This document shows, in pieces, positions 1 through 64,000 of a DNA stretch of 64,000 bases (positions are counted from its first letter, which is position 1; each line of letters opens with the position of its first letter). The stretch comes from Candidatus Poribacteria bacterium. Lineage in GTDB: Bacteria; Poribacteria; WGA-4E; WGA-3G. The stretch is taken from NCBI GenBank assembly GCA_964291315.2, contig OZ219753.1, positions 1,760,001 to 1,824,000 on the forward strand. The letters are read 5' to 3'. The notes under the pieces are model-generated. The model made no database searches and had not been told where the DNA came from. It was given only the letters and a program-made list of their open reading frames with translations. Made by a program: the position numbers and the translations under genes.

Positions 1-451
1 CCCGCTGCATCAATGCTATCTCGGAGGCATCTTTCACCATGCGGAGCTCATCCATAACCGGGGCGATATCTACAACATCAACCATAGGATTTGCCCTTTG
101 AAACATGTTCAATAAGAACGCAGGCGTAGAAAACCACATCTGCACACCAACCGTGAGTTTGTCCTTCTCACCTATCATGCCGCGCATCACCTGAACCACA
201 TCTTTAATTTGTTGACCAACCGAGGCGAAAATCCGAACATCTTCCACACCCAATGAATCCCGGACCTCCGCCTCCTCTCCAGCAAAGGTAATAATAAGTG
301 GCAAGCCTGCCGCCGGAATAATGGCTCGCGGCTGATACCGATCCTCTCCAAAAAAGTAAATATAATCGTCATGCGTTAAGATGAGATAGGCATCAATGCC
401 TTGTTGTTTCATTCGCTCTTGTGCGTTTCGAACCCTTTTGGTATGTAGCAC
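1..451 (-). CDS. Xaa-Pro peptidase (M24) family protein, N-terminal part (runs off window start)
   Basis: Not in ORF track. Manual translation from GTG at 451 (AGGAG 5 nt upstream) gives MLHTKRVRNAQERMKQQGIDAYLILTHDDYIYFFG...DELRMVKDASEIALMQR, i.e. creatinase-N domain plus the LRxxKxxxEI linker. Confidence 0.8.
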   Translation of the reverse strand, partial: MLHTKRVRNAQERMKQQGIDAYLILTHDDYIYFFGEDRYQPRAIIPAAGLPLIITFAGEEAEVRDSLGVEDVRIFASVGQQIKDVVQVMRGMIGEKDKLTVGVQMWFSTPAFLLNMFQRANPMVDVVDIAPVMDELRMVKDASEIALMQR

Positions 452-909
452 AGCAACTCCTGTATTTGCTTTTCTCAAAACCGCCCCTACGAAACCCCGT
501 TACTCTGCGCAGCGGATGACGTAGCCGTTAATGGGTTGTATCAGAAAAATATAGGATACTATATGTATAATCTCGGCGCAACTTCAATCTTAGAAGAAAG
601 CGGATCAGACTCGCGATTGCAAGCAACCCTGGTAGCTTTCAACCAACCCCCGGAACGCCATCATCCGCACCAAAAATCAGGGAATCCACCTTCAGCAGCC
701 TCCCGCATGCTTTCAGGGCGGCGTATATCATATTAAATGTAATGTTTTAAATAGAACCGGTACAATAACATGACATGTATATTTGATGGGGGCCAGATTG
801 TTTTGTAAAGCGCTGACACATTTTTCATGGGCCCCTGACAGGTCAAGGTCTCGCGCCCTATTTTCAGAAGCCGGAGCAAATGAGTAAGGCACGAACAACC
901 TCCTAATGC

Positions 910-1845
910 CTACAAGGCATGATCTCCCGGACAGACACCCTTTACAAAAGTGCCAAAACCGAAGAAGGTCGGTGCATAATCACCAACATAATCGACAACA
1001 CTCTTTTCCGGAATAGCATCTTCTAGTCCCATACACCAATAACACCCGTTGACGAGAAGTCTACGGAGCCCTTCGCTCTCTAGATCGACCGAAGCCCCCA
1101 TCGTTGTGCCGAAGACGCGTGAAGTATTACCCGCATCGCCCGTGTAGGTCTTTATCCACGCCATAGGCATCGTGACCGTATCCGGTTTTGGAGCGTCTGT
1201 CGGCTCCATACCGACCAACACCTGTCCGTGGATAAGAACTTGAGCATCGCCTGTCAATTCCGTTATGCCGTAGACATCGGATGGCCCCCAAACATCGGCA
1301 ACGCCTTTGAGAATCGAATGATCTTTCATCGCCTCGTCAATAACACCGCGCGCACTCTCCTTGCCGTGATGCCCATGATGATTAACCCATGTTTCACCGA
1401 GTACTTGTCTGCCGTATCCACCGTCAAACGTTTTACTGTTAAAACTATATTTTGCATATGGGCTATCAAGATTCCGGCTATAACTGAAAGCGTGTGTCGC
1501 TGTACGAAGCCCCATCACCGGTTTCCCAGCGTTGGTATAGTCAACGATGTACTTCATCTGTTCATCTGGTAGCTCACGGAAACGCGTGAATAGGACCATC
1601 ATATCCGCGGATTCCAAATGGTGGAGTCCAGGAATATTGGTTTGGTTCTCCGGATCAATCTCGCCTGTTTCCGGATCAACAGCGAAAAGCACAGTGCATG
1701 TAAACCCGTGATGTGTGGCTAACACTTTGCCTAACATCGGCAACGCCTCTTCAGAGCGATACTCTTCGTCACCGCTGACAAGAACAATATGTTTTCCCTT
1801 CCCGGGACCTTCGTTTCCTTCGTAAAGAACCCATTCGTTTTTCAT
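910..1845 (-). CDS. ThuA-like (class I glutamine amidotransferase-like) domain protein
   Basis: HIVLVSGDEEYRSEE, LFTRFR, GLRTATHAF, GETWVNHHG motifs. Confidence 0.7.
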   Translation of the reverse strand: MKNEWVLYEGNEGPGKGKHIVLVSGDEEYRSEEALPMLGKVLATHHGFTCTVLFAVDPETGEIDPENQTNIPGLHHLESADMMVLFTRFRELPDEQMKYIVDYTNAGKPVMGLRTATHAFSYSRNLDSPYAKYSFNSKTFDGGYGRQVLGETWVNHHGHHGKESARGVIDEAMKDHSILKGVADVWGPSDVYGITELTGDAQVLIHGQVLVGMEPTDAPKPDTVTMPMAWIKTYTGDAGNTSRVFGTTMGASVDLESEGLRRLLVNGCYWCMGLEDAIPEKSVVDYVGDYAPTFFGFGTFVKGVCPGDHAL

Positions 1846-1961
1846 CAAAAGTTAAACCCCACAAAAATAAGATTTTGTATAAGTATAGCAGATTTTCCAG
1901 AGAAAGTCACCTTGAATCTGTTTACGGAGATGAGACATTCTGGACATATAAGGAAAAGATT

Positions 1962-1990
1962 TTGACAAATATCCGAAATTAGCATAAAAT
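1962..1990 (+). promoter_or_regulatory. sigma70-type promoter upstream of aspartate kinase
   Basis: TTGACA-17 nt-TAAAAT. Confidence 0.6.
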
Positions 1991-2047
1991 TGTGAGGAAT
2001 AACCCGAAAATATTATTCAAAAATACAGTAAAATTGGAGGGACTGGA

Positions 2048-3400
2048 TTGTTAAAAGTATCAAAATTTGGCGGGAGCTCCCTGGCATCGGCACAACAAGT
2101 ACATCAAGTTTGCGACATCATCGCTGCTGATCCCAAACGACGCCTCATCGTTGTCTCCGCACCTGGGAAACGCCACAGCCAAGACATCAAAGTAACAGAC
2201 TTACTCATCGCAGCTGCATCAGAACGACTGACAGGGAAAATCGGGGCATCGGAATGCGCTGAAGTAATCGAACGCTACCGCAACATCGCCTCAGGGTTAG
2301 GGCTCCCCCCTGAAGTTATTAAACCTATCGCCCATAACCTGACAGAACGCCTAGAAAAAAGTACTACCGATGCGAATCTCTATATGGACACGATGAAGGC
2401 GGGCGGGGAAGACAACTGCGCACAACTTATCGCGCAGGCATTGCAAGCCCGCGGCATAGAAGCACACTATGTCAACCCGAAAGATGCAGGACTCATATTG
2501 TCCGATCAACCCGGCAACGCCCAAGTTTTACCCGAAGCCTATAACCGTTTACGCGATCTCAAGGAACGCCCAGGGATCACCGTTTTTCCAGGATTCTTCG
2601 GCTATTCGAAACAAGGGAACATCGTCACTTTTTCACGCGGCGGTTCAGACATCACAGGCGCCATTCTCGCCAGCGCCGTTCGCGCAGAGGTCTATGAGAA
2701 TTTTACAGATGTCGACTCTGTGTTTGCAGCGAATCCAGCTATCGTTAAAAACCCCGCACCCATCGCCCAGCTAACCTACCGTGAAATGCGGGAACTCTCT
2801 TATGCCGGGTTTTCTGTCTTTCACGACGAAGCACTTGAACCCGTCTACCGAGCACAAGTGCCCGTTCATATCCGAAACACGAATAACCCAAAAGCGGAAG
2901 GCACACTGATTATTCCGAACCGCAAGGCAATAGATAGGCCAGTTGTCGGTATCGCAGCAATGGACAGTGTGTGCTGCATCTACCTCAGTAAATATCTAAT
3001 GAATCGCCAAATCGGATTCGGGCGACGCCTACTGCAAATCTTAGAAACCGAAAGCATCTCTTTCGAACATGTGCCATCCGGTATAGACAACATGTCCGTT
3101 ATCATTCGCGAAGAAAATCTGACAGCGCAGAAAGAGAAGAAGGTCGTCGAACAAATCCGACAAACCCTCGCACCTGAAGATGTCTCCGTAGAACGCGGCC
3201 TCTCGCTTATCATGGTCGTTGGAGAAGGCATGCGTCACACTGTCGGAATCGCCTCACGCGCCACACATGCATTAGCAAGCACACACGTTAATATCGAAAT
3301 GATTAACCAAGGCTCTAACGAAGTTAGTATGATGTTCGGCATAAAATCTGAAGATATGCAGACTGCAGTTCAAACACTCTATACCGAATTTTTCGCCTAA
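2048..3400 (+). CDS. lysC: aspartate kinase
   Basis: KFGGSSLA, VVSAPGK, TFSRGGSDITG, TDVD motifs, two C-terminal ACT domains; GGAGG RBS before TTG. Confidence 0.93.
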   Translation: MLKVSKFGGSSLASAQQVHQVCDIIAADPKRRLIVVSAPGKRHSQDIKVTDLLIAAASERLTGKIGASECAEVIERYRNIASGLGLPPEVIKPIAHNLTERLEKSTTDANLYMDTMKAGGEDNCAQLIAQALQARGIEAHYVNPKDAGLILSDQPGNAQVLPEAYNRLRDLKERPGITVFPGFFGYSKQGNIVTFSRGGSDITGAILASAVRAEVYENFTDVDSVFAANPAIVKNPAPIAQLTYREMRELSYAGFSVFHDEALEPVYRAQVPVHIRNTNNPKAEGTLIIPNRKAIDRPVVGIAAMDSVCCIYLSKYLMNRQIGFGRRLLQILETESISFEHVPSGIDNMSVIIREENLTAQKEKKVVEQIRQTLAPEDVSVERGLSLIMVVGEGMRHTVGIASRATHALASTHVNIEMINQGSNEVSMMFGIKSEDMQTAVQTLYTEFFA

Positions 3401-3411
3401 AGGAGACCCTT

Positions 3412-4251
3412 ATGAAAATTACCGTGCAACCTGAAGAACTGGCTGCCGAAAAATTGACAGACGCACACGTTGAACAAGCCGTAAACGCAATATCTGTCGA
3501 TGGTTACATCATCTTGGAAAATGTCGTCAATCATGAACACTTGGATGTCTTGCGGGAGCGGATGGACGCCGATTCGCAAATCTTAATTGAAGCAGAAAAA
3601 TGGGGCGGAGCAGGCAGACTCGCAGGCCATCTCCAGCAGGGGCCACCCCCCTGTGCGCCCTATATTTTCACAGACATCGTCGCGAACCCCTATGTCGTGC
3701 AGGTAACACAAGAACTGCTCGGTCCAGGGCTCTATAATAACTTTTACAATGGCAATACAAATTGCCCCGGTAGCATAACACAACCACTTCACAGAGACGG
3801 ATCACACCTCTGGCCAAACCAAGAGATAGCACATCCGACGGCAGAAGTTGTTGTCAATATCTCTCCACAAGATACAACAGAGGAAAATGGAAGCGTGGAA
3901 CTCTGGCCCGGTTCACATCTAATAGTTAGTGGACGAAGGATAGAGAAAGAAGAAGAGGAAACCCGCCGGAAAATCTGTCCGCCCCTCCGTGGAAACGCAA
4001 AAAAAGGGAGCATCCTCATCCGAGATATCCGACTATGGCACCGAGGAGTTCCCAACTTATCTCATAAACCTCGACATATGGTAGCTATGATTTACCGCGC
4101 CTCTTGGCTGAAGTCCAACCGTAAATTAAAGTATAAAACTGGCTGCGAAAACGCTTTTAAAAACAGCGAGCTCGACCATAATGCTGAGTTCCTCGACTTC
4201 GTTAACCCCAAAATAGATGAATATGATTATCTTTTTAACCCACGCTTCTAA
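3412..4251 (+). CDS. phytanoyl-CoA dioxygenase (PhyH) family Fe(II)/2OG dioxygenase
   Basis: QPLHRD (HxD), ENGSVELWPGSH, WHRG, R motifs. Confidence 0.85.
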   Translation: MKITVQPEELAAEKLTDAHVEQAVNAISVDGYIILENVVNHEHLDVLRERMDADSQILIEAEKWGGAGRLAGHLQQGPPPCAPYIFTDIVANPYVVQVTQELLGPGLYNNFYNGNTNCPGSITQPLHRDGSHLWPNQEIAHPTAEVVVNISPQDTTEENGSVELWPGSHLIVSGRRIEKEEEETRRKICPPLRGNAKKGSILIRDIRLWHRGVPNLSHKPRHMVAMIYRASWLKSNRKLKYKTGCENAFKNSELDHNAEFLDFVNPKIDEYDYLFNPRF

Positions 4252-4301
4252 ATCCTACAAACGATACTATCTCCCTCTTTGAGCCCAAAGCGGAGGTTAC
4301 T

Positions 4302-5138
4302 ATGAACGCCCAAGACCAGTGGCTCCCTGCTGAGCCTGACCTGCAAACAGTCTGCAATAAATACAGCAACCCGATTTATGCCCTCTCCCAAGCCGAAATG
4401 CCAGCTATCATTCTGAGGAACGCTTACTCAGCCAAACAGTGCCACGGACTCATTACCCGGTTCACAAACATGGGACTAATGCGGGACGAAACCGACACCA
4501 ACTCCACCGATAGGCGCACCCGTATCGACATCGGCACAAGCCTCGGAAACCGCGGCGCAGATAAAGCGAAATTTTTAGCACACGCGAAAGTAACTCATCA
4601 CCTCTTTGAATTCCTATTCAACGGATTTGATAACCCTATTGATCTTATCTATGATGCACTCGCTGCGCTTGCACCAGGAAAAAAAGTAAAAGTAGCACAT
4701 GAACCAGACGGATCCTGCTACGGACCCGCGATCTTCCGCGTCCACTATGAAACACACAGTTATAAACCCCACATCGACCACGTCAAATACCGCGAACAGC
4801 GCACCAATTATGAAGTTTACCGCTTCGAGCATCAATTTGCAGGGGTCTTATGTGTCCAAAACGCTGATGAAAACGGAAAAGGCACACAAGCCATTCTGCA
4901 TCGATGCCTCTGGTCCGATGAGATCCAGCCTTATATCGCCGAGGAAACTTTTGACCAGTACGCCGCTGAAAACGGCACAGAAAACTATCAGGTCAACCTG
5001 AATCAGGGGGACCTCTACTTCTTCAATACCCGGTGTATCCATGAAGTGCCACCTGTTCAAGGCACACAAGCCCGGATTGTCTTGGCTGTGTTTATCGGTT
5101 ATTCTCCTGACGACGATGAAGTATATGTCTGGTCATAA
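4302..5138 (+). CDS. Fe(II)/2OG-dependent oxygenase-like protein
   Basis: HIDH, GDLYFFN..IHEV, distal R; GGAGG RBS. Confidence 0.65.
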   Translation: MNAQDQWLPAEPDLQTVCNKYSNPIYALSQAEMPAIILRNAYSAKQCHGLITRFTNMGLMRDETDTNSTDRRTRIDIGTSLGNRGADKAKFLAHAKVTHHLFEFLFNGFDNPIDLIYDALAALAPGKKVKVAHEPDGSCYGPAIFRVHYETHSYKPHIDHVKYREQRTNYEVYRFEHQFAGVLCVQNADENGKGTQAILHRCLWSDEIQPYIAEETFDQYAAENGTENYQVNLNQGDLYFFNTRCIHEVPPVQGTQARIVLAVFIGYSPDDDEVYVWS

Positions 5139-5361
5139 TCCTTTTTCTCACCCCACCATTTTTCGAAGCTGAAAAACCGAATCTGTTCACTGAATGCACA
5201 GATATTATCAAGAGTATTGCCCTCAGTCTAGATGGAAAAATATTCACAACAGTGCGGTATCTGGACAAAACGGACCTGTTTTTCTTGACTCTTTTACAAA
5301 AATGGTATCATTAACCTGAGCGTGATAAAGAGCTATTATATCGTGCGCCGAACTCATGCAC

Positions 5362-6057
5362 TTACAACAACGCCTCAGCCAACCCCATAAAATCGTTCAC
5401 TGTTACATCGGGTTGATAAGGCGTATCCTCATACGGCAACTTATAGCGATTCACAAACGCCCCCTTATATCCGCAGGCCCGCGCCCCCAAAATGTCAAAT
5501 GAATTTGCAGAAACCATCAGACATTCGCTGACTTCAAGCCCTAACCTCCTCGCAGCTTCACGATAGACTGCAGGATGCGGTTTAAACGCCCCGACCGATG
5601 TAACCGAGATTACGGCGTCAAAATCCCAGACGACCCGCTCCCTAACGAGATATTCTAAAAAGGACGGATCCCCGTTAGACAAAACCACCAACTGATACCG
5701 AGATTTCAACGCAGATAACGCAGACATCACCTCTGGAAATGGCGAAAGGAAGCGCCAGCCATGCATAAATTCTTCTACTGTTTCAGAAGTCGCATCAATC
5801 CCGTTTGCTCTCAGGACGTAGTGTACTGCGCGACGAACGGTCTCCAGATAACCGCTATGACCGAGCATCACAATCGTATCTTGATACTGTTCAATCCGTT
5901 GACGATACCGCCACTGCCGCCAGAATTCATCCGCTGATACATCCGCAGCACGCGCCTTCAGCAATTCATCAATGAACGGCGTGAGACTACCCCCTAAATC
6001 CAAAATCGTGCCAAACAGGTCAAAAGTAAGCGCCTTTGTCTCCACAACATCCACCAT
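5362..6057 (-). CDS. haloacid dehalogenase type II (HAD superfamily)
   Basis: FDLFGT, LSNG, FKPHP, VSAN.FDILGA motifs. Confidence 0.85.
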   Translation of the reverse strand: MVDVVETKALTFDLFGTILDLGGSLTPFIDELLKARAADVSADEFWRQWRYRQRIEQYQDTIVMLGHSGYLETVRRAVHYVLRANGIDATSETVEEFMHGWRFLSPFPEVMSALSALKSRYQLVVLSNGDPSFLEYLVRERVVWDFDAVISVTSVGAFKPHPAVYREAARRLGLEVSECLMVSANSFDILGARACGYKGAFVNRYKLPYEDTPYQPDVTVNDFMGLAEALL

Positions 6058-6149
6058 AATAGTTTCAGTTATCGGTTCAGAGTCGCATGTAGCAGGTCAA
6101 ACGAAACAACTGCTATACACAGACAACCGATAATTATTTAAATCTTTTT

Positions 6150-7175
6150 TTATCCTAACGCCACTGTTCGCCCAGTTGCCATCGCCTCAAATGCAGCATC
6201 AATGACACGCATCTGATTCACGCAGCTTTCCGGCGAAATCCGGTGCGGGTTTCCAGTTGTTAGAACTTCACACATGTGCTCTAACTGCAAGCCGAACTGG
6301 AAACATGGTTCAAAATCAATAACTTCTCTACCCGCTCGTGTGATAAGCTCAAGATTGACCGCTGAATTCTCATTGTTCCAAGCCCGATCAAGCCGACACA
6401 TGCCGCCGGTACCTGACATCTCAACGTATTGTCCACCAGCACAATTAAAACCGGTAGAAATCTGGGCAGTCCGTTCCCCGGGAAATACTAACAATAGATA
6501 GGAAGCATCGTCTACTTCTAACCCGGCTTGAGACGCACCCGACACTCGAATCGGTTCAGCACCAAACATAAACCGTGCATGGTGGATATTGTAACAGGCC
6601 AAATCGTAGATACTACCGCCACCTTTCGCCTTATTAAACCGCCAATTCGCCTCAGGGCGGCGCGTTTCAGCACCACCACCACCGCCACCTGTGCAGAAGG
6701 TACTACGGAGCGTCATAAACGACCCAATTGCACCAGAATCAATTAATTCTTTCGCTTTAAGGTGCATCGGATGATGTCGAAATTTAAACGCCTCTGTGAC
6801 TAAAACACCGTTCTCCTGGGCAGCACCAACAAACGCTTCCGCCTCCGCTGCTGTTGACGTGAAAGGTTTCTCACACAAAATCGCTTTGACGTGGCGGGAT
6901 TCAGAAATCTGGATACCGACCTCAGCGTGAAAGGCACCCCACGTACAGATAATAACGATCTCTAGATCCTCCGCATCTAACATCTCTGCTAAAGAGAGAT
7001 ACCGGTTTTCAAGAGGCACTCCGAAGCGTTCCCCGAAACTAGCTAACGCATTTTCCGATACGTCACAGACCGCCGCCAATTCAGCACTCGGGGCTTGCCG
7101 GCAAGCATCACCGTGAGCATTGGCGATGCCACCTGCTCCGACAAGACCAACACGGTAAGGAGTTTGCGTTGACAT
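6150..7175 (-). CDS. Gfo/Idh/MocA family oxidoreductase
   Basis: GAGGIA Rossmann motif, CEKP, GGGSIYDLACY; ATG 7175 preceded by AAAGGAG. Confidence 0.88.
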   Translation of the reverse strand: MSTQTPYRVGLVGAGGIANAHGDACRQAPSAELAAVCDVSENALASFGERFGVPLENRYLSLAEMLDAEDLEIVIICTWGAFHAEVGIQISESRHVKAILCEKPFTSTAAEAEAFVGAAQENGVLVTEAFKFRHHPMHLKAKELIDSGAIGSFMTLRSTFCTGGGGGGAETRRPEANWRFNKAKGGGSIYDLACYNIHHARFMFGAEPIRVSGASQAGLEVDDASYLLLVFPGERTAQISTGFNCAGGQYVEMSGTGGMCRLDRAWNNENSAVNLELITRAGREVIDFEPCFQFGLQLEHMCEVLTTGNPHRISPESCVNQMRVIDAAFEAMATGRTVALG

Positions 7176-7192
7176 AATATCTCCTTTCTCTG

Positions 7193-7951
7193 TCAAGTCG
7201 CTGTTAAAGGATAACCGTTTTCAACGATCGCTTTTTGCAGGAACTCAAATTCGTACTGTGGTAACGATGCACCCGGCTCCAATTCTGAAAAATCTTTCTT
7301 CCAACGGGCCACCGCGTCTGCTCTTACAACTATCCGCCCTAATGGAATACCTAAGAACTCTTCAAGTTTTTTCAGAACTGCCTCTTGGTGCAAGACAAAA
7401 TCCTCAAAACGGATCTGGATAACATTTTCAGGCAGAGGCGTTGCTTTCATGAGCTTATACTGATAAATCCACGAAATCGCCCGCCTTTCATAGATATCGT
7501 CCGTTTCAGGGTATAAGACCCCAAAATCCCGGAGGTTATCCGTTTTGTGGCTGCCTCGAATACAATCCCGCGGATCCCGAATCCAATGGATAAACTTTAT
7601 GTCTGGAAACATCCGAATTATCCACGGATAGACCAGAGTAGTTTCCGGGAGCTTCCACCCTTTGTGGGCAGCCCGATTCTGAAGTACGTCCGCAAGGTAT
7701 GTATTAACGAGCCGTTCAAATTCCGGATCGATAGCCATTGTAAAAAGTGGACCAAAATCCCACAACAAACCGCCTTGCCATTTAACATATTGCGCCATGA
7801 CACGGCAAGCATCATACATGGCATGCGGCGGAATTTTATCACCAGAGGCGTTAAGTTGACTCCCCATGAAAACCCCGCTGCCATACAACGTGTGAGAAAT
7901 AGCACGCGTCCCAGAATGACCCCGACCAATCACTGTGACCAAATTTTCCAT
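7193..7951 (-). CDS. sulfotransferase family protein
   Basis: GRGHSGT (5'-PSB loop), GWKLP, IRDPRD, IRFEDF. Confidence 0.8.
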   Translation of the reverse strand: MENLVTVIGRGHSGTRAISHTLYGSGVFMGSQLNASGDKIPPHAMYDACRVMAQYVKWQGGLLWDFGPLFTMAIDPEFERLVNTYLADVLQNRAAHKGWKLPETTLVYPWIIRMFPDIKFIHWIRDPRDCIRGSHKTDNLRDFGVLYPETDDIYERRAISWIYQYKLMKATPLPENVIQIRFEDFVLHQEAVLKKLEEFLGIPLGRIVVRADAVARWKKDFSELEPGASLPQYEFEFLQKAIVENGYPLTAT

Positions 7952-8143
7952 AGTAGATATCTATTACACAAAAATGACTTGTTTATTTCCGAAAATTAGA
8001 GCATAATAATTATGAAAACGGACACGCACTACTCACAGATACTCATCCGAGCCCGGCTTCAATTACTCGGAAAACATTGTAGCAAATAGAAAAAATAAAG
8101 CAACCTTTTTTTAATACACGACTTCATATTACGGAGAAAAAAC

Positions 8144-9148
8144 ATGAATAGACCACCCGAAGCCTTTATCCCCGTGGCCGAAGAACGCCTGCTTAACTTC
8201 TCTACCGCTTGCTTTGAGAAAGCCGGCATTACACATGCACACGCAGCACTCATTAGCCGGCTCCTCGTCAATTCTGACCTGCGGGGGGTCCGCAGCCACG
8301 GCACCCGAACCCTCAACGGATACTGCACAGGTTTCGAAAATGGAACTTTTAATCCCAACCCGAACATTCGCGTCATTCATGAAACACCCACTGCTGTCGT
8401 GCTCGACGGGAACGGCACACTCGGCTATCTGCCCATGGTGCGCGCCACGGAACACGCTATCGTCAAAGCCAAAAAGGTAGGCATCGGGATGGGATTAGTC
8501 CGTTATATTGGACACTACGGCTCAGCAGGACACTACGCCCGTATGTGTAACGAAGCCGGGTGTATCGGTTTTTCCGTACAAGGTTATCAGAATCACGGGA
8601 ACGCCGGAAATCAAGACCCAAAGCCGCAGCTCGGCTATTACGGCAATCCGCCTATCTGTTTCGCTATTCCATCTGGTGAAGAACCCCCGGTTGTCCTCGA
8701 CGCAGCAACCTGTATTATGGCCGATTATCAACGCGGCCCCGAATTCGACACCTTGCTTTCACTGATTCCAGCTGCCTTCTTCAAGAGTATCGGTTATACC
8801 GCCGTCGCAAGTCTGCTAGGCGGCGCATTGACCGGTTTCACTGAGCCACCACCGGAAGACACTGCAAAGTGGAAAGGCGGAAGAATGGGCGGCATGGCCC
8901 TCGCAATAGACATTGAATCTGTCGTGCCGATTACCATTTTTCACGCAGAAGTCGATCGGATGGCGCGGGACATCCGCGAAACATACGAACCCATGCCAGG
9001 GACAGATAGTGCATTGCTGCCAGGGGCCATTGAAACGGAATACATGCAAAAACATCGCCATGAAGGAATCCGTTACGGTGAAATGGAGCAAGAATCCGCT
9101 CGCGCAGCCAGTAAACGGTTAGGAGTGCCATTGCCCTGGGACGAATAA
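8144..9148 (+). CDS. Ldh_2 (type 2 malate/L-lactate/sulfolactate dehydrogenase) family oxidoreductase
   Basis: DLRGVRSHG, LDGNGTLG, GHYGSAGHY, GNPPICFAIP, VVLDAAT. Confidence 0.85.
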   Translation: MNRPPEAFIPVAEERLLNFSTACFEKAGITHAHAALISRLLVNSDLRGVRSHGTRTLNGYCTGFENGTFNPNPNIRVIHETPTAVVLDGNGTLGYLPMVRATEHAIVKAKKVGIGMGLVRYIGHYGSAGHYARMCNEAGCIGFSVQGYQNHGNAGNQDPKPQLGYYGNPPICFAIPSGEEPPVVLDAATCIMADYQRGPEFDTLLSLIPAAFFKSIGYTAVASLLGGALTGFTEPPPEDTAKWKGGRMGGMALAIDIESVVPITIFHAEVDRMARDIRETYEPMPGTDSALLPGAIETEYMQKHRHEGIRYGEMEQESARAASKRLGVPLPWDE

Positions 9149-9237
9149 CCTCTATATCGCAGCAAAAAAAAGAAACCCAAGAAAACAGATGATGTAGACA
9201 ACGCACCCGTGTAAACACGTCACACTAAACTTAAACA

Positions 9238-10341
9238 ATGCAGTATCAATGCGTTAAATGCAACAACACATATCAAATTTCACCGATGCGCTACTGCTGT
9301 GATTGCGGCAACGCGCTCAATTTGGTCAGAAATCCGTATGTCTGCCCGAATCCACAGGACCCAGGAGCAACGTCGCTTTGGCTATACCGCGAAGCACTAC
9401 CGATTGATGCTGAAACTGCGATTGTCACCCTCGGTGAAGGTATGACCCCTCTAATTCCACTCGATGCTGATAGCCCCGAACATCTCGTGAAACTGGACTA
9501 TCTCTGTCCAACAGGATCCTACAAAGACCGAGGGGCAGCTGTCCTACTCACACATCTCAAGTCGCTCGGAGTCAAGACAGTTGTCGAAGATTCCTCCGGC
9601 AACGCCGGAGCAGCGATTGCAGCGTATAGCGCGAGAGCCGGGATCCGTTGCACCATCTACTGTCCAGAATCCACTTCAAAACGGAAATTGCAGCAAATTT
9701 CTGCTTACGGTGCCGAGCTAAAACTCGTGAAGGGAAACCGCAGGGCAACAACAGAAGCCGTAAAACTCGCAGCAACCTCTGTCTGCTACGCCTCTCACAA
9801 TTGGCACCCCTTTTTCTTGGAAGGCACAAAAACGCTTGCGTACGAAATCTTTGAACAACTCGGGCGGCGTACACCGACACACGTCATCTGTCCCGTCGGA
9901 TTCGGAAGTATCTACCTGGGACTCTTCATCGGATTTCGGGAATTACAGACACAACGGATCATCGACAACATACCTCGACTGCTCGGGGTTCAACCCGATG
10001 TCTGCTGCCCCATCTACAACGCTTACCTTCAAAACGCAGCCGCTGTCTCAAGAATGAAACAGACAGATAACACGCTTGCTGAAGGCATAACCGCGGAACT
10101 CCCCATCCGAGGTGAGCTGATTTTGGAGGCACTCCGTTCCACAAACGGGGCCTTTACGACAGTTGAGAACGCACATATCAAATTGGGCATGAAAACACTT
10201 GCAACCAAGGGGATTTATGTCGAACCTACATCGGCTGTAGTTGTCAAAGCATATCAACAATTTCAACAGGCAAATATCATCCAAAAAGGGGACCTGACCG
10301 TCTCGATTCTCACCGGCACCGGTTTGAAGACGAGCAAATAG
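9238..10341 (+). CDS. thrC: threonine synthase (PLP fold type II)
   Basis: N-terminal Cys knuckle, TLGEGMTPL, PTGSYKDRG, SSGNAG, EPTSA, LTGTGLK. Confidence 0.8.
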   Translation: MQYQCVKCNNTYQISPMRYCCDCGNALNLVRNPYVCPNPQDPGATSLWLYREALPIDAETAIVTLGEGMTPLIPLDADSPEHLVKLDYLCPTGSYKDRGAAVLLTHLKSLGVKTVVEDSSGNAGAAIAAYSARAGIRCTIYCPESTSKRKLQQISAYGAELKLVKGNRRATTEAVKLAATSVCYASHNWHPFFLEGTKTLAYEIFEQLGRRTPTHVICPVGFGSIYLGLFIGFRELQTQRIIDNIPRLLGVQPDVCCPIYNAYLQNAAAVSRMKQTDNTLAEGITAELPIRGELILEALRSTNGAFTTVENAHIKLGMKTLATKGIYVEPTSAVVVKAYQQFQQANIIQKGDLTVSILTGTGLKTSK

Positions 10342-10552
10342 AAGCCACATGTCGCTAACGTATCGGCACGATTTAAGCAGCATAGATCAAATGAAACACG
10401 TAATCATCACAAGGCATCTACAGAAGCACTTCTGGCTGCCGCTTACATCTTAAATCTTCAAAAATAGATGAAAACCGAACGACTTTATTCGCTTTTTTAT
10501 TCTTAAAAATACCTTAACTACCACAAGCGCTGAGGACGAATAAAAACAAAAC

Positions 10553-11887
10553 ATGAAAATAGTAAAGAAAGATAGATCTGATTTCATCCGGCTCATCACA
10601 GTGTGCGCCTTCATTCTGCTATTTATTGTCGTAATCGGCGCTCTCCGCGCACGAAATCGCCCACTTTTCGGAATCGGGACCCTTACTCATGAAGCCGCAG
10701 AGACACTCCCTGACACTGTCAAACGACGCGATGAACTCCAGCGTGAGCAATGGCACAACGGTTTCCGACTGCTCCGCTACTGGTGGACAGGCGGGGCAGC
10801 TGTCTACGTCGCAGAGATGGACCGCACGGCCGAAAACCTTCAATTCGATGTGGCACTCGCCAATAACCAAATATTAGGACGGGAAACTATCACCAGTGCT
10901 ACAAACCGGCTTATGAACAGAGGCATGCTGCCTCTAGCAGGCATCAACGGCAGCTTCGGCATCCGAGGAGACAACCGCGGACGAGGCGGCATGATCTTTA
11001 ACCTGCATATCCAAAAAGGGGAACTTGTCAGCATTCCAACCTATCTCGATAGATGGGGCTATTCGCCACCTTCTCCATGGGGGGAAACCAGCTTCGGCGT
11101 AACGCCAAACGGAGAATTCCTTATGGACAGAGTCAAGTTAAACGGGCAACTCCGTATAGAGAAGCCAAACGCCCATACACTCCACATTAACGCGGTTAAC
11201 CAAATTTGTGACGCCTTGTGCCCCGTAGTTGTCTTCACTCCACGCTTTGGACAAAGAACTTTAACCCGCCGCTGCTATGAATTCACACTGAGACAGATCC
11301 ACCTCCCACTGACAGGAAAATACAAAAGTAGATTCGTCGTAACCGCTGTGAACCCGCACGGCAATAGCCCTATCCCAAATGACGGGGTCGTCATCGCGAT
11401 TGAACCACGCTCAGCGCGCGACTGGGAAAATAAGATCACCAAATCCACAGCAGGCACACTAGAAATTGCACTGATGCCCCAAAAATGGCAGCACGTCCAG
11501 CAAGGACTCGGCGGCAACCTACGACTCGTCCGAGACGGGAAAGTGGAACCCGAACTCATCGCATTTGGCCAGTCGAGGGGCGGCAGCGCACACAGACACC
11601 GGAACGGGGCAGCTCAGCATCCACGCAGCGCCTTAGGATTTAACGACGAAAAACTCTTTTTAATCGCTATCGACGGTAGACAGCCCGGATACAGCATGGG
11701 GATGCCCCTCTATCACATGGGAAAGTTTTTCAGCGAAATTGGAATCAAACACGCCATAAATCTCGACGGCGGGAGCTCCTCAACGCTATGGGCATTCGGA
11801 AAAGTCGCAAACAGCCCCGCACACGGATATGAACGCCGCATCTTCAACGTCGCAATGATCCGCACCAAAGACACACAAGCACAATGA
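10553..11887 (+). CDS. phosphodiester glycosidase (NAGPA-like) family membrane-anchored protein
   Basis: N-terminal TM, GINGSF, HPRSALG, IDGRQ, AINLDGGSSS. Confidence 0.82.
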   Translation: MKIVKKDRSDFIRLITVCAFILLFIVVIGALRARNRPLFGIGTLTHEAAETLPDTVKRRDELQREQWHNGFRLLRYWWTGGAAVYVAEMDRTAENLQFDVALANNQILGRETITSATNRLMNRGMLPLAGINGSFGIRGDNRGRGGMIFNLHIQKGELVSIPTYLDRWGYSPPSPWGETSFGVTPNGEFLMDRVKLNGQLRIEKPNAHTLHINAVNQICDALCPVVVFTPRFGQRTLTRRCYEFTLRQIHLPLTGKYKSRFVVTAVNPHGNSPIPNDGVVIAIEPRSARDWENKITKSTAGTLEIALMPQKWQHVQQGLGGNLRLVRDGKVEPELIAFGQSRGGSAHRHRNGAAQHPRSALGFNDEKLFLIAIDGRQPGYSMGMPLYHMGKFFSEIGIKHAINLDGGSSSTLWAFGKVANSPAHGYERRIFNVAMIRTKDTQAQ

Positions 11888-12282
11888 AACTACAACCCTA
11901 CCTCCTCCTATTCGTACTCCTGCTGCTAGCATGCCCTGACAGAAATACACCGCGGGCAGTCAGTGAAGATTTTATCTTTAACTACTACCAACACGCCGAT
12001 CAGAAGGCAGCATTACAGATCAGCCATGGACTTGCCGAAGAAAAATTGGAAAAAGAAATCGTACGAGTACGAGAAGTTCGCCGACCAGGGGACCAGATCG
12101 ACGCAATGCCAAAAATGGAATATGAGCTCGTCGGGAAAGAAGAAGGGGCAACAAACGTGCTATTCAACTATAAACTGACCATCAAAAACCGAGCTGGAAC
12201 TACAACCCACACCCGAAACATCGTTGTTAACACCGAGCAGATCGGGCACCAATGGAAAGTCATTAACTTTGATGAATACTAA
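11884..12282 (+). CDS. putative lipoprotein
   Basis: LLLAC lipobox; ATGA overlap with upstream gene. Confidence 0.6.
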   Translation: MKLQPYLLLFVLLLLACPDRNTPRAVSEDFIFNYYQHADQKAALQISHGLAEEKLEKEIVRVREVRRPGDQIDAMPKMEYELVGKEEGATNVLFNYKLTIKNRAGTTTHTRNIVVNTEQIGHQWKVINFDEY

Positions 12283-12413
12283 GAATCGCCAGATAGCAAT
12301 CGAACGCTTATAAGACCTACGCAGGATGGTCCTCCATTGTGTCCCAACCCGTTGCGTTGTGTATCCGCTCAACACTGCGTAAGTCCTAACCTATGCAAAA
12401 AGGGGGAAATACT

Positions 12414-13517
12414 ATGAAAACAGGAAAAGTTGCCGTCTTTACACAAGCACAAGCCCCGATGGAATTTCGCGAATATCCGATCCCATCGGTCACTGCAGAC
12501 GATATCCTCGTCCGAATCCGCATGGCAAACATTTGCGGATCCGATCTGCACTTCTGGCGTGGACACGGCCCCAAAGTCAAGAGCGGTATCCCCCAAGTTC
12601 TCGGACACGAAATGATCGGCACAATCGAAGCAATGGGACGCAACATTTCAACAGACAGCACAGGCCAACCGCTAAACGAAGGAGACCGCCTCGCCTACTC
12701 CTATTTCAAACCGTGCCAACATTGCTGGATGTGCCTCAACGGAAAACCGGGATGCCCGAACCGCTACCGAGACTGGCTCGGCGTTTCCAGCGAACAACCC
12801 CCGCACTTTCACGGGGCTTACGGCGAATATTACTACATGCAACCAGGACACTGGGTTTTCAAGGTACCCGATCAACTTCCAGACACCCTCGTATCTCCAA
12901 TCAACTGCGCCTTGTCCGAAGTCATTTACGGACTCAACCAGATCGGTATCACGCTCGGCGATACTGTGGTTATCCAAGGCGCAGGTGGACTTGGACTCTA
13001 CGCCACTGCCGTCGCTAGAGAAATGGGGGCAGGCAAAATCATCGTCCTCGACCGGCTACACGCACGCCTCACACTCGCCCGCGAATTTGGCGCAGACGAA
13101 ACACTCAATGTCGATGAAACCGACATGAAGTCCCGTGTCCAATATGTTCTTGAACAGACAGGCGGCAACGGGGCAGACCTCGTCGCCGAATTTGTCGGAT
13201 CCCCACGCGTCCTCACCGAAGGAATCAAAATGCTCCGATACGGCGGACGCTACTTGTGGATCGGGAACATCAACCTCGGATTCCCAACTGAAATTGACCC
13301 GGGAAACATCGTCCGATGTAGCAAGGCAATCCGCGGCGTGATCGTCTACGAACCGTGGGTCATTCCGCGCGCACTCGATTTTCTAAACCGAACCCAACAC
13401 AAATACCCCTTTCAAAAAATTATCTCCCATACCTTCCCGTTTAGCAATATTAACGAAGCCTTCGCTTACGCAGACAGCGGTGAAGCAATCCGAATCGGAC
13501 TAGATTTTGAAGTATAA
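12414..13517 (+). CDS. zinc-binding (MDR) alcohol dehydrogenase
   Basis: ICGSD, GHE, CxxCxxCx6C structural Zn, GAGGLG. Confidence 0.9.
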   Translation: MKTGKVAVFTQAQAPMEFREYPIPSVTADDILVRIRMANICGSDLHFWRGHGPKVKSGIPQVLGHEMIGTIEAMGRNISTDSTGQPLNEGDRLAYSYFKPCQHCWMCLNGKPGCPNRYRDWLGVSSEQPPHFHGAYGEYYYMQPGHWVFKVPDQLPDTLVSPINCALSEVIYGLNQIGITLGDTVVIQGAGGLGLYATAVAREMGAGKIIVLDRLHARLTLAREFGADETLNVDETDMKSRVQYVLEQTGGNGADLVAEFVGSPRVLTEGIKMLRYGGRYLWIGNINLGFPTEIDPGNIVRCSKAIRGVIVYEPWVIPRALDFLNRTQHKYPFQKIISHTFPFSNINEAFAYADSGEAIRIGLDFEV

Positions 13518-14643
13518 AACCCCGGCTTCTGCCTACATCCATATCCCTTTTTGCACGACAAAGTGCCATTACTGCATCTTCAATACATATACTTTCCATG
13601 AAAAACAAGCCAAAACCTACCTACAAGCACTTCAAACGGAGATGGAACTCTACGCCTCAGAAACCGACACGCTACAAACCCTATTTATCGGCGGCGGGAC
13701 CCCTTCCATCCTCTCTGTAAACGCCCTCGCACAACTACTTGCGGATATACACAGGCACTTTACTATATCCGCAGACGCTGAAATCACCGTTGAATGTAAC
13801 CCAGAAACGCTCGACGCTGAAAAACTTAAGATCATGAAGCACAACGGCGTGAATCGCCTCAGCCTCGGTTTACAAGCAATGCAAGACGAAACACTGAAGC
13901 AGTTAGGGAGAACCCATACAGTCCCAGAATTCCTACAGAGCTATCGCCTCGCCCGCAAACACAACTTTAAAAATATCAACATAGATCTCATCTTCGCGCT
14001 TCCCAAACAGACCATGCAAACATGGCGCTATACCCTAAACGAGGTCATCTCACTCGAACCAGAACATATTTCAACCTATAACCTCGTAATAGAGGAAGCA
14101 ACTCCGTTTTATGAACAGTTGCAAGCAGGAGAACTACCTCTCCCCTCCGAGGACACCGAAGCCGATATGTTCCACTACGCCATTGAGACACTGACCGCAC
14201 AAGGATACACACATTATGAGATATGCAGCTTCGCCAAAAACAATCACTTTGCCAAACACACATTGGTCTATTGGAATAATCAACCTGCCATAGGACTTGG
14301 CGCCGGCGCGTCTGGATATGTCAACGGAGTACGTTATACCAATATCCACGATATAAACCCCTATATCGAGGCACTCCGACAAGGCAACAAGCCAATTCTT
14401 GAAACAGAACGCCTGAACAGACACGCTGAAAAGGCTGAAACCCTCATGCTTGCACTTCGGAAACGAAAAGGCATAGCGCTTGAAAACTATCAACACCGTT
14501 TTGGAGAAAAGATCGAAGTCGCCTTTGGAAAAACACTCAACAAATGGATCCGTTCCGGACTGTTAGAGCAGACCGATACGCACTTGAGACTCACCGATCG
14601 CGGGCTCTTTCTCGCAAACGAGGTCTTTGTGGAATTAATATAG
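13507..14643 (+). CDS. hemW: radical SAM heme chaperone HemW (HemN-like)
   Basis: YIHIPFCxxxCxxC, GGGTPS, ECNP, NRLSLG, YE..S; the HNxxYW motif appears as HTLVYW. Confidence 0.85.
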   Translation: MKYKTPASAYIHIPFCTTKCHYCIFNTYTFHEKQAKTYLQALQTEMELYASETDTLQTLFIGGGTPSILSVNALAQLLADIHRHFTISADAEITVECNPETLDAEKLKIMKHNGVNRLSLGLQAMQDETLKQLGRTHTVPEFLQSYRLARKHNFKNINIDLIFALPKQTMQTWRYTLNEVISLEPEHISTYNLVIEEATPFYEQLQAGELPLPSEDTEADMFHYAIETLTAQGYTHYEICSFAKNNHFAKHTLVYWNNQPAIGLGAGASGYVNGVRYTNIHDINPYIEALRQGNKPILETERLNRHAEKAETLMLALRKRKGIALENYQHRFGEKIEVAFGKTLNKWIRSGLLEQTDTHLRLTDRGLFLANEVFVELI

Positions 14644-14656
14644 GCACCAAAGGCAA

Positions 14657-14841
14657 CATAAAATTGTTTTGACATATCATCATAAATCTCGTAGCATAGA
14701 CGGTTCAGTCTGTGCCTACGTTGCCTCTGTTGTAGCATAGACGGTTCAGTCTGTGCCTATGGCACATAGTTTCTTGTTAGCAGGCAGTATAACCAGCATA
14801 AAATTGTTTTGACATATCATCATAAATCTCGTAGCATAGAC
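14657..14841 (+). repeat. 45-bp direct repeat (14657-14701, 14797-14841) plus two tandem 28-bp REP-like palindromes (14691-14718, 14732-14759)
   Basis: cataaaattgttttgacatatcatcataaatctcgtagcatagac x2; gtagcatagacggttcagtctgtgccta x2. Confidence 0.9.
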
Positions 14842-14927
14842 TGTCGGTTTCTTGTGCCAGATAGGTTTCGAAACCTCAGCACAACCTAACAGTCTATCCC
14901 ACAAGTGGCCGACAACTAACAGCCAAC

Positions 14928-15689
14928 ATGCGAAACATCAAACTCGTCATTGAATACGACGGCACCAACTACCACGGATGGCAGACACAACCAAACCTGC
15001 CCACAATTCAAGCCACAATTGAGGACACCTTGGCGAAACTAACCAAAACACCCATACACATCATCGGCGCAGGAAGAACCGACACCGGTGTCCACGCCGA
15101 GGGACAAGTCGCCAATTTCTGGACAGACTCACAGATGCCCGTGACCGCATTTCAGAAAGCACTTAACGCCACTTTACCGCGGGATATCGTCATCTGTCGC
15201 GCGACAGAAGCCCCCGCTGCACTCCACGCCCGATTCAGCGCAACACGCCGACGCTACCGGTATACTATCCTGAACAGAGAATACCCCAGCGCACTCTCAC
15301 GCCAGAGATGTTACTTTTTGCCCACAAAAATTGACGCACAGCGGGCACATCAACTCTCCCAAACGCTGCGGGGCAAACACGACTTTTCCTCTTTCCAAAA
15401 GACCGGAAGCAATCGGACAAACCCCATCTGTGAAATCTACGAAGTCGCCTGCCGGAAGGAAGGCGAATACATCTATTTTGACATCGAAGCCGATGCATTT
15501 CTCCGAGGAATGGTGCGCGCAATTGTCGGCACTCTCTTAAAATGTATCAAACGCAGCAACCCCGACGCACACCTCCACCAAATCCTAGCAGCCAAAGACA
15601 GAGCCGCAGCCGGAACTTCTGTCCCCGCACACGGACTCTCACTTATTCGAGTGGAATACAAAAACGCAGCAACCCTTCCAAATACATAA
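14928..15689 (+). CDS. truA: tRNA pseudouridine(38-40) synthase
   Basis: YDGTNYHGWQ, GAGRTDTGVHA, HARFSA, HDFSSF, FLRGMVR. Confidence 0.96.
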   Translation: MRNIKLVIEYDGTNYHGWQTQPNLPTIQATIEDTLAKLTKTPIHIIGAGRTDTGVHAEGQVANFWTDSQMPVTAFQKALNATLPRDIVICRATEAPAALHARFSATRRRYRYTILNREYPSALSRQRCYFLPTKIDAQRAHQLSQTLRGKHDFSSFQKTGSNRTNPICEIYEVACRKEGEYIYFDIEADAFLRGMVRAIVGTLLKCIKRSNPDAHLHQILAAKDRAAAGTSVPAHGLSLIRVEYKNAATLPNT

Positions 15690-15699
15690 GGAGCCCCGC

Positions 15700-16713
15700 A
15701 TGAATTATGCCCAAGTCTTAAGTGAATTGGAAACGTTAGTTAATGAAACCTTCGCGCTCTGGGAACACAACCGGATCGGCTTCCAGTGGCAACACTACAC
15801 ATGGAACCACTCAATGCGGGTGCGCGCCATGGGCATGGCCCTCGGTAAACGTGAAGGCGGCGATGTCCAACTGCTTGAAGTCGCCGGCACCCTACACGAT
15901 ATCACCAAACGTTACGACGGCGCTATCTTAACCGACGACAACGGGCAACGGATCCTAGACCCTAACGGATTCTGGCTAAACGAAACCCTCACCCCCACCG
16001 GTCAGAACATCGTTACGCAACTTTACGATAAACACCAGCTCCACGGTAAGGTCCATCACGAATCCGGAGCAGTCATTACTGAAAAGATTTTGGAAATGTA
16101 CGACTTCGAACCCGATTTCGTACAGGCCGCAACCGCGGTCGTCCTAGCACATCTAAAACCCACGAATCTCACCGCAGAAAACTTTAAAATGCTCTATAAC
16201 CGAATCGAAAACCAGATCCTCTATGATGCTGATACCATGGACCCTAACGTCGGTTACACAGCCTTCTTCCGGAATGTCCACATACATTCATATTTCGCAC
16301 GCCAACGCGGAAATTTTGACCTGGAAGACTACGTGCGCAACCTGCCACGCTGGATTAACTCCAAGCAGGAATTCGTTGATAAACTCTTAACCGAAGCCGC
16401 TCGCGAAGTCGCCCAAGCCCGACAAGACAGAAATCAACACCTCTTCTTGCAAATGGTAGATGAATTAGACGACATGGAGATAAACCGTACATACGGGTTG
16501 TTGGGCGTGATTGAGTATTTCGTCAGTGTAACCGAAGACCCGCACTTCCTGAATCAACTTGACCATCTGCAGAACGAATGGCTGCCGCAGCGGAAACAGT
16601 GGCTAGCTGAGGAGGAACATGACACATCAACGCGCGATCGCGCCCAAGCCGCCATCAATCGCGTCCACGATTTCCTGAATCTCCTAACCCGCGAAAGTAA
16701 GGGCGAAATTTAA
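15700..16713 (+). CDS. HD-domain metal-dependent phosphohydrolase
   Basis: HSMRV...LHDITK...HHESG...DAD. Confidence 0.75.
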   Translation: MNYAQVLSELETLVNETFALWEHNRIGFQWQHYTWNHSMRVRAMGMALGKREGGDVQLLEVAGTLHDITKRYDGAILTDDNGQRILDPNGFWLNETLTPTGQNIVTQLYDKHQLHGKVHHESGAVITEKILEMYDFEPDFVQAATAVVLAHLKPTNLTAENFKMLYNRIENQILYDADTMDPNVGYTAFFRNVHIHSYFARQRGNFDLEDYVRNLPRWINSKQEFVDKLLTEAAREVAQARQDRNQHLFLQMVDELDDMEINRTYGLLGVIEYFVSVTEDPHFLNQLDHLQNEWLPQRKQWLAEEEHDTSTRDRAQAAINRVHDFLNLLTRESKGEI

Positions 16714-16741
16714 GGCATCACCTAACGAGAAGGAACTTATT

Positions 16742-17623
16742 ATGAACACCCCAACGGCAGACACACGTGACAAACATGACAAACCGATAGCCCCGCCGCA
16801 AATCCCATATCCGCCCGAGCTCTATCGCTTCGACACGACCACCCACGGAATTTCCGGCGGGTTCCCCGCTGTTACCGCGACAGAGATAGAATACTTTCAT
16901 CAGCACGGCTACCTCGTCATCAACGACGCCTTTACCCGCAGCGAAGTCGAAGAGGCGTTGGCCGGTATGACGCACCTCATGGATGGAGCGTGCCCCAACT
17001 TCCGGGCAATCCAATTTGAACCGACACTCGTCAAGCACAAAGACGAAATGCAGGGCGAAGAACGCCTTAACGCCATTAGAAAAATATTTCGCTTTGTGGA
17101 TCACGAACCGCGTTTAAACGCGATGGCAACGCATTCGGGGCTCCTCGGCGTTCTTGAACAAATGATGGGCGACACGCCTCAGCTCTTTCAAGATATGGCA
17201 CTCGTCAAACCACCCCGCCACGGGTCAGAAAAACCATGGCATCAAGACTGCGCCTACTTCAACTTTCCAAAAGATACAACGGTCGTCGGCGTATGGATCG
17301 CCTTAGACGCAGCCACGCCCGAAAATGGATGCCTGCACATCATACCGGGGTCACATATTGAGGGACCGATGATCCATTTCAAACGACGCGACTGGCAGAT
17401 ATGCGATACAGACGTGCCAGTCGCACGCGATACGATGGTGCCTCTTAAGCCGGGCGGCTGTCTCTTCTGGCACGGACTCACCCATCATGGAAGTCCCGCC
17501 AACCAATCAGAGCAACCGCGGCGCGCCCTACAATTCCACTATAAACCGATAAATTCTGGAGAAATTACCACGCAAGAACGCATGGCCATCTACGGAAGTG
17601 AAGGGAAAGAGGTAGACTGCTAA
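16742..17623 (+). CDS. phytanoyl-CoA dioxygenase (PhyH) family protein
   Basis: KPWHQD, WIALD, ENGCLHIIPGSH, HHGSPANQS..RRA. Confidence 0.9.
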   Translation: MNTPTADTRDKHDKPIAPPQIPYPPELYRFDTTTHGISGGFPAVTATEIEYFHQHGYLVINDAFTRSEVEEALAGMTHLMDGACPNFRAIQFEPTLVKHKDEMQGEERLNAIRKIFRFVDHEPRLNAMATHSGLLGVLEQMMGDTPQLFQDMALVKPPRHGSEKPWHQDCAYFNFPKDTTVVGVWIALDAATPENGCLHIIPGSHIEGPMIHFKRRDWQICDTDVPVARDTMVPLKPGGCLFWHGLTHHGSPANQSEQPRRALQFHYKPINSGEITTQERMAIYGSEGKEVDC

Positions 17624-17733
17624 GAAAAGAATCTGCTTGTCCGAGCAAACCGCGCGCCGTAACGCACTTCAATCAACCGCCTGCCCCACTTTTAAAGGAC
17701 AAGCAGAAAACATAAAAAGGTAGGAGATATTTC

Positions 17734-19266
17734 ATGAAAAGACACTTAATTAGGGTTATCTGTTTTATTCTCTTCTGCATCGTAGCACTTTCACCAACAC
17801 TGGCACAGCAACTAGAAGTGCCTATACCTGACGCGAAACTCGCTTCGGCAATCCGACAAGAGATCGGCAATTCAATCACAACGCACACATTGCTAAATCT
17901 AACACGTCTTGAAGCCTCCAGTCGCGAGATAAGAGATCTCAGCGGACTAGAACACGCCCACAATCTCAAGACCCTGAACCTGGCAGGCAACAAAATCACG
18001 GACATATCGCCGCTCACAAACCTTACACAACTCAACTACCTATTCCTTAATCATAACGCTATTACGGATGTATTCCCGCTCACAAATCTCACACAACTTA
18101 ATGGACTGTCCCTTGAAGCTAACGCCATCACGGATGTATCGCCCCTCACAAATCTCACACAACTCAAATATCTATTCCTTAATCGTAACGCTATTACGGA
18201 TGTATTCCCGCTCACAAATCTTATACAACTCGAGACCTTGCACCTGCCGGAAAACGGCATCACGGATGTATTCCCGCTCACAAATCTCACACAACTCACT
18301 GCCTTGTACTTGTCGGACAACGCCATCACGGATATATCCTCACTCACAAATCTTATACAACTCACCCACCTGTATTTGTCGGACAACGCCATCACGGATA
18401 TATCCTCACTCGCAAAACTTACACAACTCACCCACCTTGCCTTGTCGGATAATGACATCACGGATATATCCCCACTCACAAATCTTATACAACTCAAGAT
18501 CCTGAGCCTGGCAGGCAACAAAATCACGGATATATCCCCGCTCATAAATCTTACACAACTCAATCGCCTGGAGCTGTGGGACAATGGCATCACGGATGTA
18601 TTCCCGCTCACAAATCTTACATAACTCACTGCCTTGCGCCTTTGGAGCAACAAGATCACGGATATATCCCCGCTCACAAATCTTACACAACTCACGGAGT
18701 TGTTCCTTGACAATAACGCCATCACGGATGTATCGCCCCTCACAAACCTTACACAACTCAATCGCCTGGGCCTTTGGAGCAACAAGATCTTAGATATGTC
18801 GCCTCTGGTCGATTTGAATCTTTCAGGAACAGACGTGGACAGCACCGGACTCTATATTAAAGACAATCCATTGAACAAAGCATCTGTGCAGACGCATATC
18901 CCCGCTATGCAGGCGAACGGGATTGTGGTCGCGTTTGACACTCCGGCCCAGGCAACACCCGCCCCACTCCGAATAGCGACTCTGCTCCTACCAAACTACC
19001 CCAACCCGTTCAATCCAGAGACCTGGATCCCCTATCAGCTCTCTGAAACTGCCGAGGTAACCTTGCATATCTACACACTGAACGGGGCATTAGTCCGCAC
19101 GTTAGACCTCGGGCATCAACCCGCAGGTCTCTACCAGAGTAAAAGTCGTGCCGCGTATTGGGACGGTAAAAACGAACTCGGTGAACCTGTCCCAAGCGGC
19201 CCCTATTTCTGTACGCTTACCACAGGCAAGCTCACCGCAGCGCGGAAGCTGCTGATACGCAAATAG
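17734..19266 (+). pseudogene. secreted internalin-like LRR protein with C-terminal FlgD-Ig/sorting-like domain, interrupted by in-frame TAA at 18622-18624
   Basis: ORFs 17734..18624 and 18634..19266 share a frame; signal peptide, IPDxxL cap, 22-aa LRRs continuing through the stop, LLPNYPNPFNPETWIPYQL C-terminal domain. Confidence 0.8.
17962..18819 (+). repeat. 13 x 66-bp coding tandem repeat (LRR array)
   Basis: Recurring atcacggat(a/g)tat..ccgctcacaaatct.acacaactc framework with exact 66-nt period. Confidence 0.92.
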
Positions 19267-19288
19267 GCGCTCCGCTACCAAAATCATC

Positions 19289-19317
19289 TGTAGCAGAGAC
19301 GGTCAGTCTGTGCTACA
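19289..19317. repeat. GTAG-type REP-like palindrome between convergent genes (possible terminator)
   Basis: tgtagcagagac-ggtca-gtctgtgctaca, 12-bp stem with 1 mismatch. Confidence 0.75.
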
Positions 19318-19323
19318 TCCGCA

Positions 19324-19674
19324 TTAAACCGAGGCGTTTCCGTTGCTGTCGCGGCTCCTCTCCAACGCCTCTTGGAATGATGCAAAGCTTGCTGTCTGCA
19401 GTGCCTCGCGGCGGAGTGCCTTGAGACGCGGCAGAGACTGAATACGCCCAAGAACAGACGCAACCTGCGATAAGGCGCTATCGTTGAAACGCAGCTCCAA
19501 GATCTCAAGGATACCTTCTATCAGGCTCTCTCGGGCACCCCGCTCTATACCGCGTTCTATGCCTTGTTCTATACCTTGCTCTCTGCCCTCTTCTCTGCCC
19601 TCTTCTCTGCCTTGCTCAAGACCACGTTCTATACCTTGCTGAAGAAAATGTTGAATAACCGATGACTCTTGCAT
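19324..19674 (-). CDS. putative internally translated small Rpn C-terminal protein (RpnS-like), 116 aa
   Basis: In-frame GGAGG-cgatc-ATG (MQESSVIQHFLQQG...) inside the Rpn gene just before the repeat region. Confidence 0.55.
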   Translation of the reverse strand: MQESSVIQHFLQQGIERGLEQGREEGREEGREQGIEQGIERGIERGARESLIEGILEILELRFNDSALSQVASVLGRIQSLPRLKALRREALQTASFASFQEALERSRDSNGNASV

Positions 19675-20346
19675 GATCGCCTCCATTATCGTCTCACGAA
19701 TCGACGAATACTCAAATATTAATCCACTCAATATCGCTAAATCTGTGAGATAATCTCCCTTTGACGCACTTTCCGTATACACTGACTCCGCAACCGATAC
19801 ACACCGCCGAAGCCAAGACTCACCCGACGCATCCGCCGAGGGACGCATCAACGGCGTAAACGGAATTAAACCCTTCACACCCGAATCCAGAAAATGAGAA
19901 CCCTCTATATCATACAGACGAATCACCTTGTAGCCAATCCGCACCTCATACCCAGGGAACGATTGCACATACACACCGGGATCCCGCCGGCCCGCACGCG
20001 GGTGCAGGTAGATCACGTGTGAGTAAATCGGCAGTTGAAACTGCTCGATGCCCCTGCCGATGTAGCCCGCCATACGATACGGCATCGGCACAGTGCCGCT
20101 GTCACGCGTCTGGATCTCAAGATGCACAATCGCAGGCTCACCACCTACACGCACCTCTATGAAACTATCCGCTCTGTTTGATTGGACGGTCGGCTGCTCG
20201 GTCTCTAAAACCCGGATTGCCTCCACATCCGCCGTGCCGAGGGCGAACTCTATCCAGTCTTGTGGGTTTTGATGGATAATCGCTTTGGAAACGGTATCAT
20301 ATTGACCGTGCCGCTTAGCAGTTGACTGTTCTTGTTGATCTCTCAT
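19324..20346 (-). CDS. Rpn/YhgA-like PD-(D/E)XK nuclease (recombination-promoting nuclease/putative transposase family)
   Basis: YDxxxK start, RADSF...HLEIQT catalytic motif, MPYRM..Y, C-terminal (E/Q)GREEG/EQGIE repeats. Confidence 0.85.
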   Translation of the reverse strand: MRDQQEQSTAKRHGQYDTVSKAIIHQNPQDWIEFALGTADVEAIRVLETEQPTVQSNRADSFIEVRVGGEPAIVHLEIQTRDSGTVPMPYRMAGYIGRGIEQFQLPIYSHVIYLHPRAGRRDPGVYVQSFPGYEVRIGYKVIRLYDIEGSHFLDSGVKGLIPFTPLMRPSADASGESWLRRCVSVAESVYTESASKGDYLTDLAILSGLIFEYSSIRETIMEAIMQESSVIQHFLQQGIERGLEQGREEGREEGREQGIEQGIERGIERGARESLIEGILEILELRFNDSALSQVASVLGRIQSLPRLKALRREALQTASFASFQEALERSRDSNGNASV

Positions 20347-20548
20347 AGGCGCTGGAATGCTCGTGCGATCCTTTCTGTTAGCGTTGGTGAGTTATATAGT
20401 ATAGTCTACCACACCCTGACTGCGGGAGTCAAAGAAATAGGGATCCTCTATTTGAAGTAGTCGCTCCGCTATTTTGGGGTGGACACCGCAAGCACACCTC
20501 TATATGTCGGGCAGGAACGAAATCCGGCCCAACATACAGTCACGAAAC

Positions 20549-21601
20549 CTATTTTGCCTGTTCAGGGAAGGGTGCCCGGATATCGTAACGTCCCTCTTCA
20601 AATACTGGTAACTTTCCACCTTCAACCAATAGATCGAGCGGGTTCGGCCGCGTGGTTAACGGGAACGTCACTACATTCTGGATCCGCAACGATTCATAAA
20701 TCGCCATCAGGATTTCTATTGTGCAAAGCCCATGCCTGCCAGCATTCCGGTGCTCCGCAACGTCTCCCTCAATCCACGCCAGCATTTCGCTGTATTGATT
20801 CGGTTCGTCCTGACGCGGTTCAATCGTCTGCCAGCCTTGAACCGTGCTGTTGAGCAGTTCGATCGTCCCGTTATCTCCACGCCGGAGTTGTCCATCGTCT
20901 CCATAGACGACATCGCCTCGGAGAGCAGGCCCCGGTAAATCACTCTCGTAGACACCCCGGATACCGCCTTCAAAGCAGATTTCTGCCATACATAAGTCCT
21001 CAGTCCGGACCCGCCGTTCCCATCGATCCGTTCGGCGTGCAACCTGTCCGATAAGCCATAACGGGTCTGGGTCGCCAAGGATGTAGCGCATCTCGTCAAC
21101 TTCGTGTGTGCCGCGGTTCAGCAGGCCGTGTCCATCGCGGCGGAGCATCGCTTGCGGTTGACCGATCGCGCCCTCCTCAATGAGACGACGTGCCTCACAG
21201 TTCTGCGGACTAAAACGCCGTTGGTGCCCAACCACCAACTTCACATCGTTCCTGTCGCAGACATCCATCATCTCTTGGGCATCGCCGACACAGGCCGCCA
21301 TCGGTTTCTCGGTAATGATACCGAGCACCCCACTTTCAGCAGCCGCTATCGTCGGTTCAGCACGTACACTTTGCCACGTCGTGATACTGACGATGTCCAA
21401 ATCCTCTCTGTCACACATTTCTCTGAAATCGGTATAGTGGGTTGGAAGCGAAAACGCCTCCGCAAATGCCGACGCAGAATCCGCGCTGATGTCCGAAGCC
21501 GTGACAACCTCCGCGCGACCTGTGCTCGCCCAATTATTTGCATGCGAACGTCCCATACCACCACATCCAATAATCCCGATACGATATGTTTTATCTGCCA
21601 T
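20549..21601 (-). CDS. Gfo/Idh/MocA family oxidoreductase
   Basis: GIIGCGGMG, TEKPMA, VGHQRRF, GTHEVD. Confidence 0.88.
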   Translation of the reverse strand: MADKTYRIGIIGCGGMGRSHANNWASTGRAEVVTASDISADSASAFAEAFSLPTHYTDFREMCDREDLDIVSITTWQSVRAEPTIAAAESGVLGIITEKPMAACVGDAQEMMDVCDRNDVKLVVGHQRRFSPQNCEARRLIEEGAIGQPQAMLRRDGHGLLNRGTHEVDEMRYILGDPDPLWLIGQVARRTDRWERRVRTEDLCMAEICFEGGIRGVYESDLPGPALRGDVVYGDDGQLRRGDNGTIELLNSTVQGWQTIEPRQDEPNQYSEMLAWIEGDVAEHRNAGRHGLCTIEILMAIYESLRIQNVVTFPLTTRPNPLDLLVEGGKLPVFEEGRYDIRAPFPEQAK

Positions 21602-21658
21602 CTGTTTTACCTTCCTATCTGCTGTCGGCTACCCGTCTCGGTCCTGCCTTGCAGCGTA

Positions 21659-21717
21659 TAGCATAGACTGTGAATCTGTGCATCCGTGTGTAGCATAAAC
21701 CTCCGCGGATTGTGCCT
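21659..21717. repeat. two degenerate REP-like palindromes
   Basis: tagcatagactgtgaatctgtgc and tgtagcataaacc...ggattgtgcc. Confidence 0.6.
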
Positions 21718-21980
21718 TAGGCCTATAAACATTAGAAAAATGACATACTAACAGAAATTATGAGGCAATACAAGTGAATTCCTGAAAAGTGTAGGACAAA
21801 CCCCTATAAACAGACTCACAAAAGATAGCATGTGTTTCTTTTGACACAACACCCCTGAACCGCAACCCTTGTATTTACTATAGTTTGTAACAAATACGGA
21901 ATTGGCATCGTTTATGCAATAGATGAGAGATGCTAAAACCAAACATTCCGCGACGAAGATTAGCGTAAGGAGCAAGGTAA

Positions 21981-23246
21981 ATGGAAAAATTAATTGTCAA
22001 AGGTGGAACCCAACTTGAAGGAAGCATCCCGGTCAGCGGTTGTAAAAACGCTGTTCTCCCCATCGCAGTCGCCGCTGCAATTCTCGGCGACGGAGTCAGC
22101 GTGCTACACAATGTACCGAACCTCACAGATGTCAACACCCTCCGCGCTGTGTTGGAAGGGCTCGGCGCAACAACTAAGCTAAAAAACGCAACCCTTTACA
22201 TCGAACCCATAAATCACTTGGAATATGAGGCACCCTACGAACTCGTACGGAAAATGCGGGCATCAATTTATGTCCTGGGACCCCTCGTCGCAAAATTAGG
22301 CAAGGCGAAAGTATCCTTCCCAGGCGGCTGCGCCATCGGAACACGCCCCATCGATCTGCACATCCTGGGGCTAGAGAACTTAGGAGCAGAAGTGACGGTG
22401 CAGCAGGGCTACATTTATGCCCAAGCAAAACGACTCACCGGCACAGAAATGTATCTCACAGGACAATATGGACCAAGCGTCGGCGCAACAGCAAACATCA
22501 TGATGGCCGCCACCTTGGCAGAAGGAACGACCGTTCTCCGCGGCGCAGCACGCGAACCACATATCTCTGACCTCGCTCATTTTCTCAACGCAATGGGAGC
22601 AGATATACAAGGCATCGGTACATCCGTCTTGACAATTCACGGCGTTAAGTACCTGCACGGCACCGAACACTCGGTCGTCTCGGACGATATCGAAGCAGGC
22701 ACTTTTATGGTCGCCGGTGCCATTACGAGAGGCGACGTTTACGTTCAAGGCGTTAGTGAAAACCAGCTGCCCGCGGTCTCTGAAAAACTCGTTGAAGCAG
22801 GAGTTGAACTAGACTGGGATCACAACGGAGTGCGTGTCAGAACACCGCACCAAATACGAGGCATTGATGTCACTACAACACCCTTCCCCGGTTTCCCTAC
22901 AGATATGCAGGCACAAATTATGGGGCTACTCTCTCTCGCATCCGGAACCAGCCTTATCTCTGAAAATGTTCACACAGACCGGTTCATCCACGCAGCAGAA
23001 TTGAACCGAATGGGCGCAAACATACTGCTTGACGGCAGCAAGGCGGTGATCAACGGTGTCCCAAAACTCAGTGGTGCCCCTGTCATGGCTTCTGACTTAC
23101 GCGCCGGCGCAGTCCTCGTCGCAGCCGGCATGGCAGCCACCGGAGAAACCGTCATCTCACGTATTTATCACATCGATCGCGGGTACGAAGCCATCGAGCA
23201 GAAACTGAACAACATCGGCGCAAATATTACCAGAGTTAACGATTAA
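21981..23246 (+). CDS. murA: UDP-N-acetylglucosamine 1-carboxyvinyltransferase
   Basis: SGCKNA, KMRAS, PGGCAIGTRPIDLH (catalytic Cys), PGFPTDMQ, DLRAG, HIDRGYE. Confidence 0.97.
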   Translation: MEKLIVKGGTQLEGSIPVSGCKNAVLPIAVAAAILGDGVSVLHNVPNLTDVNTLRAVLEGLGATTKLKNATLYIEPINHLEYEAPYELVRKMRASIYVLGPLVAKLGKAKVSFPGGCAIGTRPIDLHILGLENLGAEVTVQQGYIYAQAKRLTGTEMYLTGQYGPSVGATANIMMAATLAEGTTVLRGAAREPHISDLAHFLNAMGADIQGIGTSVLTIHGVKYLHGTEHSVVSDDIEAGTFMVAGAITRGDVYVQGVSENQLPAVSEKLVEAGVELDWDHNGVRVRTPHQIRGIDVTTTPFPGFPTDMQAQIMGLLSLASGTSLISENVHTDRFIHAAELNRMGANILLDGSKAVINGVPKLSGAPVMASDLRAGAVLVAAGMAATGETVISRIYHIDRGYEAIEQKLNNIGANITRVND

Positions 23247-23382
23247 AATAGCCATCAGCTAACTCTTCTGTACCCCCTAAACGCCTAGCTTAGGTCATAG
23301 ATTTTGTAGCATAACCCGTTCGACGCTGCATTTGCTCAAAACCACCGAAGCGCTATGCTATTAAAAGGAAAATTATTCATAC

Positions 23383-24681
23383 ATGTTGCGAATCGTTGAA
23401 ACCCACACTACAGAGGCCGATGCTTTCCTCTCGAAGTTGAAGACACGCGGTCACTTAACAGATAAAAGTATCTTGAAAACAGTCCGACGCACATTGAGCG
23501 ATGTACAAGACGAAGGCGATAAGGCAGTCGTTCGATATACCCATAAATTCGATGCCTCGCGTATTTCAGCTAAAGAACTGAAAGTGTCGAGAGAAGAATT
23601 TGGAAAAGCATACGCAGAAGTGCCATCCGAATTTATAGACGCAATTACGCACGCCAGAACAAACATAGAAAAATTTCACCAGAAACAGTTACGAACATCA
23701 TGGATGTCAACCGAATCAAACGGGGTAATGCTCGGGCATCTAATTCGTCCGATAAGACGAATCGGCGTTTGCGTCCCGGCTATCAGCCAGCTCCTTGTTT
23801 CCTCTGTGTTGATGAACGTCATCCCTGCCACCGTTGCCGGCGTTGAAGAAATCGCCGCCTGCATCCCACCAATGCAAAACACGGCTGTTAACCCCTATAT
23901 GCTGGTTACCGCATCAGAATGTGGGGTCCGAGAAATTTATAAATGCGGCGGAGCACAAGCCGTCGCCGCAATGGCATACGGAACCGATACCATACCACCT
24001 GTTGATAAAATCGTCGGACCCGGGAACCTCTACGTCCAATTTGCAAAAAAAGAGGTCTATGGACACGTCGATATAGACAAATTAGCGGGACCAAGCGAAA
24101 TCCTCATCATTGCTGACAACACGGCTGACCCAGATTACGCCGCAGCAGACCTAATTTCTCAAGCAGAACACAAAGCCGACTCCGCCGCCATCCTCATCAC
24201 TCCCTCGCCCGGCCTCGCAGAACAAGTCAAAGCAGCTATTGAGATCCAAGCCGAAGCACTCCCCCGCTACGAAGAAATAACACAAGCTTTTGAAAACTAC
24301 GGGGCAGCGTTTATCACCTCAGACTTAACGGAGGCGTTCCAGCTCGCCAACGAAATTGCCCCCGAACATCTCGAGCTACACATTGAAAATCCATTCGAGC
24401 GACTCGGAAACATCCATAATGCAGGGGCAATCCTTATAGGACCATATTCGCCAGAAGCCGTCGCCGACTACATCGCAGGACCAAACCATGTCTTGCCGAC
24501 AGGCACAGCCGCACGCTACGCCTCCCCGCTCAGTGTTGACGATTTCCTGAAAAAAACAAGCCTCGTTTCATATACCAAGGCGGCCTTAGAAGAAGTTACA
24601 CCAGCAGTTGTTAAATTAGCCAAAGTTGAAGGACTCGAAGGACATGCCAGCGCTATGAAAATCCGGATCAACGAAGACTAA
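23383..24681 (+). CDS. hisD: histidinol dehydrogenase
   Basis: GGAQAVAAMAYG, DKIVGPGN, AGPSE, SQAEH, APEHL, GPNHVLPT. Confidence 0.96.
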   Translation: MLRIVETHTTEADAFLSKLKTRGHLTDKSILKTVRRTLSDVQDEGDKAVVRYTHKFDASRISAKELKVSREEFGKAYAEVPSEFIDAITHARTNIEKFHQKQLRTSWMSTESNGVMLGHLIRPIRRIGVCVPAISQLLVSSVLMNVIPATVAGVEEIAACIPPMQNTAVNPYMLVTASECGVREIYKCGGAQAVAAMAYGTDTIPPVDKIVGPGNLYVQFAKKEVYGHVDIDKLAGPSEILIIADNTADPDYAAADLISQAEHKADSAAILITPSPGLAEQVKAAIEIQAEALPRYEEITQAFENYGAAFITSDLTEAFQLANEIAPEHLELHIENPFERLGNIHNAGAILIGPYSPEAVADYIAGPNHVLPTGTAARYASPLSVDDFLKKTSLVSYTKAALEEVTPAVVKLAKVEGLEGHASAMKIRINED

Positions 24682-24713
24682 ACCGGTATCTTTGACACCG
24701 AAACCTACACAAA

Positions 24714-25412
24714 ATGTTTCTCATGCCACTGAACCGACGTTTTCATCCCTCAGAACCGAGCCTATCCAACCGAAAACCTATACAATCACCCGTCGCTACG
24801 TTCTCAATTGTCGGATATGATGCAGAAACCGGTGCCCTCGGCATCGCCGTGCAATCCAAATTCTTCGCTGTCGGATCCGTCGTTCCATGGGCAGAAGCCG
24901 GCCTTGGCGCGATTGCAACACAATCCTGGGCAAATACAACCTACGGCCCCAACGGTCTAAAACACCTCAAGAGTGGACTCTCTGCAGAGCAGGCTTTGGA
25001 ACGGCTCATCCGCGACGACACCGGACAAGCAACGCGACAGGTCGGTATTGTCGACGCAAAAGGAAACGCCGCTAATTATACTGGCCACGAATGTAACCAA
25101 TGGGCGGGAGCAGTCTCAGGTGAGCACTACACAGCTCAAGGGAACATCCTCGCAACCGAAAACGTTGTCAAAGCAATAGGGAGAACATTTGAAGAAACCG
25201 AAGCGGAGCTCGCAGATAAATTAATCGCAGCACAAAAAGCAGGCGGCGATACACGCGGACAACAATCAGCCGCATTGCTCGTCGTACAAGAACACAGCGG
25301 CTACGGGCATTTCAACGACCGGTACATCGATCTACGCGTGGACGACGCTCAGAAACCGATTGAAGAACTTCAGCGGTTGTTAGAAATTCACAAGCAAGTG
25401 GTGCCTCGGTAG
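24714..25412 (+). CDS. DUF1028 (Ntn-hydrolase-like) protein
   Basis: TFSIV, GIAVQS, GAIATQS, AQGNIL, GGDTRGQQSAAL, DLRVDD. Confidence 0.85.
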   Translation: MFLMPLNRRFHPSEPSLSNRKPIQSPVATFSIVGYDAETGALGIAVQSKFFAVGSVVPWAEAGLGAIATQSWANTTYGPNGLKHLKSGLSAEQALERLIRDDTGQATRQVGIVDAKGNAANYTGHECNQWAGAVSGEHYTAQGNILATENVVKAIGRTFEETEAELADKLIAAQKAGGDTRGQQSAALLVVQEHSGYGHFNDRYIDLRVDDAQKPIEELQRLLEIHKQVVPR

Positions 25413-25483
25413 CTCCTACCATTGACGACAACAAGCACCTACCACTATATCATCCCACCAACACGCTATTAGATAAAAAGCAT

Positions 25484-25927
25484 CTATTCTACCGGCTCAT
25501 CTAACACAAAAAGAGGCCGTTTAAAACGTGCCCGAATCCCGTTCGCAGCTGACAGAATCACTGGTAAACGAATAATCCGCAGTTCCAACTTCCGCTTGCC
25601 CGGAATATCACTGATCACAACGCCTACCAGCAGCGTCAAAATCCCTTGACCCGGTGCAAATAACTGAACAAATCCTACTAAAATAAGCACTGCTGAAAAC
25701 AGATTTTTTAATACCTTCAGCGCCAATCGCAAAACCGGGTGCCCAATACGGTTGGCCCGCCTCTTCGATTGGAAATAGTCCGGCGGCAGGTAAGTAATGA
25801 CGAAGGTACAAAAGAGAATAGTCCCAATAATACTAGCAGCTGAGATAACAAAGAGTACCACAATATTCACTTTTGCCCACTCAAAGAGAGCAAGGCAGTG
25901 CATTTTCAAGGTATCAACAAACCCCAA
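25484..25927 (-). CDS. PGPGW-like small membrane protein
   Basis: TM helices, LPPDYF, LKN..., APGQGIL. Confidence 0.65.
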   Translation of the reverse strand: MGFVDTLKMHCLALFEWAKVNIVVLFVISAASIIGTILFCTFVITYLPPDYFQSKRRANRIGHPVLRLALKVLKNLFSAVLILVGFVQLFAPGQGILTLLVGVVISDIPGKRKLELRIIRLPVILSAANGIRARFKRPLFVLDEPVE

Positions 25928-26198
25928 GAAAGTTTTCTCCTAATTTGATAATTTATCCCATGCTATCTTCACTGTTTTTCCAATATCTCTATATACTATT
26001 TTACCATAACCACTCTCTATCTGCAAGCTTCCATTTCAGTACTGTCATGTTGCACATTCGCGTTCAGTTAACAGAGCATCCTTACACCTATAAATTTTTT
26101 AGTTGACAAATCCTTGTAAAAAATTTATTATAATTTACAAGCGTAGAACGTCAAAATTTAAACACCGCTCAGCATTTCAGAAAAAGAGAGATATTCTT

Positions 26199-27731
26199 TT
26201 GGAACAGAAACACAGACCTATTCGTTGGTGGCCCCTTTTCGCCCTTCCTTGTCTTGCCGTTTTGGGCATCGCAGTCGTATGGATGCTGGATGCAGGGCAT
26301 CGCCAAGACAAGGTTTTCCTAACATTCACTATCATCATACTTGCTACCCTTTTGGGGTTTTTGTGGTTGCTCGGTTTTTCTCGATTGAGCTGGCGGATTA
26401 AACTAATCACTTGCGCCACAGTCGCTCTCACAGTTTTTATCGGTACAAGTCTATTCCAATTCAAAGGTTTCAGTGGGGACCTTGTTCCACTATTTGAATG
26501 GCGATGGCAACAGAAACGATCGGTCTTCCAAGCCGACTCCAATAGCACAACGGACCCCCAAACAGAAACAACCAACTACCCACAATTCCTTGGACCCAAT
26601 CGGAACGGGGTAGTGACAAGCATCAAACTGAATCCTGACTGGGAGACACATCCACCGAAGTTAATGTGGCGCAGACCCGTCGGCGCCGGCTGGTCAGGCT
26701 TCGCAGTTGTCGGGAATACAGCTATTACGCAGGAACAAGAGAACGACTGGGAGAAAGTTGTCGCCTATGACCTACACACCGGCGAAATCCTCTGGACTCA
26801 TCAAGACAGGGCGCGCTACTACACCGCCCCCGCCGGGCTCGGGCCGCGGGCAACCCCGACGATCGCTGGAAACAGGGTCTACACCCTCGGTGCAACAGGG
26901 ATTTTCAACTGCTTGGACCTTGAAACAGGTGAACAACTCTGGACAAAGAATATCTTTGAAGAAAACAACGCTAAACCGCCACCTTTTGGCATCAGTATCT
27001 CGCCGCTCGTCCTTGATGACCTCGTAATTGTCAGCGCCGGCGGCGCAGTGGCTTACCACAAAAAAACAGGAGAAATCGCCTGGATAGGACACCGGATCCA
27101 GAGCGGGTATAGCTCACCGATGCTCACAACTTTAGCAGGCATCGAACAAGTCGTTATCTTTAATAGAGGTCTAATCACTGCACATGAACCCCTCACCGGT
27201 AAACTCTTGTGGAAGCAGCCCTGGGTGAAAAGCTACACAGAATATGTCGCGCAGCCCGTCCCGCTGCCAGATGATCAACTCCTTTTTTCCACAGGCTACG
27301 GTGTCGGGGCCAAGTTATTTCAAATCTCTCGTAACGACACAGATAAATTCAACGTTATACCTATATGGGAAACAATATATCTCAAAGCCAAGTTTACGAA
27401 TATTATCTATCATGAAGGTTACATTTATGGACTTGACGACGGTATCTTCGCCTGTATAAACCCATCCGACGGCACACGTCAATGGAAAAGAGGTCGGTAC
27501 GGACACGGGCAAACGCTTTTAATCTCAAATCTGCTACTTGTATCGACTGAATCTGGCGACATCGTCCTAATAGAACCAGACCCCGAAAACCATAAAGAAC
27601 TCGCTCGTTTCAACGCCTTAGAAGGTAAAACATGGAACACACCAGCACTCACAGGTTCCTATCTTCTCGTACGAAACGATCAAGAAGCAGCCTGCTACCA
27701 ATTGCCAATCAGAGAAACTGACAAAAAATAA
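26199..27731 (+). CDS. membrane-anchored PQQ-like beta-propeller repeat protein
   Basis: Three N-terminal TM segments, PQFLGPNRNG, GPRATP, YSSP, TWNTP. Start moved to TTG 26199 because 26103 is the TTGACA of a promoter-like TTGACA-17-TATTAT. Confidence 0.8.
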   Translation: MEQKHRPIRWWPLFALPCLAVLGIAVVWMLDAGHRQDKVFLTFTIIILATLLGFLWLLGFSRLSWRIKLITCATVALTVFIGTSLFQFKGFSGDLVPLFEWRWQQKRSVFQADSNSTTDPQTETTNYPQFLGPNRNGVVTSIKLNPDWETHPPKLMWRRPVGAGWSGFAVVGNTAITQEQENDWEKVVAYDLHTGEILWTHQDRARYYTAPAGLGPRATPTIAGNRVYTLGATGIFNCLDLETGEQLWTKNIFEENNAKPPPFGISISPLVLDDLVIVSAGGAVAYHKKTGEIAWIGHRIQSGYSSPMLTTLAGIEQVVIFNRGLITAHEPLTGKLLWKQPWVKSYTEYVAQPVPLPDDQLLFSTGYGVGAKLFQISRNDTDKFNVIPIWETIYLKAKFTNIIYHEGYIYGLDDGIFACINPSDGTRQWKRGRYGHGQTLLISNLLLVSTESGDIVLIEPDPENHKELARFNALEGKTWNTPALTGSYLLVRNDQEAACYQLPIRETDKK

Positions 27732-27817
27732 CACAACTCTTGTTAATTAGGATACCAATTTTAACCTACACTCACATCCGATGAGCATAGCAAATGAGAA
27801 AGGAAGAGGACAATAGC

Positions 27818-28753
27818 ATGTTCGTACTCATACGAAAATTATCTAGATTATTCGTCTGTTGTAGCATTGGATTATTACTTCCCATATCTACGTTGTCCGC
27901 CAGCACCTACCGCAACATCCCGAGGAGCCTTCAGAAAACAATCGATTCGCCCCTAGAAGCCGACTTCGAGCGACACGTCAAGCGCCAGCGGGGCCGTAAA
28001 ATTTTAGCTACAACTGACCGAACAAGCTTCCTTGTCTACGATATTACAAAAAGTAAAAAGCTCGTGTCAATCAACGAAAACCGGCAAATGATGGCAGCAT
28101 CCCTCATTAAGAACTTTGTTATGCTCGCATATTTCCATGAAGTCAAATACGGACGGCAAGCACACACCTCCGCAAATAAGGGACACCTGAGAAATATGAT
28201 CCAGCGGAGCTCAAATCCATCAACTAACTATTTTATACGACTACTTGGAGGACCATCACGGGTCCACCGGATACTCCAAGCAAACTACCCCTATTTCAAA
28301 CAGACCCGAGTCCTCGAATATATCCCCCGCGGCGGAAGAACATACAGGAATATGACCTCCGCACGCGACCTAAGTATGTTTTGCTTGCAGCTCTGGAAAG
28401 GAAGACTCCCCCATTCCGACAAGATGAAGTACTACCTTAAACTCAAAAATGGGGATTACATCTTCAAAAATACCTACATCCCCGCATCAGTCGCAGTCTA
28501 CAATAAAACAGGGACTGTCTATGGATTGGTCGGCGATGGCGGGATCTTGGTACTTCGCGACCCACGCGGCAAACCCAGACCCTATGTCTTTATCGGAATG
28601 ATTGAGGACAAAACAAAAACAAGCCGAAGAAACCGATGGCACTCCTTCACAACATGGAGAAATCGACGGGCCTACATCCTGCGAAGACTCTCTGAAAAAG
28701 CGTATAAGTACATCTATGAAAAACATTACGGCGGTAGATTAGTGCACCGCTAA
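27818..28753 (+). CDS. serine hydrolase, class A beta-lactamase-like/PBP fold, secreted
   Basis: Signal peptide, ASLIK (SxxK), SSN (SxN), KTG. Confidence 0.8.
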   Translation: MFVLIRKLSRLFVCCSIGLLLPISTLSASTYRNIPRSLQKTIDSPLEADFERHVKRQRGRKILATTDRTSFLVYDITKSKKLVSINENRQMMAASLIKNFVMLAYFHEVKYGRQAHTSANKGHLRNMIQRSSNPSTNYFIRLLGGPSRVHRILQANYPYFKQTRVLEYIPRGGRTYRNMTSARDLSMFCLQLWKGRLPHSDKMKYYLKLKNGDYIFKNTYIPASVAVYNKTGTVYGLVGDGGILVLRDPRGKPRPYVFIGMIEDKTKTSRRNRWHSFTTWRNRRAYILRRLSEKAYKYIYEKHYGGRLVHR

Positions 28754-28771
28754 ACCTATATCGGGACTCTT

Positions 28772-29428
28772 ATGCCACACATCGTCGACATCGGCAAACG
28801 TATTGAACTCATACCGCTCGATACGCACTTCCACGACATTACTATCGGGCTCTACCGCCAGCAATCTGTTAACGACTCTACCAGCGAACAGACCTCTCTA
28901 TTTTTGGTCCATACTTACAGTCATATCGCAGGGGCTGCCGGAAGAATAGCAGACATCAAACGAACCATGCAAACGCTCGGAGGAATGCTAGAAACACCTA
29001 CCGGCCTCCTCTATTTTCCCTGTGGAGACGCGCATCAAGCCGCCTGTCGCCGCATCTTCTTAGAAGCTGGTAAAATCGCACTAGAAACCAACGTTGAACC
29101 CCGACCCCTACAGACGATCGACAAGAAATCACAGCTCACTATCACGGTCTGCTCCAATGGAAACGGGGTCTATGCCGTCAGAGCAGACGGTGAAGGTAAA
29201 GGCGCAAGACGACGCATCGCTGCAATAGCAGCCGGCCTAGTCAAATTGGGCGAAATGGACAACACCAGGGCCGATAGTATAGGTACTGTCGCTTTCGATT
29301 GTGGACACACACACGACGCACTCGTTGGACTTCTACTCGCTCGGGCACCGAACGTCAGGGTTGCTCTGCGAGAAGAGGAGATGAACGCCTCGCGTGGCGT
29401 ACTCGCTGCACCCAGCCGACACGTGTAA
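28772..29428 (+). CDS. hypothetical protein with duplicated FxCGxxH motif
   Basis: 218-aa ORF with host-like codon usage; FPCGDAH and FDCGHTH. Confidence 0.65.
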   Translation: MPHIVDIGKRIELIPLDTHFHDITIGLYRQQSVNDSTSEQTSLFLVHTYSHIAGAAGRIADIKRTMQTLGGMLETPTGLLYFPCGDAHQAACRRIFLEAGKIALETNVEPRPLQTIDKKSQLTITVCSNGNGVYAVRADGEGKGARRRIAAIAAGLVKLGEMDNTRADSIGTVAFDCGHTHDALVGLLLARAPNVRVALREEEMNASRGVLAAPSRHV

Positions 29429-29601
29429 AATTCGCCAAGGCAAGAATACAAAATCAAGTCCTTGATCTTCCGCTCTTTACACCGCAAGCCTATCTTCACT
29501 TCTTTTGTGGACGCAGGCGGATAACGGATCGAGCGATGTCAACCTCATCGAACGTACAGTATAGAAATACGGGTATAATGATGAAAGAACAAGCTGGACA
29601 A

Positions 29602-30204
29602 ATGAAAATCGTACTCGGGCTCGACTCGGGACTAGCAAATTGCGGATACGGTGTCGTCGCCCGCAGCAGCAGCGGGTTTGTCTGCTTAGCCCACGGTAAC
29701 ATTCGAACAAAGGCAGATTCTCCAAGACCAGACCGACTTCTGAAAATCTATCAGCACGCAGCCGAGCTAATAACCGAATGGAACCCCTCGAAAATCAGTA
29801 TAGAATCTATCTATTGGAATCGGAACCAAAAAAGTTGTCTACCCACCGCCGAGGTAATAGGTGTTTTGCAACTCGCTGCCGTCCAAAAAAATGTTGAAGT
29901 CATGATGTTCTCTCCGCAATCTGTCAAATCTGCAGTTACAGGAATCCCCGATGCCTCCAAAACACAAGTCATGAGAATGACCCAAAAACTCCTAGGTATG
30001 AAAAAACCTGTTACCCCCAGCCACGCTGCAGACGCTTTAGGATGCGCCATCGCAGCATTGATCTGTAGAAATACGGCGCTCTTAGAACACAAGCACGATT
30101 CACCGGAAATACCGGATAACCGAATAAAAAAAAATACTTCGCTCATTCACAGAACAGGGGCAAAAAGTGGAAAACCAAGCTATCAAACCAATGAACGGCC
30201 GTGA
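29602..30204 (+). CDS. ruvC: crossover junction endodeoxyribonuclease RuvC
   Basis: VLGLDSG..NCGYGVV, IESIY, SPQSVKSAVTG..ASKTQV, HAADALGCA; the upstream part of the 29299 ORF is probably not translated. Confidence 0.85.
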   Translation: MKIVLGLDSGLANCGYGVVARSSSGFVCLAHGNIRTKADSPRPDRLLKIYQHAAELITEWNPSKISIESIYWNRNQKSCLPTAEVIGVLQLAAVQKNVEVMMFSPQSVKSAVTGIPDASKTQVMRMTQKLLGMKKPVTPSHAADALGCAIAALICRNTALLEHKHDSPEIPDNRIKKNTSLIHRTGAKSGKPSYQTNERP

Positions 30205-31207
30205 GCGCGTGCTCGCTGCACTTCGTAATGAACCTACCGATCGCACACCCGTTTGCAACCCTACATCCGTAGCGACTGTTGAACTGATGGATCTAGTCGA
30301 TGCCCCGTTCCCACAAGCGAATCGAGAACCCCAGCTCATGGCACGCCTCGCCGCAACAGGATACACCGAACTCGGATTCGACTCCATCATGCCGGTCTTC
30401 TCTATCATCCAAGAATCAAGCGCCCTCGGATGCAAAGTACAGTGGGAACAGAAAGACAACTGGCCCACCGTTAAAATGCGTGAACCGATCTGGGAAGATG
30501 CCGACGATATCGTTATTCCAGACAATTTCTTAACGCATCCAGATACCCGATGCGTCCTTGAAGCAATTAAAATCTTGAAAAAGGAGTATGGGGACGACGT
30601 CGCTATCATCGGAAAGACGATGGGACCCTGGTCGCTCGGTTATCACTGTTTCGGCGTCGAACCCTTCCTCTTGCTCTCTCTCGACGACCCCGGCAAAACA
30701 AAACTCGCACTAGAGCGGATGAAGGAAGCCACTGTCCAATTCGGTGTCGCTCAAATCGAGGCAGGCGCAGATGCACTCACCCTTCCCGACCACGCTACAG
30801 GCGATCTCGTCAGTGGAGAATACTACCAACGTTACCTCCAAGACCTTCACACCGAATTCGTCGAACGAATCCCTATCCCTTTGATCCTCCATATTTGTGG
30901 ACGCACCGTCGACCGTATGGAATATATCGCGCAAACGGGCATGGCAGCGTTCCATTACGACTCCAAAAACGAACCACAAGAATCCATGGACATCGTGAAA
31001 AAGCGAACCGCCCTCATCGGAAACATCAACAATCCAGAAACGCTGTTTGCCAAAGAACCAAAAGATGTTCAAGCGGAAGTTGTGAAAAACCTTGAAGCAG
31101 GCGTACCACTGATTGCACCCGAGTGCGCAATCCCGCTACAAACAACCATAGAGAACCTCCAAACAATCCCCAAAGCCGTCCATGAATGGCACCACACACA
31201 CGCATAA
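30167..31207 (+). CDS. MtaA/CmuA (uroporphyrinogen decarboxylase fold) methyltransferase family protein
   Basis: RERVLAAL...DRTPV, GPWS, LHICG (HxC Zn), GNIN, APECAIP. Confidence 0.82.
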   Translation: MENQAIKPMNGRERVLAALRNEPTDRTPVCNPTSVATVELMDLVDAPFPQANREPQLMARLAATGYTELGFDSIMPVFSIIQESSALGCKVQWEQKDNWPTVKMREPIWEDADDIVIPDNFLTHPDTRCVLEAIKILKKEYGDDVAIIGKTMGPWSLGYHCFGVEPFLLLSLDDPGKTKLALERMKEATVQFGVAQIEAGADALTLPDHATGDLVSGEYYQRYLQDLHTEFVERIPIPLILHICGRTVDRMEYIAQTGMAAFHYDSKNEPQESMDIVKKRTALIGNINNPETLFAKEPKDVQAEVVKNLEAGVPLIAPECAIPLQTTIENLQTIPKAVHEWHHTHA

Positions 31208-31228
31208 ACTGACATACGGAACACACAG

Positions 31229-31849
31229 ATGAAAAAATTGATCGTTTTACTAACAGCCAGCTTAATGTTCACACTTCTGAACCTCGGACACGCACAAAAT
31301 GCAGACTTTGATGCACTGAGCGCATCCGACATCAATACCGACGGCATTGTCAACATCCTCGACCTAACACTCATTGCTACACAATTTAACCAGACCGCCA
31401 TTGAAACTCAACAACCCAACCCAGACATCAATAGAGATGGCGTTATCGACATTCTTGACTTAACACTCGCGGCAAGCCATTTCGGGAGAAAATCAGGGTT
31501 CCCTTTTGAAGTCACAGACGCAAACTTTGATGAGATCGTCTTAGATGCTGAACTTCCAACTGTAGTGGAATTTAAATCTGACTCCTGTGGATTCTGCCTA
31601 CTGATGAAACCCACCGTTGCAGCAGTGGCACTGCAATACCGAGAAACCTTCAAGATCGTCAAGCTGGACGTAGATACCCAATCCGAAAAAACAGCTGAAT
31701 ATCAAATTTCGGGAACCCCCACTTATATCGTGTTTAAAGAAGGCGAAGTTATAAAAAGGTTTGCCGGGGCAATGTCCCGCCCCAAACTGGCTCAACAAAT
31801 CCTCGAAGCCTTAGACATCGAAAATACCGATGAAAACGGACAAAACTAA
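31229..31849 (+). CDS. secreted dockerin-like + thioredoxin protein (CGFC)
   Basis: Signal peptide, two DINxDGxVxILDL repeats, VVEF..SCGFC, GTPT cis-Pro loop. Confidence 0.85.
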   Translation: MKKLIVLLTASLMFTLLNLGHAQNADFDALSASDINTDGIVNILDLTLIATQFNQTAIETQQPNPDINRDGVIDILDLTLAASHFGRKSGFPFEVTDANFDEIVLDAELPTVVEFKSDSCGFCLLMKPTVAAVALQYRETFKIVKLDVDTQSEKTAEYQISGTPTYIVFKEGEVIKRFAGAMSRPKLAQQILEALDIENTDENGQN

Positions 31850-31874
31850 CCAATTTGATAAAAGGAGAAAATAG

Positions 31875-33254
31875 ATGAAGAAGCAGATGTGCTTGCTGCT
31901 AATACTAACGCTAACGCTCGGGGGGCTGACAGCAAGTTATGCCGAAGATAAACCCGCAGATACGCTAAAGGCAGCGGATGTTAATGCCGACGGCATAATA
32001 AACATCTTGGATTTGACGCTCGTCGCCTCACATTTCGGCAAAGCTATTGACGCAGAGCAGATACCCAATCCAGATGTGAACGCCGACGGAATCGTCTCTA
32101 TCCTCGACTTGGTCATCGTTGCAGAACATACCGGTAAAACCGTTCGCATGCCCGCGACGTTTGTTAGCGCAGTACCAGCAGCCGAGTCTCAACTTGAGGT
32201 CAACGACACCCTTACACTTACCTTCGATAACACACCAGAGGCGGTTACTGTCAGCGCAGGCAACGCTACAATTACTGATAATACAGTAACAATCACAGGA
32301 CCCTTCGATACAGGAAACCTCACTTTAACAATCACTTGGACAGACGGAACCCAAACGCTTGATTACAACGTCCGTGCGCCAGCGACGTTCATTAAGGCAG
32401 ACCCAATCAGTGGTGCAACGGTTGAGGTCAACGACACCCTTACATTTACCTTCGATAACACACCAGAGGCGGTTACTGTCAACGTAGGAACCGCTACAAT
32501 TACTGATAATACAGTAACAATCACAGGACCCTTCGATACAGGAAACCTCAACTTGACGGTCAATTGGTCAGATGGCTCCCAAACACTTACTTATCTTATC
32601 CGGACACCAGATACGGAAGCGCCCACTATCACCGTTGGTACCGTCACGGACGGAGACCAAGATGTTGATCCCAAAACAATTAACGGCACCGGGCAGATCG
32701 AAGTTATATTCAGCGAAGCAGTAACCGGCAATATCACACTACAAACCGCAGCAGGCAACGATGTCGGTTGGACAGGCACCGTCCAAGACAAAAAAGGCAC
32801 GCTTGAACGCGCCAAAGGCGAAGCACTTGATAACGAAACTACCTACGTTATCACCGGGACAATAAGCGACGCTGCAGGCAACAAAACCGACTTCAATATT
32901 ACCTTTGAAACTGCCAGCAAAACATCCGGAATCCCTTTTGATGTTAACGATGTAAACTTCGATACACTCGTGCTCGGCTCAGATATACCCACCGTGGTCG
33001 AGTTTTACACGGACTGGTGACCGGCTTGTAAGCAGATGGCGCCAGTTGTCGCCAAAGTTGCCATGGAAAACCGGAATACATTTGCTGTCGCGAAACTTAA
33101 CATGGATGTGAGTAGGAAAACGGTCGGAAAATATAACGTTAGGAACCGGCCTACGTATATCGTGTTTCAGAATGGAAAGGCTGTTAAAAGTTTTTCAGGT
33201 GTGATGCAGAAAGCTACGCTAGTTAAAAATATTCTCGACGCGATAAACAATTGA
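31875..33254 (+). CDS. secreted dockerin-like + Ig-like repeats + thioredoxin, probable selenoprotein (W-U-P-A-C, UGA at 33018-33020)
   Basis: ORFs 31875..33020 and 33036..33254 are in frame; read-through gives VVEFYTDW-U-PACKQMAP, aligning with VVEFKSDSCGFCLLMKP of the upstream paralogue. Confidence 0.8.
32194..32550 (+). repeat. 228-bp-period internal duplication encoding two Ig-like modules
   Basis: ttgaggtcaacgacacccttaca...ggacccttcgatacaggaaacctca near-identical starting at 32194 and 32422. Confidence 0.85.
33037..33054 (+). promoter_or_regulatory. candidate bacterial SECIS hairpin
   Basis: TGGCG-C-C-AGTT-G-T-CGCCA; apical loop AGTT follows 23 nt of sequence after the UGA and has G in loop position 2. 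Confidence 0.5.
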
Positions 33255-33265
33255 TGTCCCGCTTT

Positions 33266-33291
33266 TAGGTGCGGTTTCCCAACCGCACCTA
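33266..33291. terminator. hairpin between convergent genes (bidirectional terminator or REP-like)
   Basis: taggtgcggtt-tccc-aaccgcaccta perfect 11-bp stem with T-rich flanks. Confidence 0.65.
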
Positions 33292-33306
33292 TCAATTTCT
33301 TTTCCC

Positions 33307-35199
33307 CTACAACCGCTCCCGGTGATAGAACCACCACTCCACAAACAAAACAACCAAAGCGAGTAGCACCGGTAGCCGCCACACCTCTTGTGCCACCGGT
33401 TGCAAATCGGTGGCAAATGCCCTCAAGGCATCTTCCTGATCTGTGAGCACAGAATGTGTAAGCGCCGATTCCGCAGCATCAAGTAGATTCACCGTAAACC
33501 GATCCAACTGTCTACCATCAACCGCAAAAAACGTGTAGACACCTACCTGATCCGTCTCGCTAAATAGAGAAGTGTTCAACGGAACCCTCGTCCCATCCGG
33601 CTTTTGTACATAAACGCGAGTCCCTTCACTTTTGAACGCAACGTTCACCTGCTCTCCCGTTCGAAACGCGTGTCGAGTCTGACCCTCTTGAAACGTGAGC
33701 GGTTGCAACCTCGCAGTCCCTGATTCAAGCCACGCCAAGCACCGATAGACAAACAGAGGCCCTGCCGGTATGGAAACCGCGAAAGCAGAGATTTCTGGAT
33801 TGAAAGCGTCAAACTCGAAAACAAGGAATAGCGTACCCGCTTCTTCGCCAAGCCAGATTAACGCACCCCGCTCCGTTTCAACGACGGAATGCCCCCACAA
33901 CGGCAGGTCCCGGTACGTAGATTCACGCACATGTAAACCTTGTAGAGAAACATCTGCCATCAGCGGATGCGCAGCATCTGTTTTGATAACACGAGCAGGG
34001 CCACTCGCGGCAGCCGCACCAGCCACAAAGGGCAGAACGCCGCCGGGATTGATAAAAACCAAACACGTCCGAGGAGCAATCTCAAAAGCACCCCCAAACG
34101 CCTCACGACCCGCAAGCGTGCTACCGTCAAAAATCGCTATATCCGCATCGCCCGTTCCGTGATAGTCCACCGGCGCAACTATACTTAAATCAACATGGTG
34201 CCCATAACTACTCAGAAGAGCAGGAAGTAAAGACCTCTGATTCTCACTGACGAGTAAGATGTTCAGAGCAGATACATCCGATAAGATCACCGAAGCTGTG
34301 TTATCAAGCCAAAAATCATCTTCTATCCCAAGATGGACGCTCATAACTTTCCCCGCTAAACCGCTCGAATCGCCTGAAAACAGCACCGATGTGGTACCTT
34401 CGGACGGAATAGTGACCGGCCTATCGTCGAGAGGTGAATTCTCTACTGCCAACTGAACGTTGAATTCTCTAGCTGTGTCCGTGAAATTTTGGACACCTAC
34501 CAACACTTCGTACCGACCTTGGACAACGTCAAGACTGAGATGAACAATACCTACGTTCTCCGCATCCGAGCCCACGGCAATTTTATGGAGCGAAATCGGA
34601 ATATCCGGCACGTTTTCAACACTATCACTAATAAAGAAGACTTTGTCTTGCGGTGAATCAGAATAACGTCTGACAACATCAAAAACAGGGGCGAGATTGC
34701 GGGGGGCATGCGTCGGCATGATATTCGCTATGGCATCACGGAGTCTTGCGGCATCAGTTGTGAAAGCCTGCTGGATATAAGTGTCAGCACCTTGTGTTAC
34801 CAGGACCATAATCCCACCGCTCGCCGTAATTCGCTCAATCTGATCAAGCGCTGCCGCCTTTGCAAGTGAAAGCCGAGTCCCTCTGTTCTCTTCTGACAAC
34901 ATGCTCGCAGAGTTATCCACGATAAGAATCGCCCTCCCGGGCATGAAGCCAGGCCTACGCAGCGCAGGGCGCGCCACACCGCAAATCAGAAGTATCAAAA
35001 AAAGCACTTGGAGAAGCGGAAGGAGTAGATTCCGAATACGCTGGAACGGGACATTGGCGCTCCGATCCTCATCAACGGATAGCCAATGTCTGATGCTCGG
35101 AACAAGGTAGGTATAGCGACGTAACTTCAGAAAGTGCAATAGCACTACGATCGGAATTACGCCCAACAGATAGAACGCAGCAGGGGCCAGAAATTGCAT
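33307..35199 (-). CDS. BatA-like N-terminal / vWA domain membrane protein
   Basis: FLAP...IPIVVLLHFLK, LARP-like motif, DNSASM (MIDAS), ISD, C-terminal LFVEWW. Confidence 0.85.
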   Translation of the reverse strand: MQFLAPAAFYLLGVIPIVVLLHFLKLRRYTYLVPSIRHWLSVDEDRSANVPFQRIRNLLLPLLQVLFLILLICGVARPALRRPGFMPGRAILIVDNSASMLSEENRGTRLSLAKAAALDQIERITASGGIMVLVTQGADTYIQQAFTTDAARLRDAIANIMPTHAPRNLAPVFDVVRRYSDSPQDKVFFISDSVENVPDIPISLHKIAVGSDAENVGIVHLSLDVVQGRYEVLVGVQNFTDTAREFNVQLAVENSPLDDRPVTIPSEGTTSVLFSGDSSGLAGKVMSVHLGIEDDFWLDNTASVILSDVSALNILLVSENQRSLLPALLSSYGHHVDLSIVAPVDYHGTGDADIAIFDGSTLAGREAFGGAFEIAPRTCLVFINPGGVLPFVAGAAAASGPARVIKTDAAHPLMADVSLQGLHVRESTYRDLPLWGHSVVETERGALIWLGEEAGTLFLVFEFDAFNPEISAFAVSIPAGPLFVYRCLAWLESGTARLQPLTFQEGQTRHAFRTGEQVNVAFKSEGTRVYVQKPDGTRVPLNTSLFSETDQVGVYTFFAVDGRQLDRFTVNLLDAAESALTHSVLTDQEDALRAFATDLQPVAQEVWRLPVLLALVVLFVEWWFYHRERL

Positions 35200-35275
35200 C
35201 ACAGCTGTCGGTTATCAGTTTACTGTCAACAATTCCCATGATACGCAACCACCAGAAACCGACAACTGATAACCA

Positions 35276-35665
35276 CTACTCCTCTTTCTCTTTCAGGCAT
35301 TCAAGCATCTCATCGGCATCCTGCCTACCGACTTCGCCGTAATCTTGCAAACGTTCACATGCCGCTCGCACCTTCTCGGGTTCATCGAGTTCTAAGTAGA
35401 GACTTGCTAAATTCTTGTGCATCTCCCGAAACAAGCCGGGCCAATTACGCTCACCCTCCTTATCAACGATACGCGTCGCATTTGTAATAGCAGTGTTAAC
35501 GACTTCATCCAAAGCCGCTTTCTCTTTATCCGAAATGCGAAAATCCGGCTGTTGACGTTTCTCATTGTATGCCTTCAGTTGACTAAGGGCCGCATCGCAC
35601 TGGTTATATGTCTTTTCTATGCTTAACGCGCCTTCAAAAATCCTTGATAAAAATCCTAATTTCAT
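35276..35665 (-). CDS. hypothetical helical (TPR-like) protein
   Basis: ORF with GGAG RBS 5 nt before ATG 35665. Confidence 0.6.
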   Translation of the reverse strand: MKLGFLSRIFEGALSIEKTYNQCDAALSQLKAYNEKRQQPDFRISDKEKAALDEVVNTAITNATRIVDKEGERNWPGLFREMHKNLASLYLELDEPEKVRAACERLQDYGEVGRQDADEMLECLKEKEE

Positions 35666-35716
35666 AGCGTCTCCGAACAAAGTAGGGGCGATGAAGAGGG
35701 AACCCCTACCATCGTT

Positions 35717-36493
35717 TTAGAAATCTGCTTTCAGAGCACCCCATGTCACCGCCAATTTCTCCGCAGCTGCAACAGCCAGCACGCCCGGAACGCTCAATTC
35801 CATTGACGCTTTTATCTCAGCCTCAGTCAATGCCCTGGCGTATATGACGACTTCATCAATAATAGCGTCTTCTACTTTGTGGACATTCGGGTTTTCACCC
35901 GCACCAATGTAGATAGCCGCCTCTTTGAACTCGGGCCACTCAAAATTTTCTTTCTGTTCACCGATAAACTCACCGTTGACATAGATCTTGCCATCCACGC
36001 CATCAGCAACCAAAACGTAGTGATACCACTCGTCCAATTCAAACGTATAATTCGCAAGGCTCTTGTCAGCGTGATGTCCAGCATCCCAAAACGGGTTAAA
36101 ATTGGGGTTAACCATCGTCCGGAACTCACAACAACCCGCAGCAGCCGCTTCTATCGAGATAATCCCATCATAGGCAGCGTGCTCGTTCAGGAAAAACCAC
36201 GCTTCCATTGTAACCTCCGTTTTCTCACCAATCGGAACAATAAAGTCGTTCTGCTCCATTTGTACGATACCACCGTTCAAACGGATCCCGCTCTTAAAGG
36301 CCCCATCAACAAGAGAACCCTTTCCAACCAATTCAGCGTCGTTACCGTTCCCGGAATCATCAGGGACTTTATTGCCGTTCAGCTTATCAAAAGAGTAATA
36401 GACGAGGATGTCCTCTTCCTCAACAGCGTCAGAAAGACTTACACTAAACATGAAGAGGACTGAAAGCCCAATAAAGATTAAATATCGACCCAT
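35717..36493 (-). CDS. secreted LamG/concanavalin-like domain protein
   Basis: Signal peptide, YYSFD..DDSGNGND, WYHY, IYVNG, IDEVVIYARAL, C-terminal KLAVTWGALK. Confidence 0.88.
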   Translation of the reverse strand: MGRYLIFIGLSVLFMFSVSLSDAVEEEDILVYYSFDKLNGNKVPDDSGNGNDAELVGKGSLVDGAFKSGIRLNGGIVQMEQNDFIVPIGEKTEVTMEAWFFLNEHAAYDGIISIEAAAAGCCEFRTMVNPNFNPFWDAGHHADKSLANYTFELDEWYHYVLVADGVDGKIYVNGEFIGEQKENFEWPEFKEAAIYIGAGENPNVHKVEDAIIDEVVIYARALTEAEIKASMELSVPGVLAVAAAEKLAVTWGALKADF

Positions 36494-36558
36494 TTTCGTT
36501 CCTCCTAAAATGTTTTATCAGAAATGTTAACACAAATACGAAACAAGATTAACGTTTT

Positions 36559-36585
36559 TGTAGCATAGACCGGGAGTCTGTGCCT
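36559..36585. repeat. REP-like palindrome
   Basis: tgtagcatagac-cggga-gtctgtgcct. Confidence 0.7.
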
Positions 36586-36742
36586 GAATAGCGAGCCCCT
36601 CTCTATGCCTAAAACTCTATAAGTCCTACGTATTAGTATACAACAGTCGGAAAATTATAGCAATGAGAAACACCGATGGACAATTAACGGCATAGCACCC
36701 GAACGCATAATCACAAATATTTACACACCCGCTAAATTGCGT

Positions 36743-36771
36743 TTGCGAATTAGCAGGTTAAATGCTACAAT
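36743..36771 (+). promoter_or_regulatory. sigma70-type promoter, probably leaderless uppP mRNA
   Basis: TTGCGA-17-TACAAT with TG extension; ATG only 6 nt downstream and no SD. Confidence 0.45.
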
Positions 36772-36777
36772 AATATT

Positions 36778-37623
36778 ATGAGTTTTCTCGAAGCAATCCT
36801 GCTCGGTATTCTGCAGGGCTTAACCGAATTCCTACCTGTTAGCAGCTCCGGACATCTCGTCCTAGCCCAGCACTTCCTCGGACAGAAGGAACCGCTCGTT
36901 TTTTTTGATGTCATGCTTCATGTAGGCACATTGGCCGCTGTGCTCGTCGCCTATCGCGATGCAATCAGGCATTTGGCCGTCAGCGGAATCTCGAAGCTAG
37001 CAGATCCACAATTGTGGCAGCACCCAAGCACAACACTGAACACCACCCCCGAACTGAAATTTATCTGGCTAATACTGATCGGCTCCATTCCGACTGGTAT
37101 TATCGCAGTGGTATTGAAGACGCAACTAGAATCCTTTTTCGAGAAAACCAGTCTTGTTAGCATCATGCTAATCCTCACCGGCGCCATCCTTCAACTCCCC
37201 CGGCTCCGCAGAAAGAACGCAGACCGTCCCGATAATTCTGTCGAACAATTGAAATTGAAAACGTGGCACGCCCCACTCATTGGAATCGCACAAGGCTGCG
37301 CAATTACCCCCGGTATTTCTCGCTCAGGAACAACGATCTCGTTAGCGTTGTTCTTAGGAATCCCAGCAAAAACCGCAGCAGAATACTCCTTCCTCCTCTC
37401 GATCCCCGCCATTCTCGGCGCAGTTGCACTGAAAGTCCAAGATGTGGAAGGCGCAGCAATACCGTTTCATATCGTCGGCGGCGGGATGATCGCCTCATTT
37501 ACCGTCGGTTATATTGCGCTGCGACTTCTATTGGTCACGCTAAACCGAGGTAAATTCTCGCTCTTTTCATACTACTGCATCGCTTTAGGTGTCGGCTCCC
37601 TCTTAATCGCTTTAATCCAATAA
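36778..37623 (+). CDS. uppP: undecaprenyl-diphosphate phosphatase
   Basis: QGLTEFLPVSSSGHL, PGISRSGTT, AEYSFLLSIP. Confidence 0.95.
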   Translation: MSFLEAILLGILQGLTEFLPVSSSGHLVLAQHFLGQKEPLVFFDVMLHVGTLAAVLVAYRDAIRHLAVSGISKLADPQLWQHPSTTLNTTPELKFIWLILIGSIPTGIIAVVLKTQLESFFEKTSLVSIMLILTGAILQLPRLRRKNADRPDNSVEQLKLKTWHAPLIGIAQGCAITPGISRSGTTISLALFLGIPAKTAAEYSFLLSIPAILGAVALKVQDVEGAAIPFHIVGGGMIASFTVGYIALRLLLVTLNRGKFSLFSYYCIALGVGSLLIALIQ

Positions 37624-38267
37624 GTAGTAACACACCCAAGAACGCTCTTATGATAGCGCTGCACCGAGGGCACTACACCAATACTGTTTAAAATTTTACA
37701 CATCTCCTGATGATTCTGCAACGTGTTCTGTACCCATTTTTTCCCAGTGCATTTATAAATAAGACTCGCCATATACATCTGCAGCGGTTTCAGCCTGAAA
37801 CGTTTGAGATAACGAAGTGGAAACCCGAAACCGTGACCAGAGATAGCCAGGGTACCCCCGGGCTTTAAAACGCGAGCGAGCTCCGTGAGCGCGATCCTGT
37901 CATCAGGCACATGCGGCATCACGAGGAAACACGTCACAACATCAAAGGTTTCATCAGCGAAAGGTAAAACCGGAAGCACCGCGCGCATTAAGGCGGGAAC
38001 TTCAAAAAACGCCTCACTGCGCCCCTCTATTTGAGAACGCCCAAACGTCAAAAAAGTCATGTCCGCATCAACACCGATAAGGAGCTCCGGAGCATCCGAG
38101 GCAAGCGCAACAAGCAGATTCCCCGAGCCGCAGCCGACATCCAACACCCGCTTGCACGCAGCGTTAATCCCCAACGCCTCAAGCTGCCGGCGCGTCACAC
38201 CACGTTCTAACTCACGATACGCGTTCCGAATGTAAGCAACATGCCATTTTGTCAATCCGTTTTTCAT
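37572..38267 (-). CDS. class I SAM-dependent methyltransferase
   Basis: VLDVGCGSG, LPFADETFD, RVLKPGG; 3' end overlaps uppP by 52 bp. Confidence 0.85.
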   Translation of the reverse strand: MKNGLTKWHVAYIRNAYRELERGVTRRQLEALGINAACKRVLDVGCGSGNLLVALASDAPELLIGVDADMTFLTFGRSQIEGRSEAFFEVPALMRAVLPVLPFADETFDVVTCFLVMPHVPDDRIALTELARVLKPGGTLAISGHGFGFPLRYLKRFRLKPLQMYMASLIYKCTGKKWVQNTLQNHQEMCKILNSIGVVPSVQRYHKSVLGCVTTYWIKAIKREPTPKAMQ

Positions 38268-39151
38268 CTAAGCCACAATAGTGAGGAAACCCAGCTCCCA
38301 AGCCGCTGCGGTATCGTCGTAAGTTCCGATTGGAAAACCGACAACCCAGCATCATCGCTAATCGGTATACACTTGAGTTCATACAGCGGGGTGTCTAACG
38401 TGTTCCACCCTATCTCGGTTGTCCGGGCAGAACGGAATCCGCCCGCCTTTACAATCTCAATCTCCCGCGCAGTATAGTCACCGTTCGGATAACTAAAATG
38501 TGAACACTCGCGCCCCAAAAACCGTTCCAAATCGGATTTGCTCTCAAGAATCTCACGCTTACACACATTTTCCGTGCAACGCGGCAGAATAGAATGGAAT
38601 TGAGTATGCGGTTGAAAGTCAACCTGTGACACCATTTCTCTGATCTCTGCCATATTCAGCGCTTGTCGCTCGCGATATACCTTCTCAGGCTCAAAGCCAA
38701 CAGTGCTTTTGAGACATGCTAAACGTTCCCCGTCCGACAACCGTTTTAACCGCTCTTTCTCCACCTTGGACTCGACATGTCCTTTAAACCAGAAGTGCCG
38801 ATGTGTACCGATAATCTGTGTACACACATAGAACGTCGGACGCACCTGGTACTCCTTGAAAAGCCCCAAAAGTTCAAAATTGCTGCTGTGCCCATCATCA
38901 AACGTAATTACAACACTTTTCGGGGGAAGCTCTGAAAAATCATTCCGACGGATAGCCGAAACAAGCACCTCTAACGGAATAACCGTGTAGTGACGCGAGA
39001 GGTAGGCAACGTGCCTCGCGAAAACAGCACGCCTCGGGGCGTGATATAGAAGAATGCCCACCCGGTCCCGACACATCCACTCGCGAATCAGAAACGGCAA
39101 GCCCGACAAGCATACACACGCAGCTACCATCTTCTTAAGAAAACGACGCAT
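38264..39151 (-). CDS. polysaccharide deacetylase (CE4) family protein
   Basis: LLYH, ITFDDG, HTQFH, FSYPNG. Confidence 0.85.
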   Translation of the reverse strand: MRRFLKKMVAACVCLSGLPFLIREWMCRDRVGILLYHAPRRAVFARHVAYLSRHYTVIPLEVLVSAIRRNDFSELPPKSVVITFDDGHSSNFELLGLFKEYQVRPTFYVCTQIIGTHRHFWFKGHVESKVEKERLKRLSDGERLACLKSTVGFEPEKVYRERQALNMAEIREMVSQVDFQPHTQFHSILPRCTENVCKREILESKSDLERFLGRECSHFSYPNGDYTAREIEIVKAGGFRSARTTEIGWNTLDTPLYELKCIPISDDAGLSVFQSELTTIPQRLGSWVSSLLWLR

Positions 39152-39244
39152 GGATTATAATATCTCACAAAAACAGCGAAACGCATTTTATCGCGGAACC
39201 TTATCAGTCGGCTTCTTAACACACATCTAGCTGATAAAGACGCT

Positions 39245-40363
39245 TCAATCCAGCACACACAATCGCCGATACATACTTTCCAATGTCCGCATAGATGCCG
39301 CACTGTCAAACTCCCGCTGAACGGTTGCGCGAGCGTTCCTACCCAACGAAACCGAGAGATCACGGGCACTCAACACACGATGCAACGCTGTCGCTAATGC
39401 CGCTGGATCCGCTGGCGGGACCAGAATGCCGTTTTCCCCATCTTCAATAAGATCTACAACGCCACCAACAGCCGACGCTATACACGGCATACCGAGCCCC
39501 ATCGCTTCGATTAAGGCGTTCGGAGAACCTTCATGTAACGACGGCAGCACAAATACGTCCGCTGTCAAAAGTACAGCGAACACATCTTCACGGAAACCGG
39601 GAAAATCCACCCACTCCGAGATTTCACGTTGCACTGCAAGCGCACGAAGTTCTGCCTCTAATGATCCATCCCCGAGAAACACACACCGCCACGCAATCTC
39701 CTGACGCTCCAACAGACACAACGCCTCAAGCAGATACCGATGCCCTTTCTCCGAGGCAAAACGTCCAACACTTACAATTAACCTGTCACTGCTATCCCCT
39801 CGGCACCGATCTTGCCACGCTTCAACGGGGAATTCCAATAGATTCGGGATGCTAAAAATCTGTTTGCCCGGATACCGCTCACAGAGGCGACGCTGAATCC
39901 GTGTTGAATTTGTTAGGAGAATATCTGCCGTATGGTAGATAAACTTTTCTGTGAACCAGAGCCGAAACCTGCCATACCGAGCCTGGTAATCGCCGCGTTG
40001 GGAGGCGACGAACGGCACTGCCCGCCAGAAACCGAATCTGCGGGACAGACCACAGACGAAATTGGAATACCATAACCAACTATGCACAATGTCCGGTTTT
40101 ATTGACCTAACAATACCGCCCAGCGCAAACGCTTTCTCTAACAAGCGCACCCGCCTGCTCGCACCCGCCAGCGTAGATACCTCTTTGACACACGGCAGGT
40201 TAACAAGATCGGAAATACGCTCGCCCTCAGCACGACTGAGCACCACAAACACCTCATATTCCGAAGCTGATAAACCCTCCAAGGTCCTAAGGAATTGAGA
40301 CTCTGCACCATCTTTTGTCATAGAGTCGATGACATAAAGTACCCGCATAATGACTACCGGCAT
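39245..40363 (-). CDS. GT4 glycosyltransferase
   Basis: GAE, VGRF..EKGH, FVLPSLHEGSPNALIEAM. Confidence 0.9.
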   Translation of the reverse strand: MPVVIMRVLYVIDSMTKDGAESQFLRTLEGLSASEYEVFVVLSRAEGERISDLVNLPCVKEVSTLAGASRRVRLLEKAFALGGIVRSIKPDIVHSWLWYSNFVCGLSRRFGFWRAVPFVASQRGDYQARYGRFRLWFTEKFIYHTADILLTNSTRIQRRLCERYPGKQIFSIPNLLEFPVEAWQDRCRGDSSDRLIVSVGRFASEKGHRYLLEALCLLERQEIAWRCVFLGDGSLEAELRALAVQREISEWVDFPGFREDVFAVLLTADVFVLPSLHEGSPNALIEAMGLGMPCIASAVGGVVDLIEDGENGILVPPADPAALATALHRVLSARDLSVSLGRNARATVQREFDSAASMRTLESMYRRLCVLD

Positions 40364-40461
40364 TCAGCGGAACGGCGGAGCACCCAGCCCCTCTCCATCT
40401 CTATCAACACCTGCAACTCCTACAACGCTTTGAGGCCCACTGATAGCAGAGCCGATGCCGA

Positions 40462-41961
40462 TTACCAATACGTATAGAGACACACTTCCGCAACGATCAT
40501 TTGTACTGTGAGCAGCCCAGCAACCCAATACAGATCAGATATCGGGCGCTCCACGAGATATTTAGCGACCGGAATAACAAGAAACGGGGCCATGAATATC
40601 CAAATGCGCTCAACCTCCATCGTAAATAACGTAGAGGTCGTGAAAAAGAGTAACGTTATGAGGAAACCGATGACAAATACATCTAACTTCTCATGCCAGA
40701 GAATCCAACGGATACCTGTCTCTCCAGATGCAATCGCGGTGCGGCGCCACTCGCCTATTGTCGCTACAACCTGCCGGAGCCAGACAGTCGTTATCGGAAG
40801 CCCCACACCGATGAGAAAAGCGAATAGGTTGGCAACACTCAGATGTAAATACCGTGACACACTTTCGTAGCCCGTGCCCATCCCCATCTCATCTTTTTTG
40901 ATGGCTGCCACAAGCGCTTCAATCGGACGAAATCCGGTCAAGACAAAAAGCAGCACGTAGAAGCCGATGAACCCCGCAGCCGCAAAGAGTAAAACCTTCA
41001 GATACTGTACAAACCGCTTTCGTTCCAACAAGGGAACAATACACAAAAACACGCCGACCACAACCGTTGAGTAGGTCATGAACATACCGAGCGCCAAGGA
41101 AAGTCCCGTACATAGGCTATAGGGACGAAATTCATGCCATGGCTGCTTCGACCAAGTCTCCCGCGCTCGCGACTCATAAAAGAGATAGAGGCTCAGAATG
41201 GGGAAAACGCTGAAGGGACCATCCATCGACGTGCCCGTGAACATCACAAAGTTTGGCGTGATTAAGAACAGCAGCAGGGCATAGCGAGCCGCTTTCTCAC
41301 CGTAGAGCCGTTCACCCAGACGATAGATCGGGATCACCGTCAGCGCCGTGAAGAAGATCGAAATTAAAGAGGCAGATACAAGGTTGTAACCAAGAATCTT
41401 GCTAAAGAACCATAAGAAAATCACGCCCCCCGGCGGATGCGTCCGCGTGTGTAACGAAAGCGTATCGAATAACTCCGGGCTGCTATAATCCCGTAAAAAC
41501 ACACGAATTCCGAGCTCGTCAATCCGCGGCACATCCCCGTAATACTCCAATGATGTCCGCGTATACGGCTCCAAAATTCCTAAGAAGCGGCTTCTACTGC
41601 CAACTTGTTGAATCTCACGGTACCCATCAATCAACGCAACGCTGATATGGATCGTGACAAAACAGACAAGTGCTATCCAGATTAATTGGCGCGCGGACGT
41701 GCCTGAAAGCAGGTACCTGTGGCAGAGATACAAGAAACCACCACACACTAGAAGCGCAGGCACTATCCACAAACTCAAGTTGAAACTCGGCTCAGCATAA
41801 AGCGGCACAACGTGTGTCTGAAATTTGACCGCACCCAAATTGAGTGCCGTCTCACGCATCACATAGATCATGAAGAAGTGGTATACTACAAAAAATAACC
41901 CAACCATTCCAATCTGAACAGGGATTGATCGAATAACCTTTGCACTGTGCTGCTGTTCCAT
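40462..41961 (-). CDS. GT-C (PMT/ArnT-like, GT39/83) membrane glycosyltransferase
   Basis: About 12 TM segments, THPPG, SMD, EVERIW. Confidence 0.7.
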   Translation of the reverse strand: MEQQHSAKVIRSIPVQIGMVGLFFVVYHFFMIYVMRETALNLGAVKFQTHVVPLYAEPSFNLSLWIVPALLVCGGFLYLCHRYLLSGTSARQLIWIALVCFVTIHISVALIDGYREIQQVGSRSRFLGILEPYTRTSLEYYGDVPRIDELGIRVFLRDYSSPELFDTLSLHTRTHPPGGVIFLWFFSKILGYNLVSASLISIFFTALTVIPIYRLGERLYGEKAARYALLLFLITPNFVMFTGTSMDGPFSVFPILSLYLFYESRARETWSKQPWHEFRPYSLCTGLSLALGMFMTYSTVVVGVFLCIVPLLERKRFVQYLKVLLFAAAGFIGFYVLLFVLTGFRPIEALVAAIKKDEMGMGTGYESVSRYLHLSVANLFAFLIGVGLPITTVWLRQVVATIGEWRRTAIASGETGIRWILWHEKLDVFVIGFLITLLFFTTSTLFTMEVERIWIFMAPFLVIPVAKYLVERPISDLYWVAGLLTVQMIVAEVCLYTYW

Positions 41962-41969
41962 TTTTTCCC

Positions 41970-43118
41970 CTAAGTGGCTGTATTCGCCTGAGCTGCCTCC
42001 AACTGCTGGGCCGCTTCTAATAACGCGCTCGCTAAAAACGCCGGATTCACTTCATCTCTGCCGCGAAAGGTACGCACCCGCTCCCCGCGAACCTTTAGGA
42101 CAGCGAGCTCTTTGCCACCGAGATGGATACCCACTTCAGCATTGCGGGTTTCACCCGGCCCGTTGACCTCACACCCCATGACAGCAACCGGGATTTTTAT
42201 TCCATGTTTCTCCAGAAGCTCCTCAGCCACAGAAACGATATTCTCATAGTCCGCAGCAGGATCACCCCGACCACAGAACGGGCAAGAGACAACGTCCAAC
42301 ATCGCCTCTGCCAGGCCAAGCGCACGCAAGAGCTCTTTCGCCGTCAAAACCTCTTCCACGGGATCCCCAGTAATTGAGATACGGACAGTATCTCCAATGC
42401 CCTCCTGCAGCAGCGTTCCGATGCCGAGGGTAGATTTGACATGCGCACGACGCGGCGTTCCCGCCTCTGTCACACCCAAATGTAAAGGATACGACACCTC
42501 CGCTGACAGCTGCCGATTCGCCGCTATCATCCGAAGCGGATCGCTCGACTTAACAGAAATAGCCAGATCCCTGAAGTCATGTTCTTCGCAGATGCTAACA
42601 TGCCGCAGCGCGCTCTCTACTAACGCCTCCGCCGTCGGAGACGGATACTTCTCTAATAAATCCCTTTCAAGAGACCCTTCGTTGACACCGATGCGAATAG
42701 GAATATCCGCCGCTTTTGCCGCCGACAATACCTCCGAGATCCGCACTTCACTACCGATGTTCCCCGGATTTATACGAACCTTTGCAACGCCCGCATCTAC
42801 CGCAGCAAGAGCATACCGATAATTGAAATGGATGTCCGAAACGATCGGAACCGGGGAACGCCGCACAATGCACGGCAGCGCCTTTGCATCTACCTCTTCA
42901 GGCACAGCAACGCGCACAATCTGCGCACCCGCCTCCACACAACGATCTATCTGCGCCAAAGTCGCATCTACATCGTGAGTCAACGTCGTCGTCATCGTCT
43001 GAATAGAAATGGGACTCCCACCACCAATGCCGACGTTCCCTACCCTAATCTTCCGTGTAGGACGTCTATTGTTGAACTGTATAAGTTGTTTCATATGTTC
43101 TCGACTCAGCAGCCGCAA
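41970..43118 (-). CDS. ispG: (E)-4-hydroxy-3-methylbut-2-enyl-diphosphate synthase
   Basis: IQTMT, DIHF, RINPGN, RIGVN.GSL, LHLGVTEAG, GIGDTVR, SCPFCGR, MGCEVNGPGE; start may be ATG 43094. Confidence 0.96.
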   Translation of the reverse strand: MRLLSREHMKQLIQFNNRRPTRKIRVGNVGIGGGSPISIQTMTTTLTHDVDATLAQIDRCVEAGAQIVRVAVPEEVDAKALPCIVRRSPVPIVSDIHFNYRYALAAVDAGVAKVRINPGNIGSEVRISEVLSAAKAADIPIRIGVNEGSLERDLLEKYPSPTAEALVESALRHVSICEEHDFRDLAISVKSSDPLRMIAANRQLSAEVSYPLHLGVTEAGTPRRAHVKSTLGIGTLLQEGIGDTVRISITGDPVEEVLTAKELLRALGLAEAMLDVVSCPFCGRGDPAADYENIVSVAEELLEKHGIKIPVAVMGCEVNGPGETRNAEVGIHLGGKELAVLKVRGERVRTFRGRDEVNPAFLASALLEAAQQLEAAQANTAT

Positions 43119-43163
43119 TGTTTGCTGCTCCTAAAAGCACACGACTGGCTGCCAACCAACCTC

Positions 43164-44246
43164 TCATAAATACCTCGCCAGAGCAGTGACAAATCTTCTA
43201 TTTTCTTCTGCCGTGCCGATGGTTACACGCACCGCATTCGGATACCCATACCCGCCCATAGCGCGCACGATAACCCCTCGTTGCAGCAAGGCATCTGTGA
43301 CATCTGTGCCTAACAACGATAAATGCAGCAGAATGAAATTGCCCTCGGTTTTTGTGTAACGCAGGCCCATATCGTCAAACGCGCCGTAGAGAAACGTTCT
43401 CCCTTCGCTGTTGCTCGCGCGACTCTGCGCAACGTGAGCCCTATCCTTGAGCGCCGCACGCGCTGCCGCCTGCCCGACCAAACTACAATTAAACGGCTGC
43501 CGAACCCGATTCAGAGCCTCAATTAACGATGGCGGAGCAATGCCGTAACCGACGCGAAGCCCAGCCAGTCCATAGATCTTGGAAAACGTCCGCGTAATGA
43601 TAACATTCCGACCCTCTAACACATACCGCAACGTCTGTGGATAGTCCGAGCGAAGTACATATTCATAATAGGCTTCATCAAAAACAACAAGTACATCCTC
43701 GGGGACCCGCGCCATAAACGCTGCTGTCTCATCCGCAGTGACTATTGTACCCGTCGGGTTGTTCGGATTTGCCACAAAGATAACCCGCGTCTTGTTAGTA
43801 ATCGCTGCCGCCATAGCAGAGAGATCGTGTGTGTCCTCCCGCATCGGCACAATCACCGCCTTCGCACCGCACAGCTTCGTTACGAGACTATAAACCACAA
43901 AGGCACCCGCTGCATAGATAACCTCATCCCCCAGCGATACATACGCCTCGGCGATCAACTGCAGCACGTCGTTTGAACCGTTTCCTAAAACTAGATGCTC
44001 CGCAGAGATACCTAGATGCTCCGCAAGATCGTTTTTAAGATAGTAACCGTTGCTATCCGGATAGAGATGCACCTGCTTTGCGCTCTCAGCAATCGCTTGG
44101 AGCGCCAACGGCGATGGCCCCAACGTGTTTTCGTTGGATGCCAGCTTAATAACATCGCTGACACCTAACTCACGCTGAACCTCTTCAATCGGTTTCCCAC
44201 CCTGATACGGCTGAATTGTCTCTATGCTGGGTTTCGGTTTGAGCAT
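43164..44246 (-). CDS. hisC: histidinol-phosphate aminotransferase
   Basis: YQGGKPI, KLASNEN, NPNNPTG, DEAY, RTFSKIYGLAGLRVGY. Confidence 0.93.
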   Translation of the reverse strand: MLKPKPSIETIQPYQGGKPIEEVQRELGVSDVIKLASNENTLGPSPLALQAIAESAKQVHLYPDSNGYYLKNDLAEHLGISAEHLVLGNGSNDVLQLIAEAYVSLGDEVIYAAGAFVVYSLVTKLCGAKAVIVPMREDTHDLSAMAAAITNKTRVIFVANPNNPTGTIVTADETAAFMARVPEDVLVVFDEAYYEYVLRSDYPQTLRYVLEGRNVIITRTFSKIYGLAGLRVGYGIAPPSLIEALNRVRQPFNCSLVGQAAARAALKDRAHVAQSRASNSEGRTFLYGAFDDMGLRYTKTEGNFILLHLSLLGTDVTDALLQRGVIVRAMGGYGYPNAVRVTIGTAEENRRFVTALARYL

Positions 44247-44366
44247 AAACGCTTCGACTCTCCCTTTTACGCACAAGAATACAACCTCTATTATAACACA
44301 ACCCTCTCTTTTTTGAAAAGTTTTTTCCGTGAGTTAACTATTACCGATACGCTCCTAGAAAAAACC

Positions 44367-44395
44367 TTGACATATCACAAGTTTTGTGGTATACT
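44367..44395 (+). promoter_or_regulatory. strong sigma70-type promoter upstream of DUF1156 gene
   Basis: TTGACA-17-TATACT with extended -10 TG. Confidence 0.65.
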
Positions 44396-44697
44396 ACATG
44401 CCGTATATTTGTGGCATAGCTTGCCAGTCCGTGCGAGGAGTGTTGTAGCATCACCTGTTAGGTTGTGCATTCGCAGCAGACCCCGCTAAAGTGGGCAAAT
44501 GTTACACTTTTCGCTAAATCTTGTTTTTCCGAACGCTCAAATTTAACACATCAGAACGCACGCGGGCCGTAGGATTACAACACATTCATTCCCAACGCCA
44601 ACGTTACAGTGGTGTAACATTTTAAGACCTAATTCACGCACTATTTCCGAGCCTGCCCCGTTAGTTCCCCGGGCATCCTTACAGAACATAAAGTTGT

Positions 44698-47484
44698 ATG
44701 ACGCACCGCAAAAAACTGATTGAAGTCAATATACCGCTCCAAGCTATCAATAGAGAGTCTGCTAAAATGATCTCTCATAGCCCTGGGCACCCTTCAATGT
44801 TACATAGCTATTGGGCGCGCCGCCCGCTTGCTGCCTGCCGCGCCATTGTCTTCGCCAGCTTCGTCGACGATCCCGCCGAATGTGAGGACGAATTTCCAAC
44901 CGAAGATGAACAAAATGCCGAACGCGACCGACTCTACGACATCATTAAACGGCTTATCATCTGGCAGAACAGCAACAATGAGAACCTTCTGGCAGAGGCA
45001 CGCTATGAGATCGCCCTCTCCGTTGCCCGCAACAACGGAGAAGACCTCACCGAGTTTCGTGAGCGGCACAAAGAGAACCCAGAGGCGGTTTTGCGGTATC
45101 TGCGCCAGCACGCCCCCGCTGTCTATGATCCCTTCTGTGGCGGCGGCTCGGTTCCGCTCGAGGCACAACGCTTAGGACTAAACGCACGAGGCTCCGACCT
45201 GAACCCGCTCCCCGTGTTGATTAACAAGGCGATGATTGAACTGCCACCGAAGTTCCACGATCAGCAACCGGTCAACCCGGAGGCGGATCCGATGCACATG
45301 TTCACAGACAGTAGCAAAATCAAGGCTCGCGCGCCTTGGAGAGGCACTGCGGGCTTGGCAGCGGACATCCGCTACTATGGTGCCTGGATGCGTGAGCAGG
45401 CATACAAGCGGATTGGGCATCTCTATCCGAAGGCAGAGTTGCCGGACGGTACTTCAGCCACTGTGGTTGCATGGCTCTGGGCGCGCACGGTGCTGTGTAT
45501 TAACCCTGCTTGCGGTCTGCAGATACCGTTGATGAAAACGTTCCAGTTGTCAAACAAAAAGGGACAGGAGCGCTACATTAAGCCGGTGGTTGACAGAGAG
45601 ACGAATACCATATCGTGGCAGGTGCAGACCGACGCTGACGGGTTGCCTGCCCCGACGGTGATGCGCACGGGTGCGTATTGTTGCGGTTGCGGTGCGGCTG
45701 CGAAGTTGCCCCACCTCCGGGAGCAGGGGAAAGCCGGCAAGATCGGAGAGACAATGACAGCGATAGTCGCTGAGGGGGACAGCAGAAAAGCTTTTCTGTC
45801 TCCGACTGCTGATCATATTCAGGTTGCCCAATCTGCTGAACCGAGTTGGAGGCCAAGAGGCACGCTGCCGGAAAGATCAAGAAGTATCAGCCCGCAACTT
45901 TACGGTTTCACCAACTGGCATCAGCTTTTCACGAAACGACAGCTGACTGCACTCAATACCTTCTTCGAGCTGTTGTCAGAGGTTCACAAACGCATCAGAG
46001 AAGACGGGGCAGAAAACCAGTATGCCGATGCTATTTCCACCTATCTCTCCCTCGCCATCGGCAGAACTGCGGAGATCCATTGTAGTTTTGTATGGCGGAC
46101 CGCACAGGGGCGGATACCGAAACTTTTTTCGCGGCATGCAATACCGATGATGTGGGGTTTCCCTGAAGCCAACCCGTTCTCTACATCAGCCCAGAATTGG
46201 ACGGCACAAGTAGATTGGGTTGCAAAGGTAGTAGAAAACCTGCCGGCCCCTGTGAACCCTGGAGAGACACATCAGGCAGATGTGTGCACCACACCGCACG
46301 CCCAAGATGCACCTGTTATCATCACCGATCCCCCCTACTACGATAATATCAGCTACGCAGACCTCTCCGACTTCTTCTACGTCTGGCTCAGACCCTTCCT
46401 GCGCAACACCTACCCAGAGCTGTTCGCCGGCATGACAACACCAAAGGCAGAGGAAATAACCGCCATTCCACGGTTTGAAAACCCCAAACAGCATTTTGAG
46501 GATCTACTGAGCGCATCGTTTCGGCAGATGCGCCGCTATTGTTCAGACGAATACCCAACGTCTATCTTCTACGCCTATAAGCAGCAGGAAAAAGAACAAG
46601 GCGGAAAAACCTCTACCGGATGGGAGACGATGCTGGAGGCAACTATCAACGCCGGCTTTCAGATCGTCGCTACCTGGCCCCTGCGCACAGAGAATACCAG
46701 AGGTTTAAAGACAGTGACGAACGCTTTGGCTTCCTCTATCTTGTTGGTGTGTAGACCGCGCCCCGAAGACGCACCCCGCAGCGACAGAAACGCCTTCATA
46801 CGCGCCCTCGAACACGAGATGCCTGTTGCTCTCGACCGGCTCACCCGCATCGCAAACATCAGACCCGTCGACTTGGCACAAGCCGCCATCGGCCCCGGCA
46901 TGGAGATCTACTCCCGCTATCGCAGCGTCACGCGCATGAGCGGCGAAGTCGTCTCCATACGAGAGGCACTGCTACACATCAACAACGCCATTACCGCTTA
47001 TCACGAGAAGGTGATGGGACAACTCGATCCAGAGACGCAGTTCTGCCTGACGTGGCTGCGGCAACACGGCTACTCGGCAGGCAGTTTCGGGGATGCCGAG
47101 GCACTTTCAAAAGCGAAGGGCGTTCATATCGAGGCGATGCACGACACGCTGCTGCTGTCGTCTCAGGGCAGCGTGCGTCTGTTGAGATCCGAGGAATACG
47201 CGGATCGCGAGGAGCACCGAGAGATGTCGTCGTGGGAGGGGTGTCTTCGGATGGCCTGGCATCTGTCTCACAGTGAGTTCAGCGGTGGTATTCAGGGGTG
47301 TGCGCGGGTTGCGCGCTTGATGCGTGATTATGATGGTGCGAGACGTTTGGCTCTGATTTTATACAGCCACTATGAGGAGCGAGATAATACGGAGGCTGCG
47401 TCGCAGTATAACTACCTCGTGACGGAATGGACGTATATCTATCGAGCGATGGGCTCTCCTGAGCAGATAGAGGCGGACATTTAA
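44698..47484 (+). CDS. DUF1156 adenine-specific DNA methyltransferase with Zn ribbon
   Basis: KKLIEV..PL, WARRPLAACRA, DPFCGGGSVPLEA (motif I), CxxxxC/CxxC ribbon, ITDPPYYDNI.YADLSDFFY (motif IV). Confidence 0.9.
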   Translation: MTHRKKLIEVNIPLQAINRESAKMISHSPGHPSMLHSYWARRPLAACRAIVFASFVDDPAECEDEFPTEDEQNAERDRLYDIIKRLIIWQNSNNENLLAEARYEIALSVARNNGEDLTEFRERHKENPEAVLRYLRQHAPAVYDPFCGGGSVPLEAQRLGLNARGSDLNPLPVLINKAMIELPPKFHDQQPVNPEADPMHMFTDSSKIKARAPWRGTAGLAADIRYYGAWMREQAYKRIGHLYPKAELPDGTSATVVAWLWARTVLCINPACGLQIPLMKTFQLSNKKGQERYIKPVVDRETNTISWQVQTDADGLPAPTVMRTGAYCCGCGAAAKLPHLREQGKAGKIGETMTAIVAEGDSRKAFLSPTADHIQVAQSAEPSWRPRGTLPERSRSISPQLYGFTNWHQLFTKRQLTALNTFFELLSEVHKRIREDGAENQYADAISTYLSLAIGRTAEIHCSFVWRTAQGRIPKLFSRHAIPMMWGFPEANPFSTSAQNWTAQVDWVAKVVENLPAPVNPGETHQADVCTTPHAQDAPVIITDPPYYDNISYADLSDFFYVWLRPFLRNTYPELFAGMTTPKAEEITAIPRFENPKQHFEDLLSASFRQMRRYCSDEYPTSIFYAYKQQEKEQGGKTSTGWETMLEATINAGFQIVATWPLRTENTRGLKTVTNALASSILLVCRPRPEDAPRSDRNAFIRALEHEMPVALDRLTRIANIRPVDLAQAAIGPGMEIYSRYRSVTRMSGEVVSIREALLHINNAITAYHEKVMGQLDPETQFCLTWLRQHGYSAGSFGDAEALSKAKGVHIEAMHDTLLLSSQGSVRLLRSEEYADREEHREMSSWEGCLRMAWHLSHSEFSGGIQGCARVARLMRDYDGARRLALILYSHYEERDNTEAASQYNYLVTEWTYIYRAMGSPEQIEADI

Positions 47485-47585
47485 TTCAGGTTTGCACCAG
47501 CTCAACACACCGCGCGTTTCCGCACGGAACAGGGTGGGTGGGAAGAACAAATAGAGGCGGACATGTAATTCAGGTTTGCACCAGC
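47467..47585 (+). repeat. 35-bp direct repeat duplicating the DUF1156 3' end
   Basis: atagaggcggacat(t/g)taattcaggtttgcaccagc at 47467-47501 and 47551-47585. Confidence 0.9.
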
Positions 47586-47700
47586 ACCTGTTAAGTTGCA
47601 CATTATCCCTTGACAAAAAACCGATATGCATTAAAATAGTGAGAAATTATATGTTTTTCACCACTCATGTACGCATGCACAGCATGTGAAAGGAAAACTC

Positions 47701-48327
47701 ATGCCACAAACACCACCAGAATCAGCAGTCATCCTTTTTGACGGCACAAACCTCAACAATTGGACAAGCTTAGACGGCAGCGCACCGCGCTGGAAAACCG
47801 AAGACGGAGCAATGCTCGTCATCCCACGCACCGGTGACGTAATATCCAAGCAGACCTTCACGGACCACTTCCTCCATATCGAATTCAGATGCCCCGACAT
47901 GCCAGACGCAACCGGACAGGCGAAGGGCAACAGCGGCGTGTTCCTCCAAGGCAGATATGAAGTTCAGGTTCTCGACTCCTACGGCATCCAAGTGCCCGGG
48001 AAGGGCGACTGCGGCGCCATTTACAATCAATTCGCACCCCTCGTTAACGCCTGTAGACCGCCCCTCGAATGGCAGACCTACGATGTCATTTTCCGCGCAC
48101 CGCGTTTCAACGATGCAGGCGAGATGACAGAAGCCCCACGTATCACCGTCATTCAGAACGGCCTAGTCATTATCAACAACGCCCAACTCGCCGGCACAAC
48201 AGGCGGAAGCATAGATTCAAAACTCGCCCACCCAGGACCCCTACGCCTGCAGGACCACGGCAACGACGTTAGATACCGGAATATCTGGGCAGTACCGCTG
48301 CCCCTCAAAGGCTCAGACCAGTATTAG
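47701..48327 (+). CDS. DUF1080 (3-keto-disaccharide hydrolase) family protein
   Basis: LFDG, GNSGVF, YEVQVLDS, WQTYD, LQDHG..VRYRNIW; TTGACA-16-TAAAAT at 47610-47637. Confidence 0.88.
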   Translation: MPQTPPESAVILFDGTNLNNWTSLDGSAPRWKTEDGAMLVIPRTGDVISKQTFTDHFLHIEFRCPDMPDATGQAKGNSGVFLQGRYEVQVLDSYGIQVPGKGDCGAIYNQFAPLVNACRPPLEWQTYDVIFRAPRFNDAGEMTEAPRITVIQNGLVIINNAQLAGTTGGSIDSKLAHPGPLRLQDHGNDVRYRNIWAVPLPLKGSDQY

Positions 48328-48419
48328 CTCTCATTTCAATACGGGGCAGCTGTTAAAACCCCTGCCTCGTTCAATTTCAGAAAATATAGAGGTTGCCGAC
48401 CAATAACAAGGAAAATTTT

Positions 48420-49373
48420 ATGGAAACCCATCAACCGCTACCTACAATGCCCAGACGACGATTGGGACGAACCGAATTAAGCATCCCAGTTATCCCGTTT
48501 GGCACACAAGGATTCGGAAACAACTTCGGCTTCGTCTCAGATGAAGACGCCGTCGCACTTGTCAAGCACGCCGTCTCTATCGGCATCAACCACTTCGATT
48601 GCGCCCGCTGTTACGGCGATTCAATGCGGAAACTCGGACTAGCACTAAAGCAGATTCCACGCGCGGACGTCATCATTACCGCAAGACTCTGCTGCCACTC
48701 CGCTGCGGAATGGGGCGGATACGGAGAAGGAAGACCCGACTACTCCGCCGAACGCGCCATCGCAGACCTCGAAGACCAGCTCCAACTGCTCGGCACCGAT
48801 TATCTCGACGCAATACTCATCCACGATCCCGGCGAGATCGACCCAACCCTCGAAAAGGGCGGAACGCTCGACGGACTGCTCAAATGTAAAGCTCGGGGAC
48901 TCGTGCACTTCCTCGGCTACGGAATGCGTCCACACGACTTCCACCTCAAAGCAATCGCCACCGGCGACGTTGACCTTATTTTGTGTTTCAACGACTACAA
49001 CCTCGTCCGACAAACCGCCGCCGATACTATCCTGCCCGCCGCCGCCGAAGCCGATATCGGGGTCATGAACGGCTGGTCTATCCTGAGGGGGATTCTCACA
49101 GGCGTGGATATCGATGCTGAAATCGCTAAAGGACGATGGCGCAACGACGGCGACATCCCGCAAGCCAGAGAAATTTGGAAATGGTGCCTCCAAGAAGACA
49201 TCAACCTGCTCCAACTCGCACTCCAATTCTGTCTCCGAGAAGGACGGATCCACGGAAACAACATCGGGAATCTCAACGTCGCACAACTTGAAGCCAACGC
49301 CCGCGCAGCCAGCACGCCCTTAACCGAAACAGTATGGGAGAAATACGAGGCACGATTCGGATCTCACAATTAA
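48420..49373 (+). CDS. aldo/keto reductase
   Basis: RRLGRT, GINHFDCARCYG, LGTDYLD..LIHDP. Confidence 0.85.
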   Translation: METHQPLPTMPRRRLGRTELSIPVIPFGTQGFGNNFGFVSDEDAVALVKHAVSIGINHFDCARCYGDSMRKLGLALKQIPRADVIITARLCCHSAAEWGGYGEGRPDYSAERAIADLEDQLQLLGTDYLDAILIHDPGEIDPTLEKGGTLDGLLKCKARGLVHFLGYGMRPHDFHLKAIATGDVDLILCFNDYNLVRQTAADTILPAAAEADIGVMNGWSILRGILTGVDIDAEIAKGRWRNDGDIPQAREIWKWCLQEDINLLQLALQFCLREGRIHGNNIGNLNVAQLEANARAASTPLTETVWEKYEARFGSHN

Positions 49374-49385
49374 TACCGGTGGCGG

Positions 49386-50468
49386 TCAGCATCTTAACTT
49401 ATGCAGAAACTTGTGCGTCGCACGCGGAAGGGGATAATCTGCTAATGCCGTAACCGGCACCCACTTCGCATCCCGCGGCCCATTCAGCACAACCTCACCC
49501 GATTGATAATCGCACACAAACACGTCCACAACTATCTTAAAATGTGTGTACGCGTGCCGCACACGGGTGAGGTATCTTATATCACTCACAGAAAGGTTAA
49601 CAACCTCGCGGATATGCCGAGCACAAGCCGTCTGACCCGTCTCACCTGCAGCGATCCTGCCACTCGGAAACTCCCAAAGGCCACCCAGCAGCCCCTCAAG
49701 CGGCCGTTGTGTGAGTAAAACCTCAGCACCCCTATAGATAACACCGACAGCGATCTGATGTTCCGGCACCGGTTTTGTCTCTCGTCTGCGCGGGTACTCG
49801 TCCTGACGCGCCGTGTGGAACGCCTCACAAAACGCATTGACTGGGCAAACAAGACACGTCGGCCCTTGCGGACGACACACTGTTGCCCCCAGCTCCATCA
49901 TCGCCTGATTGAAAAGCCCCGGCGTATCTAGCACCAGCAGTTCATCCGCTCGCTCCTGATACACTTTCGCTGATTTCGCATCATTAACCGGGGCATCCAT
50001 TAGGAACAGGCGGGCAAGCACCCGCTTGATATTCCCATCTACAGCGGCGTAAGGTTCATTAAAAGCGATGCTCTGCACCGCCGCCGCACTGTAGTCTCCC
50101 ACACCCGGCAACTTCCGAAAGGTCGCATATTCTCTCGGAACTTCACCATTCAGCTCATTCACGATCACCTGTGCAGCTTTGTGGAGGTTCCGCGCCCTGG
50201 CATAATACCCCAAACCTTCCCACACTTTCAACACAGCTTGCAGCGGGGCAGCCGCCAAGCGCTGCACATCCGGAAACCGGGCGATGAACCGCTCATAGTA
50301 GCCCACAACTGTCTTGACCTGCGTCTGTTGGAGCATCACCTCGGAAACCCAAATATGGTAAGGATCATCGGTGTTCCGCCACGGCATATCGCGCCGGTAG
50401 TCGCTGAACCACGCCAGCAGCGCTCTTTGGAACGCTTGCAAGTGTCCAGTTAACGGGTTTTTGCGCAT
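49386..50468 (-). CDS. mutY: A/G-specific adenine glycosylase
   Basis: WVSEVMLQQT, GLGYYARARNL, LPGVGDY, VDGN, CxxxxxxCxxCxxxxxC FeS, NUDIX-like tail. Confidence 0.95.
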   Translation of the reverse strand: MRKNPLTGHLQAFQRALLAWFSDYRRDMPWRNTDDPYHIWVSEVMLQQTQVKTVVGYYERFIARFPDVQRLAAAPLQAVLKVWEGLGYYARARNLHKAAQVIVNELNGEVPREYATFRKLPGVGDYSAAAVQSIAFNEPYAAVDGNIKRVLARLFLMDAPVNDAKSAKVYQERADELLVLDTPGLFNQAMMELGATVCRPQGPTCLVCPVNAFCEAFHTARQDEYPRRRETKPVPEHQIAVGVIYRGAEVLLTQRPLEGLLGGLWEFPSGRIAAGETGQTACARHIREVVNLSVSDIRYLTRVRHAYTHFKIVVDVFVCDYQSGEVVLNGPRDAKWVPVTALADYPLPRATHKFLHKLRC

Positions 50469-50549
50469 ATTAGCGGTGTGTTCGTTGTCCAAATACGTCC
50501 TCCGAATTACGGTCATTACCAGGCCCGTCGGGCATCTCACAAATCACAC

Positions 50550-51269
50550 TCAGGCATCCACAGCGATCCGAAAACCGACGCTATGAATAGCCTGTATCGG
50601 CTCGTACGCGGCCCGGTTCGCACAGCGAGCAGCGAATTCGCCCCGGGCTATCCAGGAACCCCCACGAATCACGCGGCGACGCCCTTCACTCGCCCCCAAC
50701 GGATTCTCCGCAGCCGAGTACTTGTAGGTCTCCTGATGAAACCAGTCGCTGCACCAATCGTAAGCATTGCCCGCCATATCGTAGCATCCGTACGGGCTCA
50801 TACCTGATGGATAGTTCCCGACAGGCATCAACCGCTTGTTCCCAGATTCAGATGTGTTCGCCCGACTCGCATCCCATGCGTCTCCCCAAGGATATTCGCG
50901 AGCGTCGGGGCCACGCGCCGCTTTTTCCCACTCCGCCTCTGACGGCAAACGATAGTCCACGCCCGTGTCCCTGCCTATCCACTCCAAAAAGTGCATTGCA
51001 TCCAACCAACTTACCCCGACGACCGGGCAATCCGGGGCGTTAAGATGTTCTTCTGACCAGAACAGCGGCGGCGAATGTCCCGTCGCCTCTACAAATTCGG
51101 CATACTGAGCATTCGTGACCTGATACGCCCCAACAGCATACGCATCGAGCATAACGCTGCGTTGCGGTTCTTCCGGATCGGTCTTTCGAAGCCCAGTCGG
51201 AATAGTCCCCATGATGAACTCACCCGCGGGGATACGAATTAGCGGATAATCAAACGTTTTAATGTGCAT
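50550..51269 (-). CDS. FGE-sulfatase (SUMF1) domain protein
   Basis: FIMG, VTNAQY, PVVGVSW, RLPSEAEWEKAARG, YDMAGN, RGGSW, GFR. Confidence 0.9.
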   Translation of the reverse strand: MHIKTFDYPLIRIPAGEFIMGTIPTGLRKTDPEEPQRSVMLDAYAVGAYQVTNAQYAEFVEATGHSPPLFWSEEHLNAPDCPVVGVSWLDAMHFLEWIGRDTGVDYRLPSEAEWEKAARGPDAREYPWGDAWDASRANTSESGNKRLMPVGNYPSGMSPYGCYDMAGNAYDWCSDWFHQETYKYSAAENPLGASEGRRRVIRGGSWIARGEFAARCANRAAYEPIQAIHSVGFRIAVDA

Positions 51270-51303
51270 ATCGGTTTTTGTATCCGAACCTCTTAGGTTC
51301 CCT

Positions 51304-51407
51304 TGTAGCATAGACTGTCAGTCTGTGGCTCCGTGGCATAGACTATCATTGTAGCATAGACTGTGAGTCTGTGTGTGCATCTATAGCATCACTCATTAGT
51401 CTGCGCC
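51304..51407. repeat. cluster of 3-4 REP-like units at the left edge of the defence island
   Basis: tgtagcatagactgtcagtctgtg, gtggcatagact, tgtagcatagactgtgagtctgtg, tagcatcact..agtctgcg. Confidence 0.75.
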
Positions 51408-51561
51408 GGAGTAAAAACTTCTCTGTTAATATAGCATATCTCTTACCTCAACCGCAACCTCTCTACTCATTCTAAGCGGAATCTCCGAATTCCGACTCGG
51501 CACATAGAAAGTAGAAAAAGCCGAATATTTAACAGCACTAAACAATTGTCAAAAAAACCCC

Positions 51562-51590
51562 TTGATTTTTTACTAAATATATGATACACT
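51562..51590 (+). promoter_or_regulatory. sigma70-type promoter for SBD-HNH gene
   Basis: TTGATT-17-TACACT with TG extension. Confidence 0.5.
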
Positions 51591-51655
51591 TCATTATACA
51601 TTTATACGTTCGCGATAGTTGCCCTAAATCCGCTGCTCAAAACGAGAGAACGCAA

Positions 51656-52543
51656 ATGACAAAAGAAGAAATTATCCAGAAATTCCAAAACCTCAACGTA
51701 TGGAAAAGAGGGGACCAACGCGCCCCACACAAGCCGTTAGTTATTTTGTATGCAATCGGAAAATTACTGCGCGGTGAAGAAAGTCTTCTATACCGTGAGA
51801 TGGAGGAAGATATCCGAAACTTGTTGCGAAAGTTTGGACCCACACGCCGCAGTTACAGTCCACAATTCCCATTTTGGCGATTGCAAAACGACGAAATATG
51901 GCAGGTGTCTGAAACAGATAGTATCACGCTCACCAGTGGTGGAGATCCTCGTGTAACCGACCTTAGAGCTTATAACGTCTTCGGCTCTTTCAAAAACGAT
52001 ATCCGTACACATCTCCAAAATGATTCTGAACTCACATGTGAAATCGTCCGTATTGTGTTAAACGGCCACTTTCGACCGTCACTCCACACAGATATTCTAC
52101 ACGCTGTTGGAATTGAACTCCCGATCCTAACTGTCGGCGCGAGAACGCTAACATCGGATTTCTGGGAAGATGTCCTCAGAGCCTACCAGTACAGATGTGC
52201 CGTCTGCGGATTTGACCTGCACTTAGGCCTCCAACTCATCGCAATAGAAGCCGCCCACATCAAATGGCCTCAAGCGGGTGGCCCGAATTCAGTAGAAAAT
52301 GGTTTAGCTCTCTGTTACCTACACCAAAAACTATTTGACCTTGGTGCATTTACTTTATCACCAAAATTAAATTTACTTGTATCAGAATCCACAAATGGAT
52401 CCCATGGTCTTAAAGAATGGTTGATGGACTTTCATGACAAGCCGATCCGTTTCCCGCAAAGGCAAGCATATTACCCAAACGAAGATTTCATACAGTGGCA
52501 TCTCAGAGAAGTTTTCAAAGCCCCTTATAGAGAAATAGGTTGA
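51656..52543 (+). CDS. SBD-HNH phosphorothioated-DNA-binding restriction endonuclease family protein
   Basis: RAPHKPL and FPFWRL (sulfur-binding-domain motifs), CAVC...EAAHI...NGLALCYLHQKLFD HNH domain. Confidence 0.82.
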   Translation: MTKEEIIQKFQNLNVWKRGDQRAPHKPLVILYAIGKLLRGEESLLYREMEEDIRNLLRKFGPTRRSYSPQFPFWRLQNDEIWQVSETDSITLTSGGDPRVTDLRAYNVFGSFKNDIRTHLQNDSELTCEIVRIVLNGHFRPSLHTDILHAVGIELPILTVGARTLTSDFWEDVLRAYQYRCAVCGFDLHLGLQLIAIEAAHIKWPQAGGPNSVENGLALCYLHQKLFDLGAFTLSPKLNLLVSESTNGSHGLKEWLMDFHDKPIRFPQRQAYYPNEDFIQWHLREVFKAPYREIG

Positions 52544-52991
52544 CGTTCACTATTAATCCTGTGCTGCTAGACTAAAATTTTCAACGAAAGGGAATCACCG
52601 AGCTTTTCTCCTGAAAAAATGCTTGACATAATTAGCAGTTTAAGATAAAAAAGGCAGAAAATAGGCAATCCAAATAGGATCAAATTTAATCGACAAGACG
52701 CATGAAAAATTTATACACTTACACTCCAATTAAAACCTCAAGGTTACTTAGCAAAAATTGTCGCTCCCGGCAACTTTCTAGCCTCCTAATACCCGCTGCT
52801 GCCGGTATGCTGTCGCAAACAATCACACATTACCCCCCCCACTCCACTAACGATAAGCAAACCGTCCAAAACACATCCGCGCCGCCTGCACCTACTCGCT
52901 GTTTCCTCGAACGGCAGGCGACGCTCTCTTTCGTTCTCATACTTTCCGCTGTCTGTTTCAATTTCTTACCTAGGGTCGGGAGGCATGAAAC

Positions 52992-53963
52992 GTGATTAAC
53001 ACCTCCACAATTCACCCACACATAATCAAACCCTCTTTCACAGGGCATCAGACATTTCCCTTTCGATATACATGGCTGAAGAAGGGCGTGGATGCCGTAG
53101 CAGCAGATCCAGCCATCTTTTTTTACGAAGATGCCTCTGTCACCTTAGGGGTCGGAAAGAACATGATCGGCTCCATCCGCCACTGGTGCCGGGCAGCCGG
53201 ACTCGTCAAAGAGGTTACAAGGCAGCAAGCACAACTCACTATGAACCTTAACGAGAGGCCAAGCAGTAACCGACGCGGACAATTTGTGCCTACTCAACTC
53301 GGTAAAGCTATTTTTGATAAAAGCGGGTTTGATCCCTACCTCGAAGACCCCGCAACCTTATGGCTGATCCACTGGCAGATCGCAACGAATACACAGCAAG
53401 CAACCGCATGGTATTGGGCGTTCAACATCCTAAGAAGCAACCAATTTACACCCCAGACCTTCGCAAGAGATGTCTACAAATGGGCACAACAACAAAAACA
53501 GTCTATGCCCCGCGTCTCTGAAAATACACTTCAGCGAGATGTCAACTGCTTTATCCGTACCTACTGTCAGGCACGCCACGCTCCTACCGTCATTGAGGAC
53601 ACTTTCGCCTGCCCCCTCGTCGAACTCAACTTGATCGCTGAACTACCAGACAGCGACGCTTATGAATTTCAGCGAGGCGATAAAGAGACGCTGCCGATCG
53701 AGATCGTGGCCTGGGCGCTAAATACGTTCTGGCAAAACCACTTCGCCCCGAGAGAATCACTCTCGTTCTCTGACCTGATGTACGCGCCATCAAGCCCCGG
53801 ACGAGTCTTCAGATTAGATGAGGACACAATGACCACCTATCTCGAGAACCTAGAAGAACTCACAAACGGCACATTCCAATACGATGAAACAGCAGGCCTG
53901 AAGCAGCTGTATCGACACGCAGATTTTAACGCGATGAAACTTTTAGAGAGGTACTATGGCTAA
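52992..53963 (+). CDS. DUF4007 protein, SspB-like
   Basis: FTGHQTFPFRYTWLKKG, LGVGKNM..SIRHW, FDPYLED..TLWLIHW, CPLVELNLI, ETAGLKQ. Confidence 0.88.
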   Translation: MINTSTIHPHIIKPSFTGHQTFPFRYTWLKKGVDAVAADPAIFFYEDASVTLGVGKNMIGSIRHWCRAAGLVKEVTRQQAQLTMNLNERPSSNRRGQFVPTQLGKAIFDKSGFDPYLEDPATLWLIHWQIATNTQQATAWYWAFNILRSNQFTPQTFARDVYKWAQQQKQSMPRVSENTLQRDVNCFIRTYCQARHAPTVIEDTFACPLVELNLIAELPDSDAYEFQRGDKETLPIEIVAWALNTFWQNHFAPRESLSFSDLMYAPSSPGRVFRLDEDTMTTYLENLEELTNGTFQYDETAGLKQLYRHADFNAMKLLERYYG

Positions 53964-56900
53964 CCCCAGACTGTCGGAACTTTTTCACATCACGGAACGT
54001 TTCCAACGATCCATACATCTGGAACGCGATTTTTATACCGAAAACGCATTAGAGGGTTACATTCTTACCGTCAAGGCACGAGAAATTCTCACACGCCTTA
54101 TCGAAGCACAAGAGAACCACTCCACATCAAAAGCATGGTCACTCACCGGCCCCTACGGCTCCGGCAAATCCGCATTCGCGCTCTTCACCGCAAAGCTGCT
54201 CGGGAACTCCAACGCCTCCACAACGCAACAGGCCCAAGAACTGCTGAAGCAAGCGGACGTTTCACTCTACCAACGGTTCATGAGCACTCACAATAACGGC
54301 AAGAACATGTCATCAGGTTTCTGCTCCGTGCTCATCTCCGGCGAACGCGCACCCATCACACTTGCACTTCTACGCGGATTAGAGCACGGACTTAACGCTT
54401 TCAACCGAACAGCACCACACGCAACACTCCGCAGGAAAATTAGAGCCCTCTTAAAAACAGCCGAACAAGGCACACCGCCCAACGCCTCCGAAATCACCCA
54501 ACTATTTGAGAGCGCGACAGACGCTATCAGAAAAAAAGGCGGGACAGGCCTCCTTTTAATCATCGATGAACTCGGGAAATTCCTCGAATACGCTGCACAC
54601 TCGCCCGCACACGGGGACGTGTTCGTCCTCCAAACCCTCGCTGAATGCGCCACTCGTACCCAGCAGACACCGCTATTTCTACTGACCCTCCTGCATCAAT
54701 CCTTTGAACAATACGCAAACAGAATCGCAAAATCGCAGCGCGAGGAGTGGGCAAAAGTTCAAGGCAGATTCGAAGATATCGCCTTTGTAGAACCTGCAGA
54801 ACAGATACTACGACTCATCGCCTCCGCTATCCAAAATAGACCCATAGCAATAGATAAAAAACCGATTGACCCCGCTGAAATAAACCTCAAGCCCAATCAA
54901 CTTTCCGAGAATGAATTTAACCAGCTCCTACAAAATTGCCGGCCTCTCCATCCAATTGTAGCCCTTATCCTCGGTTCAATCTTCCGGCGGTTTGCACAGA
55001 ATGAACGATCCCTCTTCGCTTTTCTCAGCTCAAACGAACCTTATGGATTACAAGAATTCCTCTCAAATCAACGTTACGACGGAAACGTCTTGCCGATGCT
55101 GTCAGTCGCCGATCTATACGATTACCTCAACACCAGCATCGTACATCGACTTTACGCCTCACGCGACGGCGAAAAATGGGTGGAAATTGAGATGGCAATT
55201 CGCCGATTGACTGACCCCTCGCCAACGCTCGTTAAACTCATCAAAACCATAGGACTGCTCAATATCGTCGGAGAGGTGAGCACACATCTGAAAGCCTCAA
55301 AACCTATACTCCGTTTCGCCCTCAATGACCACACCGAAAGCTTCGAGCAGGAATTCCAGAACGCAGTGGCACTATTACAAAAACGATCCATTGTTGTCTA
55401 CCGCCGCTATAACGACATTTATACCCTCTGGGAAGGAAGCGATATCGACATTGAGGCGAAACGCCATGAAGCCGAGGGAAACCTCGACCCAAACGAAACG
55501 CTCACAACGTATCTTTCAGAACTCACACCTCCACGACCCCTCATCGCCCGTCGACATCTTTTCGAAAAAGGCACACTCCGCTATTTCACCGTCCGTTACA
55601 CCGACATTGAAGATTTCGACGCGAAACTGAACGAACCCCTAGACGGGGCAGACGGGCTTGTCCTTTACGCGCTCCCCGGAGGCGAAGATGAACTCGAGCC
55701 GTTGGTTGAAAAGGCAACTGATGCACACACCGCCCAATGCAAACAGACCCTAATTGCAATCCCACGCTCCACCCACTTTCTCCGCGAGGCTGTCACCGAG
55801 CTCGCCTGTCTACGCTGGATCTCAGAAAATACACCCGAACTCGAAGGCGACGCCGTCGCAAGACGAGAACTCGCTATCCGATGGGTAGAAGCAGAACGCG
55901 GCGTTGACAATCAACTCAATATTATCTTCAGCGGCGACACCGAAGCACCATGCAGATGGTTCCACAAAGCACATGAAGTAGACATCACATCTCAACGCAC
56001 CAGAAACGAACACTTGTCAAAAATGTGTGACGCAACCTATCATAAAACACCGCTTATTCGAAATGAACTCATTAACCGACGGAAAATCTCCGGCACCGTA
56101 ACAGCCGCTCGAAAGAAATTAATCCAAGCTATACTCGAAAAGGCGGATCAAGAAAACCTCGGCATCACCGGCTACCCTGCTGAAATGAGTATCTACCGAT
56201 CCCTCTTAGTCGAAACAGGCATACACCGTAAAACTTCCGGCATCTGGGGGTTTCACCCACCCAAACCAGATACCGATAAAACCAGCAGCACCCACACATG
56301 GCGCGCAATCGAGTCCTTCCTCGAAACGTGCGAAACCGATCGCCAACCTATCACCCAACTCTACGAAAATCTGATGGCACCTCCGTTCGGACTTCGAGAA
56401 GGCCTACTGCCAATTCTGCTCTGCACCGTAATGCAGCATTACAAAACAGAAATCGCACTCTATGAAAACGGATCCTTTATAGCCGACTGGTCAATGCCCG
56501 TCTTTGAAAGACTGCTGAAAATACCACACCAATTCGAACTGAAACGGTTTCGGATGACAGGCATCCGTTCCGAGCTGTTCACACAATTCGCAGAAACGTT
56601 CAACCACGCAACAACATCCGAAAACCCACAGCTATTAACAGTCATCAAACTGCTCATGCGCGCTATAGCACAACTACCGAAATACACGCTGACAACACAA
56701 GAATTGAGTGATAATGCAAAAAATCTCCGCAGAATCGTCCTGAACGCCCGTGAACCCGACGCACTCCTCTTTAAACAATTGCCCGAAACGTTCGGATTCC
56801 CCGCTTTTAGCACGGAAATGCCAACAGACGCAAAGGTCATTTCAGATTTTCTCAGCACACTGAAAAACGCACTCGCCGACTTGCAGCGCGCCTACGAACG

Positions 56901-57450
56901 CCTACTGAACCTTGTAGAGCAGACCCTAGTAAGGGCGTTCAACCTAACACCGACACCGGAAGAACTCCGCAACGCCCTCGTCGCCCGAGCCGAACCTCTA
57001 TTACCGATAACGATTGAAACCGATCTCAAAGGCTTCTTAATCCAAATCTGTAGCAGCGGACACGACTTCACGAACTGGATCGAGGCAATCGCCACCTATC
57101 TCGCTAAAAAACCGCCAGCCTCATGGATAGATACCGACAGGGCACAATTTGAAATCAACCTTTCTCAACTCGCGAGGAAGTTCCGGCATTTCGAAGCAAT
57201 CGCCTACGAAAAGCGAGCACATACCGATCCAACCGCAGGCGAACCCATTCGAGTCGGTATCACCGCACCAAACCAAACCGAGCAAGAACGCGTGGTTACC
57301 TTGACCGCAACTGCTGATGAACAAACAACTGAAATGGAACACGACATCCGAAAAGTTTTTGACAAATTCAATGTAGACGATAACCCTGAACTTCATATCG
57401 CAATCCTTGCACGAATTTCACAAAAATGGATACGACAACTCGACGAATAG
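53956..57450 (+). CDS. large P-loop ATPase, SspC-like (BrxC/PglY-related)
   Basis: RFQRSIHLERD, GPYGSGKS Walker A, LIIDELGKFLE Walker B, EWAKVQGRF, QNERSLF, PPFGLREG; 8-nt overlap with DUF4007. Confidence 0.8.
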   Translation: MANPRLSELFHITERFQRSIHLERDFYTENALEGYILTVKAREILTRLIEAQENHSTSKAWSLTGPYGSGKSAFALFTAKLLGNSNASTTQQAQELLKQADVSLYQRFMSTHNNGKNMSSGFCSVLISGERAPITLALLRGLEHGLNAFNRTAPHATLRRKIRALLKTAEQGTPPNASEITQLFESATDAIRKKGGTGLLLIIDELGKFLEYAAHSPAHGDVFVLQTLAECATRTQQTPLFLLTLLHQSFEQYANRIAKSQREEWAKVQGRFEDIAFVEPAEQILRLIASAIQNRPIAIDKKPIDPAEINLKPNQLSENEFNQLLQNCRPLHPIVALILGSIFRRFAQNERSLFAFLSSNEPYGLQEFLSNQRYDGNVLPMLSVADLYDYLNTSIVHRLYASRDGEKWVEIEMAIRRLTDPSPTLVKLIKTIGLLNIVGEVSTHLKASKPILRFALNDHTESFEQEFQNAVALLQKRSIVVYRRYNDIYTLWEGSDIDIEAKRHEAEGNLDPNETLTTYLSELTPPRPLIARRHLFEKGTLRYFTVRYTDIEDFDAKLNEPLDGADGLVLYALPGGEDELEPLVEKATDAHTAQCKQTLIAIPRSTHFLREAVTELACLRWISENTPELEGDAVARRELAIRWVEAERGVDNQLNIIFSGDTEAPCRWFHKAHEVDITSQRTRNEHLSKMCDATYHKTPLIRNELINRRKISGTVTAARKKLIQAILEKADQENLGITGYPAEMSIYRSLLVETGIHRKTSGIWGFHPPKPDTDKTSSTHTWRAIESFLETCETDRQPITQLYENLMAPPFGLREGLLPILLCTVMQHYKTEIALYENGSFIADWSMPVFERLLKIPHQFELKRFRMTGIRSELFTQFAETFNHATTSENPQLLTVIKLLMRAIAQLPKYTLTTQELSDNAKNLRRIVLNAREPDALLFKQLPETFGFPAFSTEMPTDAKVISDFLSTLKNALADLQRAYERLLNLVEQTLVRAFNLTPTPEELRNALVARAEPLLPITIETDLKGFLIQICSSGHDFTNWIEAIATYLAKKPPASWIDTDRAQFEINLSQLARKFRHFEAIAYEKRAHTDPTAGEPIRVGITAPNQTEQERVVTLTATADEQTTEMEHDIRKVFDKFNVDDNPELHIAILARISQKWIRQLDE

Positions 57451-57462
57451 AGAGGTCAAACT

Positions 57463-58299
57463 ATGGAACAAGAAACCCGTCATCTGCTGGGGCTCTCCGG
57501 CGGAAAAGATAGCTCCGCACTCGCAGTCTACATGCGCGACAGAGTACCAGAGATGGAATATTTCTTCTCTGATACCGGCAAAGAGCTCCCCGAAACATAT
57601 GAATTCTTAGACCGATTAGAGGCGTTCCTCGGCAAACCGATCGTCCGCCTCAACATGAACCCTGATGCCAGTCAGAACAGAGACTTCGATCACTGGTTGA
57701 AACTTTACGGCGGACTCCTGCCGTCCTCACAAGTGCGATGGTGCACCGTTAACCTCAAAATCAAACCTTTTGAGGAATACGTCGGCGAAGACAGGGCATA
57801 CCACTACATCGCCATCCGCGCCGATGAAGACCGCATCGGCTACAAACCGCCCAAAGTGTCCGCAATCCATAACATTGAACCCAAATACCCCTTCAAAGAG
57901 GACGGCATCACCAAAGAAGACGTCTACCGAATCCTCGAGGAAAGCGGGGTCGGACTCCCCACGTATTACGACTGGCGCACACGCTCAGGCTGCTACTTCT
58001 GCTTCTTCCAGCGCAAATCCGAATGGGTCGGACTCTTAGAGCAGCACCCTGACCTCTTCGAACTCGCAAAATCGTATGAGAAATTCAACACCGAAACAGG
58101 CGAACGATTCACATGGTGCCAAGGCGAAAGCCTAGAGGAACTGTCAGCACCAGAACGAATCGCACAAATCAAAGCAAACACCGAAAAAGCGAAAGCCTCT
58201 AAGAGAGCCGCAAAACCGAATCAGCGACTGATAGAGATACTCACCGATGTCTATGACGATGAAGATGACGAGGAACCCTGTCTCATCTGTCATAAGTGA
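57463..58299 (+). CDS. PAPS reductase-family PP-loop protein, SspD/DndC-like
   Basis: SGGKDS, DTGKE, RWCT..LKIKP, IRADE, RSGCYFCFFQ, C-terminal CLICH. Confidence 0.87.
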   Translation: MEQETRHLLGLSGGKDSSALAVYMRDRVPEMEYFFSDTGKELPETYEFLDRLEAFLGKPIVRLNMNPDASQNRDFDHWLKLYGGLLPSSQVRWCTVNLKIKPFEEYVGEDRAYHYIAIRADEDRIGYKPPKVSAIHNIEPKYPFKEDGITKEDVYRILEESGVGLPTYYDWRTRSGCYFCFFQRKSEWVGLLEQHPDLFELAKSYEKFNTETGERFTWCQGESLEELSAPERIAQIKANTEKAKASKRAAKPNQRLIEILTDVYDDEDDEEPCLICHK

Positions 58300-58344
58300 C
58301 ATCAAATAAAATGCTACCCTATTTAGGAGGAAACAAACAATGGG

Positions 58345-60444
58345 ATGACACTTCGGGCAATACCCGATATTCGACCCCTTTATATACTGCCAAAGGACCC
58401 CGCTATAGAGGAGGTCCTAATTCCATGCTTTCAATCCGCAGGCTCTGTTGATTGCATGATGGGCTTCTTTTCGAGCGAAATTCTGGTGTCGCTTGCACCA
58501 GGTCTAGCAACCTTCATTAATAGCGCAGAGGGGAAGCTGCGCCTAATTATCAGTCCGCTGCTCCGAACCGAAGACAGAGACGCAATAGCCAACGGAATAG
58601 CCTCGCCTGAAGATATCGCGAACGCAACTCTGGAAAACTTTGTTGTTACCGAAAACGCCATCGCACAACATACGTTGAAATGTCTCTCGTGGATGTTACG
58701 TTCCGGACGCTTGGAAATCAAAATCGTCTTGATGAAAGATGCCCTTTTCCATCCGAAAGTCTGGCTCTTTCGCCGGGGGGACGACGTAATAGCAGCACAC
58801 GGATCCAGCAACATGACATACGCCGGCGTCCAGAAGAATATCGAGCAAATGTCCATCTCTAAATCGTGGGCGGACACGAATCAACAATACATCGCAGAGA
58901 AACTTTGTGACCAATTTAGAGAACTCTGGGGAAATCAAGATACCAATTGTACTGTCGTTTCAATCCCGGAAGCACTGAAGGAAAATCTATTGAGCACTTA
59001 TAATCCAGTCCTCCCACCAACTGAAGAAGAATTTCATACGCTTCGCGAGCAGGCTTGCGACCTTGACAGAGACAGATCGTCGCGCCCCACATTCACTATA
59101 CCCCGACACCTTCGATTTGAGGAGGGGCCTTTTGAACATCAAGGACGAGCCGTTAAAGCATGGTGTGAAGCCGGCCATCAAGGCGTTTTGGAAATGGCAA
59201 CCGGCTCAGGAAAAACAGTCACCGCTATGATTTGCACACACCGACTCTACAGTGTGGAGAAACCACTTCTAGTCGTTGTGTCCGCGCCTTACATCCCCCT
59301 TATTCAACAGTGGTGTGATGAAATTTCACCCTTCGGACTCAAGGCGGTTAACCTATCTGAAGCAAGCGGGGCAAGAAAACGAGCCGCCAAGCTTAAAAAA
59401 ATAGAGCGGAGACTCCGATTCGGCAGGAGCAGCATCGAAATTGTCGTCGTTTCTCACCGCACACTTTGCAGTAGCGAGTTTAAAGATGAACTCGAAAAAT
59501 TTGATTTTAAAACGCTGCTTATCGCCGATGAAGTCCACAACCTCGGCAGCGAGGGATTCATAGCGAATCCTCCTGACTTCTTTGACCACAGATTAGGATT
59601 ATCTGCTACCCCAATTCGGCAGTACGATGAGGAAGGAACCGAGCAGCTGTTCGCCTTTTTCGGCCCTATCGTTTTCCAATTCACCCTTGAGGAAGCAATC
59701 GGGCGATGTCTCGTTGAATACGAATACTACGTCCATACAGTAAAACTCACAGAAGATGAAATGGAGAAATGGTACGCACTCACAGAACAGATCAAGAAAA
59801 ACGCTTGGCGACAAGAAGGTGAAGACAGTGAAGATGAGTACCTTATGAAGCTCCTACGAGACCGACGCGCACTCTTAGAAAACGCGGAAAATAAGATTGA
59901 TGCCTTGGAAAAAGTTTTGAGACCCAAAGATCTCCAAAGGCTCCGATACACCCTGATTTATACCTCTGCTACAGGACCGCAGCAGCTCGAAGATGTCAAC
60001 GCCCTACTGAACGAACACAGCGTACTCTTCCATCAACTGACACATAAAGAAGCAAGAAACCGTAAGAAAACCGCACAGATTCTCCAAGACTTCCGAGAGG
60101 GAACGTTGAAGATCCTAACCGCGAAACGCGTGCTTGATGAAGGCGTGAACATCCCAGAAATTGAGAGGGCTTTCATCCTCGCCAGCACCACAGTAGAGCG
60201 ACAATGGGTTCAGCGGCGCGGCAGGCTGCTCCGCACATGTCGCGAAACCGGTAAAACGCACAGTGAAATCCACGACTTCATCGCCTTGCCGCCCGATTTG
60301 GACAACATAGACGACAGGGCCCGTAGGTTAGTAGAATCCGAACTCAAGCGAGTACGAGCATTTGCTTACCTCGCAAAAAACTTTGGCAGACCTGATGGCC
60401 CCTTAAACCACCTCGACCAACTGGTTAAAATCCTTTATACATAG
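58345..60444 (+). CDS. PLD(HxK)-nuclease + SF2 DExH helicase fusion, PbeA-like
   Basis: GFFSS, FHPKVW, HGSSNMT; MATGSGKT, DEVH, LSAT, LDEGVNIP, QRRGRLLR. Confidence 0.82.
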   Translation: MTLRAIPDIRPLYILPKDPAIEEVLIPCFQSAGSVDCMMGFFSSEILVSLAPGLATFINSAEGKLRLIISPLLRTEDRDAIANGIASPEDIANATLENFVVTENAIAQHTLKCLSWMLRSGRLEIKIVLMKDALFHPKVWLFRRGDDVIAAHGSSNMTYAGVQKNIEQMSISKSWADTNQQYIAEKLCDQFRELWGNQDTNCTVVSIPEALKENLLSTYNPVLPPTEEEFHTLREQACDLDRDRSSRPTFTIPRHLRFEEGPFEHQGRAVKAWCEAGHQGVLEMATGSGKTVTAMICTHRLYSVEKPLLVVVSAPYIPLIQQWCDEISPFGLKAVNLSEASGARKRAAKLKKIERRLRFGRSSIEIVVVSHRTLCSSEFKDELEKFDFKTLLIADEVHNLGSEGFIANPPDFFDHRLGLSATPIRQYDEEGTEQLFAFFGPIVFQFTLEEAIGRCLVEYEYYVHTVKLTEDEMEKWYALTEQIKKNAWRQEGEDSEDEYLMKLLRDRRALLENAENKIDALEKVLRPKDLQRLRYTLIYTSATGPQQLEDVNALLNEHSVLFHQLTHKEARNRKKTAQILQDFREGTLKILTAKRVLDEGVNIPEIERAFILASTTVERQWVQRRGRLLRTCRETGKTHSEIHDFIALPPDLDNIDDRARRLVESELKRVRAFAYLAKNFGRPDGPLNHLDQLVKILYT

Positions 60445-60455
60445 CGGAGGATACT

Positions 60456-60698
60456 ATGTCATATAACGCAGAAAAAATGGGAAAACTGATTGAAGACGCA
60501 TGTCAATCTGTTGAAAACAGATCTAACGGCTACAAGAGAAAAGTTATTGATGCCATAGTCGAAATTCTTGAGGCCGAGCGAGACCATAAAACCCGAAGAA
60601 CAAACATCCAGAAAAAAGTAAATGAAGTGTGCCATAGCACGGGTGACTTTCTCATGAAAGAACGCGATATAGATAACCCCAACAATGGAGGCTGCTAA
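60456..60698 (+). CDS. small helical protein, PbeB-like by position
   Basis: 80 aa, GGAGG RBS, stop abuts the next ATG. Confidence 0.65.
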   Translation: MSYNAEKMGKLIEDACQSVENRSNGYKRKVIDAIVEILEAERDHKTRRTNIQKKVNEVCHSTGDFLMKERDIDNPNNGGC

Positions 60699-62798
60699 AT
60701 GAAGTTAATCAGCGCAAAATTTCAAAACTTTCGCCTGCTACGAGATCTAGAGTTGGAGTTCTCGACAAGTGACGACAAAAAACTAACTGTAATTCGAGCG
60801 TCGAATGAAAGCGGAAAAACGACTATCTTAAACGGGCTTCAGTGGGCCCTCTACGGTGATGACGTGTTACCGAATAGAGGTAGAGGATACCGAATGTTCC
60901 CAATCGATTGGAAGAGCTCCGACGGAGGGGCAATCCCGATATCTGTGCAAGTTGATTTCGAGAAAACAACCTCTCGATATCGTCTTATCCGATCGGTGGA
61001 GGAGACAACAGACGGACACAGACAAAATTCGAAGGTAGAATTGTTTGAATTAGCAGAAACCGGGGCTAACCGCATTAATCCACCAGAAGCACAGATCGCT
61101 CGACTGTTGTTACCTCTGAATTTGCGCGAGGTGTTTTTCACCGACGGAGACCGAGCTCTGAATTTCATTGAAGCAGACTCTCAAACAGATAAACGTGGGC
61201 GGATCCAAGGAGCCATTCAATCTCTGTTAGGACTTGATGTGATTGATACTACCTTCAAACATTTAAAAAGGACAATTTCTGGGCTCAATAAAGACTCGAG
61301 GAATATCGGACCTGATACAGATCTCAGCCAAATTGTTACAGAATTGGAGGAGATAAATAAAAATATCGAACACCTTGAAGATAAAGTAGACGATGCGAAA
61401 CAGCAATTCGAGGCAATAGGACACAGTTTGGCAGATATCGATAGGGACATTGAAGCCGCACTGGTTAAGGGAGACCAAGAGGATCTTAATCGTAGGCTGA
61501 AAAGAACTGAAACAGAACTGGATGATCTCGAAAACCAAGAAAAAGAATTGGAAACCGAACACTCACAGCTGTTCAGAAAACCGCTCTTATTCCGAGAGCT
61601 GCTCACACCGGTTTTAGAACAAAGTTTCAAGAAATTGGATGAACTGCGCGATCAAGGGAAACTTCCGAGTCCGACTATTCCCGTACTTGTAGAACGACTC
61701 GCAGGGGTTACATGTATCTGTGGCGAATCATTGGACCAACACTCAGAAAGCGGGAAACAACGTAGAGAGCATATTGAACGCCTCATTAAGGAAAGTGAGA
61801 AGGCAGATGACCTCCAAAAATGCCTTACCGATCTCGATTACGGTTCATTGGAACTGAAACCAATAAAGAACGCCCATAACGACTCCTGGATCGATGAATA
61901 CAGTAAGGTGTCAACGCTTCATCATGAACTTGAAACGAAACGCGAGGAATTAGAAAAGGAACTCGCAGCACTTGAAGTTCAACTGGAAGGCATAGGAAAT
62001 ACCGATATTCAAAAACTTCGCACTACCAAACAGGAACACACTATCCAACGCGAAAGTCTGAACAACACCCGTATAGAGCGTGAAAGAGAACTCGAACGCC
62101 TAAAGGAACGGAGCAGATCCTTGACAGCAACACGTAATAACCTTCTAGCTCAGCAAAGAAAAGGGGCGCTGATACTAGCAAGATTAGATGCGACGCGCGA
62201 CATACAGCAGATCCTCGAAAACGCCTACAACCACATCGTAAACGAAGAATTGCAAAAAGTGAGTCAGCTGATGAACACCCTCTTCCTCGAAATGATTGGC
62301 GCGGATGCCGAACAAGGAGCAATCATTCAGAAAGCAGAGATTAGTGAAGATTTTGATATCCTCGTCTATGGCCCGAGTAAGCGCCCTTTGAACCCTGATA
62401 AAGATTTAAATGGTGCCTCTCGGCGCGCACTCACCACCGCATTTATTCTCGCTCTCACTAACGTAAGCGAAGTGGAGGCACCAAATGTGATTGACACACC
62501 GCTTGGAATGATGGATGGGTATGTCAAACGCTCTGTTCTCAAAACCGCCATCAAAGAAAGTTCACAGCTTATTCTCTTTCTAACGCGTTCTGAAATTAAA
62601 GACTGTGAGGATATTATAAAGAACGAGGCAGAATGTGTGACAACCATTACAAATTCCGCACATTACCCCAATATATTGGTGAACGATCCACATATAAACG
62701 AACCTCAGGCGTTCCGATGTGAGTGCCAGGATCTCGGCGAATGCAAAATGTGTAAGAGGCGAACCGATGTTGAGGTAGAAATCCAAACGGAAACTTAG
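60699..62798 (+). CDS. SMC/Rad50-like coiled-coil ABC ATPase (DndD-related, PbeC-like)
   Basis: NFR, ASNESGKTT Walker A, FFTDGD, coiled coils around CICG hook, LNGASRR signature, VIDTPLG Walker B, C-terminal CxCx5CxxC. Confidence 0.85.
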   Translation: MKLISAKFQNFRLLRDLELEFSTSDDKKLTVIRASNESGKTTILNGLQWALYGDDVLPNRGRGYRMFPIDWKSSDGGAIPISVQVDFEKTTSRYRLIRSVEETTDGHRQNSKVELFELAETGANRINPPEAQIARLLLPLNLREVFFTDGDRALNFIEADSQTDKRGRIQGAIQSLLGLDVIDTTFKHLKRTISGLNKDSRNIGPDTDLSQIVTELEEINKNIEHLEDKVDDAKQQFEAIGHSLADIDRDIEAALVKGDQEDLNRRLKRTETELDDLENQEKELETEHSQLFRKPLLFRELLTPVLEQSFKKLDELRDQGKLPSPTIPVLVERLAGVTCICGESLDQHSESGKQRREHIERLIKESEKADDLQKCLTDLDYGSLELKPIKNAHNDSWIDEYSKVSTLHHELETKREELEKELAALEVQLEGIGNTDIQKLRTTKQEHTIQRESLNNTRIERERELERLKERSRSLTATRNNLLAQQRKGALILARLDATRDIQQILENAYNHIVNEELQKVSQLMNTLFLEMIGADAEQGAIIQKAEISEDFDILVYGPSKRPLNPDKDLNGASRRALTTAFILALTNVSEVEAPNVIDTPLGMMDGYVKRSVLKTAIKESSQLILFLTRSEIKDCEDIIKNEAECVTTITNSAHYPNILVNDPHINEPQAFRCECQDLGECKMCKRRTDVEVEIQTET

Positions 62799-62807
62799 GA
62801 GATTGAT

Positions 62808-63311
62808 ATGGCACAACAATACAACAACCCTTTTTTAAATATGAGTGTTGTTTCACTTGCTACACAGCGACACCACTACGACCGTTACTGCCAAGCAGGA
62901 CAGAAACATATAGTGGATATGAGTCCATTTCCCAGGAAGGTAGACTTCTGGTTTGCAGCACTAGCATTGGCAGCACGTAAGAATCTCAAACCTATCGATT
63001 TAACGAAAGAGAAAACTGTTAACATTATTAGTGGCGATATTTTTAACACCGACGGCTGGCAGGCACAAGCCATAATGTTAATTGCAACAGCCGTCAAAGG
63101 GGATTTAAAGATCGTTCTCGAGCCAAGCCAAATGATGAAGATTGCTAACGGACTCGCAGCCGCAGGCGTTCCACACATTGTGAAAATGCTAGATGCAGGA
63201 CCCTCAAAACCGAGATGGAACCTCTCCGATGAACTCGCAGAACTGCTGCAATCTGATGCTGTTACCGAGGTAAAATCGGATCATCAACGACTCGCGGAAG
63301 CCCTGCGATGA
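62808..63311 (+). CDS. small protein, PbeD/DndE-like by position
   Basis: 167 aa, AGGAG RBS, SPFPRKVDFWF and ANGLAAAG motifs. Confidence 0.6.
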   Translation: MAQQYNNPFLNMSVVSLATQRHHYDRYCQAGQKHIVDMSPFPRKVDFWFAALALAARKNLKPIDLTKEKTVNIISGDIFNTDGWQAQAIMLIATAVKGDLKIVLEPSQMMKIANGLAAAGVPHIVKMLDAGPSKPRWNLSDELAELLQSDAVTEVKSDHQRLAEALR

Positions 63312-63499
63312 TTCTATAACCGCACCGAAAATACCCAAAATATGGGATAATTGAGGGTTTTCGGCTCGGTAATGATATAACGCCCTCTTTGTGATGATAA
63401 CTGAGGCCGCTAGTGCCTCGGGAGTTTCCAACTTCGCGAAATCATTATTAAACAGAAAACTCTCCTTTTTTGATGCTCGGCACGAAACTCTGAATCAAC

Positions 63500-64000
63500 A
63501 TGAACACAAAGCAACTTTTCGACCAACTTTATCGATCTAAAACCGAAGACGATGTCGATCGAGTCATCAACGCACATCCGGACATTTTCGAAGCCGATAA
63601 AAACTGGCATCCCCTCGGGGGCAACGAAAACAACTTCGGTGTCATCGAAAATCAACAATCAACACCGATTGCAGCTTTGATTGAAAAGATCACAAACGCT
63701 ATTGATGCCGTTTTAATGAAAAAATGTCTGGAAGCAGGCATCGATCCCAAATCCAAGCAAGCTCCCAGCTCAATGGAAGAAGCCAAAGTCAAATTTTTTG
63801 CAAATCACAGAGATTGGGATCTCCCACGAACCCGAAAACAACAAGCAGAAAATATCCAAATTATCGCTGACGGCCCAAGGCTGAAACCTTCTTTGATTAT
63901 TTATGACGACGGTGAAGGGCAACACCCAGAAGAATTTGAGAAAACGTTCTTGTCATTATTGGGCGGCAATAAGACAGAGATCCACTTTGTCCAAGGCAAA
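63500..64000 (+). CDS. GHKL (HATPase_c-like) ATPase protein, N-terminal part (runs off window end)
   Basis: Not in ORF track. Manual translation gives MNTKQLFDQL...NWHPLGGNENNFGVIENQQ...LIEKITNAIDA (N-box)...IYDDGEGQ (G1 box)...FVQGK. Confidence 0.75.
   Translation, partial: MNTKQLFDQLYRSKTEDDVDRVINAHPDIFEADKNWHPLGGNENNFGVIENQQSTPIAALIEKITNAIDAVLMKKCLEAGIDPKSKQAPSSMEEAKVKFFANHRDWDLPRTRKQQAENIQIIADGPRLKPSLIIYDDGEGQHPEEFEKTFLSLLGGNKTEIHFVQGK

Follow-up and report, generated by a model that had tools for sequence, protein, structure and literature searches.

Gene content of the locus

The window, i.e., the whole stretch of 64,000 nucleotides analysed here, carries seven co-oriented genes on the forward strand (52992..63311), encoding SspB, SspC, SspD, PbeA, a small protein, PbeC and PbeD. 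An ORF check confirmed this run, which had been described earlier in a reading made without database searches (the sequence-only reading). After an 8-nt overlap of sspB and sspC, the genes are separated by gaps of 12, 45, 11, 0 and 9 nt. PADLOC names five of the seven (SspB, SspC, SspD, PbeA and PbeC), and the gene identities given earlier stand. The SGGKDS motif of SspD, the HPK motif of PbeA and the Walker A motif, all named in that reading, were found as well.

Further upstream on the same strand lies a gene for a 320-aa endonuclease with a sulfur-binding domain (SBD) and an HNH domain (51581..52543), outside the run described at first. The 448-nt spacer between this gene and sspB (52544..52991) holds a 97-aa ORF (52702-52995) with a low-complexity translation. 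This ORF had no match in Pfam, PADLOC or NCBIfam and no homologue by tblastn or phmmer in 39 related loci; it is probably spurious. One weak promoter-like site occurs at 52690-52719, and such sites are not above chance in the region.

Downstream, an 818-aa GHKL-like ATPase gene starts at 63500 on the forward strand and runs past the window end (63500..64000). Its match to HATPase_c_3 is weak (E 7e-4 to 1e-3, below the cut-off), and none of the 39 related loci contains a homologue by sequence. Its membership in the system is uncertain. Other GHKL ATPases recur inside related Ssp-Pbe loci (L015, L043, L025, L035 and L027), and L048 has an ORF of the same size.

The Ssp writer and a possible sulfur donor

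The first three genes encode a predicted phosphorothioation (PT) writer. SspB (52992..53963, 323 aa) matches Pfam DUF4007 with 304.9 bits and the PADLOC SspB model with an E-value of 2.8e-99. SspC (53956..57450, 1164 aa) is a BrxC-like P-loop ATPase (PADLOC 1117.6 bits, E 0) with the Walker A motif GPYGSGKS at residue 65. SspD (57463..58299, 278 aa) is a PP-loop, PAPS-reductase-like sulfurtransferase (PADLOC E 9.3e-117, Pfam PAPS_reduct), with SGGKDS at residues 12-17 and cysteines at positions 94, 177, 180, 219, 273 and 276. It is the single SspD of the genome. As for the sulfur source, four strong class-V aminotransferase (Aminotran_5) genes lie elsewhere in the genome, and IscS is accepted as a substitute for SspA (PMC8092258). 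The supply of sulfur in trans, as first suggested, is therefore plausible.

The Pbe proteins

PbeA (58345..60444, 699 aa) combines an HKD (PLD-family) endonuclease with an SF2 helicase in one chain (PADLOC E 9.7e-202; Pfam PLDc_2, ResIII and Helicase_C). It scores 379.5 bits against TIGR04095, "DNA phosphorothioation system restriction enzyme", below the cut-off of 600. The nuclease motif HPK...GSSN is found at residues 136-156, and the helicase motifs GSGKT and DEVH at 287 and 395. The 39 related loci were defined by a PbeA 52-79% identical to that of the window, and 33 of these PbeA proteins are near full length. The HKD motif is kept in 32 of the 33 homologues, both helicase motifs in all 33.

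PbeC (60699..62798, 699 aa) had been called SMC-like, an assignment that has to be revised. The protein (PADLOC E 1.1e-59, Pfam AAA_23) carries a CxC motif in its middle (C339-I-C341-G), and its best NCBIfam match is DndD (TIGR03185, 121 bits, below the cut-off), which makes it a CxC/DndD-type ABC ATPase. The CxCG motif is invariant in 41/41 aligned PbeC sequences from both Pbe lineages described below. PbeD (62808..63311, 167 aa), the predicted DNA-binding partner of PbeC, has a DndE-like fold, as expected of this protein.

The remaining 80-aa gene (60456..60698) occupies the PbeB position, its stop abutting the PbeC start. Its product has no family match in Pfam, PADLOC or NCBIfam. By tblastn, 36 of the 39 related loci have a homologue in this position (26-62% identity, less than for the neighbouring genes), and the protein fits the "rapidly evolving small protein" of CxC systems as described in PMC10853773. 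For such systems, abortive infection was proposed from the small disordered protein (Rakesh et al. 2024, PMC10853773). Applied to this locus, PbeA would attack the cell's own DNA once a labile inhibitor, PbeB, is removed or modified by a phage factor, and PT would tune or localise the complex, playing no role in self/non-self discrimination. PbeB evolves faster than its neighbours, with PbeA as the measure, and the archaeal Dnd-Pbe system reportedly acts without degrading viral DNA, as cited in PMC10853773. This explanation is nevertheless highly improbable, as it leaves the strict writer-specific linkage of Pbe unexplained.

Two PbeA lineages in the phylum of the window

The linkage was counted by script in 176 genomes of the phylum, and PbeA was divided by score into class I (700 bits or more) and class II (650-700 bits). 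In class II, the lineage of the window, SspD lies 70-2,773 bp away in 23/25 loci, and 18 of the 25 have the two genes on one strand and 70-300 bp apart. DndC was found within 12 kb in none (0/25). Class I shows the reverse: DndC lies 5.1-10.4 kb away in 25/27 loci, and none (0/27) is near SspD, the nearest copy never being closer than 116 kb. Four genomes (G174, G171, G045 and G129) have both writers, and there, too, the class II PbeA stays beside SspD. In the PbeA tree, six Dnd-linked rows are split from 36 class II rows at 100% SH-aLRT. The proteins of the window share merely 31-33% (PbeA) and 22-24% (PbeC) identity with the Dnd-linked Pbe of the same phylum. Since class II lies beside SspD and never beside DndC, and class I the reverse, the PbeABCD of the window is a dedicated Ssp-type Pbe lineage in this phylum. 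The cross-pairing proposed in the sequence-only reading, in which a Pbe module known from Dnd systems joins an Ssp writer, is not supported as an ad hoc event, since the Pbe genes form a separate lineage.

Conservation of the pairing across related loci

Among the 39 related loci, 26, from at least five phyla and with several gene orders, have SspC and SspD within 10 kb of PbeA. Together with the 176 genomes, they bear out the expected co-conservation of the last four genes with DUF4007 operons. The genes stay together in varying arrangements: SspBCD may precede PbeABCD, follow it in the same or in convergent orientation, or be divided, with its genes on both sides of PbeABCD. Loci from Latescibacterota have a PbeA 67-70% identical to that of the window, whereas SspC and SspB share 24-25% and 30-31% identity; related PbeABCD modules are thus joined to very different SspBC types. 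A compact arrangement is found in a cultured Sphingomonadaceae isolate, whose complete plasmid CP099618.1 carries the order SspA-SspB-SspC-SspD-PbeA-B-C-D. The eight genes are tightly packed, and several neighbouring pairs, SspD/PbeA included, abut or overlap by 4 nt. It must be considered that a single phylum and related habitats supply most of the relatives, and this lack of independence among the loci counts against the main reading given below.

The other loci are more varied. Five have SspD only; two of these end at the edge of the contig or locus, and one (L048) has a broken PbeA. Two (L033 and L036) carry PDC-M33ABC, a different PAPS-reductase module with an SspD-like domain, two have no writer near Pbe, and four are too short to judge. 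Some of these arrangements would suit a combined, Type-I-like machine. In it, the PbeC-PbeD pair, paralogous to DndD-DndE, would recruit SspD and steer PT writing to target sites of its own, besides licensing PbeA. SspD would then work with two recognition modules, SspBC and PbeCD, and in loci that lack SspBC with PbeCD only. This idea draws on the DndE fold of PbeD and on DndD being the nearest NCBIfam family to PbeC. It also draws on two loci (L019 and L025) with SspD directly upstream of PbeABCD and no SspB or SspC within 10 kb, on a second SspD just after PbeD in L021 and in genome G092, and on the SspD-like domain fused to PDC-M33C beside PbeABCD in L033 and L036. However, such a machine would have no need of the full SspBC kept in 26 loci, the loci with SspD only may be decayed remnants or have SspBC elsewhere in their genomes, and SspD is merely 28-30% identical to DndC-like proteins, over its N-terminal part only. 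Such a machine is therefore quite doubtful.

The upstream SBD-HNH nuclease and other possible partners

The upstream protein matches NCBIfam NF045808, "phosphorothioated DNA-binding restriction endonuclease", with 322.2 bits (cut-off 180). It consists of an N-terminal sulfur-binding winged-helix domain, residues 43-155 of which align to the ScoMcrA SBD structures 5zmo/5zmm (E 7.5e-9), and a C-terminal HNH nuclease (Pfam HNH_2). In 16 homologues, H50, P52, P97, F98, C206, C209, H226, N240, C245 and H248 are invariant, and K51 and W99 nearly so (90% or more). Position 249 is Q in the window alone and H in the other 15, which speaks against the main reading.

The absence of other partners from the window, claimed at first, holds for SspE, DndFGH, PglZ/BrxL and a cysteine desulfurase, none of which turned up within the locus or over the next 17 kb past the window; the SBD-HNH gene had been overlooked. 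Within the genome, DUF262 genes occur only at distances of more than 1 Mb from the locus. In one relative (L018), an SspE-like DUF262-DUF1524 gene separates SspD from PbeA, which shows that SspE-type and Pbe effectors are able to coexist.

Of the 39 related loci, 13 have an SBD-HNH homologue upstream of SspB, and one further locus has it after a broken PbeA. In the phylum of the window, it occurs in 16/24 class II genomes. Altogether, 65 of the 83 matches over the cut-off have SspD no more than 12 kb away and always on their own strand. These matches come from 63 genomes, out of 123 with SspD and 78 with SBD-HNH. In 33 Pbe-less loci of the phylum, the gene directly follows SspD, which indicates that SspBCD does not depend on PbeABCD. 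SBD-HNH is a commoner neighbour of SspBCD than Pbe in this phylum; PbeABCD is consequently not the sole candidate effector, and the SBD-HNH protein could be the sole true partner in the window.

These 33 loci also suit a different explanation, according to which the modules are independent neighbours that were inherited together. SspBCD would work with SBD-HNH only or be an orphan epigenetic writer, and PbeABCD would be a CxC-ABC/HKD-helicase system acting on its own, without reading PT or depending on it. CxC/Pbe systems without Dnd genes or other PT writers are described in many taxa, and their role as PT restriction partners was doubted (Rakesh et al. 2024, PMC10853773). Two class II-like loci (L040 and L041) have no writer in reach and a PbeA without the HKD part, which also tells against the main reading, and the island holds other defence-like genes, namely the GHKL ATPase and a Type ISP-like methyltransferase. 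The lineage-specific linkage is, in contrast, free of exceptions in both classes, even in two-writer genomes. Short same-strand gaps and the 4-nt overlap of SspD and PbeA on CP099618.1 also oppose independence, as does the persistence of the linkage across phyla, rearrangements and divergent SspBC types. Moreover, two of the four Ssp-less loci have another PAPS-reductase module beside Pbe. Independent neighbours are thus considered unlikely.

Proposed mechanism

The preferred reading, to which a probability of roughly 60% is given, is that the locus forms one PT-based defence island with three modules: a writer, a Pbe effector and a PT reader. SspB (DNA recognition), SspC (ATPase) and SspD (sulfur transfer) would install PT marks on host DNA, with sulfur supplied by a cysteine desulfurase encoded elsewhere in the genome. 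The Ssp-dedicated PbeABCD would be a mark-dependent effector. PbeC and PbeD may act as a DNA-scanning pair, paralogous to DndD-DndE, and license PbeA, as nuclease and SF2 translocase, to damage DNA without the Ssp mark; PbeB may modulate the complex. The sequence-only reading likewise proposed that self DNA would be marked and unmarked DNA attacked. The upstream SBD-HNH protein would read PT directly, as a second PT-sensing nuclease with a logic comparable to that of SspE or DndI, both of which are precedents for PT sensing by an effector (PMC9646914; PMC11662687). The data show the gene identities, the catalytic motifs, the DndE-like fold of PbeD and the conserved linkage of this Pbe lineage, and of SBD-HNH, to Ssp writers. 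We infer from them that the writer produces PT at a given motif, that PbeABCD spares PT-DNA and that the HNH nuclease avoids self DNA.

Comparison with known systems

No published description of an SspBCD-PbeABCD pairing was found, although the supplementary tables of PMC10853773 may list such neighbourhoods. The haloarchaeal DndCDEA-PbeABCD (Xiong et al. 2019, PMC6459918) likewise has an HKD-SF2 helicase, a small protein, a CxC ABC ATPase and a DndE-like protein beside a PT writer. This layout also occurs in the phylum of the window, as class I PbeA-(B)-C-D convergent with DndC-DndD-DndE. In contrast, the writer of the window is SspBCD, not DndCDE, and its genes are co-directional and operon-like. 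The Dnd-linked Pbe and that of the window form separate clades, and writers were never swapped in the 176 genomes.

SspABCD-SspE has the same SspB, SspC and SspD writer families, but the window lacks SspE, and the place of the effector behind SspD is taken by PbeABCD. SspABCD-SspFGH (Wang et al. 2021, PMC8092258) also joins an Ssp writer to a multi-gene effector. SspFGH damages non-PT DNA, as proposed here for PbeABCD, yet the effector genes of the window are unrelated to it. According to PMC8092258, 2,211 of 2,678 sspBCD clusters lack both sspE and sspFGH, and more restriction partners were predicted. Many Ssp systems without a known restriction partner gain testable candidates in the Pbe module and the sulfur-reading nuclease.

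The systems centred on CxC ABC ATPases (Rakesh, Aravind and Krishnan 2024, PMC10853773) share the CxC Zn-hook of PbeC, the DndE cognate PbeD, a small fast-evolving PbeB and the HKD and SF2 parts of PbeA. According to sections 16 and 17 of that paper, they stand alone or accompany DndD-centred PT writers or cytosine methylases, and an SspBCD partner is not mentioned there.

As for the SBD-HNH protein, ScoMcrA, SprMcrA and EcoWI (PMC7461809; PDB 5zmo, 7cc9) likewise belong to NF045808 and have the same SBD fold region and HNH motif. The enzymes characterised so far cut PT-DNA and are seldom linked to dnd (under 3.6% of cases; PMC7461809), whereas those of this phylum are co-oriented with adjoining Ssp writers in 63/78 carrier genomes. 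Such adjacency points to a cognate PT-sensing effector role or to a different sequence context. Otherwise, a PT-cutting enzyme beside a writer is paradoxical, which weighs against the main reading. In IscS-DndBCDE-DndI (PMC11662687), a single PT-sensing nuclease/ATPase is coupled to the writer and leaves self DNA on sensing PT. DndI may be a functional analogue of SBD-HNH, although it senses double-strand Dnd marks.

The writer genes and a plausible sulfur donor

The seven co-oriented open reading frames between positions 52992 and 63311 were recovered at exactly the coordinates of the sequence-only reading, with a single overlap of 8 nt and otherwise gaps of 0-45 nt. The gene identities proposed there also held. 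Indeed, Pfam and PADLOC named SspB/DUF4007, SspC, SspD, PbeA and PbeC, and the predicted motifs were found, i.e., SGGKDS in SspD, HPK...GSSN, GSGKT and DEVH in PbeA, and a Walker A motif in SspC. The DUF4007 DNA-binding protein SspB reached 304.9 bits with Pfam DUF4007 (cut-off 27) and an E-value of 2.8e-99 with the PADLOC SspB model. SspC is a large BrxC-like P-loop ATPase, which matched its PADLOC model with 1117.6 bits over residues 13-1081 and carries the Walker A motif at residue 65. The PAPS-reductase-like PP-loop protein SspD matched over its full length (PADLOC, E 9.3e-117), with SGGKDS at residues 12-17. An assignment to BREX type 4 (PglZ, BrxL with BrxP, BrxC) was rejected, as no PglZ or BrxL match was obtained among the scanned ORFs and the PADLOC scores of SspC and SspD were far higher with the Ssp models than with the Brx models. 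A 97-aa ORF at 52702-52995 was also discarded as an eighth gene, having no homologues and a low-complexity translation.

The genome of the window encodes one SspD and one true PbeA. The writer needs a cysteine desulfurase, either SspA in the cluster or an IscS-type enzyme in trans. None was detected in the locus by the Pfam and PADLOC scans, and four strong class-V aminotransferase (Aminotran_5) genes elsewhere in the genome make a sulfur donor supplied in trans plausible. A cysteine desulfurase gene adjoins sspB in five related loci outside Poribacteria (L023, L026, L037, L034 and L044) and on plasmid CP099618.1.

The Pbe genes

PbeA is an HKD endonuclease fused to an SF2 helicase (PADLOC 670 bits, E 9.7e-202), with PLDc_2, ResIII and Helicase_C domains and the motifs HxK...GSxN, GSGKT and DEVH. 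The 80-aa ORF between PbeA and PbeC corresponds by position and divergence to the small, rapidly evolving PbeB. Positional homologues are present in 36 of 39 related loci, and their identity of 26-62% is the lowest among the seven genes. No family model in Pfam, PADLOC or NCBIfam matched the 80-aa and 167-aa products.

The 699-aa ATPase was previously labeled as SMC-like, a label that had to be given up. According to the available text of Rakesh et al. (2024; PMC10853773), SMC proteins have a hinge domain located at the tip of a long coiled coil of 800-1000 residues, and PbeC had earlier been mistaken for one of them. The protein of the window is only 699 aa in all, has its CxC motif at the mid-point, and finds its best curated (NCBIfam) family in DndD. 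It matched PADLOC PbeC (E 1.1e-59), and the motif C-I-C-G lies at residues 339-342, CxCG being shared by all 41 aligned homologues. By sequence, it is thus a coiled-coil ABC ATPase with a CxC Zn-hook, as described by the same authors.

The 167-aa protein is the DndE cognate PbeD. An alignment of 30 homologues was used, and the AlphaFold2 model reached a pLDDT of 75.9 and a pTM of 0.70. The sequence profile matched nothing in the PDB, and Foldseek returned no more than weak DndE matches. PbeABCD was originally described beside a DndCDE(A) writer. Here the adjoining writer is SspBCD, and DndC is absent from the whole genome.

Two PbeA lineages linked to two writers

Phosphorothioate (PT) genes were surveyed in 176 genomes of the phylum. 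PbeA was found in 55 genomes, SspD in 123, DndC in 64, and an SBD-HNH endonuclease (sulfur-binding domain and HNH domain) above its cut-off in 78. PT genes are thus unusually common in the phylum, and all matches are confined to three of its 11 families.

The PbeA scores are bimodal, and the split of the loci was scripted from the listed coordinates. Class I (at least 700 bits) comprises 27 loci, of which 25 have DndC at a distance of 5.1-10.4 kb, and any SspD on the same contig is at least 116 kb away. Class II (650-700 bits), to which the window belongs, comprises 25 loci. None has DndC within 12 kb, and 23 have SspD at 70-2,773 bp, including 18 at no more than 300 bp; the two exceptions lie on contigs carrying no SspD. 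Seven lower-scoring or fragmentary PbeA matches were kept apart (one near SspD, two near DndC, four near neither). Class II PbeA is common in the phylum (24/176 genomes), and in genomes holding both writers it stays beside SspD. In six class I loci, PbeA-(B)-C-D is convergent with DndC-DndD-DndE, and their PbeA and PbeC are 31-33% and 22-24% identical to those of the window. A quick maximum-likelihood tree (IQ-TREE, SH-aLRT support only) separated these six Dnd-linked sequences from 36 class II sequences with 100% SH-aLRT and long branches, and the Chloroflexota sequences without Ssp were placed at the base of class II, without resolution.

Whether PbeABCD acts together with PT modification is disputed. 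Xiong (2019) held it to be coupled to PT modification, and Rakesh (2024; PMC10853773) held it to be an independent CxC system. The strict writer-specific split of PbeA bears on this dispute. That the lineages track their writer argues for coupling, and SspBCD and PbeABCD as independent neighbors sharing one island are therefore considered unlikely.

Architecture of the related loci

Scanning one genome for each species yielded 39 loci with a PbeA 52-79% identical to that of the window, whose gene maps were drawn with local HMMs and tblastn. They come mostly from Candidatus Poribacteria, but also from Latescibacterota, Chloroflexota, Alphaproteobacteria, Acidobacteriota and an actinomycete fragment. 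Co-conservation of the last four genes with DUF4007 operons had been proposed as a test of the pairing, and it was borne out: SspC and SspD both lie within 10 kb of PbeA in 26 of the 39 loci. Five loci have SspD only within this distance (L015 and L027 end at a contig or locus edge, and in L048 PbeA is broken), two have PDC-M33A/B/C, two (L040, L041) have no writer within 10 kb and a PbeA without the HKD part, and four were too short to judge.

The contiguous gene order of the window recurs in 16 loci. Elsewhere, SspBCD is found downstream of the Pbe genes, co-directional in L034 and L044 and convergent in L030 and L045, and in L043 it is split around PbeABCD. In Latescibacterota, identity to the window proteins is 67-70% for PbeA, versus 24-25% for SspC. 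By sequence comparison, closely related Pbe genes therefore join very different SspBC types.

A second SspD directly follows PbeD in two genomes (L021; G092:C4:149879-150679), and L019 and L025 hold SspD without SspBC. Both observations speak for a Type-I-like machine, in which PbeCD would also direct SspD, although this arrangement is regarded as improbable, even more so than independent neighbors.

Several loci contain additional genes. For instance, in two Dehalococcoidia loci (L033 15301-21700; L036 15035-19402) PbeABCD stands beside the PADLOC candidate system PDC-M33A/B/C, whose M33C component carries a fused SspD-like domain, and L033 also carries a DUF262-type 'Orf5'/HEC-06-like gene. 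With its SspD-like PAPS-reductase domain, PDC-M33 is a possible third writer of the PAPS-reductase type that pairs with Pbe. Between SspD and PbeA, four loci hold, respectively, a 774-aa SspE-like DUF262-DUF1524 protein (L018 7576-9897), a 417-aa DUF262-HNH protein (L039 8690-9940), a GIY-YIG protein with a DndB-like protein (L037 7497-9396), and a BrnT-family ribonuclease toxin (L023 9526-9849, Latescibacterota). GHKL ATPases (HATPase_c_3/HATPase_c) lie within or immediately behind the Ssp-Pbe clusters of L015 (1225-2961), L043 (7552-9321), L025 (5026-6756 and 7945-9858), L035 (15173-17068) and L027 (15055-17454). In L015 and L043, a conserved 162-aa ORF accompanies the ATPase between SspD and PbeA, and L048 has ORFs resembling this pair in size and position.

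In many Poribacteria loci, PbeD is followed by an ORF of about 360 aa, in some of them preceded by a 455-aa ORF; neither is present in the window. The regions concerned are 15300-17768 in L010 and 15480-16571 in L014. Both scanned copies of the former (L010, L014) are DndB-like (PF14072), and ORFs similar by size were seen in L011, L012, L020, L031, L032, L038, L039 and L047. Broken genes were also observed, namely SspC in L020 (169 + 965 aa), PbeA in G028:C15 and G102:C1, a PbeA fragment of 129 aa in L048, and PbeA and PbeC in two pieces each in L044. Such internal stops and fragments in SspC, PbeA and PbeC suggest frequent decay of the system, or assembly errors.

An SBD-HNH nuclease beside the writer

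The sequence-only reading saw no other partner in the window, but it overlooked a 320-aa SBD-HNH endonuclease gene, which occupies 51581-52543, co-oriented with sspB and 448 nt upstream of it. The protein matches NCBIfam NF045808, 'phosphorothioated DNA-binding restriction endonuclease', with 322.2 bits (cut-off 180) over residues 30-313. The ScoMcrA sulfur-binding domain (5zmo) aligns with residues 43-155 (E 7.5e-9) and the C-terminus is HNH_2, which gives the domain order of the family, SBD then HNH. Among 16 homologues, H50, P52 and the pair P97-F98 of the SBD part are invariant, as are C206, C209, H226, N240, C245 and H248 of the HNH part; K51 and W99 of the SBD part are nearly invariant. 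The sulfur-recognition residues of SBD-HNH enzymes are described as 'HR or HK, and YP' in the available text of PMC7461809. H50-K51-P52 and P97 are conserved, and the residue preceding P97 is variable (F in the window). Residue 249 is Q in the window alone and H in 15 of 15 aligned homologues. In these, H249 is the second histidine of an LHH motif that adjoins the zinc-finger cysteine. Judging from this alignment, Q249 could lower or alter the nuclease activity.

The phylum-wide NF045808 scan listed 83 matches over the cut-off in the 78 genomes. Of these, 65 lie no more than 12 kb from SspD, all on its strand, in 63 of the 123 SspD genomes. They are placed directly downstream (up to 150 bp; 33 matches), downstream within 3.5 kb (9) or within 12 kb (2), or upstream within 12 kb (21). 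Three matches are more than 12 kb away and 15 lie on contigs without SspD. Where class II PbeABCD follows SspD, the SBD-HNH gene is found upstream of sspB, in 16 of the 24 class II genomes and 13 of the 39 related loci. In a fourteenth locus, L048, it comes after the broken PbeA. Several genomes have two SBD-HNH genes per locus, e.g., L020 (3215-4201 and 19022-19909), in which one copy is very divergent (25% identity), and tandem matches occur in G047 and G172.

This linkage is contrary to what was expected of the family. As far as the consulted part of the paper goes, Lutz et al. (2020; PMC7461809) expected SBD-HNH enzymes to avoid writers and found less than 3.6% of them near dnd clusters. 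A cutter of PT-DNA would stand alone, unlinked to a cognate writer, whereas here the genes are co-oriented with one in 63 genomes. This suggests that they sense PT in a way similar to SspE or DndI. For Dnd loci, the section consulted of Rakesh et al. (2024; PMC10853773) reports wHTH-SAD-HNH nucleases in 698 taxa, proposed as restriction partners.

A proposed three-part unit and its significance

The best-supported arrangement is a three-part unit, made of the SspBCD writer, a writer-matched PbeABCD and SBD-HNH as a second PT sensor. SspBCD, with a desulfurase in trans, would write PT, expected as single-strand marks of the CpsCA type. The PbeCD pair, which is DndD/DndE-like, would scan the DNA, and PbeABCD would license the HKD-helicase PbeA against mark-free DNA, with PbeB as a presumed modulator. 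SBD-HNH would be a second nuclease that senses PT, comparable to SspE (PMC9646914) or DndI (PMC11662687), as far as the consulted parts of these papers describe them. The gene anatomy and the linkage are direct observations; the synthesis of PT, the sparing of marked DNA and the function of SBD-HNH are inferred. An abortive-infection mode was also considered and seems very improbable.

More broadly, PbeABCD may consist of writer-matched lineages rather than one family that any PT writer can borrow. The lineage of the window would read single-strand Ssp-type marks through PbeCD, so that one writer would feed two mark readers, the sulfur-binding SBD-HNH nuclease and the helicase-nuclease complex, in a three-part immune unit. 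A probability of about 0.35 is given to this reading, which is therefore tentative. If it is true, SBD-HNH enzymes, so far known as attackers of foreign PT-DNA, would here be cognate, self-sensing Ssp effectors. According to the available text of PMC8092258, about 84% of sspBCD clusters lack SspE and SspFGH, and more restriction partners were predicted. The Ssp-specific PbeABCD lineage and the SBD-HNH nucleases are two concrete candidates for partnerless sspBCD, and a large share of the 'orphan' clusters would gain identifiable partners if the reading is right.

Every component belongs to a known family. The consulted portions of the full-text literature (including PMC10853773, PMC8092258, PMC8053081, PMC7464106, PMC12707154, PMC12839542, PMC8569181 and the BREX type 4 preprint) describe no SspBCD-PbeABCD cluster, and no description of Ssp-linked SBD-HNH genes was found in them. 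Such neighborhoods may be listed in survey supplementary tables, i.e., Data S1 of Rakesh 2024, Table S2 of Wang 2021 and Table S4 of Lutz 2020.

Cultured examples are available. A plasmid of a Sphingomonadaceae isolate (CP099618.1) carries an eight-gene Ssp-Pbe run adjoining an integrase gene, in the order cysteine desulfurase, DUF4007, 1100-aa ORF, PAPS reductase, DEAD/DEAH helicase, 74-aa ORF, AAA ATPase and 148-aa ORF. It has homologues of all seven window proteins in the same order (28-49% identity), and SspB, SspD, PbeA, Aminotran_5 and AAA_23 were confirmed by PADLOC and Pfam. Several neighboring pairs, SspD/PbeA among them, overlap by 4 nt or are at most two bases apart, and none of the eight genes is annotated as a system member. 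Together with a chromosomal version in Oleispirillum naphthae Y-M2, this plasmid makes the system testable at the bench.

Surroundings of the locus

At about 51 kb, the GC content drops from about 0.55 to 0.44-0.50. Upstream of 51.3 kb lie housekeeping genes (a MutY-like gene, an FGE-sulfatase-family protein and an aldo-keto reductase), and housekeeping genes resume about 6.4 kb beyond the window end. No tRNA was found in 45000-64000, and the edges of the island showed no integrase. Promoter and terminator scans of 50500-64000 gave fewer sites than shuffled controls (10 versus 14.3 and 14 versus 17.4, respectively) and therefore define no operon boundaries.

Of the absences reported earlier, those of SspE, DndFGH, PglZ and BrxL were confirmed with PADLOC, as none of these models matched any island ORF. 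Moreover, all larger ORFs between 51.5 kb and a point 17 kb beyond the window were scanned, and no Ssp match besides B, C and D was obtained. SspE (DUF262-DUF1524) is not beside the writer, and the only DUF262 genes of the genome are more than 1 Mb away.

PbeD is followed by an 818-aa GHKL-like gene with a weak HATPase_c_3 match, which spans 63500-64000 of the window and 500-2956 of L001, the DNA continuing past the window end. By sequence, it has no homologue among the 39 related loci, their GHKL ATPases included. A 1026-aa Type ISP/IIG-like N6-adenine methyltransferase follows at L001 3134-6214 (Type_ISP_C, 345 bits), without a helicase-nuclease part. Together, the two genes may represent an additional defence module within this island. 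In L010 and L028, the Pbe genes are followed by partial homologues of this methyltransferase.
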